Assembly (NCBI GenBank): GCA_964604825.1
Contig: CAZSAL010000007.1
Coordinates: forward strand, 128-64,127
DNA length: 64,000 nucleotides
Direction of reading: 5' to 3'
Source: an uncultured Elusimicrobia bacterium
GTDB lineage: Bacteria; Elusimicrobiota; Elusimicrobia; 2-01-FULL-59-12
Shown: positions 1-64,000 of the stretch, one piece after another
How positions within the stretch are numbered: the first letter of the stretch is position 1
Layout: the number at the start of each line of letters is the position of its first letter
The notes under the pieces: generated by a model
The model's input: only the letters and a program-made list of their open reading frames with translations
Told to the model about the DNA's origin: nothing
The model's database searches: none
Translations under genes and position numbers: made by a program

Positions 1-424
1 CAATCAATTCCAAATAGCCATAATCGCCCCCGCAATCTTCCGGAGGACAGGCTCGGGCCCCGGCCAGACAGAGCGGATATGCCTTCCCTGGTTCCGGCGG
101 CAGGATCTTTTCCACAATAACCTCATGCTCCCACCCGTCGCCGAAATCGTACTCATAAACCAGCAGGGCCTTCTCCGCGTAAACCAGCCGGTTTAATTTC
201 ACGGTCTTGGAATTTATAACGGCATCCATGCGCTCAGGATCGGGAGGGCCGTAGTACGTTCCCCCCGTTCGGAACCCATATAAATGAGTGCCCGTCCACC
301 CCATGGCGCAATTCAAAATCTTGTGCAGGACATGTAGGCTGATGTCTCCTTCCACCTGGACGCGCCTCCAGATCGGCGGCTTGATTCCCTTCAGCGTGAT
401 CTTGATCTGGTAGATGCTGGACAT
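1..424 (-). CDS. PRiA4b ORF-3-like (MM3350-like) domain protein, partial (C-terminus runs off the window)
   Basis: Not in the ORF track. Manual minus-strand translation from the ATG at 422-424 gives MSSIYQIKITLKGIKPPIWRRVQVEGDISLHVLHKILNCAMGWTGTHLYGF...YEYDFGDGWEHEVIVEKI...CPPEDCGGDYGY. IWRR, YDFGDxWxH and CPPEDCGG are hallmark motifs of this family. Confidence 0.75.
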   Translation of the reverse strand, partial: MSSIYQIKITLKGIKPPIWRRVQVEGDISLHVLHKILNCAMGWTGTHLYGFRTGGTYYGPPDPERMDAVINSKTVKLNRLVYAEKALLVYEYDFGDGWEHEVIVEKILPPEPGKAYPLCLAGARACPPEDCGGDYGYLELI

Positions 425-425
425 C

Positions 426-1584
426 CTATGCCTTCCCTTTTTTCGTAGGCGGCGTCGCCACATATTTTTGCTTGGGGCTGCGGGGTGAGCCAGGATCCGT
501 CATCGCGAGGAGTTTTCCTTTAAGCAACGGACGCAAATAGTTGGACATGAAAGTCTCCCTGTCCTTCAACCCCATATAGGCGAGCATTTCGTGAATAGTG
601 CGGGGGTTCGCGCAAAACTTCAGCAAACTAAGCTTGTCGGGTACTTGTCGGGTACTTGTCGGATACTTGTCGGGTACTTGGGGGGTACTTGTAAGGTCTA
701 CCACCTCTGGCTTCGCCAGGGCAGCCCATTGCTTATCGTCATAACGCGGGAAGACTAAATCGAAAAAGGTGTCGAATTTAAACTTAGGCTTGAGGGCATG
801 CTCCCGGCTGACGGCCTCGAAAATGCGGCGAATGCCGCTCCCTGCCCGCTCCACCCTTCCGACCCGATGAAAAAGATCGGCGATCAAGGCGTTCCGACGC
901 ATGCTGGCCTGGCCAAAACGGCTCGGAGCAAGTCCGGGCGGCAGCCCACCGGGACTTGAAATCAAGAGCTTGGATGGGTCAATTTCCATCGCGATGTTAC
1001 CGCCGTAAATCGAGTAATCCCTGTGAATCAAAGCGTTAATGATTCCTTCCCGCAGCGCGGGAATAGGAATCTCCCTATGATCGACTCGTCTGAAGCCCTT
1101 GATCTCATAACGCAACCTTAGATGCCTCAGTAAAAAGACTTCGGCTTGCTCCGCGTTTTCAAAGAGTGCGCAGATAATAGCCGTCGGAACAACCGTAAGG
1201 TTTGCTTTCACCCTCCAGCACCTGAATCAGCAGAAGATTCTTATCCTCTCGCTTAAAAGAATACTGTTTGATGGATACCGGCGGATCACATTTTCTAGCC
1301 GTGTCCTGAATTTGTGACAGCAAGCGGTTGCTGATGTCGATTCCCTTGATTTCTTTGTTATCCGCCATGCCGATATAGATTCGTCCGCCTTCGGCATTGG
1401 CGAATCCCACCATTTCGTGAGCCAAATCCGATGCGGATTGCTTGAACTCGACAAACTGCCCCTCATGCCCGGAGAGATCAAACGTAACCTCGGATGCGAT
1501 TTCAGGTGGCAAATTTACCGGATGTTTTGTTTTAGTCATTTCTCTTACCGCACTCACTCCAACGGCTAACACCCATTTTATCAA
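426..1584 (-). pseudogene. AlbA_2 (Schlafen-type divergent AAA) + HATPase_c_4 (RecG C-terminal-like) putative DNA-binding regulator, split by a frameshift
   Basis: Two overlapping minus-strand ORFs in different frames (1159..1584 and 426..1211). The N part has EFKQS...GFANAEGGRIYIGM...ESKPY. The C part has ALREGIINALIHRDYS...ISSPGGLP plus a wHTH-like tail. Homologues carry these domains on one polypeptide, so a frameshift lies within 1159-1211. Confidence 0.6.
633..698. repeat. Six tandem copies of an 11-bp unit (CTTGTCGGGTA, the last two degenerate) inside the AlbA_2/HATPase_c_4 gene
   Basis: Read directly: cttgtcgggta cttgtcgggta cttgtcggata cttgtcgggta cttggggggta cttgtaaggtc. The unit length is not a multiple of 3. 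The region encodes STPQVPDKYPTSTRQVPDKLS. Confidence 0.9.
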
Positions 1585-1948
1585 ACCCCATGCATACGTT
1601 TCCGAGTGGTAGAGCTGCCGGCAGGAGAACGCCGGGGAGATCGATGAGATTCAAAAACGTCTGCAGTTCCTTCAGATTCTCTTCAGTCCCACTGTCTGCA
1701 GAAAATCGAGAGGAGACTGAGAGAAGGAGACATAGTTATCCGCGTGGATCAGGCAGGTTTTGACGCCTCGAAAACGGGATACAATTTAATAGATGCGTCT
1801 AGTATTTTTACTAGACAAACCTATTATTTTACCGGACACTTTTCCGGACACTTTCTTACGGAAAACATCGGTAATGGTAGGTAAGGGTGGAAGGAGTTCA
1901 CCGTCAATGACGGTAGCCATCGGTGTCCATTTTTTACAACTTATAAAG

Positions 1949-1989
1949 TCCGCCACGCAACTGGCGGATCTGTCGGACGTCTGGCGGAC
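1949..1989 (+). repeat. GGCGGA-box palindromic element, orphan copy (TCCGCCA-N6-TGGCGGAT-N13-TGGCGGAC)
   Basis: gtccgccacgcaactggcggatctgtcggacgtctggcggac. It shares the 7-mer boxes with the copies at 22538, 44784 and 57767, and shares GACGTCTGGCG with the palindrome at 2343-2364. Confidence 0.7.
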
Positions 1990-2181
1990 TGCCAGCCCGC
2001 TCTAACCAGCTGTCCCGTCCTCTATTTTGCTCGCCCCAGAGGGAGCTACCTCGACGGGACTGCACCGCCCCGTAAGCCGCCTTTGGCGGCGAGTATAGTT
2101 GACAGTGCTGAGCTACCCCGCCAAAAAGTGTTGTTTTTACGTATCGTTTATAACAAATTAATCAGAAGTTCAAATGAGCAA

Positions 2182-4119
2182 TCAAATGCCTTCGCTCGTG
2201 TTTGATCTAAGCAATACCGCAGAGTGTCCCTGAGAAAAAATCATCGAATCCCGGAATGGATTTACGGCGCCGGCGCCGCCATAACGGACATCATTACTGG
2301 ACCAGATCATGGACCAATGGGGGGCCGCCCCGCCACCTGACCGGTCGCCAGACGTCTGGCGACCGCCATCTTTTGGCGTCTGGTCAGGTGGTGGGGCCAT
2401 CAGCGGTTCGGGAATTGGGTCTATCTTTAGATCAATCCCCAAATTGACCAAAAGCAGCCTGTCGCCATGCTCTCCCCCGAACCAGCGCATGGCAAAAACC
2501 CTGTCAGCTATCAATGCCCCGTCAATGGAATTGCGTGATTGCGCCACAATAACCGGATCTTCCCTGCGCAGACGAATCAGGTCCTGATGGAACCGGTAGG
2601 CCCCGGCATGCGTACGGCGTTCTGCCAGATCGAGCCGGGAACGTTCGAAAGTTCCGGGATCTGTGGGCAGGGGAATCGACGCCTGAGCATTTTCAGCTGC
2701 ATAGCTTGGGAACTGCGATAAAAGCCGCTTCCGCCCTGCATTGACCAGCTTGCCCAGTTCAGGATTGTGGTCGACAAAAAAGAGGAACGGGCGGCTCGAA
2801 GCGAATTCCTGCCCCATGAATAGCAGCGGCGTTTCCGGTCCCAGCAGGAGCAAAGCCGCCATGCAGCGGTACAATGCGGGGTCGGCCAGCGCGTGAATCC
2901 GCTCGCCGTGAAGATGATTGGCCACATGATCGTGATTCTGAAGAAAATGGATGAAGGCCTCAGCCGGTTCATTGGTAACACAGGTTCCCCTCCGGGCCTT
3001 TTGAAAGGAATGATACTGCCCCTGATAGAGAAAACCTCTTTTCATGCAGGAAATCAGTTCCTGCGGCGTACCCCTATAATCGGCGTAATAGGCTTCGCGC
3101 CTCCCGGTAAGCGCCACCCGCGCGGCATGATGGAAATCATCATTCCAGGTGGCGTCAAGGCCGTATCCGCCAGAGGAACGATCCCGTATCTGGCGGATTT
3201 CCCGCAGATCGTTTTCAGATGTCAGGATAATCGAGCGGCCGCCTGCCGCTTCACGGGCGCGATCGGCGATTTCGGCAAGGATATGCACCGGGCTGGAATC
3301 ATGGATATCCTGGGTCGCGTCAAAGCGCAGGCCGTCAATATGGAATTCCCGGATCCAGTAGCAGGCGTTCTGGATAAAAATATTCCGGACGTCTTTCGAA
3401 TGCGGACCGTCAAAGTTGATGATATTGCCCCATTCGTTCTTTTCTTTCTTGAATAGATCATCCGTGAAAATGCCCAGATAATTGCCGTCAGGCCCGAGAT
3501 GGTTGTAGACAACGTCGAGTATTACGCCCAGCCCCAGGGAGTGGGCGGTATTCACAAAGCGCTTGAAGGCCTGAGAATCTCCGTAGATATGTGCGGGAGC
3601 GAAAAGGGACACGCCGTCATATCCCCAGTTCCAGCGTCCGGGGAATTCCGCTACCGGCATGACTTCAATGGTGGTTATTCCAATGCTTTTAAGTTCGGCA
3701 AGTTCTTTCGCCGCGGCGTCAAACGTTCCTCCCGGAGTAAATGTGCCTATGTGCAGCTCATAGATCACCTGGCCGCGCATCCCGACGCCCGGCCAACCGG
3801 AATCCGTCCAGCGGAAAGCCTTATGGTCAACAATCATTGATGGGCCATGCGGTCCCTCTGGCTGATAATTAGACCAGGGATCAGGATAAGGGCCGGAGCC
3901 ATCCGCGCGATATCGGTAAAGCTTGCCACCACGCAGCCCGGGGATAAATCCTTCGAAGTGGAAATTGTTTTTTTTAAGAGGAAAGGAACGGCCATCTTCC
4001 AGAATGACGTCTACCTGGGCGCATTTCGGCGCCCAGATACGGAAATGGACGCCGTCCGGCTCCACTAGCGCGCCGCAGTACTGCCGCTTAATGGCCACAA
4101 GAGACCTGGACATGGGCAC
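2182..4119 (-). CDS. treZ: Malto-oligosyltrehalose trehalohydrolase-like GH13 enzyme
   Basis: 645 aa. N-terminal CBM48-like VHFRIWAP. GH13 regions GYDGVSLFAP, ILDVVYNHLGPDGNYL, IDGLRFDATQDI, LTSENDL, FLQNHDHVAN. Confidence 0.8.
   Translation of the reverse strand: MPMSRSLVAIKRQYCGALVEPDGVHFRIWAPKCAQVDVILEDGRSFPLKKNNFHFEGFIPGLRGGKLYRYRADGSGPYPDPWSNYQPEGPHGPSMIVDHKAFRWTDSGWPGVGMRGQVIYELHIGTFTPGGTFDAAAKELAELKSIGITTIEVMPVAEFPGRWNWGYDGVSLFAPAHIYGDSQAFKRFVNTAHSLGLGVILDVVYNHLGPDGNYLGIFTDDLFKKEKNEWGNIINFDGPHSKDVRNIFIQNACYWIREFHIDGLRFDATQDIHDSSPVHILAEIADRAREAAGGRSIILTSENDLREIRQIRDRSSGGYGLDATWNDDFHHAARVALTGRREAYYADYRGTPQELISCMKRGFLYQGQYHSFQKARRGTCVTNEPAEAFIHFLQNHDHVANHLHGERIHALADPALYRCMAALLLLGPETPLLFMGQEFASSRPFLFFVDHNPELGKLVNAGRKRLLSQFPSYAAENAQASIPLPTDPGTFERSRLDLAERRTHAGAYRFHQDLIRLRREDPVIVAQSRNSIDGALIADRVFAMRWFGGEHGDRLLLVNLGIDLKIDPIPEPLMAPPPDQTPKDGGRQTSGDRSGGGAAPHWSMIWSSNDVRYGGAGAVNPFRDSMIFSQGHSAVLLRSNTSEGI
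2328..2396. repeat. Nested palindromic element embedded in frame in treZ
   Basis: The outer inverted repeat is ccccgccacctgacc (2328-2342) against ggtcaggtggtgggg (2382-2396). The inner unit ggtcgccagacgtctggcgacc (2343-2364) is a perfect 22-bp palindrome. The element encodes the low-complexity insert PPPDQTPKDGGRQTSGDRSGGG. Confidence 0.85.
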
Positions 4120-4134
4120 GTCCGCGTGACGGGA

Positions 4135-4365
4135 TCAGGATATTTTTACGTCGGCCGGAGGCACGCCGGCATGCATATCGGTTTCGATTTTTCGCCTGCG
4201 GCTAAACTGGAACATGACAAATAGGCCTGCGGCCAGGGCGAAAGATACCTTCGCGATTGCCCGTGATCCAGTTAGAGGATGACCGAAGGCTCCTTCGACC
4301 AGGGAAAGAATAAACAGGATTATTGACCAGCGAAGCACGATGGAATGTCCCTCTTTTCTATCCAT
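4135..4365 (-). CDS. Small hypothetical membrane protein (two predicted TM helices)
   Basis: 76-aa ORF lying 15 nt upstream of treZ on the same strand, with hydrophobic stretches SIILFILSLVEGAF and VSFALAAGLFVMF. No family recognised. Confidence 0.35.
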   Translation of the reverse strand: MDRKEGHSIVLRWSIILFILSLVEGAFGHPLTGSRAIAKVSFALAAGLFVMFQFSRRRKIETDMHAGVPPADVKIS

Positions 4366-4493
4366 TCATAAGACACCCAAAAACCATACAAGTTACACAT
4401 CCCACTCCTATGATTTACAGGAAGGGACAGCCCCGTGTTCCAGAGCGCAACCCATTTCTTCCCTTGTGTGTCTAAAAATGCGCATCGAAAACA

Positions 4494-5642
4494 TTGGAGA
4501 ATCAATTGGACATCAAATGTATCGACCAAACAGAGTTCGACGGCCTTGAGAAAGAATGGAACCAGTTGCTGGCCCGGAGCTCAGCCGACAATGTGTTTCT
4601 GCGCTGGGAATGGATGCATACCTGGTGGGACGTTTTTCGGAAGAACCGCCGGTTACTCGTCATCACAGCCAGGAGTGACGGGAAACTGGCGGCCATAGCC
4701 CCTTTTTATATCGACAGGTCCGGACCGTTGCGGACAAAAACCTTGCGTTTCTGCTCAGACGAGCTTTGTCCCGATTATCTGGATATTATCGCTGAAAAAG
4801 CCCACGAATCAGAGGCCGTAAACGCCATATGCGCGTTTCTTCAAAAAGACCATCGAAATGACTGGGACATGATGGCATTGGAAAATTTACGATCCGACTC
4901 AAAACTCCCTGCTAACCCCATGTTGCTTAATCATCACAACCATCATACGCAGCACTCTTTTGTATGTTCCTATATAAAAATAAACGGGTCATTTGACAAT
5001 TACTGGTCGGCGCGCCCTTCCTTACGCTCGGAACTATCCAGACAACAACGAAAACTATTTAATGAAAAACGGATAAGGCATGTGCCCATCCGTGATGAGC
5101 AAATTTTAGCCAAGGCAATGGAAGACCTGTTTTTCTTACATGCGAAACGGGTCAAAGATAAAAACATCGTCAGCCGTTTCACCGCTGCCGACGTACGCCG
5201 TTTTCATCAGACGCTGGCTCCGGCGTTACTCAAGAATGGCATCCTGAACCTTCATCTCATTTATCACGGCGATTCACCCGTATCGGCCATCTACTGCTTC
5301 AACTACAACAACAAGGTTTATTTTTTCCAAAGCGGCTTCGATCCCCACTGGGGCAAGCGGAGCGTTGGATCGGTGCTTCTGCGCCTGGTTATCCGCGAAG
5401 CTTTTGAAAAAAGATTTGAAGAATTCGATTTTCTAAAGGGAGACGAAGGCTACAAAACGTTCTGGACGAATGCTTCACGCAGAGAATCGGAACTGATAAT
5501 TTACAATCAGACTTTCAGAGGAGCTTTTGGGCATGCAATGAAGATTATGAAAGCGCGCATAAGACATTTGACCAACATTCGGGAAGATTCAGGCGCGCCC
5601 GTTGGTCTTGAGAAAGCGATAGGGGCCCCGCGCCACCCCTAA
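4494..5642 (+). CDS. CelD/BioF2-like GNAT (Acetyltransf_6, FemAB-fold) acyltransferase
   Basis: 382 aa with a TTG start. The N-terminus EWNQLLARSSADNVFLRWEWMHTWW and the C-terminal FDFLKGDEGYKTFW are typical of this family. Confidence 0.7.
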   Translation: MENQLDIKCIDQTEFDGLEKEWNQLLARSSADNVFLRWEWMHTWWDVFRKNRRLLVITARSDGKLAAIAPFYIDRSGPLRTKTLRFCSDELCPDYLDIIAEKAHESEAVNAICAFLQKDHRNDWDMMALENLRSDSKLPANPMLLNHHNHHTQHSFVCSYIKINGSFDNYWSARPSLRSELSRQQRKLFNEKRIRHVPIRDEQILAKAMEDLFFLHAKRVKDKNIVSRFTAADVRRFHQTLAPALLKNGILNLHLIYHGDSPVSAIYCFNYNNKVYFFQSGFDPHWGKRSVGSVLLRLVIREAFEKRFEEFDFLKGDEGYKTFWTNASRRESELIIYNQTFRGAFGHAMKIMKARIRHLTNIREDSGAPVGLEKAIGAPRHP

Positions 5643-5698
5643 ACGGCTTTTACCTACCCCCTGCCCCCCAGAAACATATCCACAACGGAGATGAAACC

Positions 5699-7453
5699 GT
5701 GAAGCTGATTGAAGCTTTAAATATTATTTCTAAAACGCCCGGAGACGGCACGCCCATGAATGTGGCCCTGATCTGCGGCTTCACACCCCTTCATTTGTCG
5801 GCCTTTCTTCATGCCGAACTAAACAAATGTTTTCCGGATAATAAAATAATTTTAAGTACGGGGCTGTATGGGGACCTGCTCGGCAATCTTAACGCGATAA
5901 ATGAGAATAAGCCTGATGCCGCCGTTGTGCTGATAGAATGGGCCGATCTCGATGCGCGGCTGGGAACACGTCAATTGGGCGGATGGGGCCCTCGGCACCT
6001 TAAGAGCATATGTGACCGGGTTAGTTCTTATCTGGCTGAAGTTGGGCGCAGGCTGGATCAGGCCTCGGCCAATTGCCCGATTTATTTGTGCCTGCCGACT
6101 CTTCCTTTGCCGCCCCTGTTTCACACCTACCGCTGGCAGGCCAGTAATCCGGAAATGCAGTTGAGAGGCGAACTGTTCAGTTTTGCCTCAAGATTCTCCA
6201 ACAATAGCAGGATTAATCTGCTTAACATTCAGCGTCTGGACCACCTGTCCCCTCCATCAGAACGGCTTGATGTGAAATCCGAGTGGGAATCCGGGTTTCC
6301 CTTCAGTATTCCGCACGCATCCGTCGTCGGGGAATTGCTGGCGAAATTAATTCACAACCCTCCCGGCATGAAAGGATTAATTACAGACCTGGACAATACC
6401 TTATGGAACGGCATCGTTGGCGATGTCGGAGCGCAGGGCGTACACTGGGATCTTGATCATCACAGCCAGTCTCACGGTATCTACCAGCAGTTTCTGCGGA
6501 CTTTATCTGAAGAAGGGGCGCTTCTGGGCATTGCCAGCAAAAACGATCCCGCCAATGTCGAAGAAGTATTTCAAAGGGCCGACATTCTCCTGCCAAAGAA
6601 CTGTTTATTCCCCTGCGAACTGGGATGGCAAAGCAAATCCAGGTCCATCGGACGAATTTTGAAAATCTGGAACATCGGCGCCGACAGCGTAGTTTTTATC
6701 GACGATAGCCTGGCGGAAATCGCCGAAGTCCGCTCCGCCTATCCTGACATAAAGTGCATCCAGTTCCCATGCGGCGACCATCGCGGCGCCTATAAACTCA
6801 TCGAACACCTGCGGGATTTATTCGGCCGGCGATCAATATCTCAGGAAGACGCGCTGCGTTTGAACAGTATTCGTGAACACGCCCGTTTTGAGCAGGACGG
6901 CCAAAACGACGAAAACGGTTTTTCTGAAGAACTCTTACGTGAAATGAAGGCTGAACTGACGCTGAGTTTTGTAAAGGACGAACGGGACGGCAGGCTGCTG
7001 GATCTCTTGAACAAAACCAACCAGTTCAATCTAAATGGCAAACGCTACACTGAAAGCTCGTGGCAGGATTACATGCACAGGCCGGACACCTACGTACTGG
7101 CTGTAAGTTATAAGGACCGTTTCGGCCTGCTCGGGAAAATAGCGGTCCTTGCCGGGCGGACAGACGGCAATTCATTATGGGTAGATACCTGGGCAATGAG
7201 CTGCCGGGCCTTTGCCCGCCGCATAGAACACCAGTGCGTAAAGTCGTTATTCGATTTTTTTGGCGCCGCTCAAATACTTCTCAACTACACAAAGACCACG
7301 AAGAACATTCCCCTGGCCCGGTTTTTAAAAGAAATCATTCATAAAGAACCTGAAGGCCTGTTAACGCTTTCACGGGAATCTTTTTTAAATTCATGCCCGA
7401 AACTCTACCACCAGCTGGTTATTCCCAGGAATGCGGATTTAACCCATGTCTAG
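5699..7453 (+). CDS. FkbH-like HAD-IIIC phosphatase/acyl-loading protein
   Basis: 584 aa. GTG start with GGAG 9 nt upstream. HAD motif I LITDLDNTLWNG, then GIASKNDP, VVFIDDSLAEIAEV, and the conserved cysteine motif TWAMSCRAFARRIE. Confidence 0.85.
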   Translation: MKLIEALNIISKTPGDGTPMNVALICGFTPLHLSAFLHAELNKCFPDNKIILSTGLYGDLLGNLNAINENKPDAAVVLIEWADLDARLGTRQLGGWGPRHLKSICDRVSSYLAEVGRRLDQASANCPIYLCLPTLPLPPLFHTYRWQASNPEMQLRGELFSFASRFSNNSRINLLNIQRLDHLSPPSERLDVKSEWESGFPFSIPHASVVGELLAKLIHNPPGMKGLITDLDNTLWNGIVGDVGAQGVHWDLDHHSQSHGIYQQFLRTLSEEGALLGIASKNDPANVEEVFQRADILLPKNCLFPCELGWQSKSRSIGRILKIWNIGADSVVFIDDSLAEIAEVRSAYPDIKCIQFPCGDHRGAYKLIEHLRDLFGRRSISQEDALRLNSIREHARFEQDGQNDENGFSEELLREMKAELTLSFVKDERDGRLLDLLNKTNQFNLNGKRYTESSWQDYMHRPDTYVLAVSYKDRFGLLGKIAVLAGRTDGNSLWVDTWAMSCRAFARRIEHQCVKSLFDFFGAAQILLNYTKTTKNIPLARFLKEIIHKEPEGLLTLSRESFLNSCPKLYHQLVIPRNADLTHV

Positions 7454-7706
7454 TCCGCGAGAACGGCTGATCAAATGCTTTAAGGCTGTCTTCCCTGAAC
7501 TTAACGAACAGGAAATTCAAATGGCCAGTACCGCCTCCGTAGCCAATTGGGATTCAGTCGCAGGCATCACCCTGCTTACCGTTACAGAAGAGGAATTCAA
7601 AATAACGGTCAAACCTGAAGACCTGGAACAACTGAGTTCATTCGAGCTCATTCTGGATTACCTGAACAGCGAAAAGCTTGTGGCGTCCAATGCAGCCATT
7701 TCCTGA
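7446..7706 (+). CDS. Acyl carrier protein
   Basis: 86 aa, acidic. The phosphopantetheine serine context is ANWDSVAGITLL. The start overlaps the FkbH stop by 8 nt (ATGTCTAG). Confidence 0.75.
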   Translation: MSSPRERLIKCFKAVFPELNEQEIQMASTASVANWDSVAGITLLTVTEEEFKITVKPEDLEQLSSFELILDYLNSEKLVASNAAIS

Positions 7707-8907
7707 GGCAACCGTCCTGACTCCGGAACAAATCCGGGTTGGCCTTTCAGCGCAATTCGAGCGGGAGATTACCAACGAAGACGTTTTAACTTTTGCCGCA
7801 AATTCGGGCGACGCCAATCCTCTTCATACAGATAAAGAATACGCCGGGCAAAGTAATTTTCACGGCGGAATTGTTCATGGAGCCTTCCAAATCAGCCTTG
7901 CATCAGCCCTGGCCGGCATGCACCTGCCGGGAAGAAATGTGCTGCTGGGATCTGTGCAGGCCAGATTCCCCAGTCCTCTTTATTATCCCTGCCGTGTCCG
8001 GGTGCATGGACAAATCGTTTCATGGAATCCTGCCACCAGGGCGGGGAATTTGAAAGTGATCGTTTGCGAGCTGAATTCCCAGATTCCCACGGCGGATATT
8101 TTTATGGGGTTCACCCTGCATGAACAAAGACCCGTTCAAATCGGCGCTCTCCCGACGGCAATCCCCTCCGCCAGCCTGTCAAATGATGGCGGTGGGAAAA
8201 CCGCAAAAGTCATAGTCGTCACAGGAGCTTCCGGCGGCCTTGGTTCCAGTATTATTCCTGATCTGGCAAAACACTTCGATGTCATCGCTTTGGCGCACCG
8301 CAACTCCATCCAGGATCAGATCCTGAGGATATCGAACGTATCTGCCGTGCAAACAGATTTACAGATGCCGGGCTGGGAAAACGAACTAACAAAGACGCTG
8401 GGAAATCGCCCGCTCTACGGCATAGTCCACACTGCCTGGCCCAGCAAGCCGCATGGCGGTCTTCTTGAATGTGACAACGGCGTTCTCACTCAGCAGCTTG
8501 TTTTTGGAACTTTCCCTATCGCGCTTTGCCGTTTTCTAATCAACCATGCAGGAGAAACCGGGGGGCGATGCGTCGTACTTGGCTCTTATCCGGGAAGCCT
8601 TGCCGCTTCGCTCTCCTGCGCAAGTTATTTCCTTGCCAAATTAACTCTGGAAAATACCGTGAGGCTCCTTGCCCCTGAACTCGCCAGGAAAAAGATAACG
8701 ATCAATGTTGTCAGCCCTTCTTTTCTTCACCTGGGGATGAACAAGCAATCCGGGGACAGGCAGATTTTGAAAGAAACCGCGGCGATACCGATGGGCCGTC
8801 TTTGCCAGCCGGAAGACATTATCGGGTTATTGCGATACCTTCTTTCTCCGGAATCAGCGTTCGTTTCGGGCCAGGTGATTTCACTTACAGGAGCACAAAT
8901 CCGATGA
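7690..8907 (+). CDS. MaoC-like hotdog dehydratase fused to a short-chain dehydrogenase/reductase
   Basis: The N-terminal part has GDANPLHTDKEYAGQSNFHGGIVHGAF (MaoC). The C-terminal part has the Rossmann motif VIVVTGASGGLGSSI and an SDR-like tail. I prefer the ATG at 7690 over the TTG at 7678. Confidence 0.75.
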   Translation: MQPFPEATVLTPEQIRVGLSAQFEREITNEDVLTFAANSGDANPLHTDKEYAGQSNFHGGIVHGAFQISLASALAGMHLPGRNVLLGSVQARFPSPLYYPCRVRVHGQIVSWNPATRAGNLKVIVCELNSQIPTADIFMGFTLHEQRPVQIGALPTAIPSASLSNDGGGKTAKVIVVTGASGGLGSSIIPDLAKHFDVIALAHRNSIQDQILRISNVSAVQTDLQMPGWENELTKTLGNRPLYGIVHTAWPSKPHGGLLECDNGVLTQQLVFGTFPIALCRFLINHAGETGGRCVVLGSYPGSLAASLSCASYFLAKLTLENTVRLLAPELARKKITINVVSPSFLHLGMNKQSGDRQILKETAAIPMGRLCQPEDIIGLLRYLLSPESAFVSGQVISLTGAQIR

Positions 8908-9914
8908 GCATTGAATTTTCCCCCATAGTTGAATCCGACATTATCGGGATTCGCGCTTTGATGCGAACGGCTTTTCAAGTTCAATCGGACGCGCCATTCC
9001 TTAATGTCGATTTATTGCGCTGGAAATATATCGAACCCAGACCTGACTGGGAAGGCTCCAGAGGGTTCGTTTTCCGGCAAGGGGACAAAATCCTGGCGCA
9101 TTGCGGCCTGGCTCCCGTCCGTTTTATGATGCCAGGAAACGAAATCTCAGCCGTCTGCTTTATGGACTGGGCCGCCAGCAGCAGCATCCCCGGGATAGGC
9201 GGCCTGCTTCTGCGCCGCCTGATGAAGATGGGAGATATCGCCGTAGTGGCCGGGGGCACAGCCGATACCTGGGCGGCTATTCCAAAACTGGGATTCGTCC
9301 GCCATGCCGACCTCTTGCATTATGTGCGGGTGGTTCGCCCGTGGAATATTTTTCAGGAAAAATCATCCGAACCGTCATGGAAGCGGATTGCGCGCCTGCT
9401 GCGATATACGGCCCGGGAGATTATTTCGCCAAACACCGTTCCGGCGGGATGGGAATTGAAACCCATAACCAGATTCGAAGCGGAACCATGGCAGAATATG
9501 CCTTCGGAGCGATACGTGGCGATTCGACGTGATGCCGAGCTTCTGAACTACTGGCTGCGCTGTCCCCTGGCAAAATTTTCGGGTTTTCTGGTGTTACACA
9601 ACGGCAGGGTCTGCGGACATGTGCTGATTAATAAATTGCGAAAGCAGGCGCGGATTGTTGATGTGCGCTTGAATAGGGAAGATCCTGCGGCATGGCAGGC
9701 CGCTTACGCTCTGGCAACCCGTCAGGCGATGTCCACTCCGGAAATTGTGGAAGTCCGCGCTATTGCATCAGCCCCTCTGGCGCAATTCGCGCTGAACAAG
9801 AACGGGTTCCACAAGAGCTACCAGGCGTCGATCTTTCTTTACGACCCCAGGAAGATTCTGGACAGTCAGCCTTTGCACTGGAATTTCATAGACGATGATT
9901 CCGCGTTGATTTGA
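8904..9914 (+). CDS. GNAT-like acyltransferase (hypothetical)
   Basis: The ATG at 8904 forms an ATGA overlap with the upstream stop, so the track ORF start at 8802 is probably an over-extension. MSIEFSPIVESDIIGIRALM... has a GNAT-like N-terminus. The family call is weak. Confidence 0.5.
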   Translation: MSIEFSPIVESDIIGIRALMRTAFQVQSDAPFLNVDLLRWKYIEPRPDWEGSRGFVFRQGDKILAHCGLAPVRFMMPGNEISAVCFMDWAASSSIPGIGGLLLRRLMKMGDIAVVAGGTADTWAAIPKLGFVRHADLLHYVRVVRPWNIFQEKSSEPSWKRIARLLRYTAREIISPNTVPAGWELKPITRFEAEPWQNMPSERYVAIRRDAELLNYWLRCPLAKFSGFLVLHNGRVCGHVLINKLRKQARIVDVRLNREDPAAWQAAYALATRQAMSTPEIVEVRAIASAPLAQFALNKNGFHKSYQASIFLYDPRKILDSQPLHWNFIDDDSALI

Positions 9915-10777
9915 CCGCGTCCTCGCGCAGGCAGGGATCTTCGCAGCATATCCACACATACCCACCAGAGAATCCTGGGATTACCTTTAACCTGGGAAAG
10001 ACAATAAGGAATCCAGCCATGTCCGTAAGGAAGATACAGCCGCACGTGCACACCCATGGCCCGCGCCGTCCGGCAGGAAGGCTCCAGCGGCAGGCCATAA
10101 AGCAGTTCTAATTCACATGGAGTTCCGGCATTAAGCAATCTCCCTAGAGCCTCTTTGGCAAGGACAATGTCGTGGGTTGCAACCGCCACATGCCGGGCAC
10201 GCCCCGCAAGTTTATCTATGACCGCAAGAAATCCTTTTCTCAGGTCTTTGTCAGGATTAGTTTGATCATCCCATTGCCCTTTGACTACACGCACAGGCAA
10301 TCCATTTTCAACCGCCCAATCGCAATCGCGCAAACTGCGGAGCCATCTGCCCGGCAAAGTGCAGCCGGGCCTGACTCCGCGTGAAAGCCATCCCTTAATT
10401 ACGTCAAATGTATCGTCCGCGGCCTCGGGCGCGTGCGAATCAAAATGCAGGTGGATGTTGTTATTTATCCCACCATCCAAAATTCTGTTCAAACACTGGC
10501 GGTTGAAATTTAATGCCGGAACCTTAAGCGAAATGTAGGAATTCATTTTTTCAACCCTCGCTGCATCTACGGCGTCAAGATACTTCGCAGTAATCTGCTG
10601 AGGAGATTCCTCAAGGTCATTCCAATAACAAAAAACCGTTGATATCCCCTGCGAAGCAAGTTCGCGGGATATCCGAAGAGCATCGGAGAGTTTCTCTCCA
10701 ACGATATAGGAGGGCGCCGCCAGTTTCGCCAGGCGCTCCCAGCAACTCCATAACCATTTTTTAAATGCGGAGGTCAC
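9866..10777 (-). CDS. Proline dehydrogenase-fold (PRODH-like) protein, atypical
   Basis: 303 aa. YISLKVPALN resembles the PRODH beta-strand motif. The C-terminal LYLPYGHGWIPYCLSQVKGNP aligns to the Y.PYG..W.PY..RR..E.P motif, but the Arg-Arg pair is replaced by Ser-Gln. Confidence 0.5.
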   Translation of the reverse strand: MTSAFKKWLWSCWERLAKLAAPSYIVGEKLSDALRISRELASQGISTVFCYWNDLEESPQQITAKYLDAVDAARVEKMNSYISLKVPALNFNRQCLNRILDGGINNNIHLHFDSHAPEAADDTFDVIKGWLSRGVRPGCTLPGRWLRSLRDCDWAVENGLPVRVVKGQWDDQTNPDKDLRKGFLAVIDKLAGRARHVAVATHDIVLAKEALGRLLNAGTPCELELLYGLPLEPSCRTARAMGVHVRLYLPYGHGWIPYCLSQVKGNPRILWWVCVDMLRRSLPARGRGQINAESSSMKFQCKG

Positions 10778-11859
10778 GCAATAAGCTCCTTCAATTTATT
10801 GATTCCGGTTGATACGGGGTGAGAATGATAGTAATGACGGACTACATCGCCGACCAGCGCGGCAACCCCCTGAAACCCAAACGGGTAGCCGCGTAACACC
10901 GAGTAATTCCTCTCCAAGGGCGTCCAAACTTTCCAGCAGCTTTCAACTGTTCCAAGAAACTCGTAAGAGTTAAGGCCGCCCGCTGCGGCATGTCTGATAC
11001 TTTCCCTCAGCAGCAGCATCCCCGGGGAACATCGGGCGAAGCGATTGTCGTATCCAATCTTCAAAAGCCAGAATTTCTTTGCATACTCAACGGCTATCTG
11101 CATGGCGGCGGTTTTGTCACCTATGCGCAGAAAACAAATTCTCAGGATTCCCTCTTCACACGCAGAAATCGCATATTCGCGATAAAACTCCCCCCTCAAA
11201 GGATCCATCGCCATCGCAGTTCCGCTTTGCCCTTTCCAACTGGCAGCCTCCACCATGAAAGCCTGCTGAAGCAATGCCGGAAGATTTTCCTTTGAAGGGA
11301 CAATGATTTCACACGAGACCGGTCCGATTTCTTCCGCGTTACGCCGGGCCCGGCGCAAATCAGACCGGCGACCGGAATTAAGATGCGTTTCGGGGTCCAG
11401 CCAGCTTGAATCAAGCGCTATCCAGGGCGAGCCTGTATCCCTTGCGCAGTTCAGCAGACCTCTTCCATGGAACGCAGTTTCCATGCTCTTTTTGAATGGC
11501 GAATCACTCGGGACGCGTTTAAGCAGCAGCGGCATCCCCAACCCCCGTATGGCCGCCGCCAGACGATGCAAAGCATTTTGGTCGGCATAAATTACATCGG
11601 TAGGTTCCCCGTACTCTTTCACTCCAAGAACCTCAAGATAGCGGTTCCCATGCTCGCGCGCCAGCGGGGCGAGTGCATTTATTTTTCCATCTTCCTCGAT
11701 CGCTACTACGCACAGGTCATATTTATGCCTTAATACGGAAGCGCACGCCCTTGCCCAGATGAACTGCTGCATGGGCAGTTCACATTTTTTCTCTAATGCG
11801 TTCCAAGCGGGGGCCAACGCGTCAAGAGCATCAATATTGTCAATAATTCGAATGTTCAT
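10774..11859 (-). CDS. CelD/BioF2-like GNAT (Acetyltransf_6) acyltransferase, second copy
   Basis: 361 aa. ALDALAPAWNALEKKCELPMQQFIWARAC and YEFLGTVESCWKVW match the family. It shares architecture with 4494..5642. Confidence 0.7.
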   Translation of the reverse strand: MNIRIIDNIDALDALAPAWNALEKKCELPMQQFIWARACASVLRHKYDLCVVAIEEDGKINALAPLAREHGNRYLEVLGVKEYGEPTDVIYADQNALHRLAAAIRGLGMPLLLKRVPSDSPFKKSMETAFHGRGLLNCARDTGSPWIALDSSWLDPETHLNSGRRSDLRRARRNAEEIGPVSCEIIVPSKENLPALLQQAFMVEAASWKGQSGTAMAMDPLRGEFYREYAISACEEGILRICFLRIGDKTAAMQIAVEYAKKFWLLKIGYDNRFARCSPGMLLLRESIRHAAAGGLNSYEFLGTVESCWKVWTPLERNYSVLRGYPFGFQGVAALVGDVVRHYYHSHPVSTGINKLKELIA

Positions 11860-14162
11860 TTAAAAACTTCCTGCGAACCCGGAACGCGAGATGCGTTATA
11901 TTTGCGCTGCGTACCAGGTACGAATGGCGACTGCATGGAGCGTGTGCCTCCCAGCCCGGCAAGTATTGCGGAAAAGTTAAAATTAGACATCCCCGGTTCC
12001 ACTCCCGTTCTTCTTAACAGGAAAGGATTAACCCCGCGGAAATTGACTCCTCTTTCCGTTGTCACTGCCGTTTCAAATCCGCATTGCGAAAGAACACCCG
12101 TCACCCGGTCATCAATATCTTCAAAGTTCCCGTTCGGATAACAAAAATGGGTCATGGGCCTGTTTAATTCTTCTTCAATCCTCCGTTTACTGCCGGAAAT
12201 CTCGGAATGAATTTCCACTTCATTAGACAACCGCGATAAAATCGGGTGCGTTACCGTGTGAACGCCAAAATCTACCCCCCGGTCAGCCATATAACGCACG
12301 TCAGACCATTCCAGCGGCGCGAATGGTTCGGGAGCGGTCTCCGGCATATTTACTTCGAACAGCGAAGGTATATCGTTCATAATTCTAATCCGGTCCTCAT
12401 CAGGCATGTCTTTTAACGCGGCAATAATGGCCAGGATCGCCTGACGACGCTGTTCTTCCGTCTCGAGCCTTATATTAATAGATGACTGTTGAAGCAGAAG
12501 GGGAATCTCAACCCGTTTCTTCCGTGTGTGTTCGATTGCAAAGGTAATTTGATCCCACCACAACCATATTTTCTTGTCAAGAAAACCGCTCACCAGGAAA
12601 ACCGTAACAGGGATCTGAAACTTCTGAAAAACGGGAAATGCATTGCTGCCGAAATCCTTATAGCCGTCATCAACTGTGACGATAAGGGCGTTTCTCGGCA
12701 ATGGAGTTCCTTCGCGAAAACTGCCGGCGATTTCCGCGAAGGATATTACATGGAAATTCCGGCGGATATAAGCGCATTGTCTGGCAAGAGATGCCTGCAT
12801 TCCATTGCCGGATGCGAACCGGTGATACATTACAATTCGGAAACCATCCTGATTCCACGAGTTGATCCTTTTTATTTTCCCAGAGGGATAAAGAAGCAGG
12901 CGGGAGAGAAGCATCGTTTTCAATCGCTGCGTGAAATTGCCGCCGCTTGAATGATCCGCGAAATAGTTGCGCGTGATTCCCGTCGCGATCGGAGCCGTAT
13001 CAATATTCAGTTCCGAATATATCTCTCTAAGCCGCCGAATCCATTTATTCTGATTGAATTCCTCAGTGACACGCTGCTGGAAGCGGATCGATTTTTCCAG
13101 CAGCTTAGCCTGGCCTTCCTTTGAAAGACACAGTTTCAGGCGCCAGGCGGATTCCTCCGGGAATTCGTCTTTGGGAACCAGTTCACCGTAGGATTCATCC
13201 GGGAATAAATCCGTAACGCCTCCGACCCGCGTGCACATTACCGGCGTTCCAGCCCAGCCCGCTTCTATGAGATTGATGGGTAAACCTTCCGCCCTGGAAA
13301 ATGAAAGCGCCAGATCCAGGCCCGCAAGTTCTTTTCCCACTTCATCCCTGTATCCCATCCACTTAATACGGGATGCCGCGCCAAATCGGTGCGCCTGCAA
13401 ACGGAGCTTTTTCTCTAACGGACCTGTTCCGAAAATCAGACAGCGCCAATCCATCACGCCCGGAAGACGGTTCAATAAAGCCAGAACCTTGATAAGCCTG
13501 TCGTGATCTTTTTCCGGCATAAGACGCCCGATCACGCCCATAAGGAAAAGATCGTCGCGGCGCATCTCATCCGGCAACCAGGCGGGACGTATGCGCCGCG
13601 ATTCAACGGCTCTTTGCTCCAAGGGCACCAGACGTCCTTCTATTCCATTTAAATGGAGCCTGAGCCGTCCTTTGGGAATGCCGGAACGGGCCAGAATTTC
13701 ATAGTCGGCACAGGAAACGCAGCACACACGATCAAATTTATTCAAAAGGTACATCCGGTAAAACAATTCGAACATCTTAGTTTTCCAGTCGGGCCTACCT
13801 TCAACCCCGTGGTGAGTTGAAACTATCGGGAAATTCTTATCCGTCAAAGCCTGTTTTGCCTGTTGAAGATAGGCGGAAGCTTTCACATCGTGGGCATGCG
13901 CCAGAACAGGATTCAAGCGCCGGAGAAGAAGGCATAAATCCCGCATGGCCACGTGATCCCATTGTCCGCATACACGCACGTCATAATAGGGCAGATTAAG
14001 TGAACGGGCATATATCTCGAGAGGATCCGACTCACGCAGGCGGGCAATTCTTTCTTCTCGCAGATTGACGATTACAAACCGTTCCTGCAGCCCGGCAAGA
14101 GCCGGCAGAACAAGCCGCTCAGGACCGCTGACAGAACTGGAATTGAATAAATGGACAATCAT
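11856..14162 (-). CDS. Glycosyltransferase family 4 fused to a NodB-type polysaccharide deacetylase
   Basis: 768 aa. The N-terminal half is GT4 (RAEGLPINLIEAGWAGTPVMCTRVGG). The C-terminal half carries NodB motifs VTVDDGYKDF, HTVTHPILSRL and FCYPNG. Confidence 0.8.
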   Translation of the reverse strand: MIVHLFNSSSVSGPERLVLPALAGLQERFVIVNLREERIARLRESDPLEIYARSLNLPYYDVRVCGQWDHVAMRDLCLLLRRLNPVLAHAHDVKASAYLQQAKQALTDKNFPIVSTHHGVEGRPDWKTKMFELFYRMYLLNKFDRVCCVSCADYEILARSGIPKGRLRLHLNGIEGRLVPLEQRAVESRRIRPAWLPDEMRRDDLFLMGVIGRLMPEKDHDRLIKVLALLNRLPGVMDWRCLIFGTGPLEKKLRLQAHRFGAASRIKWMGYRDEVGKELAGLDLALSFSRAEGLPINLIEAGWAGTPVMCTRVGGVTDLFPDESYGELVPKDEFPEESAWRLKLCLSKEGQAKLLEKSIRFQQRVTEEFNQNKWIRRLREIYSELNIDTAPIATGITRNYFADHSSGGNFTQRLKTMLLSRLLLYPSGKIKRINSWNQDGFRIVMYHRFASGNGMQASLARQCAYIRRNFHVISFAEIAGSFREGTPLPRNALIVTVDDGYKDFGSNAFPVFQKFQIPVTVFLVSGFLDKKIWLWWDQITFAIEHTRKKRVEIPLLLQQSSINIRLETEEQRRQAILAIIAALKDMPDEDRIRIMNDIPSLFEVNMPETAPEPFAPLEWSDVRYMADRGVDFGVHTVTHPILSRLSNEVEIHSEISGSKRRIEEELNRPMTHFCYPNGNFEDIDDRVTGVLSQCGFETAVTTERGVNFRGVNPFLLRRTGVEPGMSNFNFSAILAGLGGTRSMQSPFVPGTQRKYNASRVPGSQEVFK

Positions 14163-14166
14163 TTAC

Positions 14167-16713
14167 CTATTTAATGACGGCCAGTTTCCCTCTTTTTGCC
14201 TGATCGCCCGCCTTGACGAGGTAAATGTAAATCCCTGACGCGACTTTGTCGCCGGAATCATTTGTCAAATCCCACGCTGCAACGCCGCTGTTCGGAGAAG
14301 GCAATATCCTGACCAGATGCGCAGACACGGTAAATATTTTGATCGTGCTGTTATCAGGCAAATTATCAAAAGTCACAGGCACCCCGGAATGTTTATCGCT
14401 CCGCCACGGATTAGGGAAAACCCGCATATGAGTGAGGTCGGCCGCAGTGGCAGCGATCAACTGGACATTTGTCGTAGCAAGGCCGGAAGTATTCCCCTGG
14501 CTGTCGACGGCTTGAACGCTTATGGTATACGACCCCGGCGACAACGAATAGGACGCCAGACTGCAAACATTACTTTTTGTCTGGAAACTGACGACATTCC
14601 CGCTTTGTGCAGGGGCCTGCGCCGATGGACTTGAAATAGAAATGTTAGCCTGGGTGACCGCCCACTTGAAAGAAATGCCGGAATACCCCGAAGGATATCC
14701 CGCTGTCAGCGAGGCATCGACTGGCAGCGTGGCAGACAGATTGAGAGTGGGGGTCGGCAGGCTTGCGCCAATTTTTGGCCCCTGCCCGCCGGTGATTATA
14801 TTCACCAGTTGCGCGCGGGCTGTTTCCCATTTGGCAGGATCGTTGGACCAGCTTATATCGGTTAACACATACGTGGGGTCACTGGGATTGGCTACGCCGT
14901 ATTCCCATACGACTTTGGGAATGATCGAGTTAACGATGTTCTGGACCTGAGCCGGGTTTACCGCAGCCGCCATGGTCAGGTATTCAAAGTCCTGGAGGCC
15001 ACGTCGCCAGTGTTTAAGCCGCAGACTGGCAAAGGGGCCGTTAACTCCGTAGGAATCCTGCGGGTATACGGTGTCTGTTCCCGGATAAAAAAGGACGCCG
15101 TCGCCATTGCCGTAATTCCATCCAGTTGCTCCCAGTATTGCATCGACGTTGCTGTTGGTGCCAAAAGTCTGGGCGTTTTCAAAAACGTTGGTTTCACCCA
15201 TGCCTCCCTGATAATTGTTGTAGTAGGTTGATTCCCAGAAAAACCAGCGGTTAACGTGCTTCTTGTATTGCGCCCAAGCTATGACTGGGAATGCTACGCC
15301 GTCGTCTTCAATTGCATCGCATCCGGTCGCGGGCCGGTGTCCGTTATACATGAAAAAGCGGTGTCTGGGATCGTTTGAGTATTGCTGCGCCAAGGGATCC
15401 CATTGCGACGGAATGCCGTATCCTAAAGTTGAAGTCGGGATATCCAGCGCCGGAGTGTTGTTGGCGGCGTCGACAAGAGACATGGTTGCCAATGACCTCA
15501 TCTGCTGGCCCGGACCGGGGTCATTCAAGATCTCCTGGGCCCAGCCCTGAATTGCGGCGTAATTCGTAGATTCGTCGATCAGGTAGAGGAAATATTCTGT
15601 CCCGGGAGCGTTCTGGCTGAACCAGGTGGCCCAGGCGTCGCAGTGTTGATTCATCACTGTTTGCCCGCCGGTCTGCCAGCCGGAACTGCCGTAAGTACCA
15701 ACAGAGTAAACGTTGTTCCCTATCCCGACGCCGGGGCCGGCATATCCGTTGGCGGCAGTGAAAAGGCTGCCGTCCAGGCGCGGGCCCATCTCGGGGCAGG
15801 GCTGATCACCGGAACCGCCGCATTCCGCCGGATCATCGGCGATCAGCGAAATCCGATGCCGATGCGCAAGCATATAATGGCGGTCACGAATCTGTATGGC
15901 CTGGGCACTGGAGTTGGTAGAAGCCGATCCCAGATAACGGTGATCGATATTTAGATGAGAGTAATAAAGCATGGTCCTGGCAGAAGGCTTATCGGGGAGC
16001 GAAAAATTATAAACAGATAATTGGACAGGGATGGTTTGTACCGTAGTTCCGCCGGCCTGAACGACAAAATTTCCGTTATATGTTCCGACGGCCGTTCCTG
16101 GGGGGATATAGACATCCACCCAGATGCTCTGGTTGTGTCCCGCCGCTATATTAAAGGTTGGAACCAGCTCCAGAGGCACGGCGATGTCCGGGTAATATTT
16201 ATTGTGGTCAGGCCTGTCCTGCCAGCCACCGCTTGCGACCCCGTTGCCGGTCCAGGGACGGCGCATCCGCTGTGGCACGTGCCTTTCATCGTAAGTGCCG
16301 TAAGCCACCAGGCTTAGACCGTTAATCTGCAGGTATCTCACGTAGAACAGTTCGACAGGCCGCTGCGTCCAGTTAAAAACGCCGTCCCCCGTTGCGGCCT
16401 GTGAGGCGATAGTTGCGCCCGAAGGCCCGGTCAGCTTGTTGAAAGTCACAGATATATTCGATGCGGCGCCCGCACCGGCTTCGAGAATAACGTTAAAAGC
16501 TACGACTTCATTGCGGCCGCCAAAAATTGAGATTTTGGTTCCATCCCATACAGGGTTGGTGACGTTAGTGCCGAGGGTTGCCCGGAGCTCATCCTGTGTG
16601 ACTTTGTCTTCGCCATTATTGGCCCAGATTGCCGAGATATTGCCTGCCGCATAAATCGCCTGCGGCAGGCCGGCAAAAAACAAACCTAAAATAAACATTC
16701 TCCACCGGGGCAT
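14167..16713 (-). CDS. Secreted DUF4091/GH123-like glycoside-hydrolase-fold protein with an Ig-like region and a C-terminal FlgD-Ig/T9SS-type sorting domain
   Basis: 848 aa with a signal peptide (MFILGLFFAGLPQAIYA). YLIDEST, VLFYPG...[21 protein letters not shown] resemble DUF4091 motifs. The C-terminus is VFPNPW...IKIFTVSAHLV...[20 protein letters not shown]...KLAVIK. It is a paralogue of 27828..32093. Confidence 0.6.
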   Translation of the reverse strand: MPRWRMFILGLFFAGLPQAIYAAGNISAIWANNGEDKVTQDELRATLGTNVTNPVWDGTKISIFGGRNEVVAFNVILEAGAGAASNISVTFNKLTGPSGATIASQAATGDGVFNWTQRPVELFYVRYLQINGLSLVAYGTYDERHVPQRMRRPWTGNGVASGGWQDRPDHNKYYPDIAVPLELVPTFNIAAGHNQSIWVDVYIPPGTAVGTYNGNFVVQAGGTTVQTIPVQLSVYNFSLPDKPSARTMLYYSHLNIDHRYLGSASTNSSAQAIQIRDRHYMLAHRHRISLIADDPAECGGSGDQPCPEMGPRLDGSLFTAANGYAGPGVGIGNNVYSVGTYGSSGWQTGGQTVMNQHCDAWATWFSQNAPGTEYFLYLIDESTNYAAIQGWAQEILNDPGPGQQMRSLATMSLVDAANNTPALDIPTSTLGYGIPSQWDPLAQQYSNDPRHRFFMYNGHRPATGCDAIEDDGVAFPVIAWAQYKKHVNRWFFWESTYYNNYQGGMGETNVFENAQTFGTNSNVDAILGATGWNYGNGDGVLFYPGTDTVYPQDSYGVNGPFASLRLKHWRRGLQDFEYLTMAAAVNPAQVQNIVNSIIPKVVWEYGVANPSDPTYVLTDISWSNDPAKWETARAQLVNIITGGQGPKIGASLPTPTLNLSATLPVDASLTAGYPSGYSGISFKWAVTQANISISSPSAQAPAQSGNVVSFQTKSNVCSLASYSLSPGSYTISVQAVDSQGNTSGLATTNVQLIAATAADLTHMRVFPNPWRSDKHSGVPVTFDNLPDNSTIKIFTVSAHLVRILPSPNSGVAAWDLTNDSGDKVASGIYIYLVKAGDQAKRGKLAVIK

Positions 16714-16728
16714 TAATTATTCCTTCCT

Positions 16729-18021
16729 TTAACCTACCCTCTCCCCCAAGGGACAGGGGAGTGCCGCCAAAGCTTCGATCGGCTGTTGCTGCGTACCGGA
16801 AATTTTTTTCAGTTCCTTCAGGAATTGATCCGCGATTGATCTGGCGTCAAAACGGTCTCTGGCCTCAAAAAACGCCTGCCGTCCTATTTCTCTGCATCGT
16901 TCCAGCGTAATTCCCTGAAGAACATCGGTCCATTCCCTTTGATTTTCAGCCCGGAGAAAGGAAACTCCTGCAACCAATCCCGTTCCTTCCGCGCCCAAGG
17001 CAGTACTGACAACAGCACGCGCATAACGCGCCGATTCCAAAATCTTAACGCGCGTACCGCTCCCTTGAAAAAGCGGCGCGATTGCCAGCGTGCATGCGCG
17101 ATAAAGTGGAGACAGGTCTTCGACGCGCCCCATAATCCGGACTCCCGGAAACAGCCTGAATTTTTCCAGCCATTGACCGTTTCCCACTCCCGCAATCGTC
17201 AGCGACAATTCGGGACGTTTTTTTACAGCAGCGGGCCAGACCTTTTCCAGAAACCATTTCAACCCATTGCGATTGGGGATCCAGTCCAGTCTGCCGACGA
17301 AAAGCGCCCTCATTTTACCGGCATTTACGTTTACCGGATCGATCCGTCCTTCCGGAGGGAACTCCATGCCTATGGGGATACTGGATATGTTCGCATCCGG
17401 CGCTAATCCTCTGAATCTTCCTGCATCCTCTTCAGATACCGGCGCAATCAGCGCCGCTTTCTGGGAAACGTTCCGCTCAAATTTCCTCATTAATTCCGCC
17501 TGGTACTGATATAACCACCGCATTAATGGCACTCGCGCTTTCTGAGCGCACTGTGTCCACAGGGCCGTCTCAAAATTATGGGCGCGATAGATCAAACCTC
17601 CGCATATTGCGGCGATATCTTCCCGGTCCTTCGGAAGCAGGGAAGCAAAAGCATGCAGGCCATCAAATACGATAAACGTACCGGCGCTGTCGGAGGAATG
17701 CTTAATAAGATCACAAAGTTTTTCCTTCAAAACCGTCTGCACCTTTTTCGCGGCAAATTCGCGCAGGGTATAGGGTTGGTTAACTTTTAGAGAAAGCAGC
17801 GCGGAATCCGGTCGGGTTATTAACGTGCAGCTGGAAACGCCAAGGTTTTTCATGGCGGCATCCGCGTCCGCCGTCTCCCTGCTGGAAAGCAGACATATCA
17901 GATCGACACCTACGCCCGCCGTGGTTAAATGACGGATCAGGGCGCAGGTGGCAAGCCTCGCGCCATCCGGAGTACCCAGAGGATATTTTGGCGCAATCCA
18001 GACAAGACGCATATCAGGCAC
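16729..18021 (-). CDS. Glycosyltransferase family 4
   Basis: 430 aa with a GT-B fold and the signature APLFQGSGTRVKILESARYARAVVSTALGAEG. The last 9 codons (PCPLGERVG) read through a hairpin repeat. Confidence 0.7.
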   Translation of the reverse strand: MPDMRLVWIAPKYPLGTPDGARLATCALIRHLTTAGVGVDLICLLSSRETADADAAMKNLGVSSCTLITRPDSALLSLKVNQPYTLREFAAKKVQTVLKEKLCDLIKHSSDSAGTFIVFDGLHAFASLLPKDREDIAAICGGLIYRAHNFETALWTQCAQKARVPLMRWLYQYQAELMRKFERNVSQKAALIAPVSEEDAGRFRGLAPDANISSIPIGMEFPPEGRIDPVNVNAGKMRALFVGRLDWIPNRNGLKWFLEKVWPAAVKKRPELSLTIAGVGNGQWLEKFRLFPGVRIMGRVEDLSPLYRACTLAIAPLFQGSGTRVKILESARYARAVVSTALGAEGTGLVAGVSFLRAENQREWTDVLQGITLERCREIGRQAFFEARDRFDARSIADQFLKELKKISGTQQQPIEALAALPCPLGERVG

Positions 18022-19438
18022 TTACTGATCCTGCTTCCCGGCTTTCCTTCACCGAATCCGAAGCCAAAATGAGCCCATAAACAAGATAAGGGAACATTAA
18101 ATAGGTGTGGGAGAGAAACGACATCGCCACACCGTATCCGCCAAGGGCGTAAAGCTGCTCGGGCCTTTCTCTGCGATTGAGCCATGCCGCCTGCAATACC
18201 GTGAAAAAGAAAGCAATAAACAGAACCCCGCCCAGCACGCCGGATTCCGAAAAAGCCAGCAGCCAGCTTGAATGAACCGTCCGTTTCCCCGCCTCAAACT
18301 CCAGAGTCGGGCTGTAGGCCTCGTACTTTTCAGGGAACTGGTTGAATCCGACGCCTAAAAGCGGATTCGCAATAGTCATCTTTACCGCCGTCTTCCAGTA
18401 GGTTATGCGGCTCTCCCTGGATATTTCCATATCCTCCGCGCTTCTTTGCACTGTTCCTAGAATAAACAGATACCCTAAAAAAATTAAAGAAACCATTGAT
18501 ACCGCAAGCATTCGGCTTTTTCTGAATCCCCTTATGAATTGAAAACCTACGGCCTGCGCGACTATGCCCAGCAAAGCCCCCCGGGACCTCGAATACCAGA
18601 TAGTGAGCAGCGAAACTGCGCAGAATAATAATCCTGACAATCGCTGCGAAATTCCTTTTACCCTGCTGAAAAGAGGAGCAAGCGCCAGTGGAAGCGCAAT
18701 AACGCTCATCGCAGCCAGATCATTGGGATCAAGCATTGCTACGGCGCTGAGACGGCTCCTGGCGGCCAGGGGCGCGTCAGATGAAAAGAACTGATAAAAA
18801 CCGATGATTGCGACGGAAAATATGCCGAGTAAAATCGTGTACTTGAATTCCGAAACGCTCCTTTTGTTCTCGATAAAAAATGAACTCATAACAAAAACGA
18901 CCAGAGATTTGAAATAAATATCAAACCAGGTGGCCTGTGCATCGGTGATATTAGGAGTGACGAAAGTGGACAGGAACAACCATAGACTGAATGCCAGAAG
19001 AAAGAATAAAGCCCGGAATGTCAGTCTGCCTGGTTTGTGGTACTTCCAGGGATAGAGAATCCAGGAGACCAGGCATGTAAGCGCCATAATCCTGGGCAGC
19101 GCCAGCAGGAGATGATTCCCTGTAAGAATATCCCACGGTCTCAAAAACAACATCTGCACAAAAAAACACAGGGCATTGACCGGGTGGAGCAGCGCCAGGG
19201 TGAACCCAGCCGCCAATTCGAAAGCTAATAAAGGAGAAATATCTGAAAGAAAAGAACTGAAAACACAGGCAAGGATCAGGAACATTCCAAAAAGACCCAT
19301 AGCCTGCATCTGTCCGTTTCGGACAAAATGGGCCGGCTCCCTTGCGCGGCTCAACTGAGTCAAAACCAGCATGGCAAGAAAAGGAAGAAGCAGCCATGTT
19401 TCCAGATGCAGGTACTGGTAAGCGAGAGAAATGCTCAA
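18014..19438 (-). CDS. O-antigen polymerase/ligase family (Wzy_C) membrane protein
   Basis: 474 aa with at least 10 hydrophobic helices and a large loop containing RSRGALLG typical of the Wzy_C domain. Confidence 0.7.
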   Translation of the reverse strand: MSISLAYQYLHLETWLLLPFLAMLVLTQLSRAREPAHFVRNGQMQAMGLFGMFLILACVFSSFLSDISPLLAFELAAGFTLALLHPVNALCFFVQMLFLRPWDILTGNHLLLALPRIMALTCLVSWILYPWKYHKPGRLTFRALFFLLAFSLWLFLSTFVTPNITDAQATWFDIYFKSLVVFVMSSFFIENKRSVSEFKYTILLGIFSVAIIGFYQFFSSDAPLAARSRLSAVAMLDPNDLAAMSVIALPLALAPLFSRVKGISQRLSGLLFCAVSLLTIWYSRSRGALLGIVAQAVGFQFIRGFRKSRMLAVSMVSLIFLGYLFILGTVQRSAEDMEISRESRITYWKTAVKMTIANPLLGVGFNQFPEKYEAYSPTLEFEAGKRTVHSSWLLAFSESGVLGGVLFIAFFFTVLQAAWLNRRERPEQLYALGGYGVAMSFLSHTYLMFPYLVYGLILASDSVKESREAGSVSA

Positions 19439-19448
19439 GAATCAGCCC

Positions 19449-20678
19449 TCATTCTCTGACCGGCACACGCTGCAGATACATCTCCCGTGCCAAACCCCAT
19501 GAAATAACGGGCAATTTTCCCAACATTGCGATGCCCAGATATTCCGATAAGCCTGTGGTATGAAGAGCAGCGCGATGAAAATATTCACGGATTGCCGCAT
19601 AAAAGAATGTCCCTGCCAGCCCTACGGCCATGCCCCAGAGAACAAAAAGGCCCTTCTTGGGCCAGAGAGGAGCGGCGGGGTACAGAGGACTTTCCAGAAT
19701 AGCGATATAACTATTTTGATCGGAATCTAAAAAGACGGCGAGGTAATTCAATTTTTTCGTTAAATCCTTGTAGATCTCCATGAGCGCTTCCCGCGGCAAC
19801 TGGACGGATAACGGAGTCTCCTGATGAAGTGCGCCAATCGGTTGAGGAGCAGCCGAATTGCCGACCAGTTCGCTGAGAGCCTTTTCTCTTTCCCTGAGTT
19901 CCTTTATCAGCGGATGTTCTTCCGTATAACGAACAGTCATAACGCGAAGTTCATTGCGGACATCTTCAAGTTCCTGGTCGACCTTTTGAGGGCCTACGAC
20001 AACAGGGGCAACCGCTGCTCCCGGAGTCGCCGCATCGAGGGCCGGCATACTGGCCGCCAGCGACTCCAGCCGCTTTTGAATGGCTGAATGAAGAGCGTTT
20101 AGATCATTTTTCCGGATTGTCGTAAGGCCGCGCAAAACCTGAGCGTAAATGTCCTGCGTAACTTTGAAAGCCACATCGGGATCAGAATAAAGGAAGCTGA
20201 TCTTAAACGTGTCGGGGTTGATGTTTAACACATCAATGCGGGACATCAACTCTTCGCGTTCCATAGAACGAGCCCTCATTTCTCTAATGCTCGGTTGAAT
20301 GGGCTTTTTTCTCCCAAGCATGCTCATAAATCGCTCAACCAGCCCGCCGCTTGATATGGAGCGGTACATACCGTACTTCTTGCCAAGGGAATCTACAAAT
20401 TCCGGAGACAGCGACTGCCGTATTAATGATTCCCTCTGCGACTTCATTTCGGATGTATCGAAAATATCGGCCATCAGGTCATGCGTCAGGGGATTCTGGA
20501 AATAGCTGGAATGGATCGCCATTACAAATGAAACCTTGAACTTTTTTGGGATCATGTACGACGCCATGATAAAAAGCGCCATGAAACAGAGTGTCCCCGT
20601 CACTATTAAGCGGCGGTATTCTGAAAACAACCCGTAGATATCTGCCAATTGGATTGATGCCTGTGTTGTAGGATTCAT
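19449..20678 (-). CDS. Polysaccharide co-polymerase (Wzz/GumC-like chain-length determinant)
   Basis: 409 aa. N-terminal TM (LCFMALFIMASYMIPKKF), a central coiled-coil-like region, and a C-terminal TM (LFVLWGMAVGLAGTFFYAAI). Confidence 0.65.
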   Translation of the reverse strand: MNPTTQASIQLADIYGLFSEYRRLIVTGTLCFMALFIMASYMIPKKFKVSFVMAIHSSYFQNPLTHDLMADIFDTSEMKSQRESLIRQSLSPEFVDSLGKKYGMYRSISSGGLVERFMSMLGRKKPIQPSIREMRARSMEREELMSRIDVLNINPDTFKISFLYSDPDVAFKVTQDIYAQVLRGLTTIRKNDLNALHSAIQKRLESLAASMPALDAATPGAAVAPVVVGPQKVDQELEDVRNELRVMTVRYTEEHPLIKELREREKALSELVGNSAAPQPIGALHQETPLSVQLPREALMEIYKDLTKKLNYLAVFLDSDQNSYIAILESPLYPAAPLWPKKGLFVLWGMAVGLAGTFFYAAIREYFHRAALHTTGLSEYLGIAMLGKLPVISWGLAREMYLQRVPVRE

Positions 20679-21406
20679 ATGGAAAACTCCTCATTTGAAA
20701 TCATCCCGATCAAATTGATCAGGGGATCCTTTAGTATCCGTAGATGCCCATCCAGATTCGCGTCATTTAACAACTGCTTACTAACGACCAGAACGGAAGC
20801 GTCTGCCATTCTCGCCACCAGCAGCGGATCGATGTTCCCCTTGTTCTGCGCCAAAAGCGGCGCAGTATCGAGAAGGATAAGGCCGTACTGCTCAGCCCTT
20901 TCTTCCACCATCTCTCTCACAATAGATTGATCACTTTTTCTTTTTATCATCACGGTAACGGCGCCATCCATTACGCTGTCCGCTTCCAGCGCATGCGGCA
21001 TATGTTTCTGACCGCCATTAGCGCCGTTGCCGTTCCCGTTCCCGTTCCCGCTTCCGCTTCCGTTGGATCCTCTTTTGTACTCTTCAACGGAAATAAAATC
21101 GATCATCGGATGCGGCGGATTAAAGCATTGCTTCAATACCAATGACTGCGGATTTTTACGCGTTGTCGTGTCCACAAGGAGGACTTTGTTCTGCCCGCTG
21201 TCATCGATATAGGCCCTGGCCATCGCCGCGCAGAAAAGAGTCTTCCCTTCCCCGGGGAAGAAGCTCAAAACCGCTAAAAACCGAAAAGGTTTTTTCCGCT
21301 GAAGCATCATGACGTTATCTGTCAACCGTTTCATCTCTGCATACTGAACGACAGTATCAAGTTGACTGCCTAGCGTCAGAATTGACGAACGTAATTGAGC
21401 CTTCAT
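20675..21406 (-). CDS. BY-kinase-like P-loop ATPase (CpsD/CapB-type) without a tyrosine-rich tail
   Basis: 243 aa. Walker A FFPGEGKT, A' LLVDTTTR, B ILLDTAPL. The C-terminus ...MISNEEFSI has no Tyr cluster. There is an internal GSNGSGSGNGNGNGNGANGG insert. Confidence 0.65.
   Translation of the reverse strand: MKAQLRSSILTLGSQLDTVVQYAEMKRLTDNVMMLQRKKPFRFLAVLSFFPGEGKTLFCAAMARAYIDDSGQNKVLLVDTTTRKNPQSLVLKQCFNPPHPMIDFISVEEYKRGSNGSGSGNGNGNGNGANGGQKHMPHALEADSVMDGAVTVMIKRKSDQSIVREMVEERAEQYGLILLDTAPLLAQNKGNIDPLLVARMADASVLVVSKQLLNDANLDGHLRILKDPLINLIGMISNEEFSI
21023..21064. repeat. Seven tandem hexamers (NCCGYT) encoding a Gly/Asn/Ser low-complexity insert
   Basis: gccgtt gccgtt cccgtt cccgtt cccgct tccgct tccgtt, read directly. 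The repeat is in frame. Confidence 0.9.
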
Positions 21407-21420
21407 AAGCTGCCTCCCTC

Positions 21421-21460
21421 ACCATTGCTCTCTCCTGAAATGGGAGAGGGAATCAATGGT
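21421..21460 (-). other. Intercistronic hairpin between the wza-like and kinase-like genes
   Basis: ACCATTG-c-TCTCTCC-tgaaatg-GGAGAGG-gaat-CAATGGT. Both arm pairs are complementary. Confidence 0.6.
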
Positions 21461-21481
21461 TTTGCATTTCCCTTTTAAAGA

Positions 21482-22519
21482 TCACAGTTCTCTAGCCAGC
21501 ACAACCGCCGTTGCGACACCCGCAAGAGCCGCAAGCACACTGGAGAATATCGTAATGCGCCGTTCCGCTCTTGTTTCCTTGTCGGCATGGACAAGCACCA
21601 CATCCCCTTCGTGCGGGGCCGGAGCGCGCCCCAGGTTATCCCAGGAAAATTCATAGACCTGCAGACGCCCTTCAGTGCGCCGGATCACTTCAATCCGGTT
21701 AAGATCCGCTGACTCCGTGAATCCGTTTGCCTGCGTGAAGAAATCCAGGAAGTCATATCCCGACTTGGCGGAATATTCGCCCGGTTTTCTGACTTCGCCA
21801 AGAACGTATATCGGCAGTGGATAATACGTCGAGGTGCTTTTTTGCGCAATGTCCGAAAGATCCTTCTGGAAAAATACCTGTTCGCCTCCGAGCCACGCTA
21901 CAATTTGCGGGCGCTCTTCGCCTTTGCTCAAATACTGATCAAGATCGAGCACCTGCATCCTTTGCCCTTTCTGGATCCGCACAAATCGCGGCATAGATTC
22001 TTTGCTCAATCCACCTGCTGCGGCGATTAATTCATCAAGCGAAGAATTCTGATCGACCAAGTAACGCCCCGGCTTAACGACGAGCCCGCGGACATCTACC
22101 CAGTAACGTCTCTCTTTCACGTGAAGTTTTACCATCGATGACGTTTTAAAATACGGGCGGTATAATTCCGTCAGCTTTTTTTCAAGGGACGACAAAGTCA
22201 TTCCCATGGTGTTGACAGTCATGTCATATGGCAGCTGCAAATTGCCGTCAAAATCTACACGGAAGTCTCCATTTAACTTCGGGTCGTCCGGAACGCGCAT
22301 GTTCAGCAGGAAGCCGGGAGCGATTAAGGGGTCGGTAACCTGAGGCCCCTGAGCTTCTGCCCCCCACCGGGCCGATGAGACAGTATCTACCGGCTTGGAT
22401 TTGTTTTGAGTTCCAAGATCGTGCCACACATACTGCGACCGCACGCTGCAGGCAGTCAGCGAAAAAACAAGAGTGCAGGATATAAAGACTTTCCAGGGTT
22501 CTCGGTTTGTTGGGGGCAT
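21482..22519 (-). CDS. Polysaccharide export outer-membrane lipoprotein (Wza-like: Poly_export + SLBB)
   Basis: Lipobox LVFSLTAC. PGDVL-type motif DFRVDFDGNLQLPY. SLBB-like repeats. C-terminal hydrophobic helix FSSVLAALAGVATAVVLA. I prefer the ATG at 22519 because AGGAGA lies 7 nt upstream. The TTG at 22546 lies inside the GGCGGA-box element. Confidence 0.75.
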   Translation of the reverse strand: MPPTNREPWKVFISCTLVFSLTACSVRSQYVWHDLGTQNKSKPVDTVSSARWGAEAQGPQVTDPLIAPGFLLNMRVPDDPKLNGDFRVDFDGNLQLPYDMTVNTMGMTLSSLEKKLTELYRPYFKTSSMVKLHVKERRYWVDVRGLVVKPGRYLVDQNSSLDELIAAAGGLSKESMPRFVRIQKGQRMQVLDLDQYLSKGEERPQIVAWLGGEQVFFQKDLSDIAQKSTSTYYPLPIYVLGEVRKPGEYSAKSGYDFLDFFTQANGFTESADLNRIEVIRRTEGRLQVYEFSWDNLGRAPAPHEGDVVLVHADKETRAERRITIFSSVLAALAGVATAVVLAREL

Positions 22520-22537
22520 TTTCATTTCTCCTTTTTT

Positions 22538-22601
22538 ATCCGCCAATAAAACGCCGGCGGATCCGCCAACGACTCAGTGGTTGATAAGCCTCAATGGCGG
22601 A
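22538..22601 (-). promoter_or_regulatory. GGCGGA-box twin-hairpin element in the 83-nt intercistronic gap upstream of the wza-like gene
   Basis: Minus-strand RNA: UCCGCCA-N26-UGGCGGA UCCGCC-N11-GGCGGA, followed by AUAAAAAAGGAGA and the ATG. The core GGCGGATCCGCCAACGACT is identical to the copy at 44801-44819. Confidence 0.7.
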
Positions 22602-22602
22602 C

Positions 22603-25227
22603 TTATAAAGCGGCATAAACATTTTCTGGCATTTCTTTCTCCGGGACTTCCCACATGGAATCAAACACGTTCACATATGAAGTGGCCATAGCTTCTTCGG
22701 ACCATCTTTCCCGGAGAATGGTTGCTGCGTTCCAGCGTTTCTGAAAGAACGAAGGACTTCCTTCTTTTTTCATTTCACCGATGATCTCGATAATTTTTTT
22801 TGCACCCTCAACGGGCTTTTCAGGATTGAAGTAATAAGCCCAGGATTTCAAAAACGAATGCCCGGGGATGTCGCTTAATAGAGCAGGCAGGCCTGATCCA
22901 GCAGCTTCGAGAGGCGCCAGCGGCATCCCCTCGTGCCGTGATCCTGAGACAAAAATATCAGCGGCCTGCAACCACTGCTGAGGATGACGGGAAGGCCCAA
23001 CGATAAATATTCGTTCCGAATCGGGAGATCTCCTGATTTTTTGTTGAACGAATATTGCGCACCCCTTTTCCGTCTCGGGGCCCACAAAAAACATTGCCAG
23101 TTCCGATCGGATTTCACGCGGCAATGCGCACCACACATCGAGAGCGATATCCTGTCCTTTGCCGTGATGGAGGCGCGCCAAATACAGGATCCACTTAGTC
23201 TTTAAAATGCTTCGATCCGCGCCAGGCATTAACATTCTCCTCAACGCCAACTTCTCATCTTCTTTAATAAGCGGCGCCGAAAAGGAAACCCCATTGGGCA
23301 CGATATCAATGCGTTCCGGATCTATGCCTAACTCGATAAGGCCGTCTTTGACGTTTCTGGAGACGGCTACTATGCGGTCGGCAAAGCGAAGAAAACATTT
23401 GAAATAGAACCTGTATCTGTCGCTTTGATTAACCTGCAGAAGGGTATGGAGCGTGACCACGAGTTCCACACGCCCCATCGAAAGGCATTTAGCCAGACTG
23501 CCATAAATGAGGGGGCCAAGATCGTGAACATGAAGAATCCGTCTGTTCTCAAGGAAGATTTCTTTTATCAGCTTAAATACGACAGCCGGCGAGAAACCCG
23601 GCTTTTTCTCCCATTGGATGAGAGGGACTCTCGCCTCTCCGAATTGCCCCGCAAGCGAAGAATCATCGCTGTCCTCAAGTCGATCATAGGCAGCCACCGC
23701 AGGGACAAACCGCTCCGTATGATTCAGCGCCCGCGATAAAGATAAAACCATGCGTTCCAAACCGCCGACGTTCGGGAACTGCACTAACTCAAGGATGTGG
23801 ACAGGTTGAGAGACCGTTTTTTTGGATCGCACGGTCAGCCAGTAAGCTCCCCACAGATACAAGACGGCAAAAAGCGCCCCGGAGACAAAAAACCAATCCT
23901 TCTCACTGGCGAAAACCGGGCGCAGCGACAATGAGACGGCTCCGGCAGATAGAACAAGTGCGGTTTGAATGGCCATATTTCTCAATGGAAGGAACTGAGA
24001 ATAGGGAACGGCAAACCAGCGTCTTTGATAATAGAGTGAATATGCCCGGATTAACGCCTGGACGGTCAGAAATGCGATCAACGCGCCCATGGCGCCCCAA
24101 TGAGTGGCGGAAATCCACGTTGCACAAATGGACAAGGGCGCAAAAATCAGAGCCATCCTTAATATCCAGACTCCATCACCTTTCGCGCGGGCAGCGCCAT
24201 CGTAGGGGATGGACATAATCAAATAGAACAAGGCATAGAAACGGAGATAGTGCGCCGCGGCAATGTATCGGTCCGTAAAAAGAATTCGGATGATCGGGTG
24301 AGAGAAAATAATCAACCCCGCGGTTGCGGGCAAAAGAATACGGAATAGTTCCTCGACGCTTTCCGACATCAATTTGGCGCCGTTCTTTAATTCCTTTGCT
24401 GCAAAACAATGGGAAAGGCGCGGGATCATAACCCGGTTGACGGACATTTCAAGCACCTGCAGAGGAGGGATACTGAGACATCCCATGGCATAAAAGGCAA
24501 ACTCTGCCGGATGAAGCCGGATTGAAAGAATAACCTGGTCGACATTCTGCAGAGCGAAGCCGGAGAGAGCCGCTATGGACACAGGAAAAGCATAATGCAG
24601 GACTTTTGAAGATTTTTCTGCCGAATAAAAAAGTCTGACATCTCCGGACCTGCGATGAAGGAACCATCCAACAAAAGCGCGCAGGATCGTTGCCCCCAGA
24701 AAAGCCCCCAGGACCCATTCAATAGTTCTCCCCCACCATGCAGCTGCCATTACAGCCGCCGCTCGAAAGACCTGAGTTCCCGACCCGTAAAAAGACCCTT
24801 TCCATATATCCCCGCGAGCAATCAACAGATCTTCAAAAAACACGGAACAGAGGCTGAAAGGACACAAATAAAGGAATAGCAGCAGGTCCGTTTTGGACAT
24901 CTTGAGCAGAGGAGCCAGCCATGGTGAAATCGATAACGAAAGCGAAACGACCAGCAGGGTGATTACCAGGAACCACGTCCAGCTCTGTCTGACCTCCGTC
25001 TTTGTTTGAGGATATTTACCGCCCCAGTGATACAAACCGTTGGTTAATCCGCCAACCAGGAATATTCCCGGGCTAAGCATCACATAAAGAAAAAATATCT
25101 TGTACCGGCCAACCTGATCGGGGGACATGATTCGGACCAGGGCGATCGGCAGGAAAAGATTAAAAAGCGTAGCTGCGCCGTTTGTTAATGAAATGGGCCA
25201 GTGAGCTGAAATCCTTTTATCTTCCAC
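22603..25227 (-). CDS. Wzx-type (MOP superfamily) flippase fused to a glycosyltransferase family 4 domain
   Basis: 874 aa. Residues about 1-480 are polytopic and polysaccharide-biosynthesis-protein-like. From VHILELVQFPNVGGLERMV onward the protein is GT4 and carries the signature SRHEGMPLAPLEAAGSGLPALLSDIPG. Confidence 0.75.
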   Translation of the reverse strand: MEDKRISAHWPISLTNGAATLFNLFLPIALVRIMSPDQVGRYKIFFLYVMLSPGIFLVGGLTNGLYHWGGKYPQTKTEVRQSWTWFLVITLLVVSLSLSISPWLAPLLKMSKTDLLLFLYLCPFSLCSVFFEDLLIARGDIWKGSFYGSGTQVFRAAAVMAAAWWGRTIEWVLGAFLGATILRAFVGWFLHRRSGDVRLFYSAEKSSKVLHYAFPVSIAALSGFALQNVDQVILSIRLHPAEFAFYAMGCLSIPPLQVLEMSVNRVMIPRLSHCFAAKELKNGAKLMSESVEELFRILLPATAGLIIFSHPIIRILFTDRYIAAAHYLRFYALFYLIMSIPYDGAARAKGDGVWILRMALIFAPLSICATWISATHWGAMGALIAFLTVQALIRAYSLYYQRRWFAVPYSQFLPLRNMAIQTALVLSAGAVSLSLRPVFASEKDWFFVSGALFAVLYLWGAYWLTVRSKKTVSQPVHILELVQFPNVGGLERMVLSLSRALNHTERFVPAVAAYDRLEDSDDSSLAGQFGEARVPLIQWEKKPGFSPAVVFKLIKEIFLENRRILHVHDLGPLIYGSLAKCLSMGRVELVVTLHTLLQVNQSDRYRFYFKCFLRFADRIVAVSRNVKDGLIELGIDPERIDIVPNGVSFSAPLIKEDEKLALRRMLMPGADRSILKTKWILYLARLHHGKGQDIALDVWCALPREIRSELAMFFVGPETEKGCAIFVQQKIRRSPDSERIFIVGPSRHPQQWLQAADIFVSGSRHEGMPLAPLEAAGSGLPALLSDIPGHSFLKSWAYYFNPEKPVEGAKKIIEIIGEMKKEGSPSFFQKRWNAATILRERWSEEAMATSYVNVFDSMWEVPEKEMPENVYAAL

Positions 25228-26536
25228 TGTTCCCCCGAATTATCAGAGCAAGAGTATTCACCAGCGAACGGAGGTCAAGGCGAGGCGACATGTTCTGAAC
25301 GTAATAAAGGTCATATTCCAGTTTGGTCCGGCATTCATCAACAGAGGCGGCATATCCCTGCATTACCTGCGCCCACCCCGTGACGCCCGGCCTTACCAGA
25401 AGGCGCAGGGAGAATAGAGGAATTTCCTGGTTAAGGATCTGATAGAACTCAGGACGTTCCGGTCTGGGCCCGACAAAGCTCAACTCGCCATGGATTACAT
25501 TCAACAGTTGGGGAAGCTCATCCAGGCGGGCGGAACGGAGCCATCTCCCAAACGCGGTTGTCCGGGGATCATCCTTGGATGCCCAGCATGGGCCGGATTC
25601 TTCCGCGCAATTGGACATGGTTCGGAATTTTAGGAGGAAGAATCGCTCCCCAAGATAACCCAGCCTTTCCTGGCGATAGAGAACCGGCCAGCCGCTGGTT
25701 ACCCATATTCCAAACGCTATCAGAATCCACAACGGCATGAGCAGTATCAGGAGAAAAAGCGCCAGAACCGGCTCCAAAAAAGCTTTAAGATGAAAATAGC
25801 AGCGGATAATAAAATTCTGATGCAAGGCGCCCTGAATGAATGTCCAGGCATCTGCATTACGCAGGTCGAAACGACAGCGTAATTCCTTAAGCAGTTGGCG
25901 GAAATCGACGATTTTTTGCCCGCGGAGATGAATCGAAAGGAGATTTCGATGATCCCGCAGATCATGCACGGCCCCTCTTGAAATAACCAGGGTTTCATTG
26001 CCTGCCAATGTCACAGTTCCGCCATCAGACGGATTGACCGGCATAACCCTGATCCAGTTAGAAGCTCCAGATTGGGCAATTTCTGCGCCCAGGATTTCCA
26101 TTTCTTCGGGCTGCAGGCAGGCAGCCAGCACCCATCTTCTGCCTGCAGCGCAATGTAATTTGAACGTAACCCACTGCGATAATTCGAAAACCAGCGCGAC
26201 CCAGATGGAGATGCGGAAAATATCGTGATAGGGGATTGGAGATCCTTTAACGACCCACATTATCAGCCTGCTGGAAAGTACGGCTGAAAAGGGCAGGACA
26301 AGAAGTAGGCTTACAATTCCGCTCAATTCCGGCTGAACAGTGTAACGCTCAAAATATCCCATCAGGTTTAATGAGACCATTAGAATTGCGGTGGTCAGCA
26401 GAACCCAGAAGACAAAGAGGGCGGGAGGATTGTGAATCGTCAGGAAAAAAGTTCCAAATGCGAACCAGCTGGCCACCAGCACAAAAATGTCCGCTTTTAG
26501 TCCCATCCCCAGCCTGCTTTCCATGCTCAGGCTCAT
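25217..26536 (-). CDS. Polyprenyl-phosphate hexose-1-phosphate transferase (WbaP/Bac_transf family), initiating enzyme
   Basis: 439 aa. N-terminal TMs. Catalytic domain motifs KFRTM, DELPQLLNVIHGELSFVGPRPERPEF, PGVTGWAQV. Confidence 0.85.
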   Translation of the reverse strand: MSLSMESRLGMGLKADIFVLVASWFAFGTFFLTIHNPPALFVFWVLLTTAILMVSLNLMGYFERYTVQPELSGIVSLLLVLPFSAVLSSRLIMWVVKGSPIPYHDIFRISIWVALVFELSQWVTFKLHCAAGRRWVLAACLQPEEMEILGAEIAQSGASNWIRVMPVNPSDGGTVTLAGNETLVISRGAVHDLRDHRNLLSIHLRGQKIVDFRQLLKELRCRFDLRNADAWTFIQGALHQNFIIRCYFHLKAFLEPVLALFLLILLMPLWILIAFGIWVTSGWPVLYRQERLGYLGERFFLLKFRTMSNCAEESGPCWASKDDPRTTAFGRWLRSARLDELPQLLNVIHGELSFVGPRPERPEFYQILNQEIPLFSLRLLVRPGVTGWAQVMQGYAASVDECRTKLEYDLYYVQNMSPRLDLRSLVNTLALIIRGNSGR

Positions 26537-27657
26537 TTCCAGGCCTCTGCCAGCTCACTGATAGGGAACAGGGCGCGGAAAGGCGCCAGAAAAGATACGA
26601 TCGCCGCGGCTGCAAGCTGTCTGAAGTTCCTGGAAAGGATGCCGAAAGAGGCAAATATCAGCATTTCCGCGAACAAAAAATGGAATCTGAGGCCAATCCC
26701 CAGCGCCGTAAGCGCAAACCAATAAGCCCAAAGCAACCTGAAAAACCGCCTCATGGCAACCATGCCCGCTACCGGGTTCATCCGGAAACATGAAGGCCAC
26801 AGGGCGCGCAGCCATTGGAGATTTCCGGCGAGCATTCTTTTTCTTCTCGCAAAATCGGAGATGTCATTCCTGACTCCGGCATCATGGACTTCCGCCGCGG
26901 GATAAACGATCACTCCGTCAGGGAAAAGAGCTCGCATGCCCAGCGGGATTACGACATCATCGTTAAGCCAATTCCTGTCGCCAAGAATTGCCAGGGTCCT
27001 TTTCAGGCAGGATGTTTTGTAACAGACAGTCGCGCCATGAACGCTGACCGGTCCTCCACAAAGGCCTTCGACTCTCTTTAAGAAATATTCAATACGCCAG
27101 ACCCAATGATGCAGCCAGCCTGCTGTCATGGGGTGATACGCGGGAGAAATCGCCATGGTTCTCGGATTTTTTCCCATTTGCGGGATTACTATCGAGAGAA
27201 AGTTCTCAAACCAGAGGGACCCGGAGTCGACCAGGATAATCCAATCCGCGCTTGAATTTTCGCACAGGGCTTTCAAAGTAAGCCACTTGCCGCCATTTTT
27301 CGGGAATTCAGTAACCTGAACGTTTTGAAACCGCCGGGCAATACGGGCGGTTTCGTCAACGCAGCTGTCCGCTCCAACGTGAACTTTGATGTCCGAAAGG
27401 TGGAGGGAATGTCCCTCGAAATAGCGAATCGAGCGCAAAACGCTTTCCAATGTCGAACCAATGATATTCGCTTCGTTATGTGCCGGGATTATTATCTCGA
27501 TGGAAGACGGATGTGCGGTCTCCAGCTTTGCAGGCGACTGCAGCAGAGTTTGAAAATAATACCCCGGTATGGCAATCAACGGGAAAAATATCGAAAGCCC
27601 CAAAAAACCAACAAAACTGACCGCGAGTAGTGTCCGGCCGATTTCAACCATATTCAT
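26533..27657 (-). CDS. Glycosyltransferase family 2, membrane-associated
   Basis: 374 aa. N-terminal TM, then IIIPAHNEANIIGSTLESV, a VDSGS motif (DxD-like), and C-terminal hydrophobic helices. It is the first gene of the minus-strand operon. Confidence 0.7.
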   Translation of the reverse strand: MNMVEIGRTLLAVSFVGFLGLSIFFPLIAIPGYYFQTLLQSPAKLETAHPSSIEIIIPAHNEANIIGSTLESVLRSIRYFEGHSLHLSDIKVHVGADSCVDETARIARRFQNVQVTEFPKNGGKWLTLKALCENSSADWIILVDSGSLWFENFLSIVIPQMGKNPRTMAISPAYHPMTAGWLHHWVWRIEYFLKRVEGLCGGPVSVHGATVCYKTSCLKRTLAILGDRNWLNDDVVIPLGMRALFPDGVIVYPAAEVHDAGVRNDISDFARRKRMLAGNLQWLRALWPSCFRMNPVAGMVAMRRFFRLLWAYWFALTALGIGLRFHFLFAEMLIFASFGILSRNFRQLAAAAIVSFLAPFRALFPISELAEAWK

Positions 27658-27827
27658 GATTTTCAGATTAGTTCTATAGGAAAGTCTTTTTCCATTTGCG
27701 CGTCATTTAGACACGCGATCAAATGAAAAGTTACATCGCCGCGGGCGCGATCCCGATTGAAATTTATTGTCTGGGAAGTGGATGAAATAATATTTCTGGA
27801 ATTTGGTGGGTAATCAGGGCTTACACT

Positions 27828-30800
27828 TTGCCCGTGGAACTAAAACGCATATCTAGGAAGTCCCTTGCCCTGGCGCTGAGTGTTGCGATAATTTCCACAG
27901 GCTGGATAAATCCCCGCTCCGCTCGCGCCGCAACAGGCATATCTGCCATCTGGGCCAATGAAGGAAGCGACAAAGTCACTCAGGACGACCTGCGGGTAGC
28001 CAAGGGGACAAACGTAAACAACTCGGTTTGGAACGGTTCTCAGATAAATATTTTTGGCGCGCGCAATGAGGTTGTTAATTTCAATCTGATTCTGGAAGCT
28101 CAAAGCGGCGCCAGCAATGTTAGCGTAACTTTTAACAAACTTACCGGACCAAACGGCGGCACAATCACTTCTGCCGCCGCCACTGGAGATCAGGTCTTCA
28201 GCTACGTCAATCGCAATATCGAGCTTTTTTACATTCGCTATCTGCAGATCAACGGTCTGAGCCTTGTTTCTTATAACACCTATGACGAACGGCACATTCC
28301 CTGGCGAATGCGCCGCCCGTGGACGGGCAACGGCGTTGGCAGCGGGACATGGAATGACCGCCCGGATCACAACAAGTATTACCCGGAAATTGCCGTTCCC
28401 CTGGAACTGGCTTCAACATTCAATATCGCATCGAGCCAAAACCAAAGCATCTGGTGCGATATCTATATTCCTAAAACGGCTGTTCCCGGCGTATATTCCG
28501 GCACGATCACCGTCCAGGAATCCGCAGGCACGCATCAAATTCCGGTTCAGCTGACGGTGCGCAACTTCACCCTGCCGGACACTCCTTCGGCGAAGACGAT
28601 GCTTTATTATTCGTACACGAACATCAATACCCGTTTTCTAGGGACCGCGAATGAATATCCGAATCCCGGGACTGCGGCGGAAACGCAGGCTGAGCAGATT
28701 CGGGACAAATATTTCATGCTCGCGCACAGGCATCGCATTTCCCTGATCAATGACGATCCGGCGGAGTGCGGCGGATCATCCGACCAGCCCTGTGCTGAAA
28801 TGGTTCCACGGCTGAACGGGAGCCTTTTCACCGCAATCAACGGGTACGACGGGCCGGGCGTTGGCATAGGGAATAACGTCTATTCTATCGGTACCTATGG
28901 AAGCTGGGGCTGGCAGAGCGGCGGGCAAAGCGGCATGAATCAGCATGCCGATGCCTGGGCGAGCTGGTTCAGTCAGAATTCACCGCAAACGGAATATTTC
29001 CTTTATTTGATCGATGAGTCCTCCAATTATTCCCAAATCCAGACATGGGCTCAATACATTTTGAACGATACGGGGCCGGGTCACGCGCTCAAATCCATGG
29101 CGACGATAGACCTGCCCAGCGCCGCAGCCAATTGTCCTGCCCTGGACATCCCCACTTCCACGCTGGTGCAGGGCGTAGCCTCGCAATGGGAGCCGCTTGA
29201 TCAAACATACGAGAACGATTCCCGAAAAAGATTTTTCATGTATAACGCTCATCGCCCCGCTTCAGGATCTACGGGGACGGAGGACGACGGGGTTTCTCCG
29301 CGAGAACTGGCGTGGGGACAGTATAAAAAAGGCGTGAACCGCTGGTTTGAATGGGAATCAACCTACTACAACAATTATCAGGGAGGGATGGGACAGACCG
29401 ATGTTTTCCATAATGCTCAGACCTTCGGCACATCCAGCAAAACAGACTCCGTATTGGGGCAGACAGGATGGAATTATTCCAATGGTGACGGCGTCCTGTT
29501 TTATCCCGGGACGGATATGGTTTATCCCGCGAGTTCCTACGGAGTGCACGGCCCGTTTGCCAGCCTGCGCTTGAAATACTGGAGAAGAGGCCTGCAGGAT
29601 GTGGATTACCTGACTATGGCTGCGGCAATCAATCCGAGCACGGTTCAAACGATTGTCAATAATATGGTCCCAAAGGTTTTATGGGATTACGGAGTGACGG
29701 ATTCTTCAGACCCCACCTGGGTTCTCACGGACATCAGCTGGCCCTACACAACTCCGGACAGCTGGGAAACGGCGCGCCTGCAGCTGGCAAATATCATCGA
29801 CGGTGGAACAACCTCATCCCCTCCTGGTATGGTGACAGGGGTCACTGCTGCCGCGGGCAACGGTCAGGTTGCATTGAGCTGGCTTGGCGTCAGCGGAGCT
29901 ACGTCTTACAACGTTTATTACAAACAGGGAACAGGCGTCACTACAGTCAATGGCACCAAAATTGCAGGGGCGAGTAATCCGGTAAATGTGACGAATTTAA
30001 CCAATGGTCAGGCTTATTCGTTCATAGTCACTGCCGTCAACAGCGCCGGGGAAGGAACACCGTCTGCGGAGGTTGATCAAACTCCCTTGGCGCTGCCGGG
30101 AACACCTGGCGGCCTGACAGCGACTGCGGGAAACGGAAGCGTAACTCTCTCCTGGAGCGCGGCGAGCGGGGCCACTGCTTATAACGTTTATTACACACAG
30201 GGCGCGGGCGTTACAACCTCTAATGGCACCCGCCAGGGAAATGCCGTCAGCCCGCAGGTTGTAACAGGCCTGGCCAACGGCCTGCTTTATTCTTTTATCG
30301 TTACAGGTATTAATGCCGTCGGAGAAGGATCGCCTTCTGCGGAAGCGGATCAAACGCCGGAAGGGCTGCCGGGTATTCCAAATGGCCTGACCGCAACAGC
30401 AGGCAACGGCCAGGTAACATTGTCATGGAACCCAGTCAGCCAGGCAACATCCTACAACGTCTATTACAAGCAGGGCACCGGAGTGACTACGTCAAGCGGA
30501 ACTGAATTGACGGGAGTTTCCAATCCAGTGAATGTGACGGGGCTGGCCAATGGACAGGTATATTCTTTCATCGTCACCGCGGTTAATGCGATGGGGGAAG
30601 GATCTGCCTCTTCCGAATTGGATCAAACTCCGCAGAGCGCGCCGGTCCCGGGCATTCCAGGCGATTTAACCGCTGCGGCGGGAAATGGCAGTGTGACTCT
30701 GGGCTGGAGCGCGGTAAGCGGCGCGACTTCTTATAACGTCTATTACAAACAGGGGGCAGGTGTCACAACGGGAAACGGTATTGAGATCAGCGGCGCAAAC

Positions 30801-32093
30801 AATCCGGCGGCTGTGACCGGCCTGACCAACGGCAAGCTCTATTCATTTATCGTCACTGCCGTAATCGGCGCAACTGAAGGTTCTTCTTCCGTAGAAGTAG
30901 ATCAAACGCCTTTGGCGCCGCCAGGAGTCCCAGGCGGGCTGACAGCGACCCCCGGAGACAGCAACATTTCACTGACATGGAATCCAGTCAGCGGGGCGCA
31001 ATCCTACAATCTTTACTATAAGCAGGGCGCTGGAGTGACTATGGCAAACGGGACGCGTTTGAGCGGGATCACCGCGCCCTGGGACGTAACGAACCTGGCA
31101 AATGGGCAGCTTTATTCATTCATCCTGACGGCAGTCAACAGCGTGGGAGAAAGTTCCCCTTCTTTAGAAGTTGATCAGGCGCCTCAGGGGCTTCCCGCAA
31201 TCCCGACCAACTTAACCGCAGCACCATCAGACGGTCAGATAGCCCTGACATGGGATGCCGTAAGTAATGCGACTTCTTACAACATTTACTACAGCCTGTT
31301 CCCGGGCGTAACGACTACGACAGGGCTCAAAACCTCTGCTACGGTAAATGCCCGGACGCTTACGAACCTGACAGACGGCTTGGCTTATTACTTTGCCGTA
31401 ACTGCGGTCAACAGCGCCGGAGAAAGTCCGCTTTCGATGGAGGTTTCCGCAACTCCCAGCGCTCCCGCTGTTACAAATAATCCTCCTGCGCAACCGGGTT
31501 TCTCTTTGCCGGACCAGCCGGTATTTATTAACCTGCAAACGGTCTACCCTCTCTCAGCCAGGCTGCAGGCCGTATCCAACAACGCCGCTCAAATCAGTTT
31601 CACGCTCAATTATGCCGGGGCTTATCCCACTGCGCGTATCCTTTCGGGAAGTCCCTCTTTGACTCAAAGCTATTCTTCGATCAGCAACAACGGATGGCTT
31701 GACTTCAGCTCCGTCTCAGGCCTGATGCCCGGAGCCTATCAGGTGACAGCCATTGGCCAGAACCCGGCCGGAGCTTCCGCTCCCGCAAGCGCGAATATCT
31801 TTTTAATTTCCGCGAGCGCAGGAACAGGAGCAACACCGCGCATCTACCCGAACCCCTGGCGACAGGACAAACACCAGGGTGATCCGATGATATTTGATCA
31901 GATGAATTTAAACAGCACGGTGAAAATATTCACCGTTTCAGGACATCTTGTGCGGACGTTAAACGCTCCGGCAGGCGGTGTGGTCTGGGATTTGACAAAT
32001 GACTCGGGAGACAGGGTGGCTTCGGGGCTTTACATCTACCTCATCACATCTGACGGCTCCACCACGCGCGGCAAACTCGCCATAATCCGGTAA
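27828..32093 (+). CDS. Giant secreted DUF4091/GH123-like protein with six FN3 repeats, an Ig-like region and a C-terminal FlgD-Ig/T9SS-type sorting domain
   Basis: 1421 aa with a TTG start and a signal peptide ending SARA. The N-terminal 650 aa or so are about 70% identical by eye to 14167..16713 (for example [52 protein letters not shown]). The C-terminus is IYPNPW...[11 protein letters not shown]...[20 protein letters not shown]...KLAIIR. Confidence 0.65.
29819..31457 (+). repeat. Six tandem fibronectin type III-like coding repeats (267-279 bp each)
   Basis: Repeat boundaries fall after each DQTP/SATP, at 30086, 30359, 30632, 30911, 31184 and 31457. The consensus is [33 protein letters not shown]......[25 protein letters not shown]. 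Confidence 0.9.
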
Positions 32094-32548
32094 AAGGTCA
32101 GGGTCAGCCTCACCCCTTCCCTCTCCCTTAGGGAGAGGGTGGCCAGAGGCCGGGGGAGGATTAAACGGGCTATTTCCATCCCATGGCTCATGGAAATGGT
32201 GCGGCGCCGCACCATTTCCTGTACCTCAGGAGGCAATTTCAGCAAAGTAAGGTACTTGCTTGGGGTATTTCTGTCATCAAAACCTGCTTCTTTTGATATT
32301 TCCTCTATTGTCTTATTGTATGGGGCTTCTGTTAAAGCATTGAAAGCATCAGCCTTTTCCATGGGGTTAAGCTCATCCCGCTGGGTATTCTCAACCAGGG
32401 ACAGATATTCCGCTTCTTTTTCGGCCTTTTCAGCCATTTCTACCTGCTCTTTCGGGGTTTTAAGCCTTAAAATCTGCAAATAATGCTTCAATCCCAGATT
32501 TACCGCTCGAGCGGTATTTTCCCGTAGAGCTTCCGGCAAGCCGCGCAA
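32036..32548 (-). pseudogene. ParB/Spo0J-like remnant (HTH middle region only)
   Basis: LVENTQRDELNPMEKADAFNAL...ISKEAGFDDRNTPSKYLTLLKLPPEVQEMV...MSHGMEIARL matches ParB box/HTH segments. The open frame cannot extend beyond about 32590, so the N-terminal ParB domain (GERR motif) is missing. The 3' end reads through the hairpin and overlaps the giant gene. Confidence 0.45.
32119..32139. other. GC-rich hairpin (CCCTCTCCC-tta-GGGAGAGGG) just after the giant gene's stop
   Basis: Perfect 9-bp stem read directly. There is no following T-tract, so it is not a canonical intrinsic terminator. It is related to hairpins at 16741-16761 and 21428-21450. Confidence 0.6.
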
Positions 32549-32688
32549 GCTTACATATTCTTGGAGTTTACTCCAGGGGACGTTGCTGCTTAATTACCTT
32601 TTCAAAATTGCGGCAAAACTTACACGTTCAAAAAAGTAAAAAGCAGTTAAGCAGCTGCGTCCCCTGACCAGTGGTGGGATAAAACAAA

Positions 32689-32761
32689 AGCCGAGGATCG
32701 GACTTGAACCGACAACCGCCTGTTTACAAAACAGGTGCTCTACCAATTGAGCTACCTCGGC
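32689..32761 (-). tRNA. tRNA-Thr (anticodon UGU)
   Basis: Minus strand GCCGAGG TA GCTC AATTGGTA GAGC A CCTGT TTTGTAA ACAGG CGGTT GTCGG TTCAAGT CCGAT CCTCGGC T. All four stems pair, it has a T-loop TTCAAGT, and no CCA is encoded. Confidence 0.92.
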
Positions 32762-32768
32762 AAATCGA

Positions 32769-33494
32769 CTATTTGGGCCGGCACATCTCATACAACAAAA
32801 TCGAAGAAGCGGATGCAACATTCAGCGACCCTACAGCGGACCGGAGCGGTATGCCGATTAACCTGTCGCAATGTTCTCTGACCAGGCGGCGCAGCCCTTT
32901 CCCTTCGTTACCGACGACCAGGGCCAGACGCTTTGGCGGCGCATAATTCCATGCAGGTTCGCCGCCTGCTTCGGCGCCCGCGACTTCGAAACCGGCTTCT
33001 TTTAACTGGTCGATGGACTGAACAAGGTTGCCAACGCGTATTAAAACCAGATGTTCGGCAGCTCCTGCGGAAACTCTAACCGCGGCCTCGCTTACCGGAG
33101 AACTGCGCCAGCGCGGAATTACGGCAGCCGCGACATTAAAAAAACCCGCCGTGCGCAGGATGGCTCCAACGTTATGCGGGTCCTGGATTTCATCCAGCAG
33201 AATAACGAGCGCGGGCTTATCGGACGCCAGGCCGCGCAAAAAATCATCAAGCTCCAGATACTTTGCCGCGCTCACCTGCGCCACTAATCCCTGATGATGC
33301 GCGCCGCGGACCTTTTGATCCAGAACTTTCCGGTTCGTCCATTCTATCGGCACGCCCCGCTCACGGGCCGTGCGGACGATCTCGTCCACCTGCCCGCCCT
33401 GGATTCCTTCCATGATCCAGAGCTTGTGCAATGAACGCTTTCCCGCCTGCAGGACTTCCCAAACCGGGCGCCTGCCAAAAACCCATTCGTCCAT
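32769..33494 (-). CDS. rlmB: 23S rRNA (guanosine-2'-O-)-methyltransferase, SpoU/TrmH family
   Basis: 241 aa. N-terminal SpoU substrate-binding-like region. LDEIQDPHNVGAILRTA, LVVGNEGKGL, IPLRSAVGSLNVASA. Confidence 0.8.
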   Translation of the reverse strand: MDEWVFGRRPVWEVLQAGKRSLHKLWIMEGIQGGQVDEIVRTARERGVPIEWTNRKVLDQKVRGAHHQGLVAQVSAAKYLELDDFLRGLASDKPALVILLDEIQDPHNVGAILRTAGFFNVAAAVIPRWRSSPVSEAAVRVSAGAAEHLVLIRVGNLVQSIDQLKEAGFEVAGAEAGGEPAWNYAPPKRLALVVGNEGKGLRRLVREHCDRLIGIPLRSAVGSLNVASASSILLYEMCRPK

Positions 33495-33495
33495 T

Positions 33496-34929
33496 TTAGC
33501 TTCCTGCGCGGGGCAACAAGCGTGGCCCCTGAGGAGTATCTTCTACCGTATAACCGTGCTCCAGAATCGCCTGGCGCAGACGATCCGCTTCCTTCCAGTC
33601 TTTGCGGCCGCGGGCTTCTTCCCTGCGGTTGGACAATTCCGTGACCTCTGGCGAGATGAAAAGGCTCTGCATGAAGGAAAAAAGGTCCAGTCCAAGGAGA
33701 TGCGACATTTCCTTCAGACCGTCAAGGATGCACCGCACGGAACCGATCTGGACCTGGTTCCCGGAAAATTCTTTTTCCAGCTGACCTGCCAGCTGATGCA
33801 GTACCCCCAGCGCCTCCGGCGTATTAAAATCATCCCGCAGCGCTTCACGGAATTCCTCGACCGCCTTTTGGGTCGTGACGAATTCCTCAGGCGCCGGCTT
33901 GTCCGCAGATTCCATGACGCGGCTTTGTTTCCGGATCAGAAATGTGGCCCGGGCAATGGTGTCCATGAGGTTGGCCCGCGCTTCGCGGCTCTGCTGCAGC
34001 AGATCTTCGGAAAAATTCAGAGGAGAGCGGTAGTGCACGGTCAGCAGCATATAGCGCACAACCGCCGGATGGAACCGTTCAAAAATGTCCGACAAGGAGA
34101 AAAAATTCCCCAGAGACTTGGACATTTTCTCCTTGTTTACCGTCACAAATCCGTTATGAATCCATACGCGCGCGAACGGCGCTCCGGTCGCGGCTTCCGA
34201 CTGGGCAATTTCATTTTCATGATGCGGAAAAATAAGATCAAGCCCTCCGCCATGAATATCGAACTTCGGACCCAGATGCTTCAGCGCCATAACCGAACAT
34301 TCTATATGCCAGCCGGGGCGGCCGCGCCCCCAGGGGGAGTCCCACAAAGCTTCGGGAGGATCTTCCGGTTTGGCCGCTTTCCATAAAGCGAAATCCAGAG
34401 GATCATGTTTATCCTTGTTGACATCCACCCTGGCGCCGGCCTGCATTTCTTCCAATGGCCGTTTGGACAGCTTTCCATACTGCGGGAACGCTTTTATCGA
34501 ATAATAAACGTCTCCTCCCAGCACATAAGCGGCTTTTATCTCAATCAGCCTGCGGATAAGGTTCTGGATATCCGGGATATGCTCCGTGACGCGAGGATAC
34601 ACCTCCGCGCGCTGGATGCCCAGGGCATCCATTTTGTTGAAAAAGTCATCTATGTTCTGGCGGGCGATTTCCGTGGTTGTCTGGCCTTTTTCTCTGGCCC
34701 GGGCAATGATTTTGTCGTCGACATCCGTAAAATTCTGCACAAAACGGACGTTGTATCCTTCCGCTTTTAACACCCGCCGGATGATGTCAAAAGCGACGTA
34801 ACACCGCGCATGGCCAAGATGGCATACGTCATACGGCGTAATCCCGCAGACATACATTCGAACGGTATTGCCTTCACCCGGAGCGAAAGGCTCTACGGTA
34901 CCGGAAAAAGTGTTATAGATTTTAATCAT
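33496..34929 (-). CDS. cysS: Cysteine--tRNA ligase
   Basis: 477 aa. HIGH-type CHLGHAR, KMSKSLGN, WHIECS zinc site. Confidence 0.95.
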   Translation of the reverse strand: MIKIYNTFSGTVEPFAPGEGNTVRMYVCGITPYDVCHLGHARCYVAFDIIRRVLKAEGYNVRFVQNFTDVDDKIIARAREKGQTTTEIARQNIDDFFNKMDALGIQRAEVYPRVTEHIPDIQNLIRRLIEIKAAYVLGGDVYYSIKAFPQYGKLSKRPLEEMQAGARVDVNKDKHDPLDFALWKAAKPEDPPEALWDSPWGRGRPGWHIECSVMALKHLGPKFDIHGGGLDLIFPHHENEIAQSEAATGAPFARVWIHNGFVTVNKEKMSKSLGNFFSLSDIFERFHPAVVRYMLLTVHYRSPLNFSEDLLQQSREARANLMDTIARATFLIRKQSRVMESADKPAPEEFVTTQKAVEEFREALRDDFNTPEALGVLHQLAGQLEKEFSGNQVQIGSVRCILDGLKEMSHLLGLDLFSFMQSLFISPEVTELSNRREEARGRKDWKEADRLRQAILEHGYTVEDTPQGPRLLPRAGS

Positions 34930-35414
34930 CTGACCGTTTTCAGAAGCACAACCGCCTGCGAAGCAATGGCCTCGCCCCGTCCCACGGCATCAAGCCCTTC
35001 GTTGGTCTTTCCTTTCACCTGCACATTTCCAACGTCAATCTTCAGTAACCGGGAAATAGCGGCGCGTATCGCCGCGCGGTGCGGCAAAAGCTTCGGCGCT
35101 TCGGCGATTACAACGCAGTCGACATTCGCTACGCTGCAGCCCTGTTTTTCAACTTCGTGCAGCGCTTTGGAAAGCATCTGCCCGCTGGCTATGTTTTTTG
35201 TCAGCGGATCGCCCGGAGGGAAGTAATGACCTATATCCGGAAGCGCCGCCGCGCCGAGCAGGGCATCGGTGACGGCATGCAGCAGCACATCGGCATCGGA
35301 ATGGCCGTCCAATCCCTTTTCAAAGGGAATCCGTACCCCGCCAAGCATCAGCGGCCGTCCTTTTTTCAGCCGGTGGATATCGTAACCTATGCCGACTCTG
35401 TATTCGTTATTCAT
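34926..35414 (-). CDS. ispF: 2-C-methyl-D-erythritol 2,4-cyclodiphosphate synthase
   Basis: 162 aa. GIGYDIHRL, GHSDADVLLHAVTDALLGA. Confidence 0.95.
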   Translation of the reverse strand: MNNEYRVGIGYDIHRLKKGRPLMLGGVRIPFEKGLDGHSDADVLLHAVTDALLGAAALPDIGHYFPPGDPLTKNIASGQMLSKALHEVEKQGCSVANVDCVVIAEAPKLLPHRAAIRAAISRLLKIDVGNVQVKGKTNEGLDAVGRGEAIASQAVVLLKTVR

Positions 35415-36103
35415 ATTGATCTTTCATTCATAATACTTCTGGCCAAAATCAGGTCTGGAGGAAATGTAATTTTCAAATTTTCCGCCGACGCCTGTACAAG
35501 TTTTACCCGGACACCCAGACGCTCGACAAGCTGGGAATCATCGGTCGCAGACAGATTTTTACCGGCCCCGTAAGCTTTTTCCAGCAGCCTTCGTTCGAAT
35601 ATCTGCGGGGTCTGCGCCAGCCATGCCTGCTCGCGCGGCGGCGTCGCGCGGATGAATCCTTTTGCATCAGCAAGTTTGACTGTGTCCCTGCTTGGCCAGG
35701 CCGCGATCGCGGCTTTGTACTTTTTCGCCGCCTTCAGGACCGCCTCGATCTCCTTCGTCCGGATCAACGGCCGCACCGCGTCGTGTACTGCGACCCAGCG
35801 GAATCTGTCAGGAACTTCTGCCAACCCCTGTCTGACAGAATCGGTCCGGGTTTTCCCTCCGGGGACGATGGACAACAGTTTGGAAAATGACCATCGGCGG
35901 CAAAGCCGGCGCACTTCCGGAACATCATCTTTTGGAACAACCAATACAATCGATCCAAAAGAAGGGCTCTTTTGAAATGCCTGCAGGGACCACCATATGA
36001 TGGACCTGCCGCGCAGACTTAAATACTGCTTGCGGACCGTCCCTCCGAAACGCAGGCCTTTTCCACCTGCCACTATCACTGCTGCCGCGTCTTTAGCCAT
36101 CAA
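35411..36103 (-). CDS. ispD: 2-C-methyl-D-erythritol 4-phosphate cytidylyltransferase
   Basis: 230 aa. VIVAGGKGLRFGG, VAVHDAVRP, TPQIF. Confidence 0.9.
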   Translation of the reverse strand: MMAKDAAAVIVAGGKGLRFGGTVRKQYLSLRGRSIIWWSLQAFQKSPSFGSIVLVVPKDDVPEVRRLCRRWSFSKLLSIVPGGKTRTDSVRQGLAEVPDRFRWVAVHDAVRPLIRTKEIEAVLKAAKKYKAAIAAWPSRDTVKLADAKGFIRATPPREQAWLAQTPQIFERRLLEKAYGAGKNLSATDDSQLVERLGVRVKLVQASAENLKITFPPDLILARSIMNERSI

Positions 36104-37092
36104 TCTCTATCTTTATCGCGTATCTTTGTGAAAATCATCCGGCCGGCAGAAGTCTGGAGAACGGACGAAACCACAACATCCACCTTCCTGCCTACCGCTC
36201 TGCGGCCCTCTTCCACGACAACCATGGTACCGTCATCAAGATAGCCTACGCCCTGTTCTTTTTCCTTTCCTTCCTTGGCTATATAAATCACCATCTGCTC
36301 ACCGGGGAGAACGGCCGGCTTAAGCGCGTTGGCAAGATCATTGACGTTGAGCACGGCAACCCCCTGCAGGGCGGCCACCTTGTTCAGATTGAAGTCTGTC
36401 GTAAGGATCTTCGCGTCCACTTCCTTTGCCAGTTGAACAAGCTTGCCGTCCACATCCTTTATCTCCGGAAAATCCTTTTCGTAGATTTTTATTTTTATAT
36501 CCGGATGGTTCTGCAGCCGCTGCAGGATATCAAGGCCCCTGCGTCCACGGGCACGCCTGGCGCTATCAGCGGAATCGGCGATATCCTGGAGCTCTTTAAG
36601 AATAAAGCGCCCAACGATCAATGGGCCTTCCAAGAACTTGGTTTCATAAACATCGGCAACCCTGCCATCAATTATTGCCGAAGTATCTATGGTCTTGGCG
36701 TCGCCGCCCCGGTGACGACCTTTTAACGGTAATCCGTCCTCATCAAGCTGGTCCAGCTCCTGCTGCCGCCGGACCGCAATTACCATTCCCAGATAAGTTA
36801 GAACCAAGTATACGTAAGGCGAGTATTTATGATAAGTCACGGAAAGCCTGGGATCGCTTACCAGAATAACGGCTTCATTTAGAAACCAGGCAAAGATCAA
36901 TCCCAGACCGCCGCCGATAATGCCAAACAGCAGATGATTCAGCGAAACCCTTTGGATAATAATTTCTGCTCCGATGATAACAAGGGCCGCAGCAACGCCG
37001 ACGATGATTCCTTTGGCATCGCTGGAAACCTGATACCAGCCAATGATCGGGAATATCACAATGGCGAGTAACCGCATTAACCACAAACTCAT
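36100..37092 (-). CDS. Membrane-anchored PIN + TRAM domain protein (YacL-like)
   Basis: 330 aa. Four N-terminal TM helices, a PIN region (IDTSAIIDGR...ILTTDFNL) and a C-terminal TRAM-like beta domain. Its position between radA and ispD matches Firmicutes. Confidence 0.75.
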   Translation of the reverse strand: MSLWLMRLLAIVIFPIIGWYQVSSDAKGIIVGVAAALVIIGAEIIIQRVSLNHLLFGIIGGGLGLIFAWFLNEAVILVSDPRLSVTYHKYSPYVYLVLTYLGMVIAVRRQQELDQLDEDGLPLKGRHRGGDAKTIDTSAIIDGRVADVYETKFLEGPLIVGRFILKELQDIADSADSARRARGRRGLDILQRLQNHPDIKIKIYEKDFPEIKDVDGKLVQLAKEVDAKILTTDFNLNKVAALQGVAVLNVNDLANALKPAVLPGEQMVIYIAKEGKEKEQGVGYLDDGTMVVVEEGRRAVGRKVDVVVSSVLQTSAGRMIFTKIRDKDRD

Positions 37093-38495
37093 GCCGTTTT
37101 CTCTCTTTCTGAGGCTGGAGCGGCTTCCAGAGCCTCGGACACGCAGTTAACACCCACGTATTCCAATGAAAGATCGCGCAATTCATCCTGAGACTCTTTC
37201 AAGCTGCGGCGCGGAACGACCGCCCGTTTGAATCCCAATTGCGCCGCTTCCGCGAGCCGCAGCGGAAGCGCGCCGACCGAACGGATTTCTCCCCCCAGGC
37301 CGACTTCACCAATATAAATCGTCTGCTGATCCAGCGACTGGTTCCGGTGAGCGCTGGCCATAGCAAGCGCAACACCAAGATCCGCGGCGGGTTCTTTAAC
37401 CTTCAGACCTCCCACCACGTTCACAAAAATATCTTCAGTTTCCAGATGCATGCCCAGACGTTTTTCCAGAACCGCGATGAGAAGCAGCACGCGATTATAA
37501 TCAAATCCCGTAACCATGCGTTTTGGAAAGCCGAAATGCGTCCGCGTAACAAGCGCCTGGACTTCAAGCATCAGCGGGCGGGTTCCCTCAAGCGCGCCGA
37601 CGACGACCGCTCCGGGAGCCTGCGTGCGCTCATTGAGGAAAATTTCCGACGTGCTTTTTACGCCCGCAAGGCCCTGAGAAGTCATGCGGAAGACACCGAC
37701 TTCATGAGTCGGGCCGAAACGATTCTTATGAGACCTGAGGATTCGGAACATCTGTTCGCGCTCGGCTTCGAAATAAAGGACCGTATCTACGATATGCTCC
37801 AGAACACGGGGGCCGGCGAGATCTCCTTCTTTCGTTACATGCCCCAGAAGAAATACCGTTATGCCTTTCGACTTGGCTATGCGCAGGATCTCTGCCGCGC
37901 ATTCCCTGACCTGGCCGACAGAACCCGGGGCGCTGGCCAGATCTTCTCGGTATGTAGTCTGTATAGAATCGATGATGCAGAACGAAGGGGATGTTTTATT
38001 GATCGCATCAGCCATCCGCGACAGCTCAGTTTCCGAGACAAGGAACAACTGCTGCGAAACAAGCCCCAGCCTGTGAGCGCGGTCTTTAACCTGCTGAAGT
38101 GATTCTTCTCCGGAAATATAAAGGCCTTTCGCGCCGCTGCGGCACAGGGCATCTGCAACCTGAAGCATCAGCGTCGATTTGCCGATCCCGGGAGCTCCGC
38201 CCAGAAGCACCATGGAACCAGGCACCACGCCCCCTCCCACGACGCGATCGAATTCCCTTATGCCTGCGGGTATCCTTTTGACATGATCGATGACGATATC
38301 CGTAAGGGCGACAACATCGGACGAGAAATCTGTAAGCGGCCTGGCTTTTGGATGCCGGCCTGGTTCCTGCGTCTCCTGCTCTTCCACAAATGAATTCCAC
38401 GTCTCGCATTCGGGGCAGCGCCCCAGCCAGCGTACGCTGGAATAGCCGCACTGCTGGCAGCGGAATAATGTTTTGGTCTTCATGTCAGCGGGCAA
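37089..38495 (-). CDS. radA: DNA repair protein RadA/Sms
   Basis: 468 aa. Zinc finger CQQCGYSSVRWLGRCPEC, Walker A GGAPGIGKST, KNRFG, Lon-like C-terminal domain. Confidence 0.95.
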   Translation of the reverse strand: MPADMKTKTLFRCQQCGYSSVRWLGRCPECETWNSFVEEQETQEPGRHPKARPLTDFSSDVVALTDIVIDHVKRIPAGIREFDRVVGGGVVPGSMVLLGGAPGIGKSTLMLQVADALCRSGAKGLYISGEESLQQVKDRAHRLGLVSQQLFLVSETELSRMADAINKTSPSFCIIDSIQTTYREDLASAPGSVGQVRECAAEILRIAKSKGITVFLLGHVTKEGDLAGPRVLEHIVDTVLYFEAEREQMFRILRSHKNRFGPTHEVGVFRMTSQGLAGVKSTSEIFLNERTQAPGAVVVGALEGTRPLMLEVQALVTRTHFGFPKRMVTGFDYNRVLLLIAVLEKRLGMHLETEDIFVNVVGGLKVKEPAADLGVALAMASAHRNQSLDQQTIYIGEVGLGGEIRSVGALPLRLAEAAQLGFKRAVVPRRSLKESQDELRDLSLEYVGVNCVSEALEAAPASEREKTA

Positions 38496-39885
38496 AAGTA
38501 ACGAACCCTATCAGATAAGCGATGTCGCGGTCTTCAAATGATAAATTCAATGTTCCGGTGTAGTCGGTTGTTTCTGCGACGTCTTCGGCCTGCACCCCCG
38601 CGGTAACGTACTGATTTATCCTGACACGGGCGCCCGCAGTGTAGTTCGGCAGATTAAACTGCTTGCCTTTGATTACGTCGTTTCTGCCGAAATCAAATCC
38701 CTGGCCTACAAGTTCCAGACGGTTCAATACCGGAACGTCCCTGTCCTGGAACGGTCGATAACGCACTTCCACACCGCCACGGGACTGGATAAATCCGACA
38801 GCGCCGGTGAATGGCCCCCAATGTTCGCCCAGCAAAGCCATGACTGTATTCTGTCGTTCATAATCAAGCGGTTTATCCTGGAAGGATGTCTTCGTCCCAA
38901 GATTCTGGCCTTCAATCAAATAAAATTTCTCAGGCCGCGGATCCAGTTCTATCCCAACATCTCCCCGGCTGACCTGCGCCTTGAAATCGTAGCGGCCGCC
39001 AACTTGCCAGAATGCCCGGACTTTAGTAAAGCGTGCCATCACTTGCTTGGCAGATTCTGATGTCGCCTTCAAATTTTCCAGAGTCTGTTTCATATCCTCA
39101 CCGGCCTGCCGGTTGGAAACCAGAGCCCCAATAGCGCCCTGTCCCTGTTGAACACCCGCGATGATTGTATTCATTCGTTCCAGCGTATCACGCAAGGTAT
39201 GTACGACTACCTCAATATCATTTTTGCTGTTTGAAAGGATTTCATCCAGGTGGGCGCTGGCCGATTTTGCATATGAGGAAAATCCCTCCATATTCTTAAC
39301 AATATTAACAAGTGACTTCCGCTGCTGACCAAGGGCGGAATTCAGCGAATCCGTTATGGAGCGCAGATTGGCCATGGTAGCGTTAAGATTGTCGCCCAGT
39401 TTGCCCCCATGGGTGATAGATTCAAGCGAATTCGCGGCCTGTTCAAGCAGGTCGTCCAGAGACAACGCCTCCACCCCGTTAATCGTATCGCCGCTGTTGA
39501 GCAACTGGGATTCCGGCGCGATTCCCGGCACTGGAGACCCCGGCATCAGCGCTATGTATTTAGTGCCGATGATTCCCGTGCTGCGAATACGTGCGCTCGC
39601 GTTTCTGTACAAAGGAATATTTCTAGCGACACGGAAAAGAATTACGCCCTTTTCACCCTTAAGCTTGACCTCGCTGACCTCGCCAACCTGCACGCCGGAG
39701 ATTTTTACCGGCGAATTCTCAGTGATTCCCTCAACGTTATTGAAACGGATGTAATACTTTTCCTGCGGCTTAAAATGGATTTCCCCCAGCATAAGAATGC
39801 TGACAATCAGCACAATCAATCCGGCCAGAACCAAAATACCGACTTTGCTTTCCGGAGAAAGACGGGATTCTTGTTCTTCCGCCAT
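38485..39885 (-). CDS. MlaD/MCE-family protein with a long helical and beta-rich C-terminal extension
   Basis: 466 aa. N-terminal TM, then an MCE domain (FNNVEGITENSPVKISGVQVGEV). About 150 aa are helical. About 170 aa are rich in alternating aromatic/polar residues and end ...IAYLIGFVTFAR. Confidence 0.7.
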   Translation of the reverse strand: MAEEQESRLSPESKVGILVLAGLIVLIVSILMLGEIHFKPQEKYYIRFNNVEGITENSPVKISGVQVGEVSEVKLKGEKGVILFRVARNIPLYRNASARIRSTGIIGTKYIALMPGSPVPGIAPESQLLNSGDTINGVEALSLDDLLEQAANSLESITHGGKLGDNLNATMANLRSITDSLNSALGQQRKSLVNIVKNMEGFSSYAKSASAHLDEILSNSKNDIEVVVHTLRDTLERMNTIIAGVQQGQGAIGALVSNRQAGEDMKQTLENLKATSESAKQVMARFTKVRAFWQVGGRYDFKAQVSRGDVGIELDPRPEKFYLIEGQNLGTKTSFQDKPLDYERQNTVMALLGEHWGPFTGAVGFIQSRGGVEVRYRPFQDRDVPVLNRLELVGQGFDFGRNDVIKGKQFNLPNYTAGARVRINQYVTAGVQAEDVAETTDYTGTLNLSFEDRDIAYLIGFVTFAR

Positions 39886-40643
39886 TAAAACTCCCTCACT
39901 TTCATCTGGATAGGTCCCCGCGCAGATCCGGTGACAAACTGATGCACAATCGGATCCCGGGAATGTTCAATATTATCCGGGACATCCGTTTCGATGATTT
40001 TACCTTCATACAGCATGGCGATTCTGTCGGATACCTTATAGGCGGATTTCATATCATGAGTAACCACGATAGACGTAATACCGACCTTCTCCTGCAGTCT
40101 TAAAATCAGATCGTTTATGACATCCGCCATTATCGGGTCAAGTCCGGTTGTGGGCTCGTCATACAATATATATTCCGGGTTCATTGCGATAGCCCGGGCT
40201 ATGGCCACGCGTTTTCTCATCCCGCCGGACAATTCCGCCGGCTTCAGCGCCTCAATTCCCGACAAACCGACAAGCTCCAGCTTCTCCCGGACGACGCCGG
40301 CAATTTCCTGCGGCGGATATTTTTTCAATTGGCGAAGGCCAAAAGCGACGTTTTCCCCAACGGTAAGAGAATCAAAAAGCGCGCCCCCCTGAAACACGTA
40401 GGCAAATTTGTTCTGAATCTTAAAAAGTTCCGCCTCTTCCATGCGTGATATTTCTTGATCGTCAATGAAAATTTGTCCACGATTCGGACGGAGAAGTCCC
40501 ACCATCAGCTTCAATGTAACGCTTTTCCCTGTTCCCGATCCGCCAATGATTGTTAATGTTTCTCTATCACGAATTTCCAGATTGCACCCGGTCAAAACCC
40601 GGTGCGCTTTGAACCATTTATGTACATCAACCAGGCGAATCAA
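39885..40643 (-). CDS. mlaF: Mla-type ABC transporter ATP-binding protein
   Basis: 252 aa. GGSGTGKSV, LSGGMRKRVAIARA, ILYDEPTTGLD. Confidence 0.85.
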   Translation of the reverse strand: MIRLVDVHKWFKAHRVLTGCNLEIRDRETLTIIGGSGTGKSVTLKLMVGLLRPNRGQIFIDDQEISRMEEAELFKIQNKFAYVFQGGALFDSLTVGENVAFGLRQLKKYPPQEIAGVVREKLELVGLSGIEALKPAELSGGMRKRVAIARAIAMNPEYILYDEPTTGLDPIMADVINDLILRLQEKVGITSIVVTHDMKSAYKVSDRIAMLYEGKIIETDVPDNIEHSRDPIVHQFVTGSARGPIQMKVREF

Positions 40644-40655
40644 TTCCCACTCTCT

Positions 40656-41471
40656 TCAGCTGATGCCAATAGCTACAAGCACAGCAGACAGGAAATAATC
40701 TGTCACCAGAATCAGGACCATTGAAACCACGACAGCGCTGGTCGTCGCTTTCCCAACTCCTTCGGCGCCGCCTTCGCAGGTAAATCCCTTATAACAGGAA
40801 ATTACGGCGATAATGGCTGCGAAAAAAACCGATTTGACCAGGCCATGGCTCATTTCTCTCCAGCCGAGACGCTCGATTTCCGTAATATAAGTGGCGCGCG
40901 GTACCCCCAGACGGTAAACAGCCACCATCAATCCGCCGACAACCCCGACACAATCAGCTATCAGTGAAAGAATCGGCACGCTGATTACGCAGGCAATAAA
41001 GCGGGGCACGGCAAGATACCTTATTGGATTAGTCCCAAGCGTGTACAACGCATCAATCTGCTCGGTGACTTTCATAGTTCCAAGTTCGGCGGCGATGGCC
41101 GCGCCAACCCTGCCTGATACGACAATTGCCGTCAATACCGGTCCCAATTCTTTAGTAAGAGACATGCCCACTACAGTCCCAACATACAACGGCTCATTAA
41201 ACACCTTTTTGAAGGAATAACCCGTCTGCAGAGCCAGAACCATGCCAGTGAACAGGCTCGTCAACATTGTTACCGGCATAGATTCAGTACCGATGGCAAC
41301 GACTTGTTGTATGACATTCTGTCGTTCCGCAGACTTCAGCCAGAAAAATGTCTGCCGGACAAGGATTACCAGCTGTCCAAGGACATCAGTAAAACGAACC
41401 AGCGGTCCGCCAAGCAGGCGCAGCACCTTTTTTTCCCAGGGCTTCTGCGGACTTAATTCAGGAGCAATCAT
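40656..41471 (-). CDS. mlaE: Mla-type ABC transporter permease
   Basis: MlaE-like polytopic protein. The ATG at 41469-41471 forms an ATGA overlap with the alr stop, so I prefer it to the track start at 41507. Confidence 0.8.
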   Translation of the reverse strand: MIAPELSPQKPWEKKVLRLLGGPLVRFTDVLGQLVILVRQTFFWLKSAERQNVIQQVVAIGTESMPVTMLTSLFTGMVLALQTGYSFKKVFNEPLYVGTVVGMSLTKELGPVLTAIVVSGRVGAAIAAELGTMKVTEQIDALYTLGTNPIRYLAVPRFIACVISVPILSLIADCVGVVGGLMVAVYRLGVPRATYITEIERLGWREMSHGLVKSVFFAAIIAVISCYKGFTCEGGAEGVGKATTSAVVVSMVLILVTDYFLSAVLVAIGIS

Positions 41472-42619
41472 AAGTAAATCCTGTACACGCGCGGCGCGAT
41501 TCCACAAAGAATCTCATACGGGATCGTACCGGTCCATTCCGCCACCTCGTTTGCCGAAATCTCTCCGCTCTCCTGTGTGCCGATCAGGGTGACATCGTCT
41601 CCGACGTGACAGTCCTTCACGTCCGTCACATCCACCATAGTCATATCCATCGTAACCCGGCCTATTACCGGCACCCGGCGTCCATGGATCAGGACCCATC
41701 CTTTATTTGAAAGACTGCGCGGAAAACCGTCCGCATAACCCACCGCAAGCGTGGCAACACGGGTGGGCCGTTTCGCCGTCCACGTGCAGTTATAGCTGAT
41801 CGATGCACCTTCTGGGACACTTTTTATAAAAATTATGCGTGTTTTCCAACACAAAACTGCGCGAAAAGACGAAGAACCGCTTATGGAAGGTGCGATGGCC
41901 CCATAAAGGGAAATGCCCGGGCGGGCCATCGTTCCCAAGGCTTCGGGGAAACGAAGTATCGCGGCAGAATTTGCCATGTGAACAAGCGGAATACTTAAGC
42001 CCATGGATTGTGCCGCCTGTAAAACGGTTTTGAATCTGCTGATTTGGGAAAAAGTATATTCAGACGGACCGTCCGAATCGGAAAAATGCGTGTAAAGACC
42101 TTCAATTATCAGACCGGGGAGGGTTCTGATCTTCTCTAAGAACGCCGCCGCTCCGGCAGTTGACACTCCTATGCGCCCAAAACCTGAATCGAACTTTAAA
42201 TGAACGGCTATGTTTTTATTAAGCCTGATCGCCAGATCGCTCAGCGCTTTTGCTCCTTCGATGCTGGCAATCGTCGGTGTGAGCCGGTATTCAAAAAGAA
42301 GAGGAAAACTGTCGAAAGGATAAAGCGATCCCAGAACCAGAATGGGGAGGTTGATTGAAGCTCTGCGTAAGGCCATACCTTCTTCAATGCTGGTAACCCC
42401 GAGGTACTGGGCTCCTTCTTCGGCCATGATACGCGATATCTCAATTATCCCGTGGCCGTAGGCGTTGGCCTTTACGACGGCCAGTATCTTTGAAGATGGG
42501 CCGGTGATATTGCGGATAGTCTGGAAGTTGCGGCGCAGCGCAGCGGTATCAATCTCTACCCAGCAGGGGCGATGAAATGCCGTGGACAGCCGTTTGTCAG
42601 GCGACTGGTTCTGAGACAT
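41468..42619 (-). CDS. alr: Alanine racemase
   Basis: I prefer the start at MSQNQSPDK... (ATG at 42617-42619). The upstream 77 codons of the track ORF overlap dnaB. PLP lysine motif AVVKANAYGHG; C-terminal YEILCGI. Confidence 0.85.
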   Translation of the reverse strand: MSQNQSPDKRLSTAFHRPCWVEIDTAALRRNFQTIRNITGPSSKILAVVKANAYGHGIIEISRIMAEEGAQYLGVTSIEEGMALRRASINLPILVLGSLYPFDSFPLLFEYRLTPTIASIEGAKALSDLAIRLNKNIAVHLKFDSGFGRIGVSTAGAAAFLEKIRTLPGLIIEGLYTHFSDSDGPSEYTFSQISRFKTVLQAAQSMGLSIPLVHMANSAAILRFPEALGTMARPGISLYGAIAPSISGSSSFRAVLCWKTRIIFIKSVPEGASISYNCTWTAKRPTRVATLAVGYADGFPRSLSNKGWVLIHGRRVPVIGRVTMDMTMVDVTDVKDCHVGDDVTLIGTQESGEISANEVAEWTGTIPYEILCGIAPRVYRIYL

Positions 42620-43973
42620 TGGGGGCAAGATTTTCGAACTTCGTATACTCCTTGATGAAGGCAAGCTCAAACTCGCCCGTCGGTCCGTTACGCTGCTTGG
42701 CGATAATAATTTTCGCTTTGCGGTCTGCGTAAGGATCCATATCCACGGCCTGCTTGTACATCGATTCGCGATAAATAAAAGCCACCAGATCAGCGTCCTG
42801 TTCGATGGCCCCGGATTCCCGCAGGTCTGAAAGCTGGGGCCGTCCTTCACGGCCCTTTTCTTCAGGCCGGCGTGACAACTGCGATATGGCGATAACAGGG
42901 ACTTTCAGATCTCGAGCCAGCCCTTTAAGATTACGGGATATTTCTGAAATTTCCTGCTGGCGGCTTTCCGTCCTTCCCATTCCGCGCATCAACTGCAGGT
43001 AATCAACAACGATCATAGCCAGCGTAGTTCCTTTACCGTTGAGCTCTGCCTGCAGGCGGCGCGCCCGGGCGCGCATTTCCAAGACGGAAAGCGACGATGA
43101 ATCATCAATGTAAATCGGCGCTTCCGCGATTTTCCCCGCGCAGGCGGTAAGCGTATTCCAGTATTTTTTCTCGAGGTATCCGCGGCGGACCTTGTCCGAA
43201 TCAACACGCGCCTGGGAACAGAGCATGCGCATCATCAACTCCTGCCTGGACATTTCCAGAGAGAAAATCGCCACCGGCCTTTTATCGTTAATTGCCACAT
43301 GCTCGGATATGTTGAGCGCGAGGCTGGTTTTCCCCATCGACGGTCTGGCGGCGATAATGATCAGATTTGAAGGCTGAAAACCTGAAGTTTTCGCATCGAT
43401 CTCGGCAAAACCCGTCGGCACGCCGGTGACGTGCGATTTGCGCTGATAAAGCTTTTCGACAGTTTCAATAACGTCATGGATCAGGTCGGAAACGGGCACG
43501 AACCCCTTTTCGACTTTCGACTGTGCTATGGCAAAAATGGAATGCTCCGCCTGGTCGAGGAGAGTGGCGACTTCGTCACGCTGCTCGTAGGCCGCAGTCA
43601 CAATCCTTGTAGCGGCCTGGATCAGCCAGCGCAGCGTGGCCTTTTCCTTGACGATGCGCGCATAATGTTCGATGCTTGCCGCGGTAGGAAGCATCTGCGT
43701 CAGGTTTGTCAGGTAGGAGGCGCCGCCAACATCGGTGAGAAGACGCTGATTCTTCAGCTCTTCGGCTACGGTGACCACGTCAACAGCGGTTCCCTGCGAA
43801 AAAAGCTGGGCGATGGTACGGAAGATCTGCTGGTGTGCCGTTTTGTAGAAACAGTTCTCATCGAGGGCATCAAGCGCCTTGGCCTGAGCTTCCCGTTCGA
43901 TAAGCATGGCGCCAAGAACCGCCATCTCCGCTTCGATGGCCTGGGGCGGCGTTTTTTCTATGAGCTCGACCAT
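42597..43973 (-). CDS. dnaB: Replicative DNA helicase
   Basis: 458 aa. PQAIEAEMAVLGAML, Walker A AARPSMGKTSLALN, QLSR, IIAKQRNGPTG. Confidence 0.95.
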   Translation of the reverse strand: MVELIEKTPPQAIEAEMAVLGAMLIEREAQAKALDALDENCFYKTAHQQIFRTIAQLFSQGTAVDVVTVAEELKNQRLLTDVGGASYLTNLTQMLPTAASIEHYARIVKEKATLRWLIQAATRIVTAAYEQRDEVATLLDQAEHSIFAIAQSKVEKGFVPVSDLIHDVIETVEKLYQRKSHVTGVPTGFAEIDAKTSGFQPSNLIIIAARPSMGKTSLALNISEHVAINDKRPVAIFSLEMSRQELMMRMLCSQARVDSDKVRRGYLEKKYWNTLTACAGKIAEAPIYIDDSSSLSVLEMRARARRLQAELNGKGTTLAMIVVDYLQLMRGMGRTESRQQEISEISRNLKGLARDLKVPVIAISQLSRRPEEKGREGRPQLSDLRESGAIEQDADLVAFIYRESMYKQAVDMDPYADRKAKIIIAKQRNGPTGEFELAFIKEYTKFENLAPNVSEPVA

Positions 43974-44000
43974 GTGGACAGCCTCCCTCCGAACGACGAC

Positions 44001-44471
44001 TCAGGCTTCCGGCGCAGCTTCTGGTTTTACGGTGATGGAGATCTGTGTCTGGATACCGGAACCCAGGCGAACGGGGACCGTCGCTGTTCCAACCTGTTTT
44101 ATCGGTTCCGGGAGATCAATGGCATGCTTGTCAACGGTAATGCCCTGCCCGGCCAGCGCATCGACAATCTCCTGGCGGCTTACGGAACCAAACAATCGTC
44201 CCTCGGTTCCAACTTTCGCCGTAATGACGACCTGCGCAGCGGCAATTTTATCCGCAAGGGATTTAGCCTCCGCGCGCAGATGTTCGGCTTTTGCAAGCCA
44301 GCCTTGCCGCTCAGTTTCCCACTGGCGCATATTGGTGTCAGTAGCCAGGAGAGCGAGTTGGCGGGGAAACAAATAATTGCGCGCATAACCCTGGGACACA
44401 CTTTTAACTTCGCCGGCCTGGGCAATGCCGCGTACGTCCACGCGGAAGATAACTTTTACGTTGTTTGACAT
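44001..44471 (-). CDS. rplI: 50S ribosomal protein L9
   Basis: 156 aa. KVIFRVDVRGIAQAGEVKSVSQGYARNYLFPRQLA. Confidence 0.9.
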   Translation of the reverse strand: MSNNVKVIFRVDVRGIAQAGEVKSVSQGYARNYLFPRQLALLATDTNMRQWETERQGWLAKAEHLRAEAKSLADKIAAAQVVITAKVGTEGRLFGSVSRQEIVDALAGQGITVDKHAIDLPEPIKQVGTATVPVRLGSGIQTQISITVKPEAAPEA

Positions 44472-44473
44472 GT

Positions 44474-44770
44474 CTACACCACGCTGTAAGGCAAGAGGGC
44501 AAGATTGCGCGCCCGTTTGATCGCCCGTGTCAGCATCCGGTGATGTTTGGAACAGTTACCGGTTGCATGCGCTGAAATCATCTTCCCGCGCTCGGTGACA
44601 AAATTTCTCAATATCGATGTATTCTTGTAATCAATATCCACAACGCGGTCCGCGCAGAAACGGCAGACCTTTCTTCGCGGCGGTCCCCAGCGTCGGGGAC
44701 GTCCGCCTTCCTGGGATGACCGCGCCCCACTTCGATGAGGTGCGCGGGAAACTGCAGTTTGTTCAGCCAT
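44474..44770 (-). CDS. rpsR: 30S ribosomal protein S18
   Basis: CRFCADRVVDIDYKNTSILRNFVTERGKM...RAIKRARNLALLPY. The ATG at 44768-44770 is preceded by GAAAGGA. The track start at 44794 lies in the GGCGGA-box element. Confidence 0.9.
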   Translation of the reverse strand: MAEQTAVSRAPHRSGARSSQEGGRPRRWGPPRRKVCRFCADRVVDIDYKNTSILRNFVTERGKMISAHATGNCSKHHRMLTRAIKRARNLALLPYSVV

Positions 44771-44783
44771 AATTTTTCCTTTC

Positions 44784-44829
44784 TCCGCCCCCACTTCTTT
44801 GGCGGATCCGCCAACGACTTAATGGCGGA
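44784..44829 (-). promoter_or_regulatory. GGCGGA-box twin-hairpin element filling the ssb-rpsR intercistronic gap
   Basis: Minus-strand RNA: UCCGCCA-uuaagucgu-UGGCGGA UCCGCC-N11-GGCGGA, followed by GAAAGGAAAAAUUAUG. It includes the 16-bp perfect palindrome TTGGCGGATCCGCCAA. Confidence 0.7.
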
Positions 44830-44841
44830 TATATCCACCGG

Positions 44842-45306
44842 CTAAAATGGAATTTCCTCTTCGCTCTTGCCGGCCGCCTCGACGGGTTCCGAAACAACTC
44901 CGCCAGAATCGCCGGTTCCCGCAGTGCCGGCATCCGCTGCCGCGCCGGGATCGCCAACCGCAGTTTTGAATAAAAACTGGAGACGGAAGGCTTCAACTTC
45001 TATGCCGGAGCGTTTCTGGCCGTCCTTCGTTTCCCACGACTTGCTGCGCAGCCGGCCTTCAACATATATTGGACTCCCTTTTTTCAGGCGCTCCCGGCAG
45101 CGTTCCGCCGCTTCCCGCCACACCGTAACCGGCACAAAAGTGGCCTCTTCCCGCCATTCTCCCGTCCCGTCTTTGAACCGGCGGTTGACTGCGATATCGA
45201 TCCTTGCAACAGCCTGTCCTTTAGGAGTGTATCGCACTTCCGGATCGCGAGTGAGACGGCCTACGAGACGCACATCGTTTAACTGCAGTAGCCGTATTTC
45301 ATTCAT
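44842..45306 (-). CDS. ssb: Single-stranded DNA-binding protein
   Basis: 154 aa. OB-fold N-terminus (NDVRLVGRLTRDPEVRYTPKG), Gly/Ala-rich linker, acidic tip EEEIPF. Confidence 0.9.
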   Translation of the reverse strand: MNEIRLLQLNDVRLVGRLTRDPEVRYTPKGQAVARIDIAVNRRFKDGTGEWREEATFVPVTVWREAAERCRERLKKGSPIYVEGRLRSKSWETKDGQKRSGIEVEAFRLQFLFKTAVGDPGAAADAGTAGTGDSGGVVSEPVEAAGKSEEEIPF

Positions 45307-45752
45307 TTTTTCTCCTCATCCCCCGCTGTGGGAGGAACTGCGGCGGGCGCCGGAGCCGGGGAAGCCTTCGGAGCTTCGCTTCTGTGACGCACTGGACGGC
45401 CTGGATGAGCTTCCGCGGCTCCCGCGGGACGCTCCCGTCTGGGCGCGAATTTTTTATTCTTTTTTATTACTTTGGTTGTTAAATTGCGGATAATGGAATC
45501 CGTCACATTGAAGAAATGCTCAATTGCAGACACCACCGTCGGCTCTGCAGTGTAGTTCAAGACCACATAAAAACCCTCGCGAAATCCCTGAACCGGGTAA
45601 GCCATACGTCGGCGTCCCCACCGGTCTTCGCCAGTCATTGAACCCTTATGTTCAGATACTAATTGTTTGATCTTGTCGACAAGCTGATCGACATTCTCAT
45701 TCGGAATTTCCGGCTCGGCAATAAAAACAGTTTCGTAGGTATTAACAGACAC
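45303..45752 (-). CDS. rpsF: 30S ribosomal protein S6
   Basis: 149 aa with a GTG start preceded by GAGGAG. YETVFIAEPEI...DRWGRRRMAYPV. Confidence 0.9.
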   Translation of the reverse strand: MSVNTYETVFIAEPEIPNENVDQLVDKIKQLVSEHKGSMTGEDRWGRRRMAYPVQGFREGFYVVLNYTAEPTVVSAIEHFFNVTDSIIRNLTTKVIKKNKKFAPRRERPAGAAEAHPGRPVRHRSEAPKASPAPAPAAVPPTAGDEEKK

Positions 45753-45776
45753 GGTGTGTCTCCTCTCTGGTCAATG

Positions 45777-45801
45777 TCCCCGCTCATTGCGGAAGCGGGG
45801 A
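45777..45801 (-). promoter_or_regulatory. Hairpin in the rpsF 5' leader (TCCCCGCT-N9-AGCGGGGA)
   Basis: Perfect 8-bp stem about 25 nt upstream of the rpsF start. It resembles the CCCCGC/GCGGGG hairpins at 47498-47522. Confidence 0.5.
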
Positions 45802-45870
45802 AAAGGAGTTTTCCTTTTTGGACAACGATTGATGATACAAAATACGGTCAGGCACCCGCTACCGTTTACC

Positions 45871-46160
45871 CTATTTCGAATCTTTTGTTTTTTCAGTAGG
45901 GATCAGGCGGTATTCTATTTCTCCTTTTCCTACATAACCCAGGTTCTTACGCACCAGATAATCCACATAGGAAGGATCATGCTGGATCAGATTCAGTTCC
46001 CGCATCAGGCGGTCATGCTCCGCATGCAGAGCCAGAAGCGATCGCGCAAGCCTTGCCCGCTCCCGCAGAGCACGAACCGTTCGCCGGAAACCCTGATTGC
46101 CCAGCAGTAAAATGGCGATAAAAACCAGGCAGAAAAAAACAACCCAGCGGCGCCTGATCA

Positions 46161-46161
<1 letters not shown>
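45871..46161 (-). CDS. ftsB: Septum formation initiator (FtsB/DivIC family)
   Basis: 96 aa. One TM (VVFFCLVFIAILLL), a coiled coil, and a C-terminal RKNLGYVGKGEIEYRL. It lies immediately downstream of eno, which is the typical arrangement. Confidence 0.65.
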
Positions 46162-47486
<1,325 letters not shown>

Positions 47487-47494
47487 TCATGGAC

Positions 47495-47571
47495 GTCATC
47501 CCCGCACGTAGTAAGCGGGGATCCAGCCTCCATAAAACTTCTGGATTCCCGATTACGAACTCGGGAATGAC
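47495..47571. repeat. REP-like compound palindrome (two hairpins) filling the PGM-eno intergenic gap
   Basis: GTCATCCCCGC-acgtagtaa-GCGGGGATCCAG-N14-CTGGATTCCCGA-ttacgaac-TCGGGAATGAC. Both ends are inverted copies (GTCAT/ATGAC). Confidence 0.85.
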
Positions 47572-47572
47572 A

Positions 47573-49006
47573 TCACTTGCTTTCTATTAATTTTGTACCG
47601 ATTTTTTCCAAATCCTTCAGTTTTTTAATCGAATCTGCTTCCAGATATAAACGGACCACAGGCTCTGTGCCTGAAAGGCGCACTCCAAGCCAGCTGTCAT
47701 CCTGAAAAATAAATTTGAACCCATCGAGGCGATTTATCCGCTTTACGACCAGGCCGTCAATGCTGCTTGGATTGAATGAAGAAAGCCTCTCCCGAAGCGC
47801 CTGCATGACATCGTTTTTAAGATGCAGATTAACACGCTTGCTGAAATAAGGTCCGACGTCCCGCCGCAATTGTTTCAGGATTTCCCGGAAAGACTTACGC
47901 TCAACGGCCCGGACTTCCGCCATCAGAAGGCAGGCAAGTATTCCATCCTTTTCCGGAACGTGCCCCTGAATGGTGAGACCGCCAGATTCCTCTCCTCCCA
48001 TAAGGAAATCCCCCGCCAGCATGGCCTCGGCAATATACTTGAAACCTACAGGGGTTTCCTTCAAAGGAAGATTGTGGCGCCGCGCCACCGCGTCGATAAA
48101 GTGCGAGGTCATCACGCTGCGCACGACAAGTCCTTTCCAGCCTCGCGTTTTTATAAGGTGCCGGAGGACCATAGGCAGGATTTCATTTGGTGAAAGCATT
48201 GTGCCGTCATCATCAATCACGCCAAAACGGTCGGCATCTCCGTCCGTCCCGAATCCGGCTGAAAGTTTCTTTTCGCGCATGACCTTGACCATCTCGTTCA
48301 ACTGAGGCAGGGCCGGTTCCGGAGACTGACCGCCGAATCGGACATCACGCCAGTTGTGCAGCACCTCCGCGCGGCATCCCGCTTCGCACAAAAATTCGTC
48401 AAGATATCCCCGGCCCGTGCCATAAAGCACATCGACGCCAACTTTAAGCTTCGCTTTTTTCAAGGCTCCGGCATCAATAATCCTGTGCAGGGCTTTCAAA
48501 TAGGAGGGACGGCCATCAAACGTCTGGATGGATTCCTGGGGGACTGCGGGACCTGGGAACTTCCCCTTGTCTTCCCCTCGTCCCGTCTCCCCGTCTTGAT
48601 TTGCCAGTCTTTCAATTTCATGCGTGACGTCCGGATTGGAAGGCGCACCATCCGCTGTATTGAATTTGATGCCGTTATATTCCGCCGGATTGTGGCTGGC
48701 TGTAAAATTGATCGCGCCAGCTGTTTTAAGGCGGCGTATCTGGAAGGAAATAACCGGCGTTGGAATAAAATCTCTGGAAAAAATCACCTGCAGGCCGTTG
48801 GCGGCCAGCACATCAGCGGCCGTCCGGGCAAATTCCGGGCTCAAAAACCTGGTGTCATAACCCACTATCACGGGGCGTTCTGGGCCCGCTTTGATATGCG
48901 TTGCAATGGCCTGCACGACCCGGCGGACATTGGCAAAAGTAAATTCCTCGGCCATGATGGCCCGCCAGCCGGAAGTCCCGAATTTAATTTTGGCAAATTC
49001 CGTCAT
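47573..49006 (-). CDS. Alpha-D-phosphohexomutase (phosphoglucomutase/phosphomannomutase family)
   Basis: 477 aa. Active-site serine loop TASHNPAEYNGIKF, metal loop GTDGDADR, sugar loop GGEESGG. Confidence 0.85.
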   Translation of the reverse strand: MTEFAKIKFGTSGWRAIMAEEFTFANVRRVVQAIATHIKAGPERPVIVGYDTRFLSPEFARTAADVLAANGLQVIFSRDFIPTPVISFQIRRLKTAGAINFTASHNPAEYNGIKFNTADGAPSNPDVTHEIERLANQDGETGRGEDKGKFPGPAVPQESIQTFDGRPSYLKALHRIIDAGALKKAKLKVGVDVLYGTGRGYLDEFLCEAGCRAEVLHNWRDVRFGGQSPEPALPQLNEMVKVMREKKLSAGFGTDGDADRFGVIDDDGTMLSPNEILPMVLRHLIKTRGWKGLVVRSVMTSHFIDAVARRHNLPLKETPVGFKYIAEAMLAGDFLMGGEESGGLTIQGHVPEKDGILACLLMAEVRAVERKSFREILKQLRRDVGPYFSKRVNLHLKNDVMQALRERLSSFNPSSIDGLVVKRINRLDGFKFIFQDDSWLGVRLSGTEPVVRLYLEADSIKKLKDLEKIGTKLIESK

Positions 49007-49371
49007 TTATTTTCTTTAAGATTTTTCTTAACTGCACGAATTACATCCTGCGCAGAAAAGGGCTTCAAAATATAATCTTCCGCTCCCAGACCGATTGCTT
49101 CAGCCCAGAGTCGTTCCTCGCCAAAAGCGCTGATGACAATCGAGGGAATGGATTTTTTTTCTTCGCGAAGTTTCTCCAGAAGTTCCAAACCGCCCATATT
49201 AGGCATGGCGCGATCCGCGATAAGCAGATCCACTTTCTCCTTATTAATAATCTTTAGCGCCTTCAGGCCGTCTTCAGCTTCCAGGATGTCATATCCCTGG
49301 ACCGAAAGCATGTCCCTCAATATTGAACGCGTTTCTTCTTGATCGTCTACGATTAAAATTCTTTTTTTCAC
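49003..49371 (-). CDS. Stand-alone response regulator receiver domain (CheY-like)
   Basis: 122 aa. ILIVDDQ, phospho-acceptor context DLLIADRAMPNMGG, and a conserved K in ILKPF. It has an ATGA overlap with the downstream PGM gene. Confidence 0.85.
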   Translation of the reverse strand: MKKRILIVDDQEETRSILRDMLSVQGYDILEAEDGLKALKIINKEKVDLLIADRAMPNMGGLELLEKLREEKKSIPSIVISAFGEERLWAEAIGLGAEDYILKPFSAQDVIRAVKKNLKENK

Positions 49372-49446
49372 CTTGCGACCTTTCTTTCCTAGGAGCTAGG
49401 CCATCCTCCATTAACACATTGGAAGGATGGTGGGATTTTCTATTCT

Positions 49447-51951
49447 TCAGGCGGGGTGTTGCCAGGCCTTGATTTTTTCGGAATACTCCTTCAGCAGATG
49501 GCGCGCCTGCGTCTTCGACGCTGCTTCGACCCAGATATGAAAAGTGGCTTCATCAGGATCCGGCAGCATTAAAACCCAGCCCCCATCCATGAATACCTTC
49601 ACACCATCGATGAGCTCATTTTTGCATGACTGCACGTCTTCGATGGCGCGGCGCATAACCAGACCTTTCCGATCCCACGGGCAGGGAATTTTTTGATGGA
49701 ACGTTTCAAAGGGCGGGATATCCTGAACCAGCGAATTCAACCGAACTTTGTGCCGCGCCATAAGCTCCACAGTTTTTACGACCGCAAACATGGCGTCGAA
49801 GCAGGGTTGAAACTCAGGGAATATGAAGCCGCCGACGCCGTCTCCGACAAATTTCATTCCTTCTTCATGGCTCGCTTCCATGATGTGGCGGGGGGCCGTG
49901 CGCAAACGGCGCACTTTGATGTTCAGCGGTTGTGCGAGACGTTCGATAACGTTTGAAACGTTAACAGGAGTTCCGATCACGCCGCCATCCATTTCCTGCA
50001 TCATCAATTTGGACAGGACTAAAAGCGCGGTTTCATTAGGCACGCGCTTTCCCTTCTCATCGATAAGGAACATTTTCTCCGCGCCGGTATCGATAAGGAA
50101 ACCCGCATCCGCCTTAAGCGTCAAAACAATAGTCGAGATCTGATCCAGGGCGTTCTGGAAATCTTCCGCCGTTTTTGTGACCCGCAATGGGCTCAAATAG
50201 GCGTTCAGGCTGACAACCTCAATCCCCAGCCTCCCCAGGATATCCGGGAAGATCAGCGATGCCGAAGAAAAAGCATAATCGACGACGATTTTAAGCTTTG
50301 AACTCTGCAGCAGGGGAGCGTCTACCGCCTTCAGAAAACCAGCACGGTAATACTCCTGCGCCCGCGGCGGAGTAATAATTTCACCTACGCGATCAGATGG
50401 CGCGCGTTTAAAATCTTCCCGCAGAAACAACTGTTCGATCGCGCGCTCCTGGTTGCTGGAAATATCCACGCCGTTATGGTCAAAAACCTTGATATCCACG
50501 ATATTCGGATCAAAAGGAGATTGGCGTACATGCACCCCGCCGACTTCCCCCTCCTGGCCGATTTCATAGCGGACCACAGGTATCGGCGCAGTCCTGAGAT
50601 CTCCGACCTTGACTCCGGTAGACAACAGCCCCGATATCATCGCCCGCTTGATCATCCGGCTGGCCATGTGTGCGTCGCGCGAAGTCGTGATATACGCCCC
50701 TTCTCCAAGGAAAGCGCCATAAGCGGCACCGATGCGCGTTGCAAGTTCCGGCGTCACCTCAAGGTTGCACAAGCCGGATATGCCGTAAGCGCCGAAGAGC
50801 CGGCGCATCCATTTCTCTCCCCAGATCAGACTGCTGGAAAGAACCGCTCCGTCTTCGATGTGCTTATGAGGCCACATCTTCACATTGGAATGGATCGAGG
50901 AGCCCTGACCAACGATGCAATCGTCAGAAATGATGGCGCCCTCAGCTATCAGTGCATGGTCATTGATTTTACTGCGTGATCCTATGACCGCTTCGCGAAG
51001 GCGGGTTTCAACGCCGATGTTCACATGATCCCAGATTACACAACCGTTCAGCTCCGAGCCCGCCCCGATTTTAACGCCGTCGCCGAGAACACATTCGCTC
51101 AGCTTGGCGGATTCCTCAATCCGGCAGCCGTCACCTAAAATAACCTTGCCTCCGATCACGGCGCTTTCCGCAATATGGCAGTTTGCGCCGGCAATCAGCT
51201 CTCCATCGCCGTGTTTTATCTTCTTTCCTTCAACAGGCACCCGCACATTCCCGTCCAAAAGATCGTAGTGCGCCAGACGGTATTCGGAGAGATCCCCTAC
51301 ATCTTTCCAATAACCTTCGGCTATGTAACCGTACATAGGCGCCTTTTCTTTAAGCAGCGCCGGAAAAAGATTTTTCGAAAAATCATGGCTGCGCTCTTTG
51401 GGTATATGGTTCAGAACCTCAGGTTCCAGCAGATATATGCCGGTATTGATCGTATCGGAGAACACTTCGCCCCACGACGGTTTTTCCAGAAAACGCTCAA
51501 TGCGATTGTTCTTGTCTACAATTATTACGCCGTATTCCAGGGGATTTGTCACTCGCGTCAGAACAAGCGTCGCTATGGCCTTTTTCTTGCGATGCGCCTC
51601 CACTACCGCTTTCAGGTCAAAATCCGTCAGCAAGTCACCGGAAATTACCAGGAAGGAATCCGTCAGATGCTTCTCCGCATATTTAATGCATCCCGCGGTG
51701 CCAAGGTCCGATTGTGGCCGGAGATATTCAATACGCACCCCATAGGCCGAACCATCCCCGAAATGCCGGATAATAACCTCTGGCTGGTAATACAGCATCA
51801 CAAGAATATCTTCAAAACCGTTTTTTTTGAGCAGGCGGACAATGTGTTCCATCATGGGTTTATTTCCCATGGGAACCATTGGTTTCGGGATATTGCAGGT
51901 CAGAGGGCGGAGGCGGGTGCCGAAGCCTCCAGCCATAATAATTGCTCGCAT
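49447..51951 (-). CDS. Bifunctional sugar-1-phosphate nucleotidylyltransferase (mannose-1-P guanylyltransferase-like) + left-handed beta-helix + phosphomannomutase/phosphoglucomutase-like domains
   Basis: 834 aa. N-terminus MRAIIMAGGFGTRLRPLTCNIPKPMVPM, hexapeptide repeats in the middle, and a phosphohexomutase-like fold in the C-terminal half. Confidence 0.8.
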   Translation of the reverse strand: MRAIIMAGGFGTRLRPLTCNIPKPMVPMGNKPMMEHIVRLLKKNGFEDILVMLYYQPEVIIRHFGDGSAYGVRIEYLRPQSDLGTAGCIKYAEKHLTDSFLVISGDLLTDFDLKAVVEAHRKKKAIATLVLTRVTNPLEYGVIIVDKNNRIERFLEKPSWGEVFSDTINTGIYLLEPEVLNHIPKERSHDFSKNLFPALLKEKAPMYGYIAEGYWKDVGDLSEYRLAHYDLLDGNVRVPVEGKKIKHGDGELIAGANCHIAESAVIGGKVILGDGCRIEESAKLSECVLGDGVKIGAGSELNGCVIWDHVNIGVETRLREAVIGSRSKINDHALIAEGAIISDDCIVGQGSSIHSNVKMWPHKHIEDGAVLSSSLIWGEKWMRRLFGAYGISGLCNLEVTPELATRIGAAYGAFLGEGAYITTSRDAHMASRMIKRAMISGLLSTGVKVGDLRTAPIPVVRYEIGQEGEVGGVHVRQSPFDPNIVDIKVFDHNGVDISSNQERAIEQLFLREDFKRAPSDRVGEIITPPRAQEYYRAGFLKAVDAPLLQSSKLKIVVDYAFSSASLIFPDILGRLGIEVVSLNAYLSPLRVTKTAEDFQNALDQISTIVLTLKADAGFLIDTGAEKMFLIDEKGKRVPNETALLVLSKLMMQEMDGGVIGTPVNVSNVIERLAQPLNIKVRRLRTAPRHIMEASHEEGMKFVGDGVGGFIFPEFQPCFDAMFAVVKTVELMARHKVRLNSLVQDIPPFETFHQKIPCPWDRKGLVMRRAIEDVQSCKNELIDGVKVFMDGGWVLMLPDPDEATFHIWVEAASKTQARHLLKEYSEKIKAWQHPA

Positions 51952-52110
51952 ATAAATTAAGATACAAAATTCGATCTATATCGTAAAACGGCGAGAGCGT
52001 TTCTCGTCGCCCCGGCAATCAGTAAGCCGGCCCTCCACACTTCGGGCGGACCGGTCGCCTGTCGTATGGAGACCCGGGATTCAAGTCATTTAATATTAAG
52101 GTCATTGTAG

Positions 52111-52137
52111 ATCCCGTCCGACAACCGTCGGGATGAC
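52111..52137. repeat. Hairpin of the GTCAT...CGGGATGAC family upstream of the PBP1A gene
   Basis: ATCCCG-N12-CGGGAT followed by GAC, with GTCAT at 52101-52105. Confidence 0.5.
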
Positions 52138-52158
52138 GATTTTTGGAAGCGTGTTATA

Positions 52159-54303
52159 ATGTTTTTTATGTGGAACTGGTTATATTTGCGCCGCAGTCGT
52201 GCAGTAAAATGGTTTGTGCTCGGCGTTCTGGTGCTTGGAACCTGGCTGGCCGGGATGGCGATGCTTCACCGGCTTCTGGCTGATTTGCCTCAGATTGACA
52301 CCCTTCAAAACTATACTCCTCCTCTAGTAACGAAAATCTACGATATCCACGGTGATATAGTCACAGAGCTTTATACCCAGAGGCGAACGCTTATCCCTCT
52401 TGCGGATATCCCAGCCAATCTGCGCAATGCCCTGCTGGCGACGGAAGATGAACATTTCTTTGAACACTGGGGAATTAATATCCGCGGGATTACCCGGGCT
52501 TTTATGACCAACCTCCGGCACGGCCGCGTTGTCGAAGGTGGATCAACCATAACCCAGCAGTTATCCAAAGTTCTTTTCTTCACGCAGGAAAAAACGATTT
52601 CGCGCAAGCTCAAGGAATTTCTTCTGGCAATGCAACTGGAACGCAACTATTCCAAAGACGAAATACTTCAGCTCTACCTCAATCAGATTTATTTCGGGCA
52701 CGGCGCTTACGGCGTTGAAGCGGCCGCCCAGACATATTTTGGCAAAAGCGTCCAAAATCTGACTCTTTCGGAATGCGCAATTCTGGCGGGGCTGCCGCGC
52801 TCACCGCGCTCCTACTCTCCCTTCATCAATCCCGCAAGCGCTAAACGCCGCCGCGCATGGGTTTTATCCCGGATGCGGAAGTCAGGATTTATCAACTCAC
52901 AGGATGAAACAGTCTCCGACATGGCCCCCCTGAGCAATCGCAAAATGCCGAATGCTCCTCCTGCCGGGGCTTATTTCGTCGAGTATCTGCGACAGACTCT
53001 TGAGCCGCGCTACGGAGAAAACGCCCTATATCAGGGAGGTTTTTCCATCTACACCACCCTTGACATGAAAATGCAGCGCTCTGCGGAAGAAGTTATGAAC
53101 AGGTACCTGTCTCAATTTGATGCGGAGAAGGCCGGCGAACTGGCAAAAAGCTCAAAACAAAAATCCGGCGCTCCGGTAGAGGTTTCCACAAGTCCCCTGA
53201 AGGTGCAGGGAGCCCTTGTCTCCATTGACCCGCGGACCGGCGGGATTCGCGCCATGGTCGGAGGCAGGGATTTCAAGGAATCACAGTTCAATCGTGTCAC
53301 ACAGGCCCAACGCCAGCCTGGATCAGCATTTAAGCCCTTCGTCTGGCTGGCGGCCATGGATGACAGCATGACGCCCGCTACCATCGTCGATGACGACCGG
53401 GTCGCCTTTTACAATGACGGCCGAGACTGGAAGCTGCTTAACAGCGCCACTAACGCTTTCGCCATAGCGCAGGCAACCGCTCCATTCCCCGTAGACCAGG
53501 TATGGGTACCCCAGAATTATGACTTCAAATATTTCGGCGTAATCACCCTGCGCACGGCTTTGGCCATGTCCCGCAACCTCGTATCAATCCGCCTGGTAAA
53601 TCATTTCGGCCCGCAAACAATAGTCAGCTACGCGCACCGCTGCGGCATCAAAAGCCCAATCACTCCGAATCTGTCCATAGCCCTGGGTACCGAGCTGGTA
53701 AACCTGATGGAAATGACCAGCTCTTATTGCACTTTCGTCAACAGCGGCATCCGCTCCGAACCGTATGGCGTGATAAAAATCGTGGATCAGAACGGCAAGG
53801 TCCTCGAAGAACATTCTCCATCTCAAACCGTGGCGCTCAGCGCTCAGACCGCCTACTTGATGATTGATCTTATGCGTGCAGTAGTCACCAGCGGAACAGG
53901 CCGCGCTGCCATGGAATTAGAGCGGCCTGCGGGAGGGAAAACAGGAACAAACCAGGACCTCAAGGATCTCTGGTTTGTCGGTTTCACTCCGGATCTGGTG
54001 ACGGGAGCCTGGATGGGTTACGATGATTTCAGTTCCATGGGCAAGCATTTTACCGCCTCATCAAAGGTTGTGCCGTGGTGGACGGAATACATGAAAAAAG
54101 CGCTTTCCGGCGCGCCTGTGAGCAAATTTACCGTTCCAGACGGTATGGTATTTGCCAAGATTGATGCACAGACCGGATATCTTGCCCTGCCCACATGCCC
54201 AAAAACCGTGCTGGAAGTTTTCAAAAAGGGGACCGACCCCAAAGAGTTTTGCCCAGTCGACCATTTCCATCAGGCTCTCCCTGAAAACGAAACCGAAGAA
54301 TAA
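52159..54303 (+). CDS. mrcA: Penicillin-binding protein 1A (bifunctional transglycosylase/transpeptidase)
   Basis: 714 aa. GT51 motifs EDEHFFEHWG, GGSTITQQL, RKLKEF. Transpeptidase motifs SAFKPF (SxxK), SRN, KTGT. Confidence 0.9.
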   Translation: MFFMWNWLYLRRSRAVKWFVLGVLVLGTWLAGMAMLHRLLADLPQIDTLQNYTPPLVTKIYDIHGDIVTELYTQRRTLIPLADIPANLRNALLATEDEHFFEHWGINIRGITRAFMTNLRHGRVVEGGSTITQQLSKVLFFTQEKTISRKLKEFLLAMQLERNYSKDEILQLYLNQIYFGHGAYGVEAAAQTYFGKSVQNLTLSECAILAGLPRSPRSYSPFINPASAKRRRAWVLSRMRKSGFINSQDETVSDMAPLSNRKMPNAPPAGAYFVEYLRQTLEPRYGENALYQGGFSIYTTLDMKMQRSAEEVMNRYLSQFDAEKAGELAKSSKQKSGAPVEVSTSPLKVQGALVSIDPRTGGIRAMVGGRDFKESQFNRVTQAQRQPGSAFKPFVWLAAMDDSMTPATIVDDDRVAFYNDGRDWKLLNSATNAFAIAQATAPFPVDQVWVPQNYDFKYFGVITLRTALAMSRNLVSIRLVNHFGPQTIVSYAHRCGIKSPITPNLSIALGTELVNLMEMTSSYCTFVNSGIRSEPYGVIKIVDQNGKVLEEHSPSQTVALSAQTAYLMIDLMRAVVTSGTGRAAMELERPAGGKTGTNQDLKDLWFVGFTPDLVTGAWMGYDDFSSMGKHFTASSKVVPWWTEYMKKALSGAPVSKFTVPDGMVFAKIDAQTGYLALPTCPKTVLEVFKKGTDPKEFCPVDHFHQALPENETEE

Positions 54304-54361
54304 CCCTGTCAATTTGATTTGGTCCGCCCGCAAAAATAGTTCATAATATCGTCGTTAATTT

Positions 54362-55012
54362 ATGCGAAAGTATTGCCCGATGAGACGTCATTCTTTTATT
54401 ATTTTTCTTTCCTCCATGGTAGTCTTTACAAACGAGGTTCCCGTCCTGGCAAAGTCCTGCCAGCCTTTCAGCGAACGCATAATTGGCCGGGGCGTCAGCG
54501 AAATGTCTACAGCCGACAGCAAAGAAGCATGCGACCGGGCCCTTCAACAGGACTACAGCGCCCGCCCCACGGCAATCGACATGGCAGTCAAACAATTTGT
54601 AGGAGATATGGGAAAAATACGGAAACAATGCAAAGGCACTCTTGAGACTTACGGTGAGGAAAACACCACTTTCGCCGACGAAAGCATTCACGTCTGGAAT
54701 TCCTATAATCCTGCGGTCAATACTTCTTTCTACCGCAACTGCGCCGTACGCGCAAATTACCCTCCCAGACCGATCATAGCCGACTGCGTTTGCGGAGGAT
54801 CGGAATCGCGCGCCCTGCCCAACACCTCATGGCAGCCATCGAATAAAGAACTGAATGATACGGCCCAGTTGATGGCTCCGGAGAAAACCCCGGAAGAATC
54901 TGCGCTTGAAACGGCAAAACCCATAAAGGAAGCGGTGCATTCTCCGCTGATGATTCAGGGCGGGCAATCTGCCCAGGAAACAAATCAACCGGGAAATAAT
55001 CCCGCCCAATAA
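54362..55012 (+). CDS. Hypothetical secreted Cys-containing protein
   Basis: 216 aa with a hydrophobic N-terminus (FIIFLSSMVVFT), eight Cys in the mature part and a low-complexity polar tail. No family recognised. Confidence 0.4.
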   Translation: MRKYCPMRRHSFIIFLSSMVVFTNEVPVLAKSCQPFSERIIGRGVSEMSTADSKEACDRALQQDYSARPTAIDMAVKQFVGDMGKIRKQCKGTLETYGEENTTFADESIHVWNSYNPAVNTSFYRNCAVRANYPPRPIIADCVCGGSESRALPNTSWQPSNKELNDTAQLMAPEKTPEESALETAKPIKEAVHSPLMIQGGQSAQETNQPGNNPAQ

Positions 55013-55029
55013 ACTTTTTCATAAAAACA

Positions 55030-55065
55030 GAACCCCGGCTGCCAGATGTCTGACGGCCGGGGTTC
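55030..55065. terminator. Bidirectional intrinsic terminator between convergent genes
   Basis: GAACCCCGGC-N16-GCCGGGGTTC is a perfect 10-bp stem, flanked by AAAAA on the left and TTCTTAAT on the right. Confidence 0.7.
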
Positions 55066-55084
55066 TTAATGTCAGAATTTCTAT

Positions 55085-57745
55085 TTATTTCGAAGTATAG
55101 GCGGTCCCCTTCTTCGATTTTCCTTCAATGACCGCCTGGGCCGCAGCCAACCGCGCTATCGGAACTCGGAACGGCGAGCAGGAAACATAACTCAGGTTCG
55201 CACGGTGGCAGAATTTCACGGACGCAGGGTCGCCGCCGTGCTCTCCACAAATGCCGCATTTCAGGTCCTTCTTAACTTTGCGGCCCTTCTGCACGGCCAT
55301 TTCCACCAGCTGGCCCACACCCTGCTGATCCATCGTCTGGAACGGATCATCCTTGAAGATTTTCGCTTCGATATAAGCCTTGATGAACTTGCCTGCGTCA
55401 TCGCGCGAAAACCCGAGCGTCATCTGGGTAAGGTCGTTGGTTCCAAATGAGAAGAAATCCGCTTCAGTTGCGATCTGATCCGCGGTAAGCGCGGCGCGCG
55501 GCACTTCAATCATTGTTCCTACGGTGTATTCGATCTTCACGCCGTATTCCTTCATGGTTGTTTCGGCTGTGCGGACAACGATGTCTTTCTGATTTTTCAG
55601 CTCGTTGACGTTGCCCACAAGCGGGATCATGATTTCCGGAACAACCTTGATTTTCTCTTTCGCCAATTCGCAGGCCGCTCCGATAATGGCTCTCACCTGC
55701 ATCTCCGTTATTTCCGGATAGGTGATGCCCAGGCGGCAGCCGCGGTGGCCGAGCATGGGGTTGAACTCATGCAGCTCTTCCGAGGCGCGCTGAATCTTTT
55801 CCACAGGAATGCCGATTTTCCTGGAGAGGCTTTCGGCGTCCTCCCGGGTTTTGGGAAGGAACTCGTGCAGCGGGGGATCGAGCGTCCGGATGGTTACCGG
55901 GTATCCCTTCATTTCCCTGAAGAGCCCCTTGAAATCATCCTTCTGGAAAGGCAAAAGCTTTTCCAGCGCCTTTTTGCGCGCTTCAACGTCCGTGGCAACA
56001 ATCATTTCCTGCATGAAAGGCAGGCGTTCTTCCGCAAAGAACATATGCTCCGTGCGGCAGAGACCGATGCCCTGGGCGCCGAATTCGCGGGCAACTTTGG
56101 CGTCGCGCGGGATATCTGCGTTGGCGCGGACTTTAAGCCTGCGGAGGTTATCCGCCCAGCCCATGAATATGCCGAACTCGCCGGAAATGGTCGGTTCGAT
56201 AAGCGGGACCTGGCCGAGAATAACGCGCCCCGTGGAACCATCAATCGTAACCCAGTCGTTTTCTTTTACAACCGTTCCGTTTATGCGGAACAGCTTTTCC
56301 GCTTCGGAGACCCTGATATCTTCACAGCCTGCCACGCAGGATTTGCCCATGCCGCGGGCAACGACAGCCGCGTGCGAGGTCATGCCTCCGCGCGCAGTGA
56401 GGATACCTTTTGCCGCATCCATGCCATGGATATCGTCAGGATTGGTTTCCTGCCTAATAAGAATGACGGGTTCACCGTCTTTTCCGCCGCGTTCGGCAGC
56501 GGTATCAGCGTCAAAAACCGCCTTGCCGGTAGCCGCGCCGGGTGAAGCGGGCAGCCCTTTTGCAATAACTTTTAACTGCGCCTTCGGGTCAATCACCGGG
56601 TGCAGAAGCTGATCAATCTGTTCCGGCTCCAGACGCATGAGGGCTTCTTCCTTGTTGATCAATTTTTCCTTCACCATATCTACAGCGATTTTGATCGCAG
56701 CCTGCGCTGTACGCTTTCCCGTACGGGTCTGCAGCATGTAAAGCTTGTTCTTTTCGATCGTGAACTCGAAGTCCTGAACGTCCCTGTAATGTTTTTCCAG
56801 GCGTGATGTAATGTCGCGCAGCTGTTTGTAAACAGCAGGCATGTCATTGCCCAGGTTCACAATCGGCTTTGGCGTACGGATTCCAGCCACAACGTCTTCG
56901 CCCTGAGCATTAGTCAGATATTCTCCATAAAACACTTTTTCTCCGGTAGACGGATTGCGGGTAAAGCCCACGCCTGTGGCCGAGTCGTCACCCATGTTGC
57001 CAAACACCATGGACTGCACATTGACGGCCGTGCCCAGGTCGTCTGCGATCTTGTTCAACCTGCGGTAGGTAATAGCCCGCGGGTTGTTCCACGACTTGAA
57101 GACGGCGTTTCGCGCACCCTCAAGCTGCTTCCAGGGGTCCTGCGGGAAGGGTTGTCCGACATGTTTCTCAAAAACTTTCTTATACCCTTCCACGATCACC
57201 TTCAGGTCGTTAATATCAAGCTCGGTATCCTGCTTAACGCCGCGCTTATGCTTCTGTTCCTCAAGAACATGCTCAAACTCATTTTTCTCTATGCCTTCCA
57301 CGACATTGCCGTACATCTGCATGAAGCGGCGATAGGCATCCCAGGCGAAGCGGGGGTTCCCCGTCAGTTTTGAGAGCCCTTCCACAACTTCCTCACTTAT
57401 TCCGAGGTTCAGGATGGTATCCATCATGCCTGGCATGGAAAATTTCGCGCCGGACCGGACAGAGACGAGAAGAGGGTTGGAAGGATCTCCGAAGCTCTTG
57501 CCCATAACCTTCTGGAGTTTTTCCATGGCAGACTTCTGCTGAGTTTCCAGATCCTTAGGCAGCTGCTGCTTGTTCGCATAATAATAACGGCAAACATCCG
57601 TTGTAATGGTGAAACCGGCAGGGACGGGCACGCCCGCATTGGTCATTTCCGCCAGGCCGGCGCCTTTGCCGCCCAGCAAATCCTTCATGGTTCCTTTGCC
57701 GTCTGCCTTACCTGCACCGAAAAAATACACATACTTTGTAGCCAT
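55085..57745 (-). CDS. ppdK: Pyruvate, phosphate dikinase
   Basis: 886 aa. MATKYVYFFG...GKGAGLAEM, phospho-histidine loop GGMTSHAAVVARGMG, PEP-utilising C-terminus FFSFGTNDLTQ. Confidence 0.97.
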   Translation of the reverse strand: MATKYVYFFGAGKADGKGTMKDLLGGKGAGLAEMTNAGVPVPAGFTITTDVCRYYYANKQQLPKDLETQQKSAMEKLQKVMGKSFGDPSNPLLVSVRSGAKFSMPGMMDTILNLGISEEVVEGLSKLTGNPRFAWDAYRRFMQMYGNVVEGIEKNEFEHVLEEQKHKRGVKQDTELDINDLKVIVEGYKKVFEKHVGQPFPQDPWKQLEGARNAVFKSWNNPRAITYRRLNKIADDLGTAVNVQSMVFGNMGDDSATGVGFTRNPSTGEKVFYGEYLTNAQGEDVVAGIRTPKPIVNLGNDMPAVYKQLRDITSRLEKHYRDVQDFEFTIEKNKLYMLQTRTGKRTAQAAIKIAVDMVKEKLINKEEALMRLEPEQIDQLLHPVIDPKAQLKVIAKGLPASPGAATGKAVFDADTAAERGGKDGEPVILIRQETNPDDIHGMDAAKGILTARGGMTSHAAVVARGMGKSCVAGCEDIRVSEAEKLFRINGTVVKENDWVTIDGSTGRVILGQVPLIEPTISGEFGIFMGWADNLRRLKVRANADIPRDAKVAREFGAQGIGLCRTEHMFFAEERLPFMQEMIVATDVEARKKALEKLLPFQKDDFKGLFREMKGYPVTIRTLDPPLHEFLPKTREDAESLSRKIGIPVEKIQRASEELHEFNPMLGHRGCRLGITYPEITEMQVRAIIGAACELAKEKIKVVPEIMIPLVGNVNELKNQKDIVVRTAETTMKEYGVKIEYTVGTMIEVPRAALTADQIATEADFFSFGTNDLTQMTLGFSRDDAGKFIKAYIEAKIFKDDPFQTMDQQGVGQLVEMAVQKGRKVKKDLKCGICGEHGGDPASVKFCHRANLSYVSCSPFRVPIARLAAAQAVIEGKSKKGTAYTSK

Positions 57746-57766
57746 TTATGTCTCCTTTTATACGCT

Positions 57767-57811
57767 ATCCGCCACTGAACCGCTGGCGGATAAATCCGCA
57801 GATATGGCGGG
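57767..57811 (-). promoter_or_regulatory. GGCGGA-box twin-hairpin element in the ppdK 5' leader
   Basis: Minus-strand RNA: AAACCCGC-cauaucu-GCGGAUUU, then AUCCGCCA-gcgguucag-UGGCGGAU, followed by AGCGUAUAAAAGGAGACAUAAAUG. Confidence 0.65.
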
Positions 57812-57942
57812 TTTAGATTGCCCAGTTTGATTGTTGTGGAATTCGACTAAGTGGGCTTGTATTTTGAAGCTTAGGAGATTTTATCAAACAGGCGGGGGGT
57901 AGGGAAGGGGATGTCCATTTCAATCCCATGAAACCATCGCCG

Positions 57943-57982
57943 CAAAACCCCCTTTCCCGCAACTAACTTGCGGGAAAGGGGG
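57943..57982 (-). terminator. Intrinsic terminator downstream of the Ntn-hydrolase gene
   Basis: CCCCCTTTCCCGCAA-ctaac-TTGCGGGAAAGGGGG is a perfect 15-bp stem, followed on the minus strand by TTTTG. Confidence 0.8.
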
Positions 57983-58030
57983 CAATAAGGTATCTGCTAA
58001 TTAAATTCCGCTATCGTCGATCCGCTGGCT

Positions 58031-59299
58031 TTAGAACTGCGGCGTTACATTCGTTATCGTTTCTATTTTGGGCAGTTCAAGGGTCAGCGGCTTCGGCGTC
58101 TTGTCCGCCGGGTGCAGCTTAATCAACTCCCCCAGGTCAACCATCTGGATCATCCTGCTGTACATCGTATGGTAGTAGTAGCGCAGGCGGTAAAGATCGC
58201 CCATGGAAGTCCAGCTTGTCGCTTCCACCGTTGGCACCTTGTTCGGATCAGCCTTGGGTTCCACTACCGCTCCTTCCGGTATGTCGAACTGGTTCAGGAT
58301 CCGGAACGCCTGGAGCACCGCATCATCCGGATCGGTGATGGTATGAGCCGGATTATTGAGCGTGGCGCTCAGCATATACATGGCCCGGACGAAGCGCGAG
58401 GGCGACGTAAAGTCCCCGGGCAGGCCGATACCTCCGGTGCCATTGCTCATTTTCTTGTAATTGTAAAGGTAGTTGGTATGGAACGTGACATCTTCATGGT
58501 TTGTGGTCTGCAGCCCCACATAGTTCCTCAGGTTGGTCGTCTGCCAGTCGTATGTGGGATTGTTGGTTATGACTCCGACCGACGTAAACACCTTCGGTCT
58601 GCCGCCCACAAATTCGACCACAATCGCGATGCCGCTTTTGTCGACAACCTTATAATGCAGCTGAGGGAATACGCTGGGATCCGCCACCACGGGCTGACCG
58701 CCATATTGCACGAAAAACTGCCGCACCTGCAGATTGGGATCTTGCAGCGCATTTTCGAGATCCCCCACGGTTGCGAAGTTGCCAAGCACCCATGACGGGA
58801 AATCCATACCGTTCATGTTCGTCTGGCCGCTGTGGTACGGGGCGGTGGAATATTCTTCTGTTCCCATGTGATAGAAACCGCCGCAGTAGAGGCCCTGATC
58901 GTTTATGCCGTCGGTTATCTCCGTCATGGTGTATTCGAACTTTTTGCCGATAGGTCGCATGGGAGTAAACCCAACATATGCGTGCTGAACCACCCATGAC
59001 GATTTCTCGATCTTGGCCTGGGGATCCTGCGTACAGGCATCGATTCCCGAGACATTGCAGCTAAGATATGTATAACTTGAAGGCACGTAGAGCAGTTTCC
59101 AGCTCGTGACATCCGGGCCGAACTCCATGGTCCTTCCGGAAAAAACATATTTGGCTCCAACTTCTCTATCCTCGGTTGTTCTCGGTATTGAAAAATCAAT
59201 GCCGGTACAAGCCGCGGCGGTTCTTGCCGCAATAACTGAGATGGCGACTACGGCCGCCATTAACAGCAACCCACTGGTATATTTGCGAAGCTTGGTCAT
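58031..59299 (-). CDS. Secreted Ntn-hydrolase of the choloylglycine hydrolase / linear amide C-N hydrolase family
   Basis: 422 aa. The signal peptide ends AARTAAA and is followed by CTGIDF, which matches the N-terminal nucleophile Cys context (CTG/CTS) of BSH/PVA enzymes. Confidence 0.65.
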   Translation of the reverse strand: MTKLRKYTSGLLLMAAVVAISVIAARTAAACTGIDFSIPRTTEDREVGAKYVFSGRTMEFGPDVTSWKLLYVPSSYTYLSCNVSGIDACTQDPQAKIEKSSWVVQHAYVGFTPMRPIGKKFEYTMTEITDGINDQGLYCGGFYHMGTEEYSTAPYHSGQTNMNGMDFPSWVLGNFATVGDLENALQDPNLQVRQFFVQYGGQPVVADPSVFPQLHYKVVDKSGIAIVVEFVGGRPKVFTSVGVITNNPTYDWQTTNLRNYVGLQTTNHEDVTFHTNYLYNYKKMSNGTGGIGLPGDFTSPSRFVRAMYMLSATLNNPAHTITDPDDAVLQAFRILNQFDIPEGAVVEPKADPNKVPTVEATSWTSMGDLYRLRYYYHTMYSRMIQMVDLGELIKLHPADKTPKPLTLELPKIETITNVTPQF

Positions 59300-59343
59300 A
59301 TGCGTCTCTCCTTTTAGTAGATTCAGTAATGTCTGGTAAATTT

Positions 59344-60462
59344 TTATTCCCTGACGATCAGTACCTGCCCCGGATTCTTCTGCCCGGCTGCGGCAAGCGG
59401 ATCCTTGATTACCCGCGGGGCCCAGCTTGAGGCGCTCGGATCCTTGGCCGGGTCATAAATCACAAGCTCAGAAATCTTCAGTTCCGCGGCTTTGGAAGAA
59501 GTTTCTATCTTCTTCGGCTCTTCAGCCATTTTGCGCGCGGTCACGGCCAGAGCTTTCTTGCCGTTTGTGCGGATATAGTAGCTCTCGTTATTTTTCTCCA
59601 CCAGGGCAAGACCTTCGGACGAAAAGTCCGTGGCCACGGAATAAACCGGAACCAGAACAAAACTTCCCTTCTTATTGATATAGCCCCAGGCTCCGTTTTG
59701 CTTTGCCGCGGCCAGTTTTTGCGCGAAGGGTCGGCAATCGTCGAACTGCGGGTGCACGATGAGTTTGCCACGCCTGTTGATTACGCCCCATTTCGTATCG
59801 TCCTGCACCACACCTACGCCTTCGCTGAAGCTGAAGGCGGAATCGAACTGTGCTTCGATCGCCCAGGTACCGTTATCCTTTATATAACCCCAACCTTTGT
59901 CTGAGCGCGCGGGCGCGAGGTCTTCGCGGAAATTGCCCACGTCCGCAAAGCGCGGGTTGATCAGAAAATGCCCTTTCTTATCGATAAAGCCCCATTTCTG
60001 GCCCATGCGTACGGCCGCCTTGCCTTCGGAAAATGCTTTGGCTTCGTCATACTGGGCGGGGATCATCATCTTGCCGGTATTGTCGGCATAGCCCCACATT
60101 CCTTTAAATTTTACCGGGATCAGACCTTCGGCGAATTTCCCCACTCCTTCCACAAAATGAGGATTGATCGCGTAACGGCCTTTGGTGTCGATGAGGCCCC
60201 ACTCCTTGTCTATGCGCACCGGCGCGTATCCTTCATTGAATTTTTTAACTTCCTGATACACCGGCTCGACGACGCACTTGCCGGAAATGTCGATAAAGCC
60301 CCACTTCCCGTTGATATTTATACCGGCCAGGCCTTCGGAAAATTTCATCAGCCCATCCGCCAGCGGGCTTCCCTTTTCCTTTGTAGCCGCGCCGGATATG
60401 CCGGACAGAAAGAGTCCGCAGATTGTCATGGTCATGATCAAGTGACTGGGATTTTTTCGCAT
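59344..60462 (-). CDS. WG-repeat (KWG/WG_beta_rep) secreted protein
   Basis: I prefer the start at MRKNPSHL (ATG at 60460-60462, with GAGG 6 nt upstream). About eight repeats of the form KWGFIDxxGKxVIxPxYdEaxxFsEGxAxV. Confidence 0.75.
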   Translation of the reverse strand: MRKNPSHLIMTMTICGLFLSGISGAATKEKGSPLADGLMKFSEGLAGININGKWGFIDISGKCVVEPVYQEVKKFNEGYAPVRIDKEWGLIDTKGRYAINPHFVEGVGKFAEGLIPVKFKGMWGYADNTGKMMIPAQYDEAKAFSEGKAAVRMGQKWGFIDKKGHFLINPRFADVGNFREDLAPARSDKGWGYIKDNGTWAIEAQFDSAFSFSEGVGVVQDDTKWGVINRRGKLIVHPQFDDCRPFAQKLAAAKQNGAWGYINKKGSFVLVPVYSVATDFSSEGLALVEKNNESYYIRTNGKKALAVTARKMAEEPKKIETSSKAAELKISELVIYDPAKDPSASSWAPRVIKDPLAAAGQKNPGQVLIVRE

Positions 60463-60469
60463 TTTTACC

Positions 60470-61420
60470 TCATTTATTTTGCAAATTTTTGAGACGGAGA
60501 CTTTTTTCCTTGCCCTTGGTATCGATAAACATCTGCCGGTCGCCCTTCCGCACCAGGGCCAAGCCTTCGGAGAAGACATCCGCCTGGTCAAAGACCGGAG
60601 TGATCGCTATTCTGCCTTTCATATCCACATATCCCCATTTGCCACCTTTAAGCACCGCAGCAAGCTTTTCGCTGAAAGGTCCGGCTCCGTCGAATTTCGG
60701 ATTGATAACGAAGCGGCCTTCTTTATTGATGAAGCCCCACTGGCCGTCGTCCTGGACTGCGGCTAAGTCTTCGGAAAAAGAGAGCGCCTGATCGAACTGC
60801 GCGGGAATTTTAACTTCCCCTTGCTTATTAATAAAACCCCAGGCTTTGCCGATCTTGACCGGCGCCAGACCAGCGCTAAAATCGCCGGCAGCCGCATATA
60901 CGGGATTTAGCCGCATTATCCCTTTTTTATCCAGATAACCCCAGCGCCCGCCTTCCTGAACCGCAGCCAAGCCTTTACTGAAGCTGCGGGCACCGGAAAA
61001 CTGGAAATCGAGAAGTTTTTTATTTTGCCTGTCGATGAAGCCCCACTGGCCGTCCTGGCAGGCCAAAAGAAATCCTTCGGAGTACTCGCCCATTCCCTCA
61101 TATAGGGGATTGATCACGAAACGACCGTGAGCATCGACAAGGCCCCATTTCTTGACCAGACGCACGGGCGCGTATCCGTCGTTAAAATGATTCACTTCAC
61201 GAAAATGAAAAGGAATAATAACTTTGCCTTCGTGGTCCACGAATCCACATTGATTTTGAATGCAGACCCCGGCAAGATTGTCAGAATATTGAACGAGGTG
61301 TTTGACCGTCTGCTCTACAACAATTTCCCCGGCTTTTTCCGCGACGATCGCAGGGATAACACAGAACCCAGGTTCTGGTAGAACTCCTAAAGTTATCAAC
61401 AAAACCAGATATTTTTTCAT
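60470..61420 (-). CDS. WG-repeat (KWG/WG_beta_rep) secreted protein, paralogue
   Basis: I prefer the start at MKKYLVLLITLGVL (ATG at 61418-61420). It has the same WG repeat periodicity as 59344..60462. Confidence 0.75.
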   Translation of the reverse strand: MKKYLVLLITLGVLPEPGFCVIPAIVAEKAGEIVVEQTVKHLVQYSDNLAGVCIQNQCGFVDHEGKVIIPFHFREVNHFNDGYAPVRLVKKWGLVDAHGRFVINPLYEGMGEYSEGFLLACQDGQWGFIDRQNKKLLDFQFSGARSFSKGLAAVQEGGRWGYLDKKGIMRLNPVYAAAGDFSAGLAPVKIGKAWGFINKQGEVKIPAQFDQALSFSEDLAAVQDDGQWGFINKEGRFVINPKFDGAGPFSEKLAAVLKGGKWGYVDMKGRIAITPVFDQADVFSEGLALVRKGDRQMFIDTKGKEKSLRLKNLQNK

Positions 61421-61498
61421 TTTGTTTCTTCGACTGGATTTATAGCCATTAGATATAACGCATGTGTTCAAATCTGTCAAGGAAAACTTATGTTATGT

Positions 61499-61861
61499 CT
61501 AAATGATTTCCATAACAGGGGGCGTTTTGCCGCCTCCGGGTTTTTCATAAATATTGCCGACAACTTCGCAGTTTTGAGAGGCGCACAAAGTTGCATCAGA
61601 CTTGATGATTTCCTCTTTACCATCCGAATACCGGACAATATCACCCTCCCATATATCATTGCCGTTTTTATCCGTCATTGCCGTAACCTGGGAGATCAAG
61701 GGAATCGCTGAGCCAGAAAGAACCTCGTTGAAAATACGTCCCTGGCGCAGCACGCCGTTTTGTTCAAACCACTCAAACTGGATGCCGTACTGGTTGAATT
61801 CAATGCGTTCGGGATTAATCAGTCGTCCACCGAAAAAAATACGAAATTTTAACGTTTTCAC
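61499..61861 (-). CDS. YopX-like (phage-derived) protein
   Basis: I prefer the GTG at 61861 because GGAGG lies 5 nt upstream. (V)KTLKFRIF..., DKNGNDIWEGDIV and the C-terminal VVGNIYEKP resemble YopX motifs (IKFRAW, D.NG..I.EGDI, IGNI.ENPEL). Confidence 0.5.
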   Translation of the reverse strand: MKTLKFRIFFGGRLINPERIEFNQYGIQFEWFEQNGVLRQGRIFNEVLSGSAIPLISQVTAMTDKNGNDIWEGDIVRYSDGKEEIIKSDATLCASQNCEVVGNIYEKPGGGKTPPVMEII

Positions 61862-61933
61862 CCGACCCTCCAATATTGATGCCGCGTGCTGTAACCACAT
61901 CGCAATATTACGCTTCTAATTATAAGAGGATAA

Positions 61934-62284
61934 ATGATTAAAATTAAACGCGCTTACGATAAACCCGAGAAATCTGACGGGCACCGGATTCTTGTCGACC
62001 GGCTATGGCCGCGCGGCATAAAAAAGGAGAAACTGGCGCTTGAAGAATGGGATCGTGACCTGGCGCCATCAAATTCTCTTAGGAAATATTTCAAACATGA
62101 CCCTGGGCGATGGGAAATTTTTCAGAACAGATACCAGGAAGAGCTGCAATCCAGGGAAGCAAACGAGAAACTACACCATCTCGCTGATTTATCACGCAGG
62201 GAATCCGTAACTCTTGTTTACGGCGCCCATGACGAGAACCACAATCAGGCGGTAGTGCTCAAGCAGGTGATTGAACGGCTGTAG
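61934..62284 (+). CDS. DUF488 (YeaO-like) family protein
   Basis: 116 aa. IKRAYD.P...DG.RILVDRLWPRG..KE......W..DLAPS..LR..F.HDP..W..F, then TLVYGAHDENHN. Confidence 0.75.
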   Translation: MIKIKRAYDKPEKSDGHRILVDRLWPRGIKKEKLALEEWDRDLAPSNSLRKYFKHDPGRWEIFQNRYQEELQSREANEKLHHLADLSRRESVTLVYGAHDENHNQAVVLKQVIERL

Positions 62285-62292
62285 GTACTGCG

Positions 62293-63369
62293 TCAGCAGA
62301 TTCTGGGAAGCTGTTCACCGGTGAGCATGTCGAGAATGCGGGTGGCGCCGATACGGGATTTAAGGGTCACTACCGGGGTCTGACCCAAATAATCACTACG
62401 TTTAAGATTAGGGGCGGACTCCGCCGATGCTAAGCCCTCTACTTTTCCGATTACCGCAGCGTCAACACAATGTTTTTTCAGGATTTTTAGGGCCTTTTTC
62501 CCATCAGCCTCTTTCACAAAAGCGACAAAACGCCCCTCATTGGCAACATACAGCGGGTCCAGTCCAAGCATCTCACATGCCCCGCGCACATCTTCCCGGA
62601 CCGGAATCAACGCCTCGTCCACGGAAATATGCTCTCCGGAAGCTTCGGCGATTTCATTGAGCGCGCTGGATAGCCCGCCGCGCGTCAGGTCCCGCAGGCA
62701 ATGGATCTCGATGCCTGCCTGAAGAAGTGCCTCCACCGGCTTCCATAGCGGAGCAGAATCGCTTTCAATAGCGCTTTCAAAGGAGAGGCCCTCGCGCACA
62801 GCCATAATGGCTATGCCGTGCCGACCCAGGTCGCCTGAGACCAGCACTGCGTCGCCTGTCCGGACTTCGGAAGGTAATATGTGGACAGGATATTCCAAAA
62901 TCCCTATTCCTGAGGTGTTTATAAAAAGGCCATCGCCTTTTCCTTTATCCACCACTTTTGTGTCACCTGTAACCAAAGTAATCCCGGCCTGCCCGGCGGC
63001 GTGCGCCATTGACTGGACCACTTTTTGAAGCGTCTCCATGGGGAAGCCCTCTTCCAATATTAGGCCGCAACTCATGAACAACGGTCTGGCTCCGCACATG
63101 GCCAGATCGTTTACCGTGCCATGAACAGCCAGGCTGCCGATATCTCCTCCAGGGAAAAAAAGCGGCCGCACGACATACGAATCCGTTGTGAACGCAATGC
63201 GTGTATTGCCTACGGAAAGCACAGCCCCGTCATGGCGCTGGGAAGATGTGCTGTTAACAAATGCCGGGATAAACAGCTTTTCGATAAGGTCGTGCATCAA
63301 CTTCCCGCCGCCCCCGTGTGCGAGGGTGACGTTGGGGTAATTAGAAAAGGGAAGAGGGCATGAATTCAT
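62293..63369 (-). CDS. hypE: [NiFe]-hydrogenase maturation protein HypE
   Basis: 358 aa with a PurM-like fold (LAHGGGG, DLTRGGL) and the diagnostic C-terminal PRIC motif. Confidence 0.9.
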
Positions 63370-64000
63370 TTTCGACGGTACCGGTAATATGCGGCGCAGG
63401 CGCCTTCAGATGATACCATGAGAGCGCCGAGGGGGCGTTCCGGAGTGCAGCGCGTACCGAAAGCCGGGCACTCGCGCGGTTTGTTGATTCCCCGCAGAAC
63501 CAGACCACTGATACATTCCGGAGACTCTTCCACCGTTACATTAGCTACACCAAAGCGCTTTTCGGCATCATATTCCTGAAAAGCTTCGGACAGCCCGAGA
63601 CCGCTCGCAGGAATCTCGCCTACCCCGCGCCATTTACGGGGCACGACCTGAAAAACCTTTCTTATAACATCCTGCGCGGGCTTATTGCCTTCCCTGCGCA
63701 CGGACCGGGAATATTGATTTTCGACTTCAGCGCGGCCTTCCTCCAACTGGCGCACGCACATGAGCACACCTTGAAGAATATCGAGCGGTTCGAAACCGGT
63801 GACAACGATGGGCACATGATATTTCCGGGCAAGAGGTTCGTATTCTGTATAGCCCATAATCGTGCAGACATGGCCTGCGGCGAGGAATCCCTGCACCCGG
63901 TTATCCGGAGCGGAAAGGATCGCTTCCATGGCCGGAGGAACAGTGACATGCGAGACAAGGATTGAGAAATTTTTGATGTTTTCCTGTTTTGCGCGATAAA
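63366..64000 (-). CDS. hypD: [NiFe]-hydrogenase maturation protein HypD, partial (N-terminus beyond the window)
   Basis: The frame stays open upstream of the track start: ...[21 protein letters not shown]..., [26 protein letters not shown]. The C-terminal Cys cluster is [11 protein letters not shown]. Confidence 0.85.

Follow-up and report, generated by a model that had tools for sequence, protein, structure and literature searches.

An FkbH/acyl carrier protein cassette with a putative role in acyl transfer inside a bacterial polysaccharide locus

Gene content of the locus

The window, i.e., the whole 64-kb stretch of DNA that was analyzed, contains four overlapping genes on its plus strand (5699-9914), as read from the sequence. 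They encode an FkbH-family protein, an acyl carrier protein (ACP), a MaoC-SDR fusion and a predicted tandem-GNAT acyltransferase. The cassette described in the earlier note is confirmed, with the same ORFs and coordinates, but only four of the five genes regarded there as coupled overlap. The ATG of the ACP gene (7446) lies inside the end of the FkbH gene (TAG, 7451-7453), an 8-nt overlap with the junction ATGTCTAG. The TGA of the ACP gene (7704-7706) overlaps the start of the MaoC-SDR gene, likely ATG 7690 rather than TTG 7678. The stop of the latter and the start of the tandem-GNAT gene share the ATGA at 8904-8907. The fifth gene (4494-5642, plus strand), at the head of the same gene set, encodes a PF13480 (FemAB/CelD-type) GNAT (101 bits, Pfam). 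It stands 56 nt apart, without overlap, from the GTG of FkbH (5699), which is preceded by a GGAG 9 nt upstream.

The FkbH-family protein (5699-7453, plus strand, 584 aa) reaches 212 bits with TIGR01686 in the NCBIfam profile search, far over the cutoff of 146.65, and is also matched by the HAD-IIIC family TIGR01681. Three domains are recognizable: an N-terminal SGNH-like fold (residues ~1-220), a HAD-IIIC phosphatase (~225-375) and a C-terminal GNAT-like domain (~419-575). The motifs on which the original assignment was based, LITDLDNTLW (HAD DxDxT) and WAMSCRAF (SCR-Cys), are both present in the translation. Asp230 and Asp232, as well as Ser501-Cys502-Arg503 in the GNAT-like domain, are invariant in an alignment of 19 homologues. 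The AF2 model has a mean pLDDT of 81.7 and a pTM of 0.47, the relative placement of the domains being uncertain. Its top Foldseek match is 3slr (BF1531), followed by MDP-1 HAD phosphatases, GDSL lipases and GNATs. The DLD[ND]TLW, SKN, DD, NQFNL and SCR motifs are common to the clade of the window and PKS-linked FkbH proteins (Streptomyces loci L062 and L075, and the DH-MT-FkbH-ACP protein of L018), at an identity of just 30-34% between the clade and the PKS-linked proteins of the collected loci. The product is predicted to be a glyceryl-S-ACP synthase.

The next gene (7446-7706, plus strand) encodes the 86-aa ACP. In a single-sequence Pfam search, PF00550 is found at 17.7 bits, under its gathering score of 20.8. 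However, a family profile of 17 members matches solved ACP structures (E = 6e-7) and aligns the WDS serine with their DSL serine, which bears out the ACP call. This serine is the predicted phosphopantetheine site. In the MaoC-SDR fusion (7678-8907, plus strand), which has at least 694 homologues of ~400 aa, both halves are over their Pfam cutoffs (PF01575 and PF13561) and the catalytic motifs are intact. The GDxNPLH motif (hydratase-2) and the HG of the MaoC half, a hotdog of the R-hydratase/dehydratase type, are invariant, as are the TGxxGGxG and Ser-Tyr-Lys motifs of the SDR half.

The last gene (8904-9914, plus strand) encodes a 336-aa protein of an unnamed family, for which no Pfam or NCBIfam family is over cutoff. 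Structure prediction gives an AF2 model (pLDDT 92.6, pTM 0.90) that Foldseek matches to N-myristoyltransferase, Eis and other double-GNAT structures (probability 1.0, TM ~0.57). According to this model, the protein is a tandem GNAT. A PGxGG loop of the pantetheine-pyrophosphate type is conserved in the family, which counts 476 cluster representatives at E <= 1e-30.

The EPS genes form a convergent operon on the minus strand. In order of coordinates, it encodes a proline-dehydrogenase-like TIM-barrel protein (9866-10777; Pfam and NCBIfam), a second PF13480 GNAT (10774-11859; Pfam) and a GT4-deacetylase fusion. The upstream half of this fusion is the GT4 domain (12876-14162; PF00534, PF13439, PF13692), and the C-terminal half is a CE4 (NodB-type) deacetylase (11856-12875; PF01522, 74 bits), in which the D-D and H-x3-H residues (metal ligands and catalytic Asp) and the YPxG motif are invariant. 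The rest of this Wzx/Wzy-type EPS locus (14167-27657, minus strand; Pfam, NCBIfam and TM scan) encodes a GH123_N-like secreted protein with a T9SS tail, a GT, a Wzy_C polymerase, a two-TM chain-length protein, a BY-kinase-like ATPase, a Wza-type exporter, a Wzx-GT4 fusion, an initiating phosphoglycosyl transferase and a GT2. The GT, flippase, polymerase, exporter and NodB-type deacetylase previously listed as neighbours are all recovered. So is the lack of polyketide genes: the ORFs of the 64 kb that were scanned with Pfam, which include all of at least 400 aa, gave no hit to a KS, AT or PKS domain.

Neither signal peptides nor TM segments were seen by the scan in the CE4 deacetylase or in any cassette component, which fits ACP-dependent cytoplasmic chemistry. 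The CE4 domain is predicted to be cytoplasmic and would expose an amine for re-acylation. Given the fusion, the GT4 domain is probably responsible for adding the N-acetyl-hexosamine on which the deacetylase then acts.

Conservation of the cassette

Of 84 FkbH loci examined, 36 are orthologous to the window FkbH clade. In 31 of these 36, FkbH is immediately followed by an ACP homologue, most of the FkbH-ACP loci being Acidobacteriota polysaccharide loci. Polysaccharide genes are recognizable in 27 of the 34 orthologous loci on which they were counted, while KS/AT (PKS/NRPS) genes lie near a single one of the 36 and near 3 of all 84 loci. A PKS-independent FkbH/ACP pair inside polysaccharide loci, which had been proposed from this window, is the rule for the clade. 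Four other loci, L024, L033, L090 and L092, have all the genes in the order FkbH-ACP-MaoC/SDR-tandem GNAT, the FkbH of the last being cut by the contig end. The same gene order in independent loci of other phyla points to more than chance.

A MaoC-SDR gene is located 3' of an ACP gene in L017, L024, L027-L029, L033, L088-L090, L092 and L093. Six orthologous loci show this arrangement, as do all five extra loci collected starting from MaoC-SDR homologues, with FkbH upstream in four of the five and a contig end in L092. Nevertheless, the fusion occurs in only about one-sixth of the orthologous loci and is absent from about five-sixths of the FkbH-ACP loci. The hotdog-SDR is a dedicated partner of FkbH/ACP, yet an optional accessory. 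The processing of a C3 donor by this enzyme, as suggested in the earlier note, is hence reasonable as a tailoring of the ACP-bound unit, e.g., to lactyl, but lactyl formation would be at best one variant. In 'variant B' sister loci, parts are replaced by a methylmalonyl-CoA-epimerase-like VOC protein and a hexapeptide (LbH) N-acyltransferase; L089 is surrounded by DegT aminotransferases, an NDP-sugar dehydratase and a PglD-like LbH acyltransferase. Such swapping of parts argues that FkbH/ACP is a general module that donates acyl groups in the N-acylation of amino sugars.

Tandem-GNAT homologues are encoded downstream of FkbH-ACP in L001, L004, L024, L033, L090 and L092. They also adjoin a deacetylase in L086 and L087, both without FkbH/ACP, so acyl-ACP is not necessarily the donor of this family. 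The window protein is 38% identical to those of L001 and L004, which lack MaoC-SDR, versus 30-33% to those of L024, L033 and L090, which have it. Since similarity does not split the two groups, there is no sign of donor-specific adaptation. Free-standing CE4 orthologues (41-55% identity) lie beside FkbH(-ACP) or the tandem GNAT in five loci (L001, L004, L086, L087 and L090), and form a signal-less subfamily with that of the window, in keeping with the deacetylate-then-reacylate logic put forward earlier. Two observations count against the route proposed below. In the window, the deacetylase is on the strand opposite to the cassette, 2 kb off and in a different operon. Paludibaculum fermentans pPfer1 has FkbH and a deacetylase and lacks ACP and the tandem GNAT. 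Co-occurrence of the five components is conserved across phyla.

Delivery of the acyl group had been tentatively assigned to the two PF13480 GNATs together with the 336-aa protein, which was regarded as a weaker GNAT-like one. Judging from sequence comparison, the conserved transferase partner is the latter. Homologues of the 4494-5642 protein are found in 3 of the 84 loci only (L004, L049 and L063), and this gene is part of the locus, outside the conserved core. Neither PF13480 GNAT is a conserved cassette partner. The proline-dehydrogenase-like protein, without a homologue in any related locus examined, is not conserved with the cassette either.

Proposed route and its alternatives

It is moderately probable that the cassette constitutes a carrier-protein-dependent supply of a C3 hydroxy-acyl group, with its transferase, that replaces the N-acetyl of an amino sugar in the EPS repeat unit. 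Most likely, the acetyl would be swapped for a glycerate-derived lactyl or glyceryl group. Within this scheme, the substrate, the acyl product (lactyl or glyceryl), the linkage (N or O), the acceptor and the lipid-linked stage are what we infer. The substrate of FkbH would be an acyl phosphate from glycolysis, most probably 1,3-bisphosphoglycerate; the HAD domain of FkbH would strip the 3-phosphate, Cys502 would hold the acyl, and the ACP would receive it as glyceryl-S-ACP. The MaoC domain would then remove the 3-hydroxyl, leading from glyceryl through enol-pyruvoyl to pyruvoyl-S-ACP, of which the fused SDR may reduce the 2-keto group to give lactyl-S-ACP. At the cytoplasmic face, the GT4-CE4 fusion would extend the lipid-linked repeat unit by a HexNAc and then remove the N-acetyl of this residue, and the tandem GNAT would move the C3 acyl of the ACP onto the amine so exposed. 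Flipping by Wzx, polymerization by Wzy and export by Wza of the modified unit would follow. Such a C3-acyl decoration route of a polysaccharide is not previously described. The cassette, which is usually associated with antibiotics (polyketides), lies within sugar-polymer loci here and in many soil bacteria. For the reduction step, a precedent is ClyF, in which pyruvoyl on a carrier is converted to lactyl by a KR of the SDR type (PMC7923214). The putative products have natural counterparts, without genes assigned in those reports: N-glyceroyl pseudaminic acid (PMC5378307), and N-(R)-lactyl pseudaminic acid and N-(R)-2-hydroxypropionyl-perosamine (PMC7281560).

With the same donor and transferase logic, the acyl group might not be lactyl: oxidation could yield hydroxypyruvoyl/tartronate semialdehyde, the pathway could stop at pyruvoyl, or another thioester could be used. 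MaoC plus SDR is also a generic hydratase/dehydrogenase pair of beta-oxidation-type chemistry (MFE-2-type enzymes), and the SDR half finds its best NCBIfam matches, all under cutoff, among FabG-type 3-oxoacyl reductases rather than alpha-keto reductases. We nevertheless regard a non-lactyl product as rather unlikely, since MaoC naturally acts on 3-hydroxy thioesters that have a free proton at C2, elimination from glyceryl must yield pyruvoyl, an obvious substrate for the fused reductase, and both the reduction on a carrier and N-lactyl sugars are known (PMC7923214, PMC7281560). Loading of a different acyl phosphate or phospho-acid, so that the polysaccharide group would not derive from glycerate, is improbable. 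The substrate could differ, as the clade is so distant from PKS-linked FkbH and carries an SGNH-like domain of its own at the N-terminus, and neither its members nor the solved relative 3slr has an assigned function; on the contrary, the TIGR01686 score, every HAD and Cys-domain motif common to PKS-linked members and the recurrent MaoC partner, which suits a 3-hydroxyacyl unit, favor glyceryl.

Other acceptors are conceivable: the hydroxyl of a sugar, giving an O-ester, an NDP-amino sugar that has not yet been transferred, or a molecule other than a polysaccharide. The deacetylase would then be functionally unrelated. In L089 and the 'variant B' loci, pairing with an LbH/PglD-like acyltransferase among NDP-amino-sugar genes suggests that a nucleotide sugar probably accepts, and the window deacetylase does sit in the convergent operon. 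However, the tandem GNAT adjoins an orthologous signal-less CE4 in at least seven independent loci, two without FkbH, and neither a DegT-type aminotransferase nor an NDP-sugar 4,6-dehydratase was found in the window, which makes another acceptor quite unlikely. Transfer of the ACP-bound acyl by the PF13480 GNATs (4494 and 10774) instead of the 336-aa protein is very unlikely. The former gene heads the co-directional set, and such proteins are common in EPS loci (three in L004), but it is not translationally coupled and its homologues are as rare as stated, whereas the 336-aa family repeatedly lies directly after ACP or MaoC-SDR. Finally, the cassette might make a free small molecule (a PKS-independent product or acylated metabolite), beside EPS genes by chance. 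The orthologous locus L018, which adjoins an NRPS-PKS hybrid and the DH-MT-FkbH-ACP protein, would suit this explanation; against the counts of polysaccharide and PKS/NRPS genes given above, and with no condensation, KS, thioesterase or natural-product-type export function found in the window (Pfam), its probability is minimal.

Comparison with known systems

A glycan locus without PKS also harbors an FkbH-domain gene in Campylobacter jejuni: cj1302, annotated in the flagellin-glycosylation locus (PMC7099621). Flagellin of strain 11168 bears 2,3-di-O-methylglyceroyl pseudaminic acid (PMC5378307). The acceptor there would be a nonulosonic acid, unlike that proposed for the window. In the literature searched, no assigned function was found for cj1302, and tandem GNAT, MaoC-SDR and CE4 partners are not reported there.

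Several other systems share part of the logic. The best NCBIfam matches of the window GTs, chain-length protein, tyrosine-kinase-like ATPase, exporter and initiating transferase, all far below the curated cutoffs, belong to XrtA/PEP-CTERM EPS loci (Haft-type), and L004 has a PEP-CTERM protein. These systems combine carrier protein, deacetylase, FemAB-like and acyl-CoA ligase genes. They activate the acyl by AMP-ligase, whereas FkbH would do so in the window, which yielded neither an exosortase nor a PEP-CTERM protein. In the O-antigen locus of Vibrio cholerae O1, rfbKLMNO serve to N-acylate perosamine with tetronate in an ACP-dependent manner; a short hydroxy acid tethered to an ACP and an amino-sugar target are likewise proposed here. 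There, on the contrary, activation is acyl-CoA-synthetase and LuxE/LuxC-like, the acid is C4 and the acceptor is NDP-perosamine, with no FkbH, MaoC-SDR, tandem GNAT or deacetylase.

The deacetylate-then-acylate logic is that of NodB/NodA/NodF (Nod factor) and LpxC/LpxD (lipid A), in which cytoplasmic de-N-acetylation of GlcNAc is followed by N-acylation from acyl-ACP. The signal-less NodB-homology (PF01522) deacetylase and the ACP are shared with Nod. The transferase differs, as a tandem GNAT takes the place of the NodA or LbH-LpxD fold; the donor would be a C3 hydroxy acid from a glycolytic intermediate instead of a fatty acid, and the acceptor is presumably the EPS repeat unit.

Characterized OzmB/FkbH/tetronate members load glyceryl from 1,3-bisphosphoglycerate onto an ACP. 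These glyceryl-S-ACP synthases (polyketide, tetronate, NRPS) are of the same family as the window FkbH, with the HAD motif I-IV residues, the Ser-Cys-Arg cysteine and a dedicated small ACP encoded next door. Besides the sequence distance and SGNH-like domain discussed above, the window differs in its lack of KS, AT, C or TE in the 64 kb, the partners being a tandem GNAT and a CE4 domain in a Wzx/Wzy locus. In trans-AT PKS loading modules (DH-KR-FkbH-ACP or DH-MT-FkbH-ACP; bryostatin BryA, oocydin OocJ), a dehydratase and a reductase are joined with FkbH and ACP, as here, and the BryA set is proposed to convert glyceryl to a D-lactyl starter. Loading of unusual units onto ACPs is documented for FkbH domains, as is the DH-MT-FkbH-ACP architecture of OocJ (PMC4552970), to which the L018 protein is equivalent. 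In these modules, the dehydratase is a PKS-type double hotdog and any KR is a PKS KR, located in cis within a KS-feeding megasynthase, whereas the window has a fusion of a MaoC single hotdog with a classical SDR, which would act in trans on a free-standing ACP and feed a GNAT.

Gene layout and protein families of the cassette

Five co-directional open reading frames occupy the plus strand between 4494 and 9914. The ATG of the ACP gene (7446-7706) sits 8 nt within the 3' end of the FkbH-family gene (5699-7453; junction ATGTCTAG), the TGA that ends the ACP gene (7704-7706) falls within the following MaoC-SDR gene (7678-8907), and an ATGA at 8904-8907 joins the latter to the tandem-GNAT gene (8904-9914). 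The earlier note had described all five genes as translationally coupled. The overlaps bear this out for four of them, but the first gene (4494-5642) ends 56 nt before FkbH; the rest of that description of the plus-strand gene set stands. FkbH starts at GTG 5699, with a GGAG upstream of the start codon, and the MaoC-SDR gene starts at TTG 7678 or, more probably, at ATG 7690. In a scan of 4000-10300 for promoters and terminators, the counts were no higher than expected from shuffled sequence, and the sole Rfam match was a tRNA-Thr.

The FkbH-family protein scores 212 bits against TIGR01686, the FkbH model (curated cutoff 146.65), and 50.3 bits against TIGR01681 (HAD-IIIC, cutoff 35.75), which upholds the name it had been given by eye; Pfam yields only a sub-threshold HAD match. 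It carries the motifs LITDLDNTLW and WAMSCRAF. HAD motif I (DxDxT) is present as DLDNT at residues 230-234, and SKN, a conserved Lys and DD, corresponding to motifs II-IV, align with PKS-linked FkbH members. D230, D232 and S501-C502-R503 are unchanged across 19 homologues, and SCR is also kept in Streptomyces and PKS-fused members, although this clade shares only 30-34% identity with PKS-linked FkbH proteins. The AlphaFold model (mean pLDDT 81.7) shows three predicted domains: an SGNH/GDSL-like one at the N terminus, an HAD phosphatase resembling MDP-1 in the middle and, at the C terminus, a GNAT-like one that contains the cysteine. Their arrangement is uncertain, because the pTM is only 0.47. 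The closest structural match found by Foldseek is 3slr, an uncharacterised fragment of Bacteroides fragilis BF1531. The SGNH/GDSL-like fold spans residues 1-220 (window 5699-6360) and is the same domain as in BF1531; a conserved C-G-F-T-P-L-H stretch stands where such folds usually have the GDS nucleophile block.

The dedicated ACP expected for the FkbH family is encoded by the gene overlapping that of FkbH. As a single sequence, this 86-aa protein reaches 17.7 bits against PF00550, under the gathering score of 20.8, yet a profile built from 17 family members aligns over the full length with E. coli-type ACPs of known structure in the PDB (E = 6e-7). The serine of the WDS motif aligns with the phosphopantetheine serine of the solved proteins, and W35-D36-S37 is invariant in the family. 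By its family profile, the protein qualifies as a PF00550-type ACP, and the earlier call was therefore right.

The next gene encodes a MaoC hotdog domain fused to a classical SDR (PF01575, PF13561). Its MaoC half reaches 56.7 bits against PF01575 (cutoff 27), and the hydratase-2 motif GDxNPLH and the HG pair are unchanged in 16 homologues of the fusion. The SDR half, compared with PF13561 and PF00106, gives a Pfam match above cutoff; T178, G179, G182, G183, G185, S299, Y313 and K317, which form the TGxxGGxG loop and the Ser-Tyr-Lys set, are invariant. At least 694 proteins are homologous to the fusion.

The 336-aa product of 8904-9914 has no Pfam or NCBIfam family above cutoff: PF13527 gives E = 0.0098 and 16.3 bits, against a cutoff of 25, and NCBIfam gives no match. 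Its AF2 model (pLDDT 92.6, pTM 0.90) predicts with high confidence two GNAT folds in one chain, in an NMT/Eis-like architecture. Foldseek matches are NMT1/2, Eis2, 2ozg and 2hv2, with probability 1.0 and TM scores of 0.53-0.61. A PGxGG loop, of the type that binds pantetheine pyrophosphate, is kept. The family has no name; clustered at 50% identity, it counts 476 representatives at E <= 1e-30.

FkbH-ACP pairs in related loci

More than 4,900 FkbH homologues were retrieved at E <= 1e-20. The nearest, 50-55% identical over the full length, come chiefly from soil metagenomes, and 592 relatives turned up when species-representative genomes were scanned. Acidobacteriota supply most of the full-length orthologues (40-49% identity); other hosts are Armatimonadota, Nitrospira, Planctomycetota, Gemmatimonadota and one deltaproteobacterium. 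After BLAST and clustering, 36 non-redundant orthologous loci were compared. FkbH is followed by an ACP homologue in 31 of the 36. In 27 of 34, genes for polysaccharide synthesis could be recognised: Wzx, Wzy, GT2, GT4, phosphoglycosyl transferase, UDP-sugar dehydrogenase, NDP-sugar epimerase/dehydratase or AsnB.

A PKS/NRPS assembly line is the usual, if not strictly defining, context of FkbH. Such an assembly line is absent from the window: no KS, AT, condensation or PKS domain was found in Pfam scans of every ORF of at least 400 aa, in agreement with the earlier remark that the 64 kb hold none. Among the orthologous loci, PKS/NRPS genes occur in one of 36, locus L018, whose megasynthase is an A-T-KS-AT-T-C-T-TE hybrid. 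When 84 loci were probed with the KS and AT of L018, the only hits were L018 itself and two loci of Streptomyces whose FkbH proteins are distant. The earlier note had staked its reading on homologous cassettes not lying consistently next to PKS/NRPS genes. They do not, since KS and AT are confined to L018 among the 36. This locus (3-7721 and 16940-21019) also has a DH-FkbM methyltransferase-FkbH-ACP protein, built like the loading module OocJ, and a stand-alone FkbH-ACP pair.

The genes that follow the ACP differ between loci. A tandem GNAT comes after it in four (L001, L004, L023, L026). In six others (L017, L024, L027, L028, L029, L033), a MaoC-SDR fusion stands directly after the ACP, and in L024 and L033 a tandem GNAT comes next, the same as in the window. 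The fusion thus occurs in a minority of the orthologous loci. When loci were instead collected from MaoC-SDR homologues, it was right behind an ACP in all five (L088, L089, L090, L092, L093), with FkbH upstream of the ACP in four and a contig end in the fifth. L090 has the window's five components in the order GT2-FkbH-ACP-MaoC/SDR-tandem GNAT-CE4 deacetylase, and L092 reads ACP-MaoC/SDR (59% identity)-tandem GNAT (46%). In L089, the neighbours are DegT aminotransferases, an NDP-sugar dehydratase, a nucleotidyltransferase and a PglD-like LbH N-acyltransferase.

A different set follows FkbH-ACP in L006 (12029-14366), L007 (11983-12402), L009, L011, L014, L019, L021, L025, L030, L031 and L036: a methylmalonyl-CoA-epimerase-like VOC/glyoxalase protein of ~150 aa, a hexapeptide (LbH) acyltransferase and a 600-aa protein matching no Pfam or NCBIfam family. 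This suggests that the tethered acyl group is epimerised there and transferred by the LbH enzyme. Because the genes after the ACP vary in this way, FkbH/ACP seems, from gene content, to behave as a donor-supply module combined with varied tailoring enzymes and amino-sugar N-acyltransferases. Second carrier-protein systems lie beside the cassette in L093 (12360-16146; an AsnB-like amidotransferase, an ACP and an AMP-ligase) and in L002 (18389-20296; an AMP-binding/PP-binding fusion and a P450), so several acyl-donor systems may serve one polysaccharide locus.

The deacetylase of the window is the C-terminal half of a GT4 fusion protein (11856-14162, minus strand; GT4 Pfam, PF01522) and belongs to the convergent operon, not to that of the cassette. 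Its CE4 (NodB-type) domain reaches 74.4 bits against PF01522 (cutoff 23.1); TVDDG and HTxTHP are invariant across the subfamily, and the Asp-Asp and His-x3-His sets are kept. A scan for signal peptides and transmembrane segments found none in this domain or in any other component. Free-standing CE4 orthologues, 41-55% identical, adjoin FkbH-ACP-tandem GNAT in L001, L004 and L090. Tandem GNATs are also found in loci without an ACP: the polysaccharide loci L086 and L087 have neither FkbH nor ACP, and there CE4 orthologues adjoin tandem-GNAT homologues. Since they are adjacent even there, the tandem GNAT and the CE4 subfamily form the tightest pair, probably a cytoplasmic de-N-acetylase and an N-acyltransferase, and FkbH/ACP, with or without MaoC-SDR, would be one way of feeding it. 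The tandem GNATs that have a MaoC-SDR partner do not sort by similarity into a separate group.

The only cultured carrier found is Paludibaculum fermentans P105, on plasmid pPfer1 (NZ_CP063850.1, 29919-39404; L091). A full-length FkbH orthologue (43% identity) lies downstream of an O-antigen-ligase-like gene; after it come GT2, a polysaccharide deacetylase, two GTs, an MBOAT and GT4. With an MBOAT present, acyl groups may be passed across the membrane in the manner of DltB. The plasmid is not ideal as a model for the full cassette, because FkbH, GT2 and the deacetylase are present but an ACP and a tandem GNAT are not detectable at the locus.

A possible route to C3-acylated amino sugars

Beyond domain identity and co-occurrence, the steps of the route are inferred. 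Characterised FkbH and OzmB enzymes use 1,3-bisphosphoglycerate. As the active-site motifs are common to this clade and its PKS-linked relatives, the simplest assumption is that the window FkbH would load a glyceryl unit onto the ACP by the same chemistry, giving glyceryl-S-ACP from 1,3-bisphosphoglycerate. MaoC dehydratases act on 3-hydroxyacyl thioesters, and this product would be one; elimination of water would yield the enol of pyruvoyl-S-ACP, which the fused SDR would reduce to lactyl-S-ACP. The D-lactyl starter of bryostatin has been proposed to arise by way of DH-KR-FkbH-ACP. In ClyF, an SDR-type KR turns a carrier-bound pyruvoyl into lactyl (PMC7923214). The fusion of CE4 to GT4 suggests that a HexNAc newly added to the lipid-linked repeat unit is deacetylated, and the tandem GNAT would then N-acylate the exposed amine with the C3 acyl group.

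Every component family (FkbH, ACP, MaoC, SDR, GNAT, CE4) is known, and the logic of the cassette resembles NodB/NodA/NodF and LpxC/LpxD. The likeness to the Nod enzymes, already drawn in the earlier note, holds for this logic but not for membership of the Nod system: no scanned protein has a NodA-family Pfam match, and the transferase candidate has a GNAT fold. The literature on FkbH with polysaccharide, capsule or O-antigen gave nothing relevant beyond C. jejuni cj1302, annotated as an FkbH-domain gene in a flagellar glycosylation locus (PMC7099621). No description was found of the combination of an FkbH-fed, ACP-tethered C3 donor with MaoC-SDR and tandem GNAT/CE4 in Wzx/Wzy loci.

Sugars with the expected substituents have been described. 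Tannerella forsythia has N-glyceroyl pseudaminic acid, C. jejuni a di-O-methylglyceroyl derivative of this sugar, and V. vulnificus a glyceric acid residue at its C7; the source describes the genes for these N-glyceroyl groups as unidentified (PMC5378307). A second paper, which does not address the responsible genes, gives N-(R)-lactyl pseudaminic acid for Psychrobacter marincola and N-(R)-2-hydroxypropionyl-perosamine for V. cholerae O144 (PMC7281560).

It is quite possible, if somewhat short of probable, that FkbH/ACP pairs outside PKS clusters are widespread, undescribed glycan-decoration modules, in which a glycolytic C3 unit is bound to a carrier, tailored there and transferred to amino sugars: MaoC-SDR would yield lactyl, a VOC epimerase would yield the opposite enantiomer of glyceryl, and the transferases (tandem GNAT, LbH) would be swappable. 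If so, the missing genetic basis of the N-glyceroyl and N-lactyl sugars of bacterial surface glycans would be supplied, and natural-product and polysaccharide biosynthesis would have a donor-supply system in common. Such amino sugars are documented on pathogens and marine bacteria, and the cassette provides a specific pathway to them that can be put to the test; it is widespread, and its chemistry is approachable with four soluble proteins. The tandem-GNAT family and the signal-less CE4 subfamily gain a functional hypothesis, that of a deacetylase/re-acylase pair remodelling polysaccharide amides, and the modular design of donor supply, tailoring and transferase could allow engineered acyl decorations of polysaccharides. 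Genome mining takes FkbH as a marker of polyketide/tetronate clusters. Thousands of its homologues, from Acidobacteriota of soil, Planctomycetota and other groups, seem to be part of polysaccharide loci; hence, such matches should not count as natural-product potential.

The EPS locus around the cassette

A Wzx/Wzy-type EPS locus takes up the minus strand from 9866 to 27657. Its transferases for sugars are the GT4-CE4 fusion, a GT, a GT2 and an initiating phosphoglycosyl transferase; a Wzx-GT4 fusion, a Wzy_C polymerase and a Wza-type exporter are accompanied by a two-TM chain-length protein and a BY-kinase-like ATPase. A ProDH-like protein and a PF13480 GNAT are encoded there too. Elsewhere, the window carries housekeeping genes (cysS, ispDF, radA, mla, alr, dnaB, eno, pgm, PBP, ppdK), and the housekeeping proteins are singletons when clustered at 90% identity.

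The two FemAB/CelD-type GNATs (PF13480), at 4494-5642 on the plus strand and 10774-11859 on the minus strand, had been put forward as deliverers of the acyl group. Comparison of the related loci does not retain them as conserved partners of the cassette; they may serve this polymer in other ways. The ProDH-like protein (303 aa, 9866-10777, minus strand; NF045947 at 55.6 bits, far under cutoff) was likewise rejected as a conserved member: homologues are present in 0 of 84 loci, and a 308-aa protein of L004 is unrelated. Its gene, with which the EPS operon ends, is translationally coupled to that of the PF13480 GNAT, and its stop runs 49 nt into the 3' end of the convergent tandem-GNAT gene.

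The chain-length determinant has its TM segments at residues 23-44 and 343-363; its gene is distinct from that of the BY-kinase-like ATPase (19449-21406, minus strand), a split Wzc arrangement. The best NCBIfam matches of both proteins are XrtA/PEP-CTERM families. All matches to XrtA families are far under cutoff (for example, stp1, 123 bits vs. 316.65; stp2, 82.4 vs. 409.05), and Pfam and NCBIfam found no exosortase in the scanned ORFs of the window; on both counts, the locus falls outside the XrtA/PEP-CTERM EPS systems. The flippase fusion (22603-25227, minus strand, 874 aa; MurJ/Polysacc_synt/MatE, GT4) is unusual in combining a flippase part of ~7 hydrophobic segments with a complete GT4 in one ORF. 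Two large GH123_N-like proteins sit within or flank the locus: one has a T9SS C-terminal sorting domain (14167-16713, minus strand) and the other six fibronectin-III repeats (27828-32093, plus strand). The T9SS domain suggests that the host is a bacterium of the FCB group. They may be secreted polymer-processing enzymes.

Follow-up and report, generated by a model that had tools for sequence, protein, structure and literature searches.

A twin-hairpin element that lies directly 5' of the Shine-Dalgarno (SD) sequences of unrelated genes in an Elusimicrobia genome is probably a REP-like dispersed repeat, non-coding, GC-rich and palindromic, with a bias of insertion or retention towards the 5' edge of the SD. 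The window, the whole 64-kb stretch analyzed here, corresponds to C7:128-64127 of a 2.74-Mb, 53% GC Elusimicrobia MAG (G000). In this genome the bias in position and orientation relative to the SD is real and unusual. On present evidence, it amounts to a genomic passenger that relatives do not conserve, rather than to a new regulatory system.

Element Architecture and Copies in the Window

The repeat unit has the form yCCGCCA-N9-TGGCGGr and occurs mostly as a doublet of 46-50 nt. In the three gene-proximal copies of the window, all on the minus strand, a distal hairpin (HP1) is followed by a spacer of 0-6 nt, an SD-proximal hairpin (HP2), a further 2-10 nt (1-11 nt in the preliminary description, with which this agrees), the SD and the start codon. 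HP1 has the arms yCCGCCA/TGGCGGr and a loop close to ACTGAGTCGTT, with CGTC present in some HP1 loops. HP2 consists of CCGCC, an 11-nt loop and GGCGG; its loop is highly variable between copies and has YAG at its 3' end. The motif NYAG (TTAG, TCAG, GTAG) lies 5' of the 3' arm in 16/22 copies, GTAG itself occurring in 4/22, inside the loop.

Reading the sequence site by site recovers all four copies that had been described, namely twin hairpins before a wza-like gene, rpsR and ppdK and a fourth copy elsewhere. The gene names used for them are confirmed by Pfam, with Poly_export+SLBB, Ribosomal_S18, PPDK, a flippase-GT4 fusion, SSB and a TreZ-like amylase at the window genes. HP1 of the wza copy (22562..22601, minus) begins 1 nt past the TAA stop of the flippase-GT4 gene and pairs TCCGCCA with TGGCGGA around a 26-nt loop containing ACTGAGTCGT. 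Its HP2 (22539..22561, minus; TCCGCC, 11-nt loop, GGCGGA) is followed by TAAAA, the SD AAGGAG (22533-22528) and the wza-like ATG (22519). In the rpsR copy, a 12-nt arm remnant, ccGGTGGAtata (44841-44830, minus), separates the ssb stop TAG (44844-44842) from HP1 (44807..44830, minus), which reads ATCCGCCA-TTAAGTCGT-TGGCGGAT with a 9-nt loop; HP2 (44784..44806, minus; TCCGCC-AAAGAAGTGGG-GGCGGA) abuts the SD GAAAGGA (44783-44777), upstream of the rpsR ATG (44770). The 11-nt loop claimed for the SD-proximal hairpin is read at both copies (22561-22539 and 44806-44784), and the 19-mer that they were said to share, GGCGGATCCGCCAACGACT, is exact at 22556-22574 and 44801-44819, the only two occurrences in the window against a chance expectation of 0.

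The ppdK copy retains only a degenerate HP1 remnant, CCCGCCATATCTGCGG (57796..57811, minus), before a full HP2 (57766..57792, core 57790-57768, minus; TATCCGCCA-GCGGTTCAG-TGGCGGATA) in the ppdK 5'UTR. The SD AAGGAG (57757-57752, minus) lies 10 nt past HP2 and the ATG is at 57745. The fourth copy (1949..1989, plus) is a weak variant, TCCGCCA-CGCAAC-TGGCGGA with a GACGTC-type half unit, in a 640-nt gap. It adjoins tRNA-like sequence, has no start codon alongside and is an orphan, as described. Covariance-model scores are 62.8 bits for the rpsR copy, 49.5 for wza, 32.4 for ppdK and 19.3 for the orphan (1945-1992).

Beside the orphan, the structured region 1990-2130 (minus) holds tRNA-like pieces, GGCGGGGTAGCTCAGCACTG ... 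CAGCTGGTTAGAGCGGGC, as well as a helix of 8 bp, GTCCCGTC/GACGGGAC; ARAGORN and Rfam return no match there. A lone hairpin, TCCGCCAGAGGAACGATCCCGTATCTGGCGGA (TCCGCC-20 nt-GGCGGA, 3166-3197), lies within the TreZ-like ORF and scores 15 bits with the covariance model, R1. In Rfam, the sole gathering-score match of the window is a tRNA, and local E-value and permissive scans give chance-level matches only.

Family Size and RNA Structure

That the element belongs to a recurring family, as had been proposed, is borne out across G000. CCGCC-N11-GGCGG occurs 61 times in the genome compared with ~13 for each other loop length, the outward arrangement at N11 occurring 11 times, and the yCCGCCA-N9-TGGCGGr unit is ~5-fold over-represented. 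Of the 61 exact CCGCC-N11-GGCGG units, 37 are intergenic, when ~15% of the genome is. A pattern search alone yields ~24 doublets, and R1, seeded with 22 oriented doublets, yields ~33 doublet loci and ~8 singles. Subfamilies differ in their spacer, which is of 2 nt (AT, GT, AC or GC), ACGC-type or GTTTAT-type, the last with outer stems TAAAC/GTTTA and TTAT/ATAA.

The pairs that close the hairpins swap C-G and U-A independently in HP1 and HP2. Among the 22 doublets, pair 5-27 is CG in 12, UA in 9, UG in 1 and never unpaired, and pair 34-56 is UA in 12, CG in 8 and otherwise in 2. HP2 is close in sequence to HP1 read as the reverse complement, and the doublet RNA reaches its energy minimum, ~-25 to -31 kcal/mol, in a nested fold. 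In the corresponding single long hairpin, the outer pair 5-56 is unpaired in 11/22 copies and excess covariation is absent. One long REPIN hairpin is therefore not backed by covariation as the conserved structure, though it is the thermodynamic optimum. The SD is single-stranded in all predicted folds. Between copies, stems are 94% and loops 54% identical, the usual REP pattern.

Placement Relative to Shine-Dalgarno Sequences

How close is the association with the SD across the genome? With starts assigned automatically on home-made and crude gene calls, each being the first to have an SD-like motif and to open an ORF of >=45 aa, 14/33 doublets of G000 end <=25 nt 5' of an SD-preceded start in forward orientation, with the GAGTC-loop hairpin distal. 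Only 1/33 is SD-adjacent in the reverse orientation, the orientation in R1 depending partly on seeds that were oriented with gene context in view. A 46-nt element placed randomly in intergenic DNA would be SD-adjacent in 6.5% of cases (P = 6e-9). A null built on the pre-insertion state, with all intergenic positions counted and tiny operon gaps included, puts the share at 10-16% when either orientation is allowed and at 5-8% when orientation is random (P 5e-5 to 1e-10 overall, and about 1e-7 to 1e-9 against 5-8%). By eye, ~20 copies are SD-adjacent, including singles and one copy with a third hairpin after it. Of the 14 SD-adjacent copies, at least 8 have a GAGTC-type loop in the distal hairpin, and none has one in the proximal hairpin.

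The preliminary description had read the fixed position as a sign of function beyond selfish REP spread. Position and orientation relative to the SD are indeed non-random genome-wide; conserved or locus-specific regulation is unsupported.

Some ~9 copies begin 0-2 nt past the upstream stop codon and therefore fill the whole intercistronic gap. SD adjacency does not hinge on abutting an upstream stop: of the 14 loci with an upstream spacer of >60 nt, ~9-10 still end <=22 nt from the start. The downstream genes have no common theme and encode S18, L31, L28, PrmC, Hsp20, Wza, HtrA and GalT as well as a stomatin-like protein, SecF, NuoM, BamA, PPDK and MscS. In flank logos, the right flank starts GAR, AAR or GGAG, with A at +2 in 20/30 and 19/24 copies, and the left flank terminates in TTC, CTC or TAG. 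HP2 ends in GGCGGA in the SD-adjacent subfamily and in GGCGGG in the copies of the tRNA T-loop type (see below), a split that fits subfamily-specific targets. Selection on retention may explain the placement equally well.

The bias is not general to the family. In the closed genome G007, with ~53 loci, SD-adjacent copies number 4/53 forward and 3/53 reverse, which is the null rate. The subfamilies may thus prefer different targets, or selection may act on which copies are retained.

Occupied and Empty Sites in Relatives

Counts of R1 loci are patchy, at ~1, 28, 2, 11, 0, 0, 53, 2, 16 and 26 per genome of the family, with one further locus in a neighboring family and no matches across 29 genomes from other families of the class. 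The pattern of HP1, CCGCCAYTRAGTCRTYGGCGG, scanned over 185,579 species genomes, finds 37 stretches; Elusimicrobia MAGs, at 31-60% GC, account for ~30. Full doublets in those MAGs score 60-70 bits, most copies lying away from starts. By these scans the element is confined to some Elusimicrobia. As a point against the REP-like reading, near-identical doublets in genomes of 32% to 60% GC suggest a conserved partner.

At the genes of the window, 5-9 relatives of the same taxonomic family were compared per site. The ssb-rpsR junction lacks the element in six relatives, where TAA, 0-8 nt, GAAAGGA and ATG follow one another, and in G002 (RIFCSPLOWO2_01_FULL_59_12, of a sister genus), G011 not being counted. 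The ppdK 5'UTR lacks it in nine relatives, G002 having another repeat there, and the gap upstream of wza is empty in five. The element is thus not conserved upstream of these orthologs in any relative examined, an outcome under which, by the preliminary description, the functional reading fails.

Differences also run in the other direction. In G002, ~8 copies abut the SDs before rpoC, dapA, murA, yqeY, dnaG and an xre-like gene, and all six of these sites are empty in G000. The xre junction offers a direct comparison, TTAGGAGG against TAG-element-GAGGAG, with a clean TAG^GAGG junction (the caret marks the insertion point) and no duplication. Since presence and absence differ at orthologous sites both ways, the wza, rpsR and ppdK copies are recent, lineage-specific insertions into a stop-to-SD gap or 5'UTR. 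A TTGATAGAAT-like box ~75 nt 5' of the ppdK ATG is conserved in nine relatives and in G000, where it reads TTGATAAAAT (57878-57887, minus), and is probably the -10 region of a promoter. Because this promoter-like box lies upstream of the insert, the ppdK insert would be inside the transcript.

Insertion Contexts and Mobilization

Copies in G007 sit in three settings, namely the T-loop of a tRNA fragment, 8-nt tandem repeats bearing GGAG, and larger duplicated segments. Some of the copies in duplicated segments are identical, and identical copies also occur at loci with different though similar short tandem-repeat flanks. Twin hairpins embedded in tandem repeats are found at the G007 loci L057, L076, L078, L083 and L084 (e.g. 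G007:728969, 1852568, 1889891 and 2213742), where the units of ~8 nt read GGAGTAAC/GGAGTACC or CGATACGC and the array resumes in the same register beyond the insert. Many copies interrupt a T-loop at GGTTC^GAATCC, either in a tRNA gene or in a duplicated tRNA 3' fragment, as at G007:1653401 (L070), at L091, L095, L099, L104 and L106 of G002/G004 and at C3:23796 and C11:63488 of G000. An intact version of the split tRNA is often close by, and one copy lies within an anticodon-loop-like CTTC^GGA.

With the insert taken out, the T-loop reads through without a break, and there is therefore no target duplication at that site. Neither of the two junctions checked (T-loop and xre) has one, and a target-site duplication of the form TAAA...TAAA or GAAAG...GAAAG is rejected on that basis; the TAAAC/GTTTA and TTAT/ATAA flanks are stem extensions.

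No mobilizing enzyme is apparent among the candidates examined. G000 has three Y1_Tnp (IS200/RAYT-like) genes of 250-320 aa (C112:3343-3678, C3:82075-82410 and C18:36319-36642; L001-L003), and all three are bracketed by their own inverted or direct repeats, unrelated to the CCGCC element. Over eleven genomes, Y1_Tnp counts do not follow copy number: the ~53 loci of G007 are accompanied by no more than a 23-bit Y1_Tnp fragment, and in G006 there are 6 Y1_Tnp genes and 0 loci. Gene flanks and cross-genome counts together rule out a RAYT as the mobilizer. Genes bracketed by copies in G007 are toxin-antitoxin-like or belong to duplicated cassettes, with no consistent partner.

The published SRM pattern, HGTCWYN(0-2)YYVSBRHN(0-5)WNVSBRGN(0-2)RNCYNB, matches 0/33 copies on either strand, and the identity of the CCGCC element with NTS/SRM repeats is rejected on that basis. 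The pattern fits instead the other repeat of G002, a different hairpin dimer just 5' of the SDs of rpsR (L006) and ppdK (L115), the positions that the CCGCC element takes in G000. The ppdK dimer consists of an exact NTS consensus, CGTCATTCCCGCGMAVGCGGGAATCYRG, and a GGATCCCCGC...GCGGGGATGAC partner (consensus from Neisseria; PMC11893778); the first unit of the rpsR dimer is a longer-loop NTS variant.

Taken as a REP-like repeat, the element may spread as a single-stranded DNA hairpin by means of a trans-acting enzyme. Insertion or retention would favor sites directly 5' of a run of purines (^GAR, ^GGAG or ^GAAAGG; antisense YYTC), which in intergenic DNA would mostly be the SD and in other genomes the T-loop of a tRNA fragment, GGTTC^GAATCC, or a tandem repeat that contains GGAG. 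If the mechanism is strand-specific, it would set the orientation too. Once inserted, a copy would be transcribed within an operon or 5'UTR and fold with the SD left unpaired, and would therefore be tolerated. It may incidentally affect mRNA decay or the termination of upstream transcripts, and RNA-level effects of this kind are possible as a secondary consequence. A purine target of 3-4 nt is, however, too weak to be the sole cause of the SD enrichment.

Comparison with Known Repeats

The element resembles the REP/BIME/REPIN repeats of Proteobacteria, among them the GTAG- and CGTC-tagged REPs (Di Nocera et al., 2013, PMC3733652), which are likewise short, GC-rich imperfect palindromes with tens of dispersed intergenic copies and frequent, closely spaced doublets. 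Conserved stems with compensatory changes, variable loops, copies that abut or supply stop codons, a patchy copy number among relatives and the YAG motif beside the 3' arm add to the likeness. Unlike the REP tag, which is unpaired at the outer end, the tag of the element lies within the loop. Differently to REP-RAYT systems, the element flanks no RAYT gene and RAYT counts are uncorrelated with its copy number, and differently to REPINs, covariation supports two separate hairpins rather than a long one, although the minimum-energy fold is the nested one. REPs are normally found near the 3' end of the upstream ORF, at a variable distance from the downstream ORF (PMC3733652), whereas the element adjoins the downstream SD and start.

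The closest described two-stem-loop repeats just upstream of genes are Neisseria REP2 and Borrelia IR-A/IR-B (Delihas, 2011, PMC3184786), which are dispersed and stand directly before many unrelated genes. These repeats are, however, 120-180 bp long and come with a promoter, an RBS and an ATG, none of which is present in the 46-50 nt of the element. Its SD is native, because the empty orthologous sites already have SD and ATG.

NTS/Ssn-related motifs, cut by GIY-YIG ssDNA nucleases, are also widespread hairpin repeats that vary in copy number and function in single-stranded form (Chenal et al., 2025, PMC11893778), but the arms and loops of the element are unrelated to theirs. The IS200/IS605-type HUH elements (IS608, ISDra2) share hairpin ends, the lack of target duplication, insertion at a short target and a strand-specific orientation; the element differs in having no associated transposase and a loose target (antisense YYTC, sense GAR). 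MITEs differ in that the T-loop and xre junctions of the element are uninterrupted, with no target-site duplication, and Rfam cis-regulatory RNAs in that no curated model matches and orthologous sites are empty.

Alternative Explanations

Could the SD-adjacent copies have acquired a role? It is possible, if rather doubtful, that elements of mobile origin have been exapted as RNA punctuation and that selection keeps those beside an SD. Such copies might stabilize the neighboring cistron, by shielding the upstream gene from 3' exonucleases or by forming a 5' structure that protects the RNA once it is cleaved. They might also break translational coupling between operon genes or keep upstream sequence from interfering with the SD. 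The predicted folds that all leave the SD free are consistent with this, and selection on structure locus by locus could likewise account for stems that stay conserved while loops diverge among non-orthologous copies. The same may be said of the copies that start 0-2 nt past a stop codon; a REP at that distance in E. coli reportedly reduces upstream expression through ribosome stalling (Liang, Rudd and Deutscher, 2015). The unrelated NTS-type dimers at the same SD-proximal spot of rpsR and ppdK in G002 point to convergence on position. It is harder to reconcile with exaptation that the downstream genes share no theme, that the orthologous genes of relatives manage without the element and that G007 is rich in copies yet lacks the SD bias. 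Empty orthologous sites weigh in the same way against a dedicated translational operator, in which one RNA-binding protein or the 30S platform would bind the GAGTCGT loop and thereby govern, as a regulon, the genes that carry the twin hairpin. This reading is very unlikely, despite the fixed distance and orientation relative to the SD and the conservation of the HP1 loop sequence over Elusimicrobia of 31-60% GC, given that G007 and the low-GC genomes have numerous copies far from starts, in tRNA fragments or tandem repeats, that the HP2 loop is highly variable and that Rfam holds no matching family.

A palindrome that acts as DNA and not as RNA, bound by a protein as BIME/REP sites are by gyrase or IHF, or as a repressor operator is, appears very unlikely. 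The junction of the two hairpins, TGGCGGATCCGCCA, is a perfect 14-bp palindrome and the units have a 23-bp period, and REPs are known to be bound by such proteins (PMC2817692). Yet the pair at the center of the junction, columns 27-34, is unpaired in 6/22 copies while the closing pairs of the hairpins covary cleanly, a symmetric site would not predict an orientation bias relative to genes, and the copies lie downstream of promoters, within transcripts. A bolder and unlikely extension is that ribosome-binding sites have a 5' edge to which this family is directed, or at which it is selectively retained, as may hold for several other Elusimicrobia hairpin repeats unrelated to it. It would get there through strand-specific insertion of ssDNA at the antisense SD (CTCC/YYTC), or would serve exactly between stop and SD as punctuation for mRNA stability or translational uncoupling; in both cases a conserved protein would read the GAGTCGT loop phylum-wide.

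Significance

REP-type repeats are usually described after genes, and a family that stands before the SD in a single orientation, without a RAYT partner, is an unusual variant. If its bias reflects an insertion preference, it would represent a new target rule for the mobility of hairpin DNA. The natural pairs of genes with and without the element (rpsR, ppdK, rpoC, xre and others) offer a way to assess how translation and mRNA decay respond to a stable hairpin at -15. In the annotation of Elusimicrobia MAGs, the element could mislead predictions of riboswitches and leaders.

A Separate Repeat in treZ

The palindrome inside treZ (2328-2396), which had been taken as a relative of the element, belongs to a separate repeat of ~70 nt and has only the style of GC-rich arms in common with it. 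This repeat surrounds the palindrome GTCGCCAGACGTCTGGCGAC (core CCAGACGTCTGG) and is present at ~5 loci, window 2328-2396, C1:106424, C18:2097, C20:38692 and C22:37384, the window copy lying in the C-terminal DUF3459 region of the TreZ-like ORF. Some 25 shorter CCAGACGTCTGG palindromes are scattered across the genome, three of them in apparent long variable arms of tRNA genes (C45, C51).
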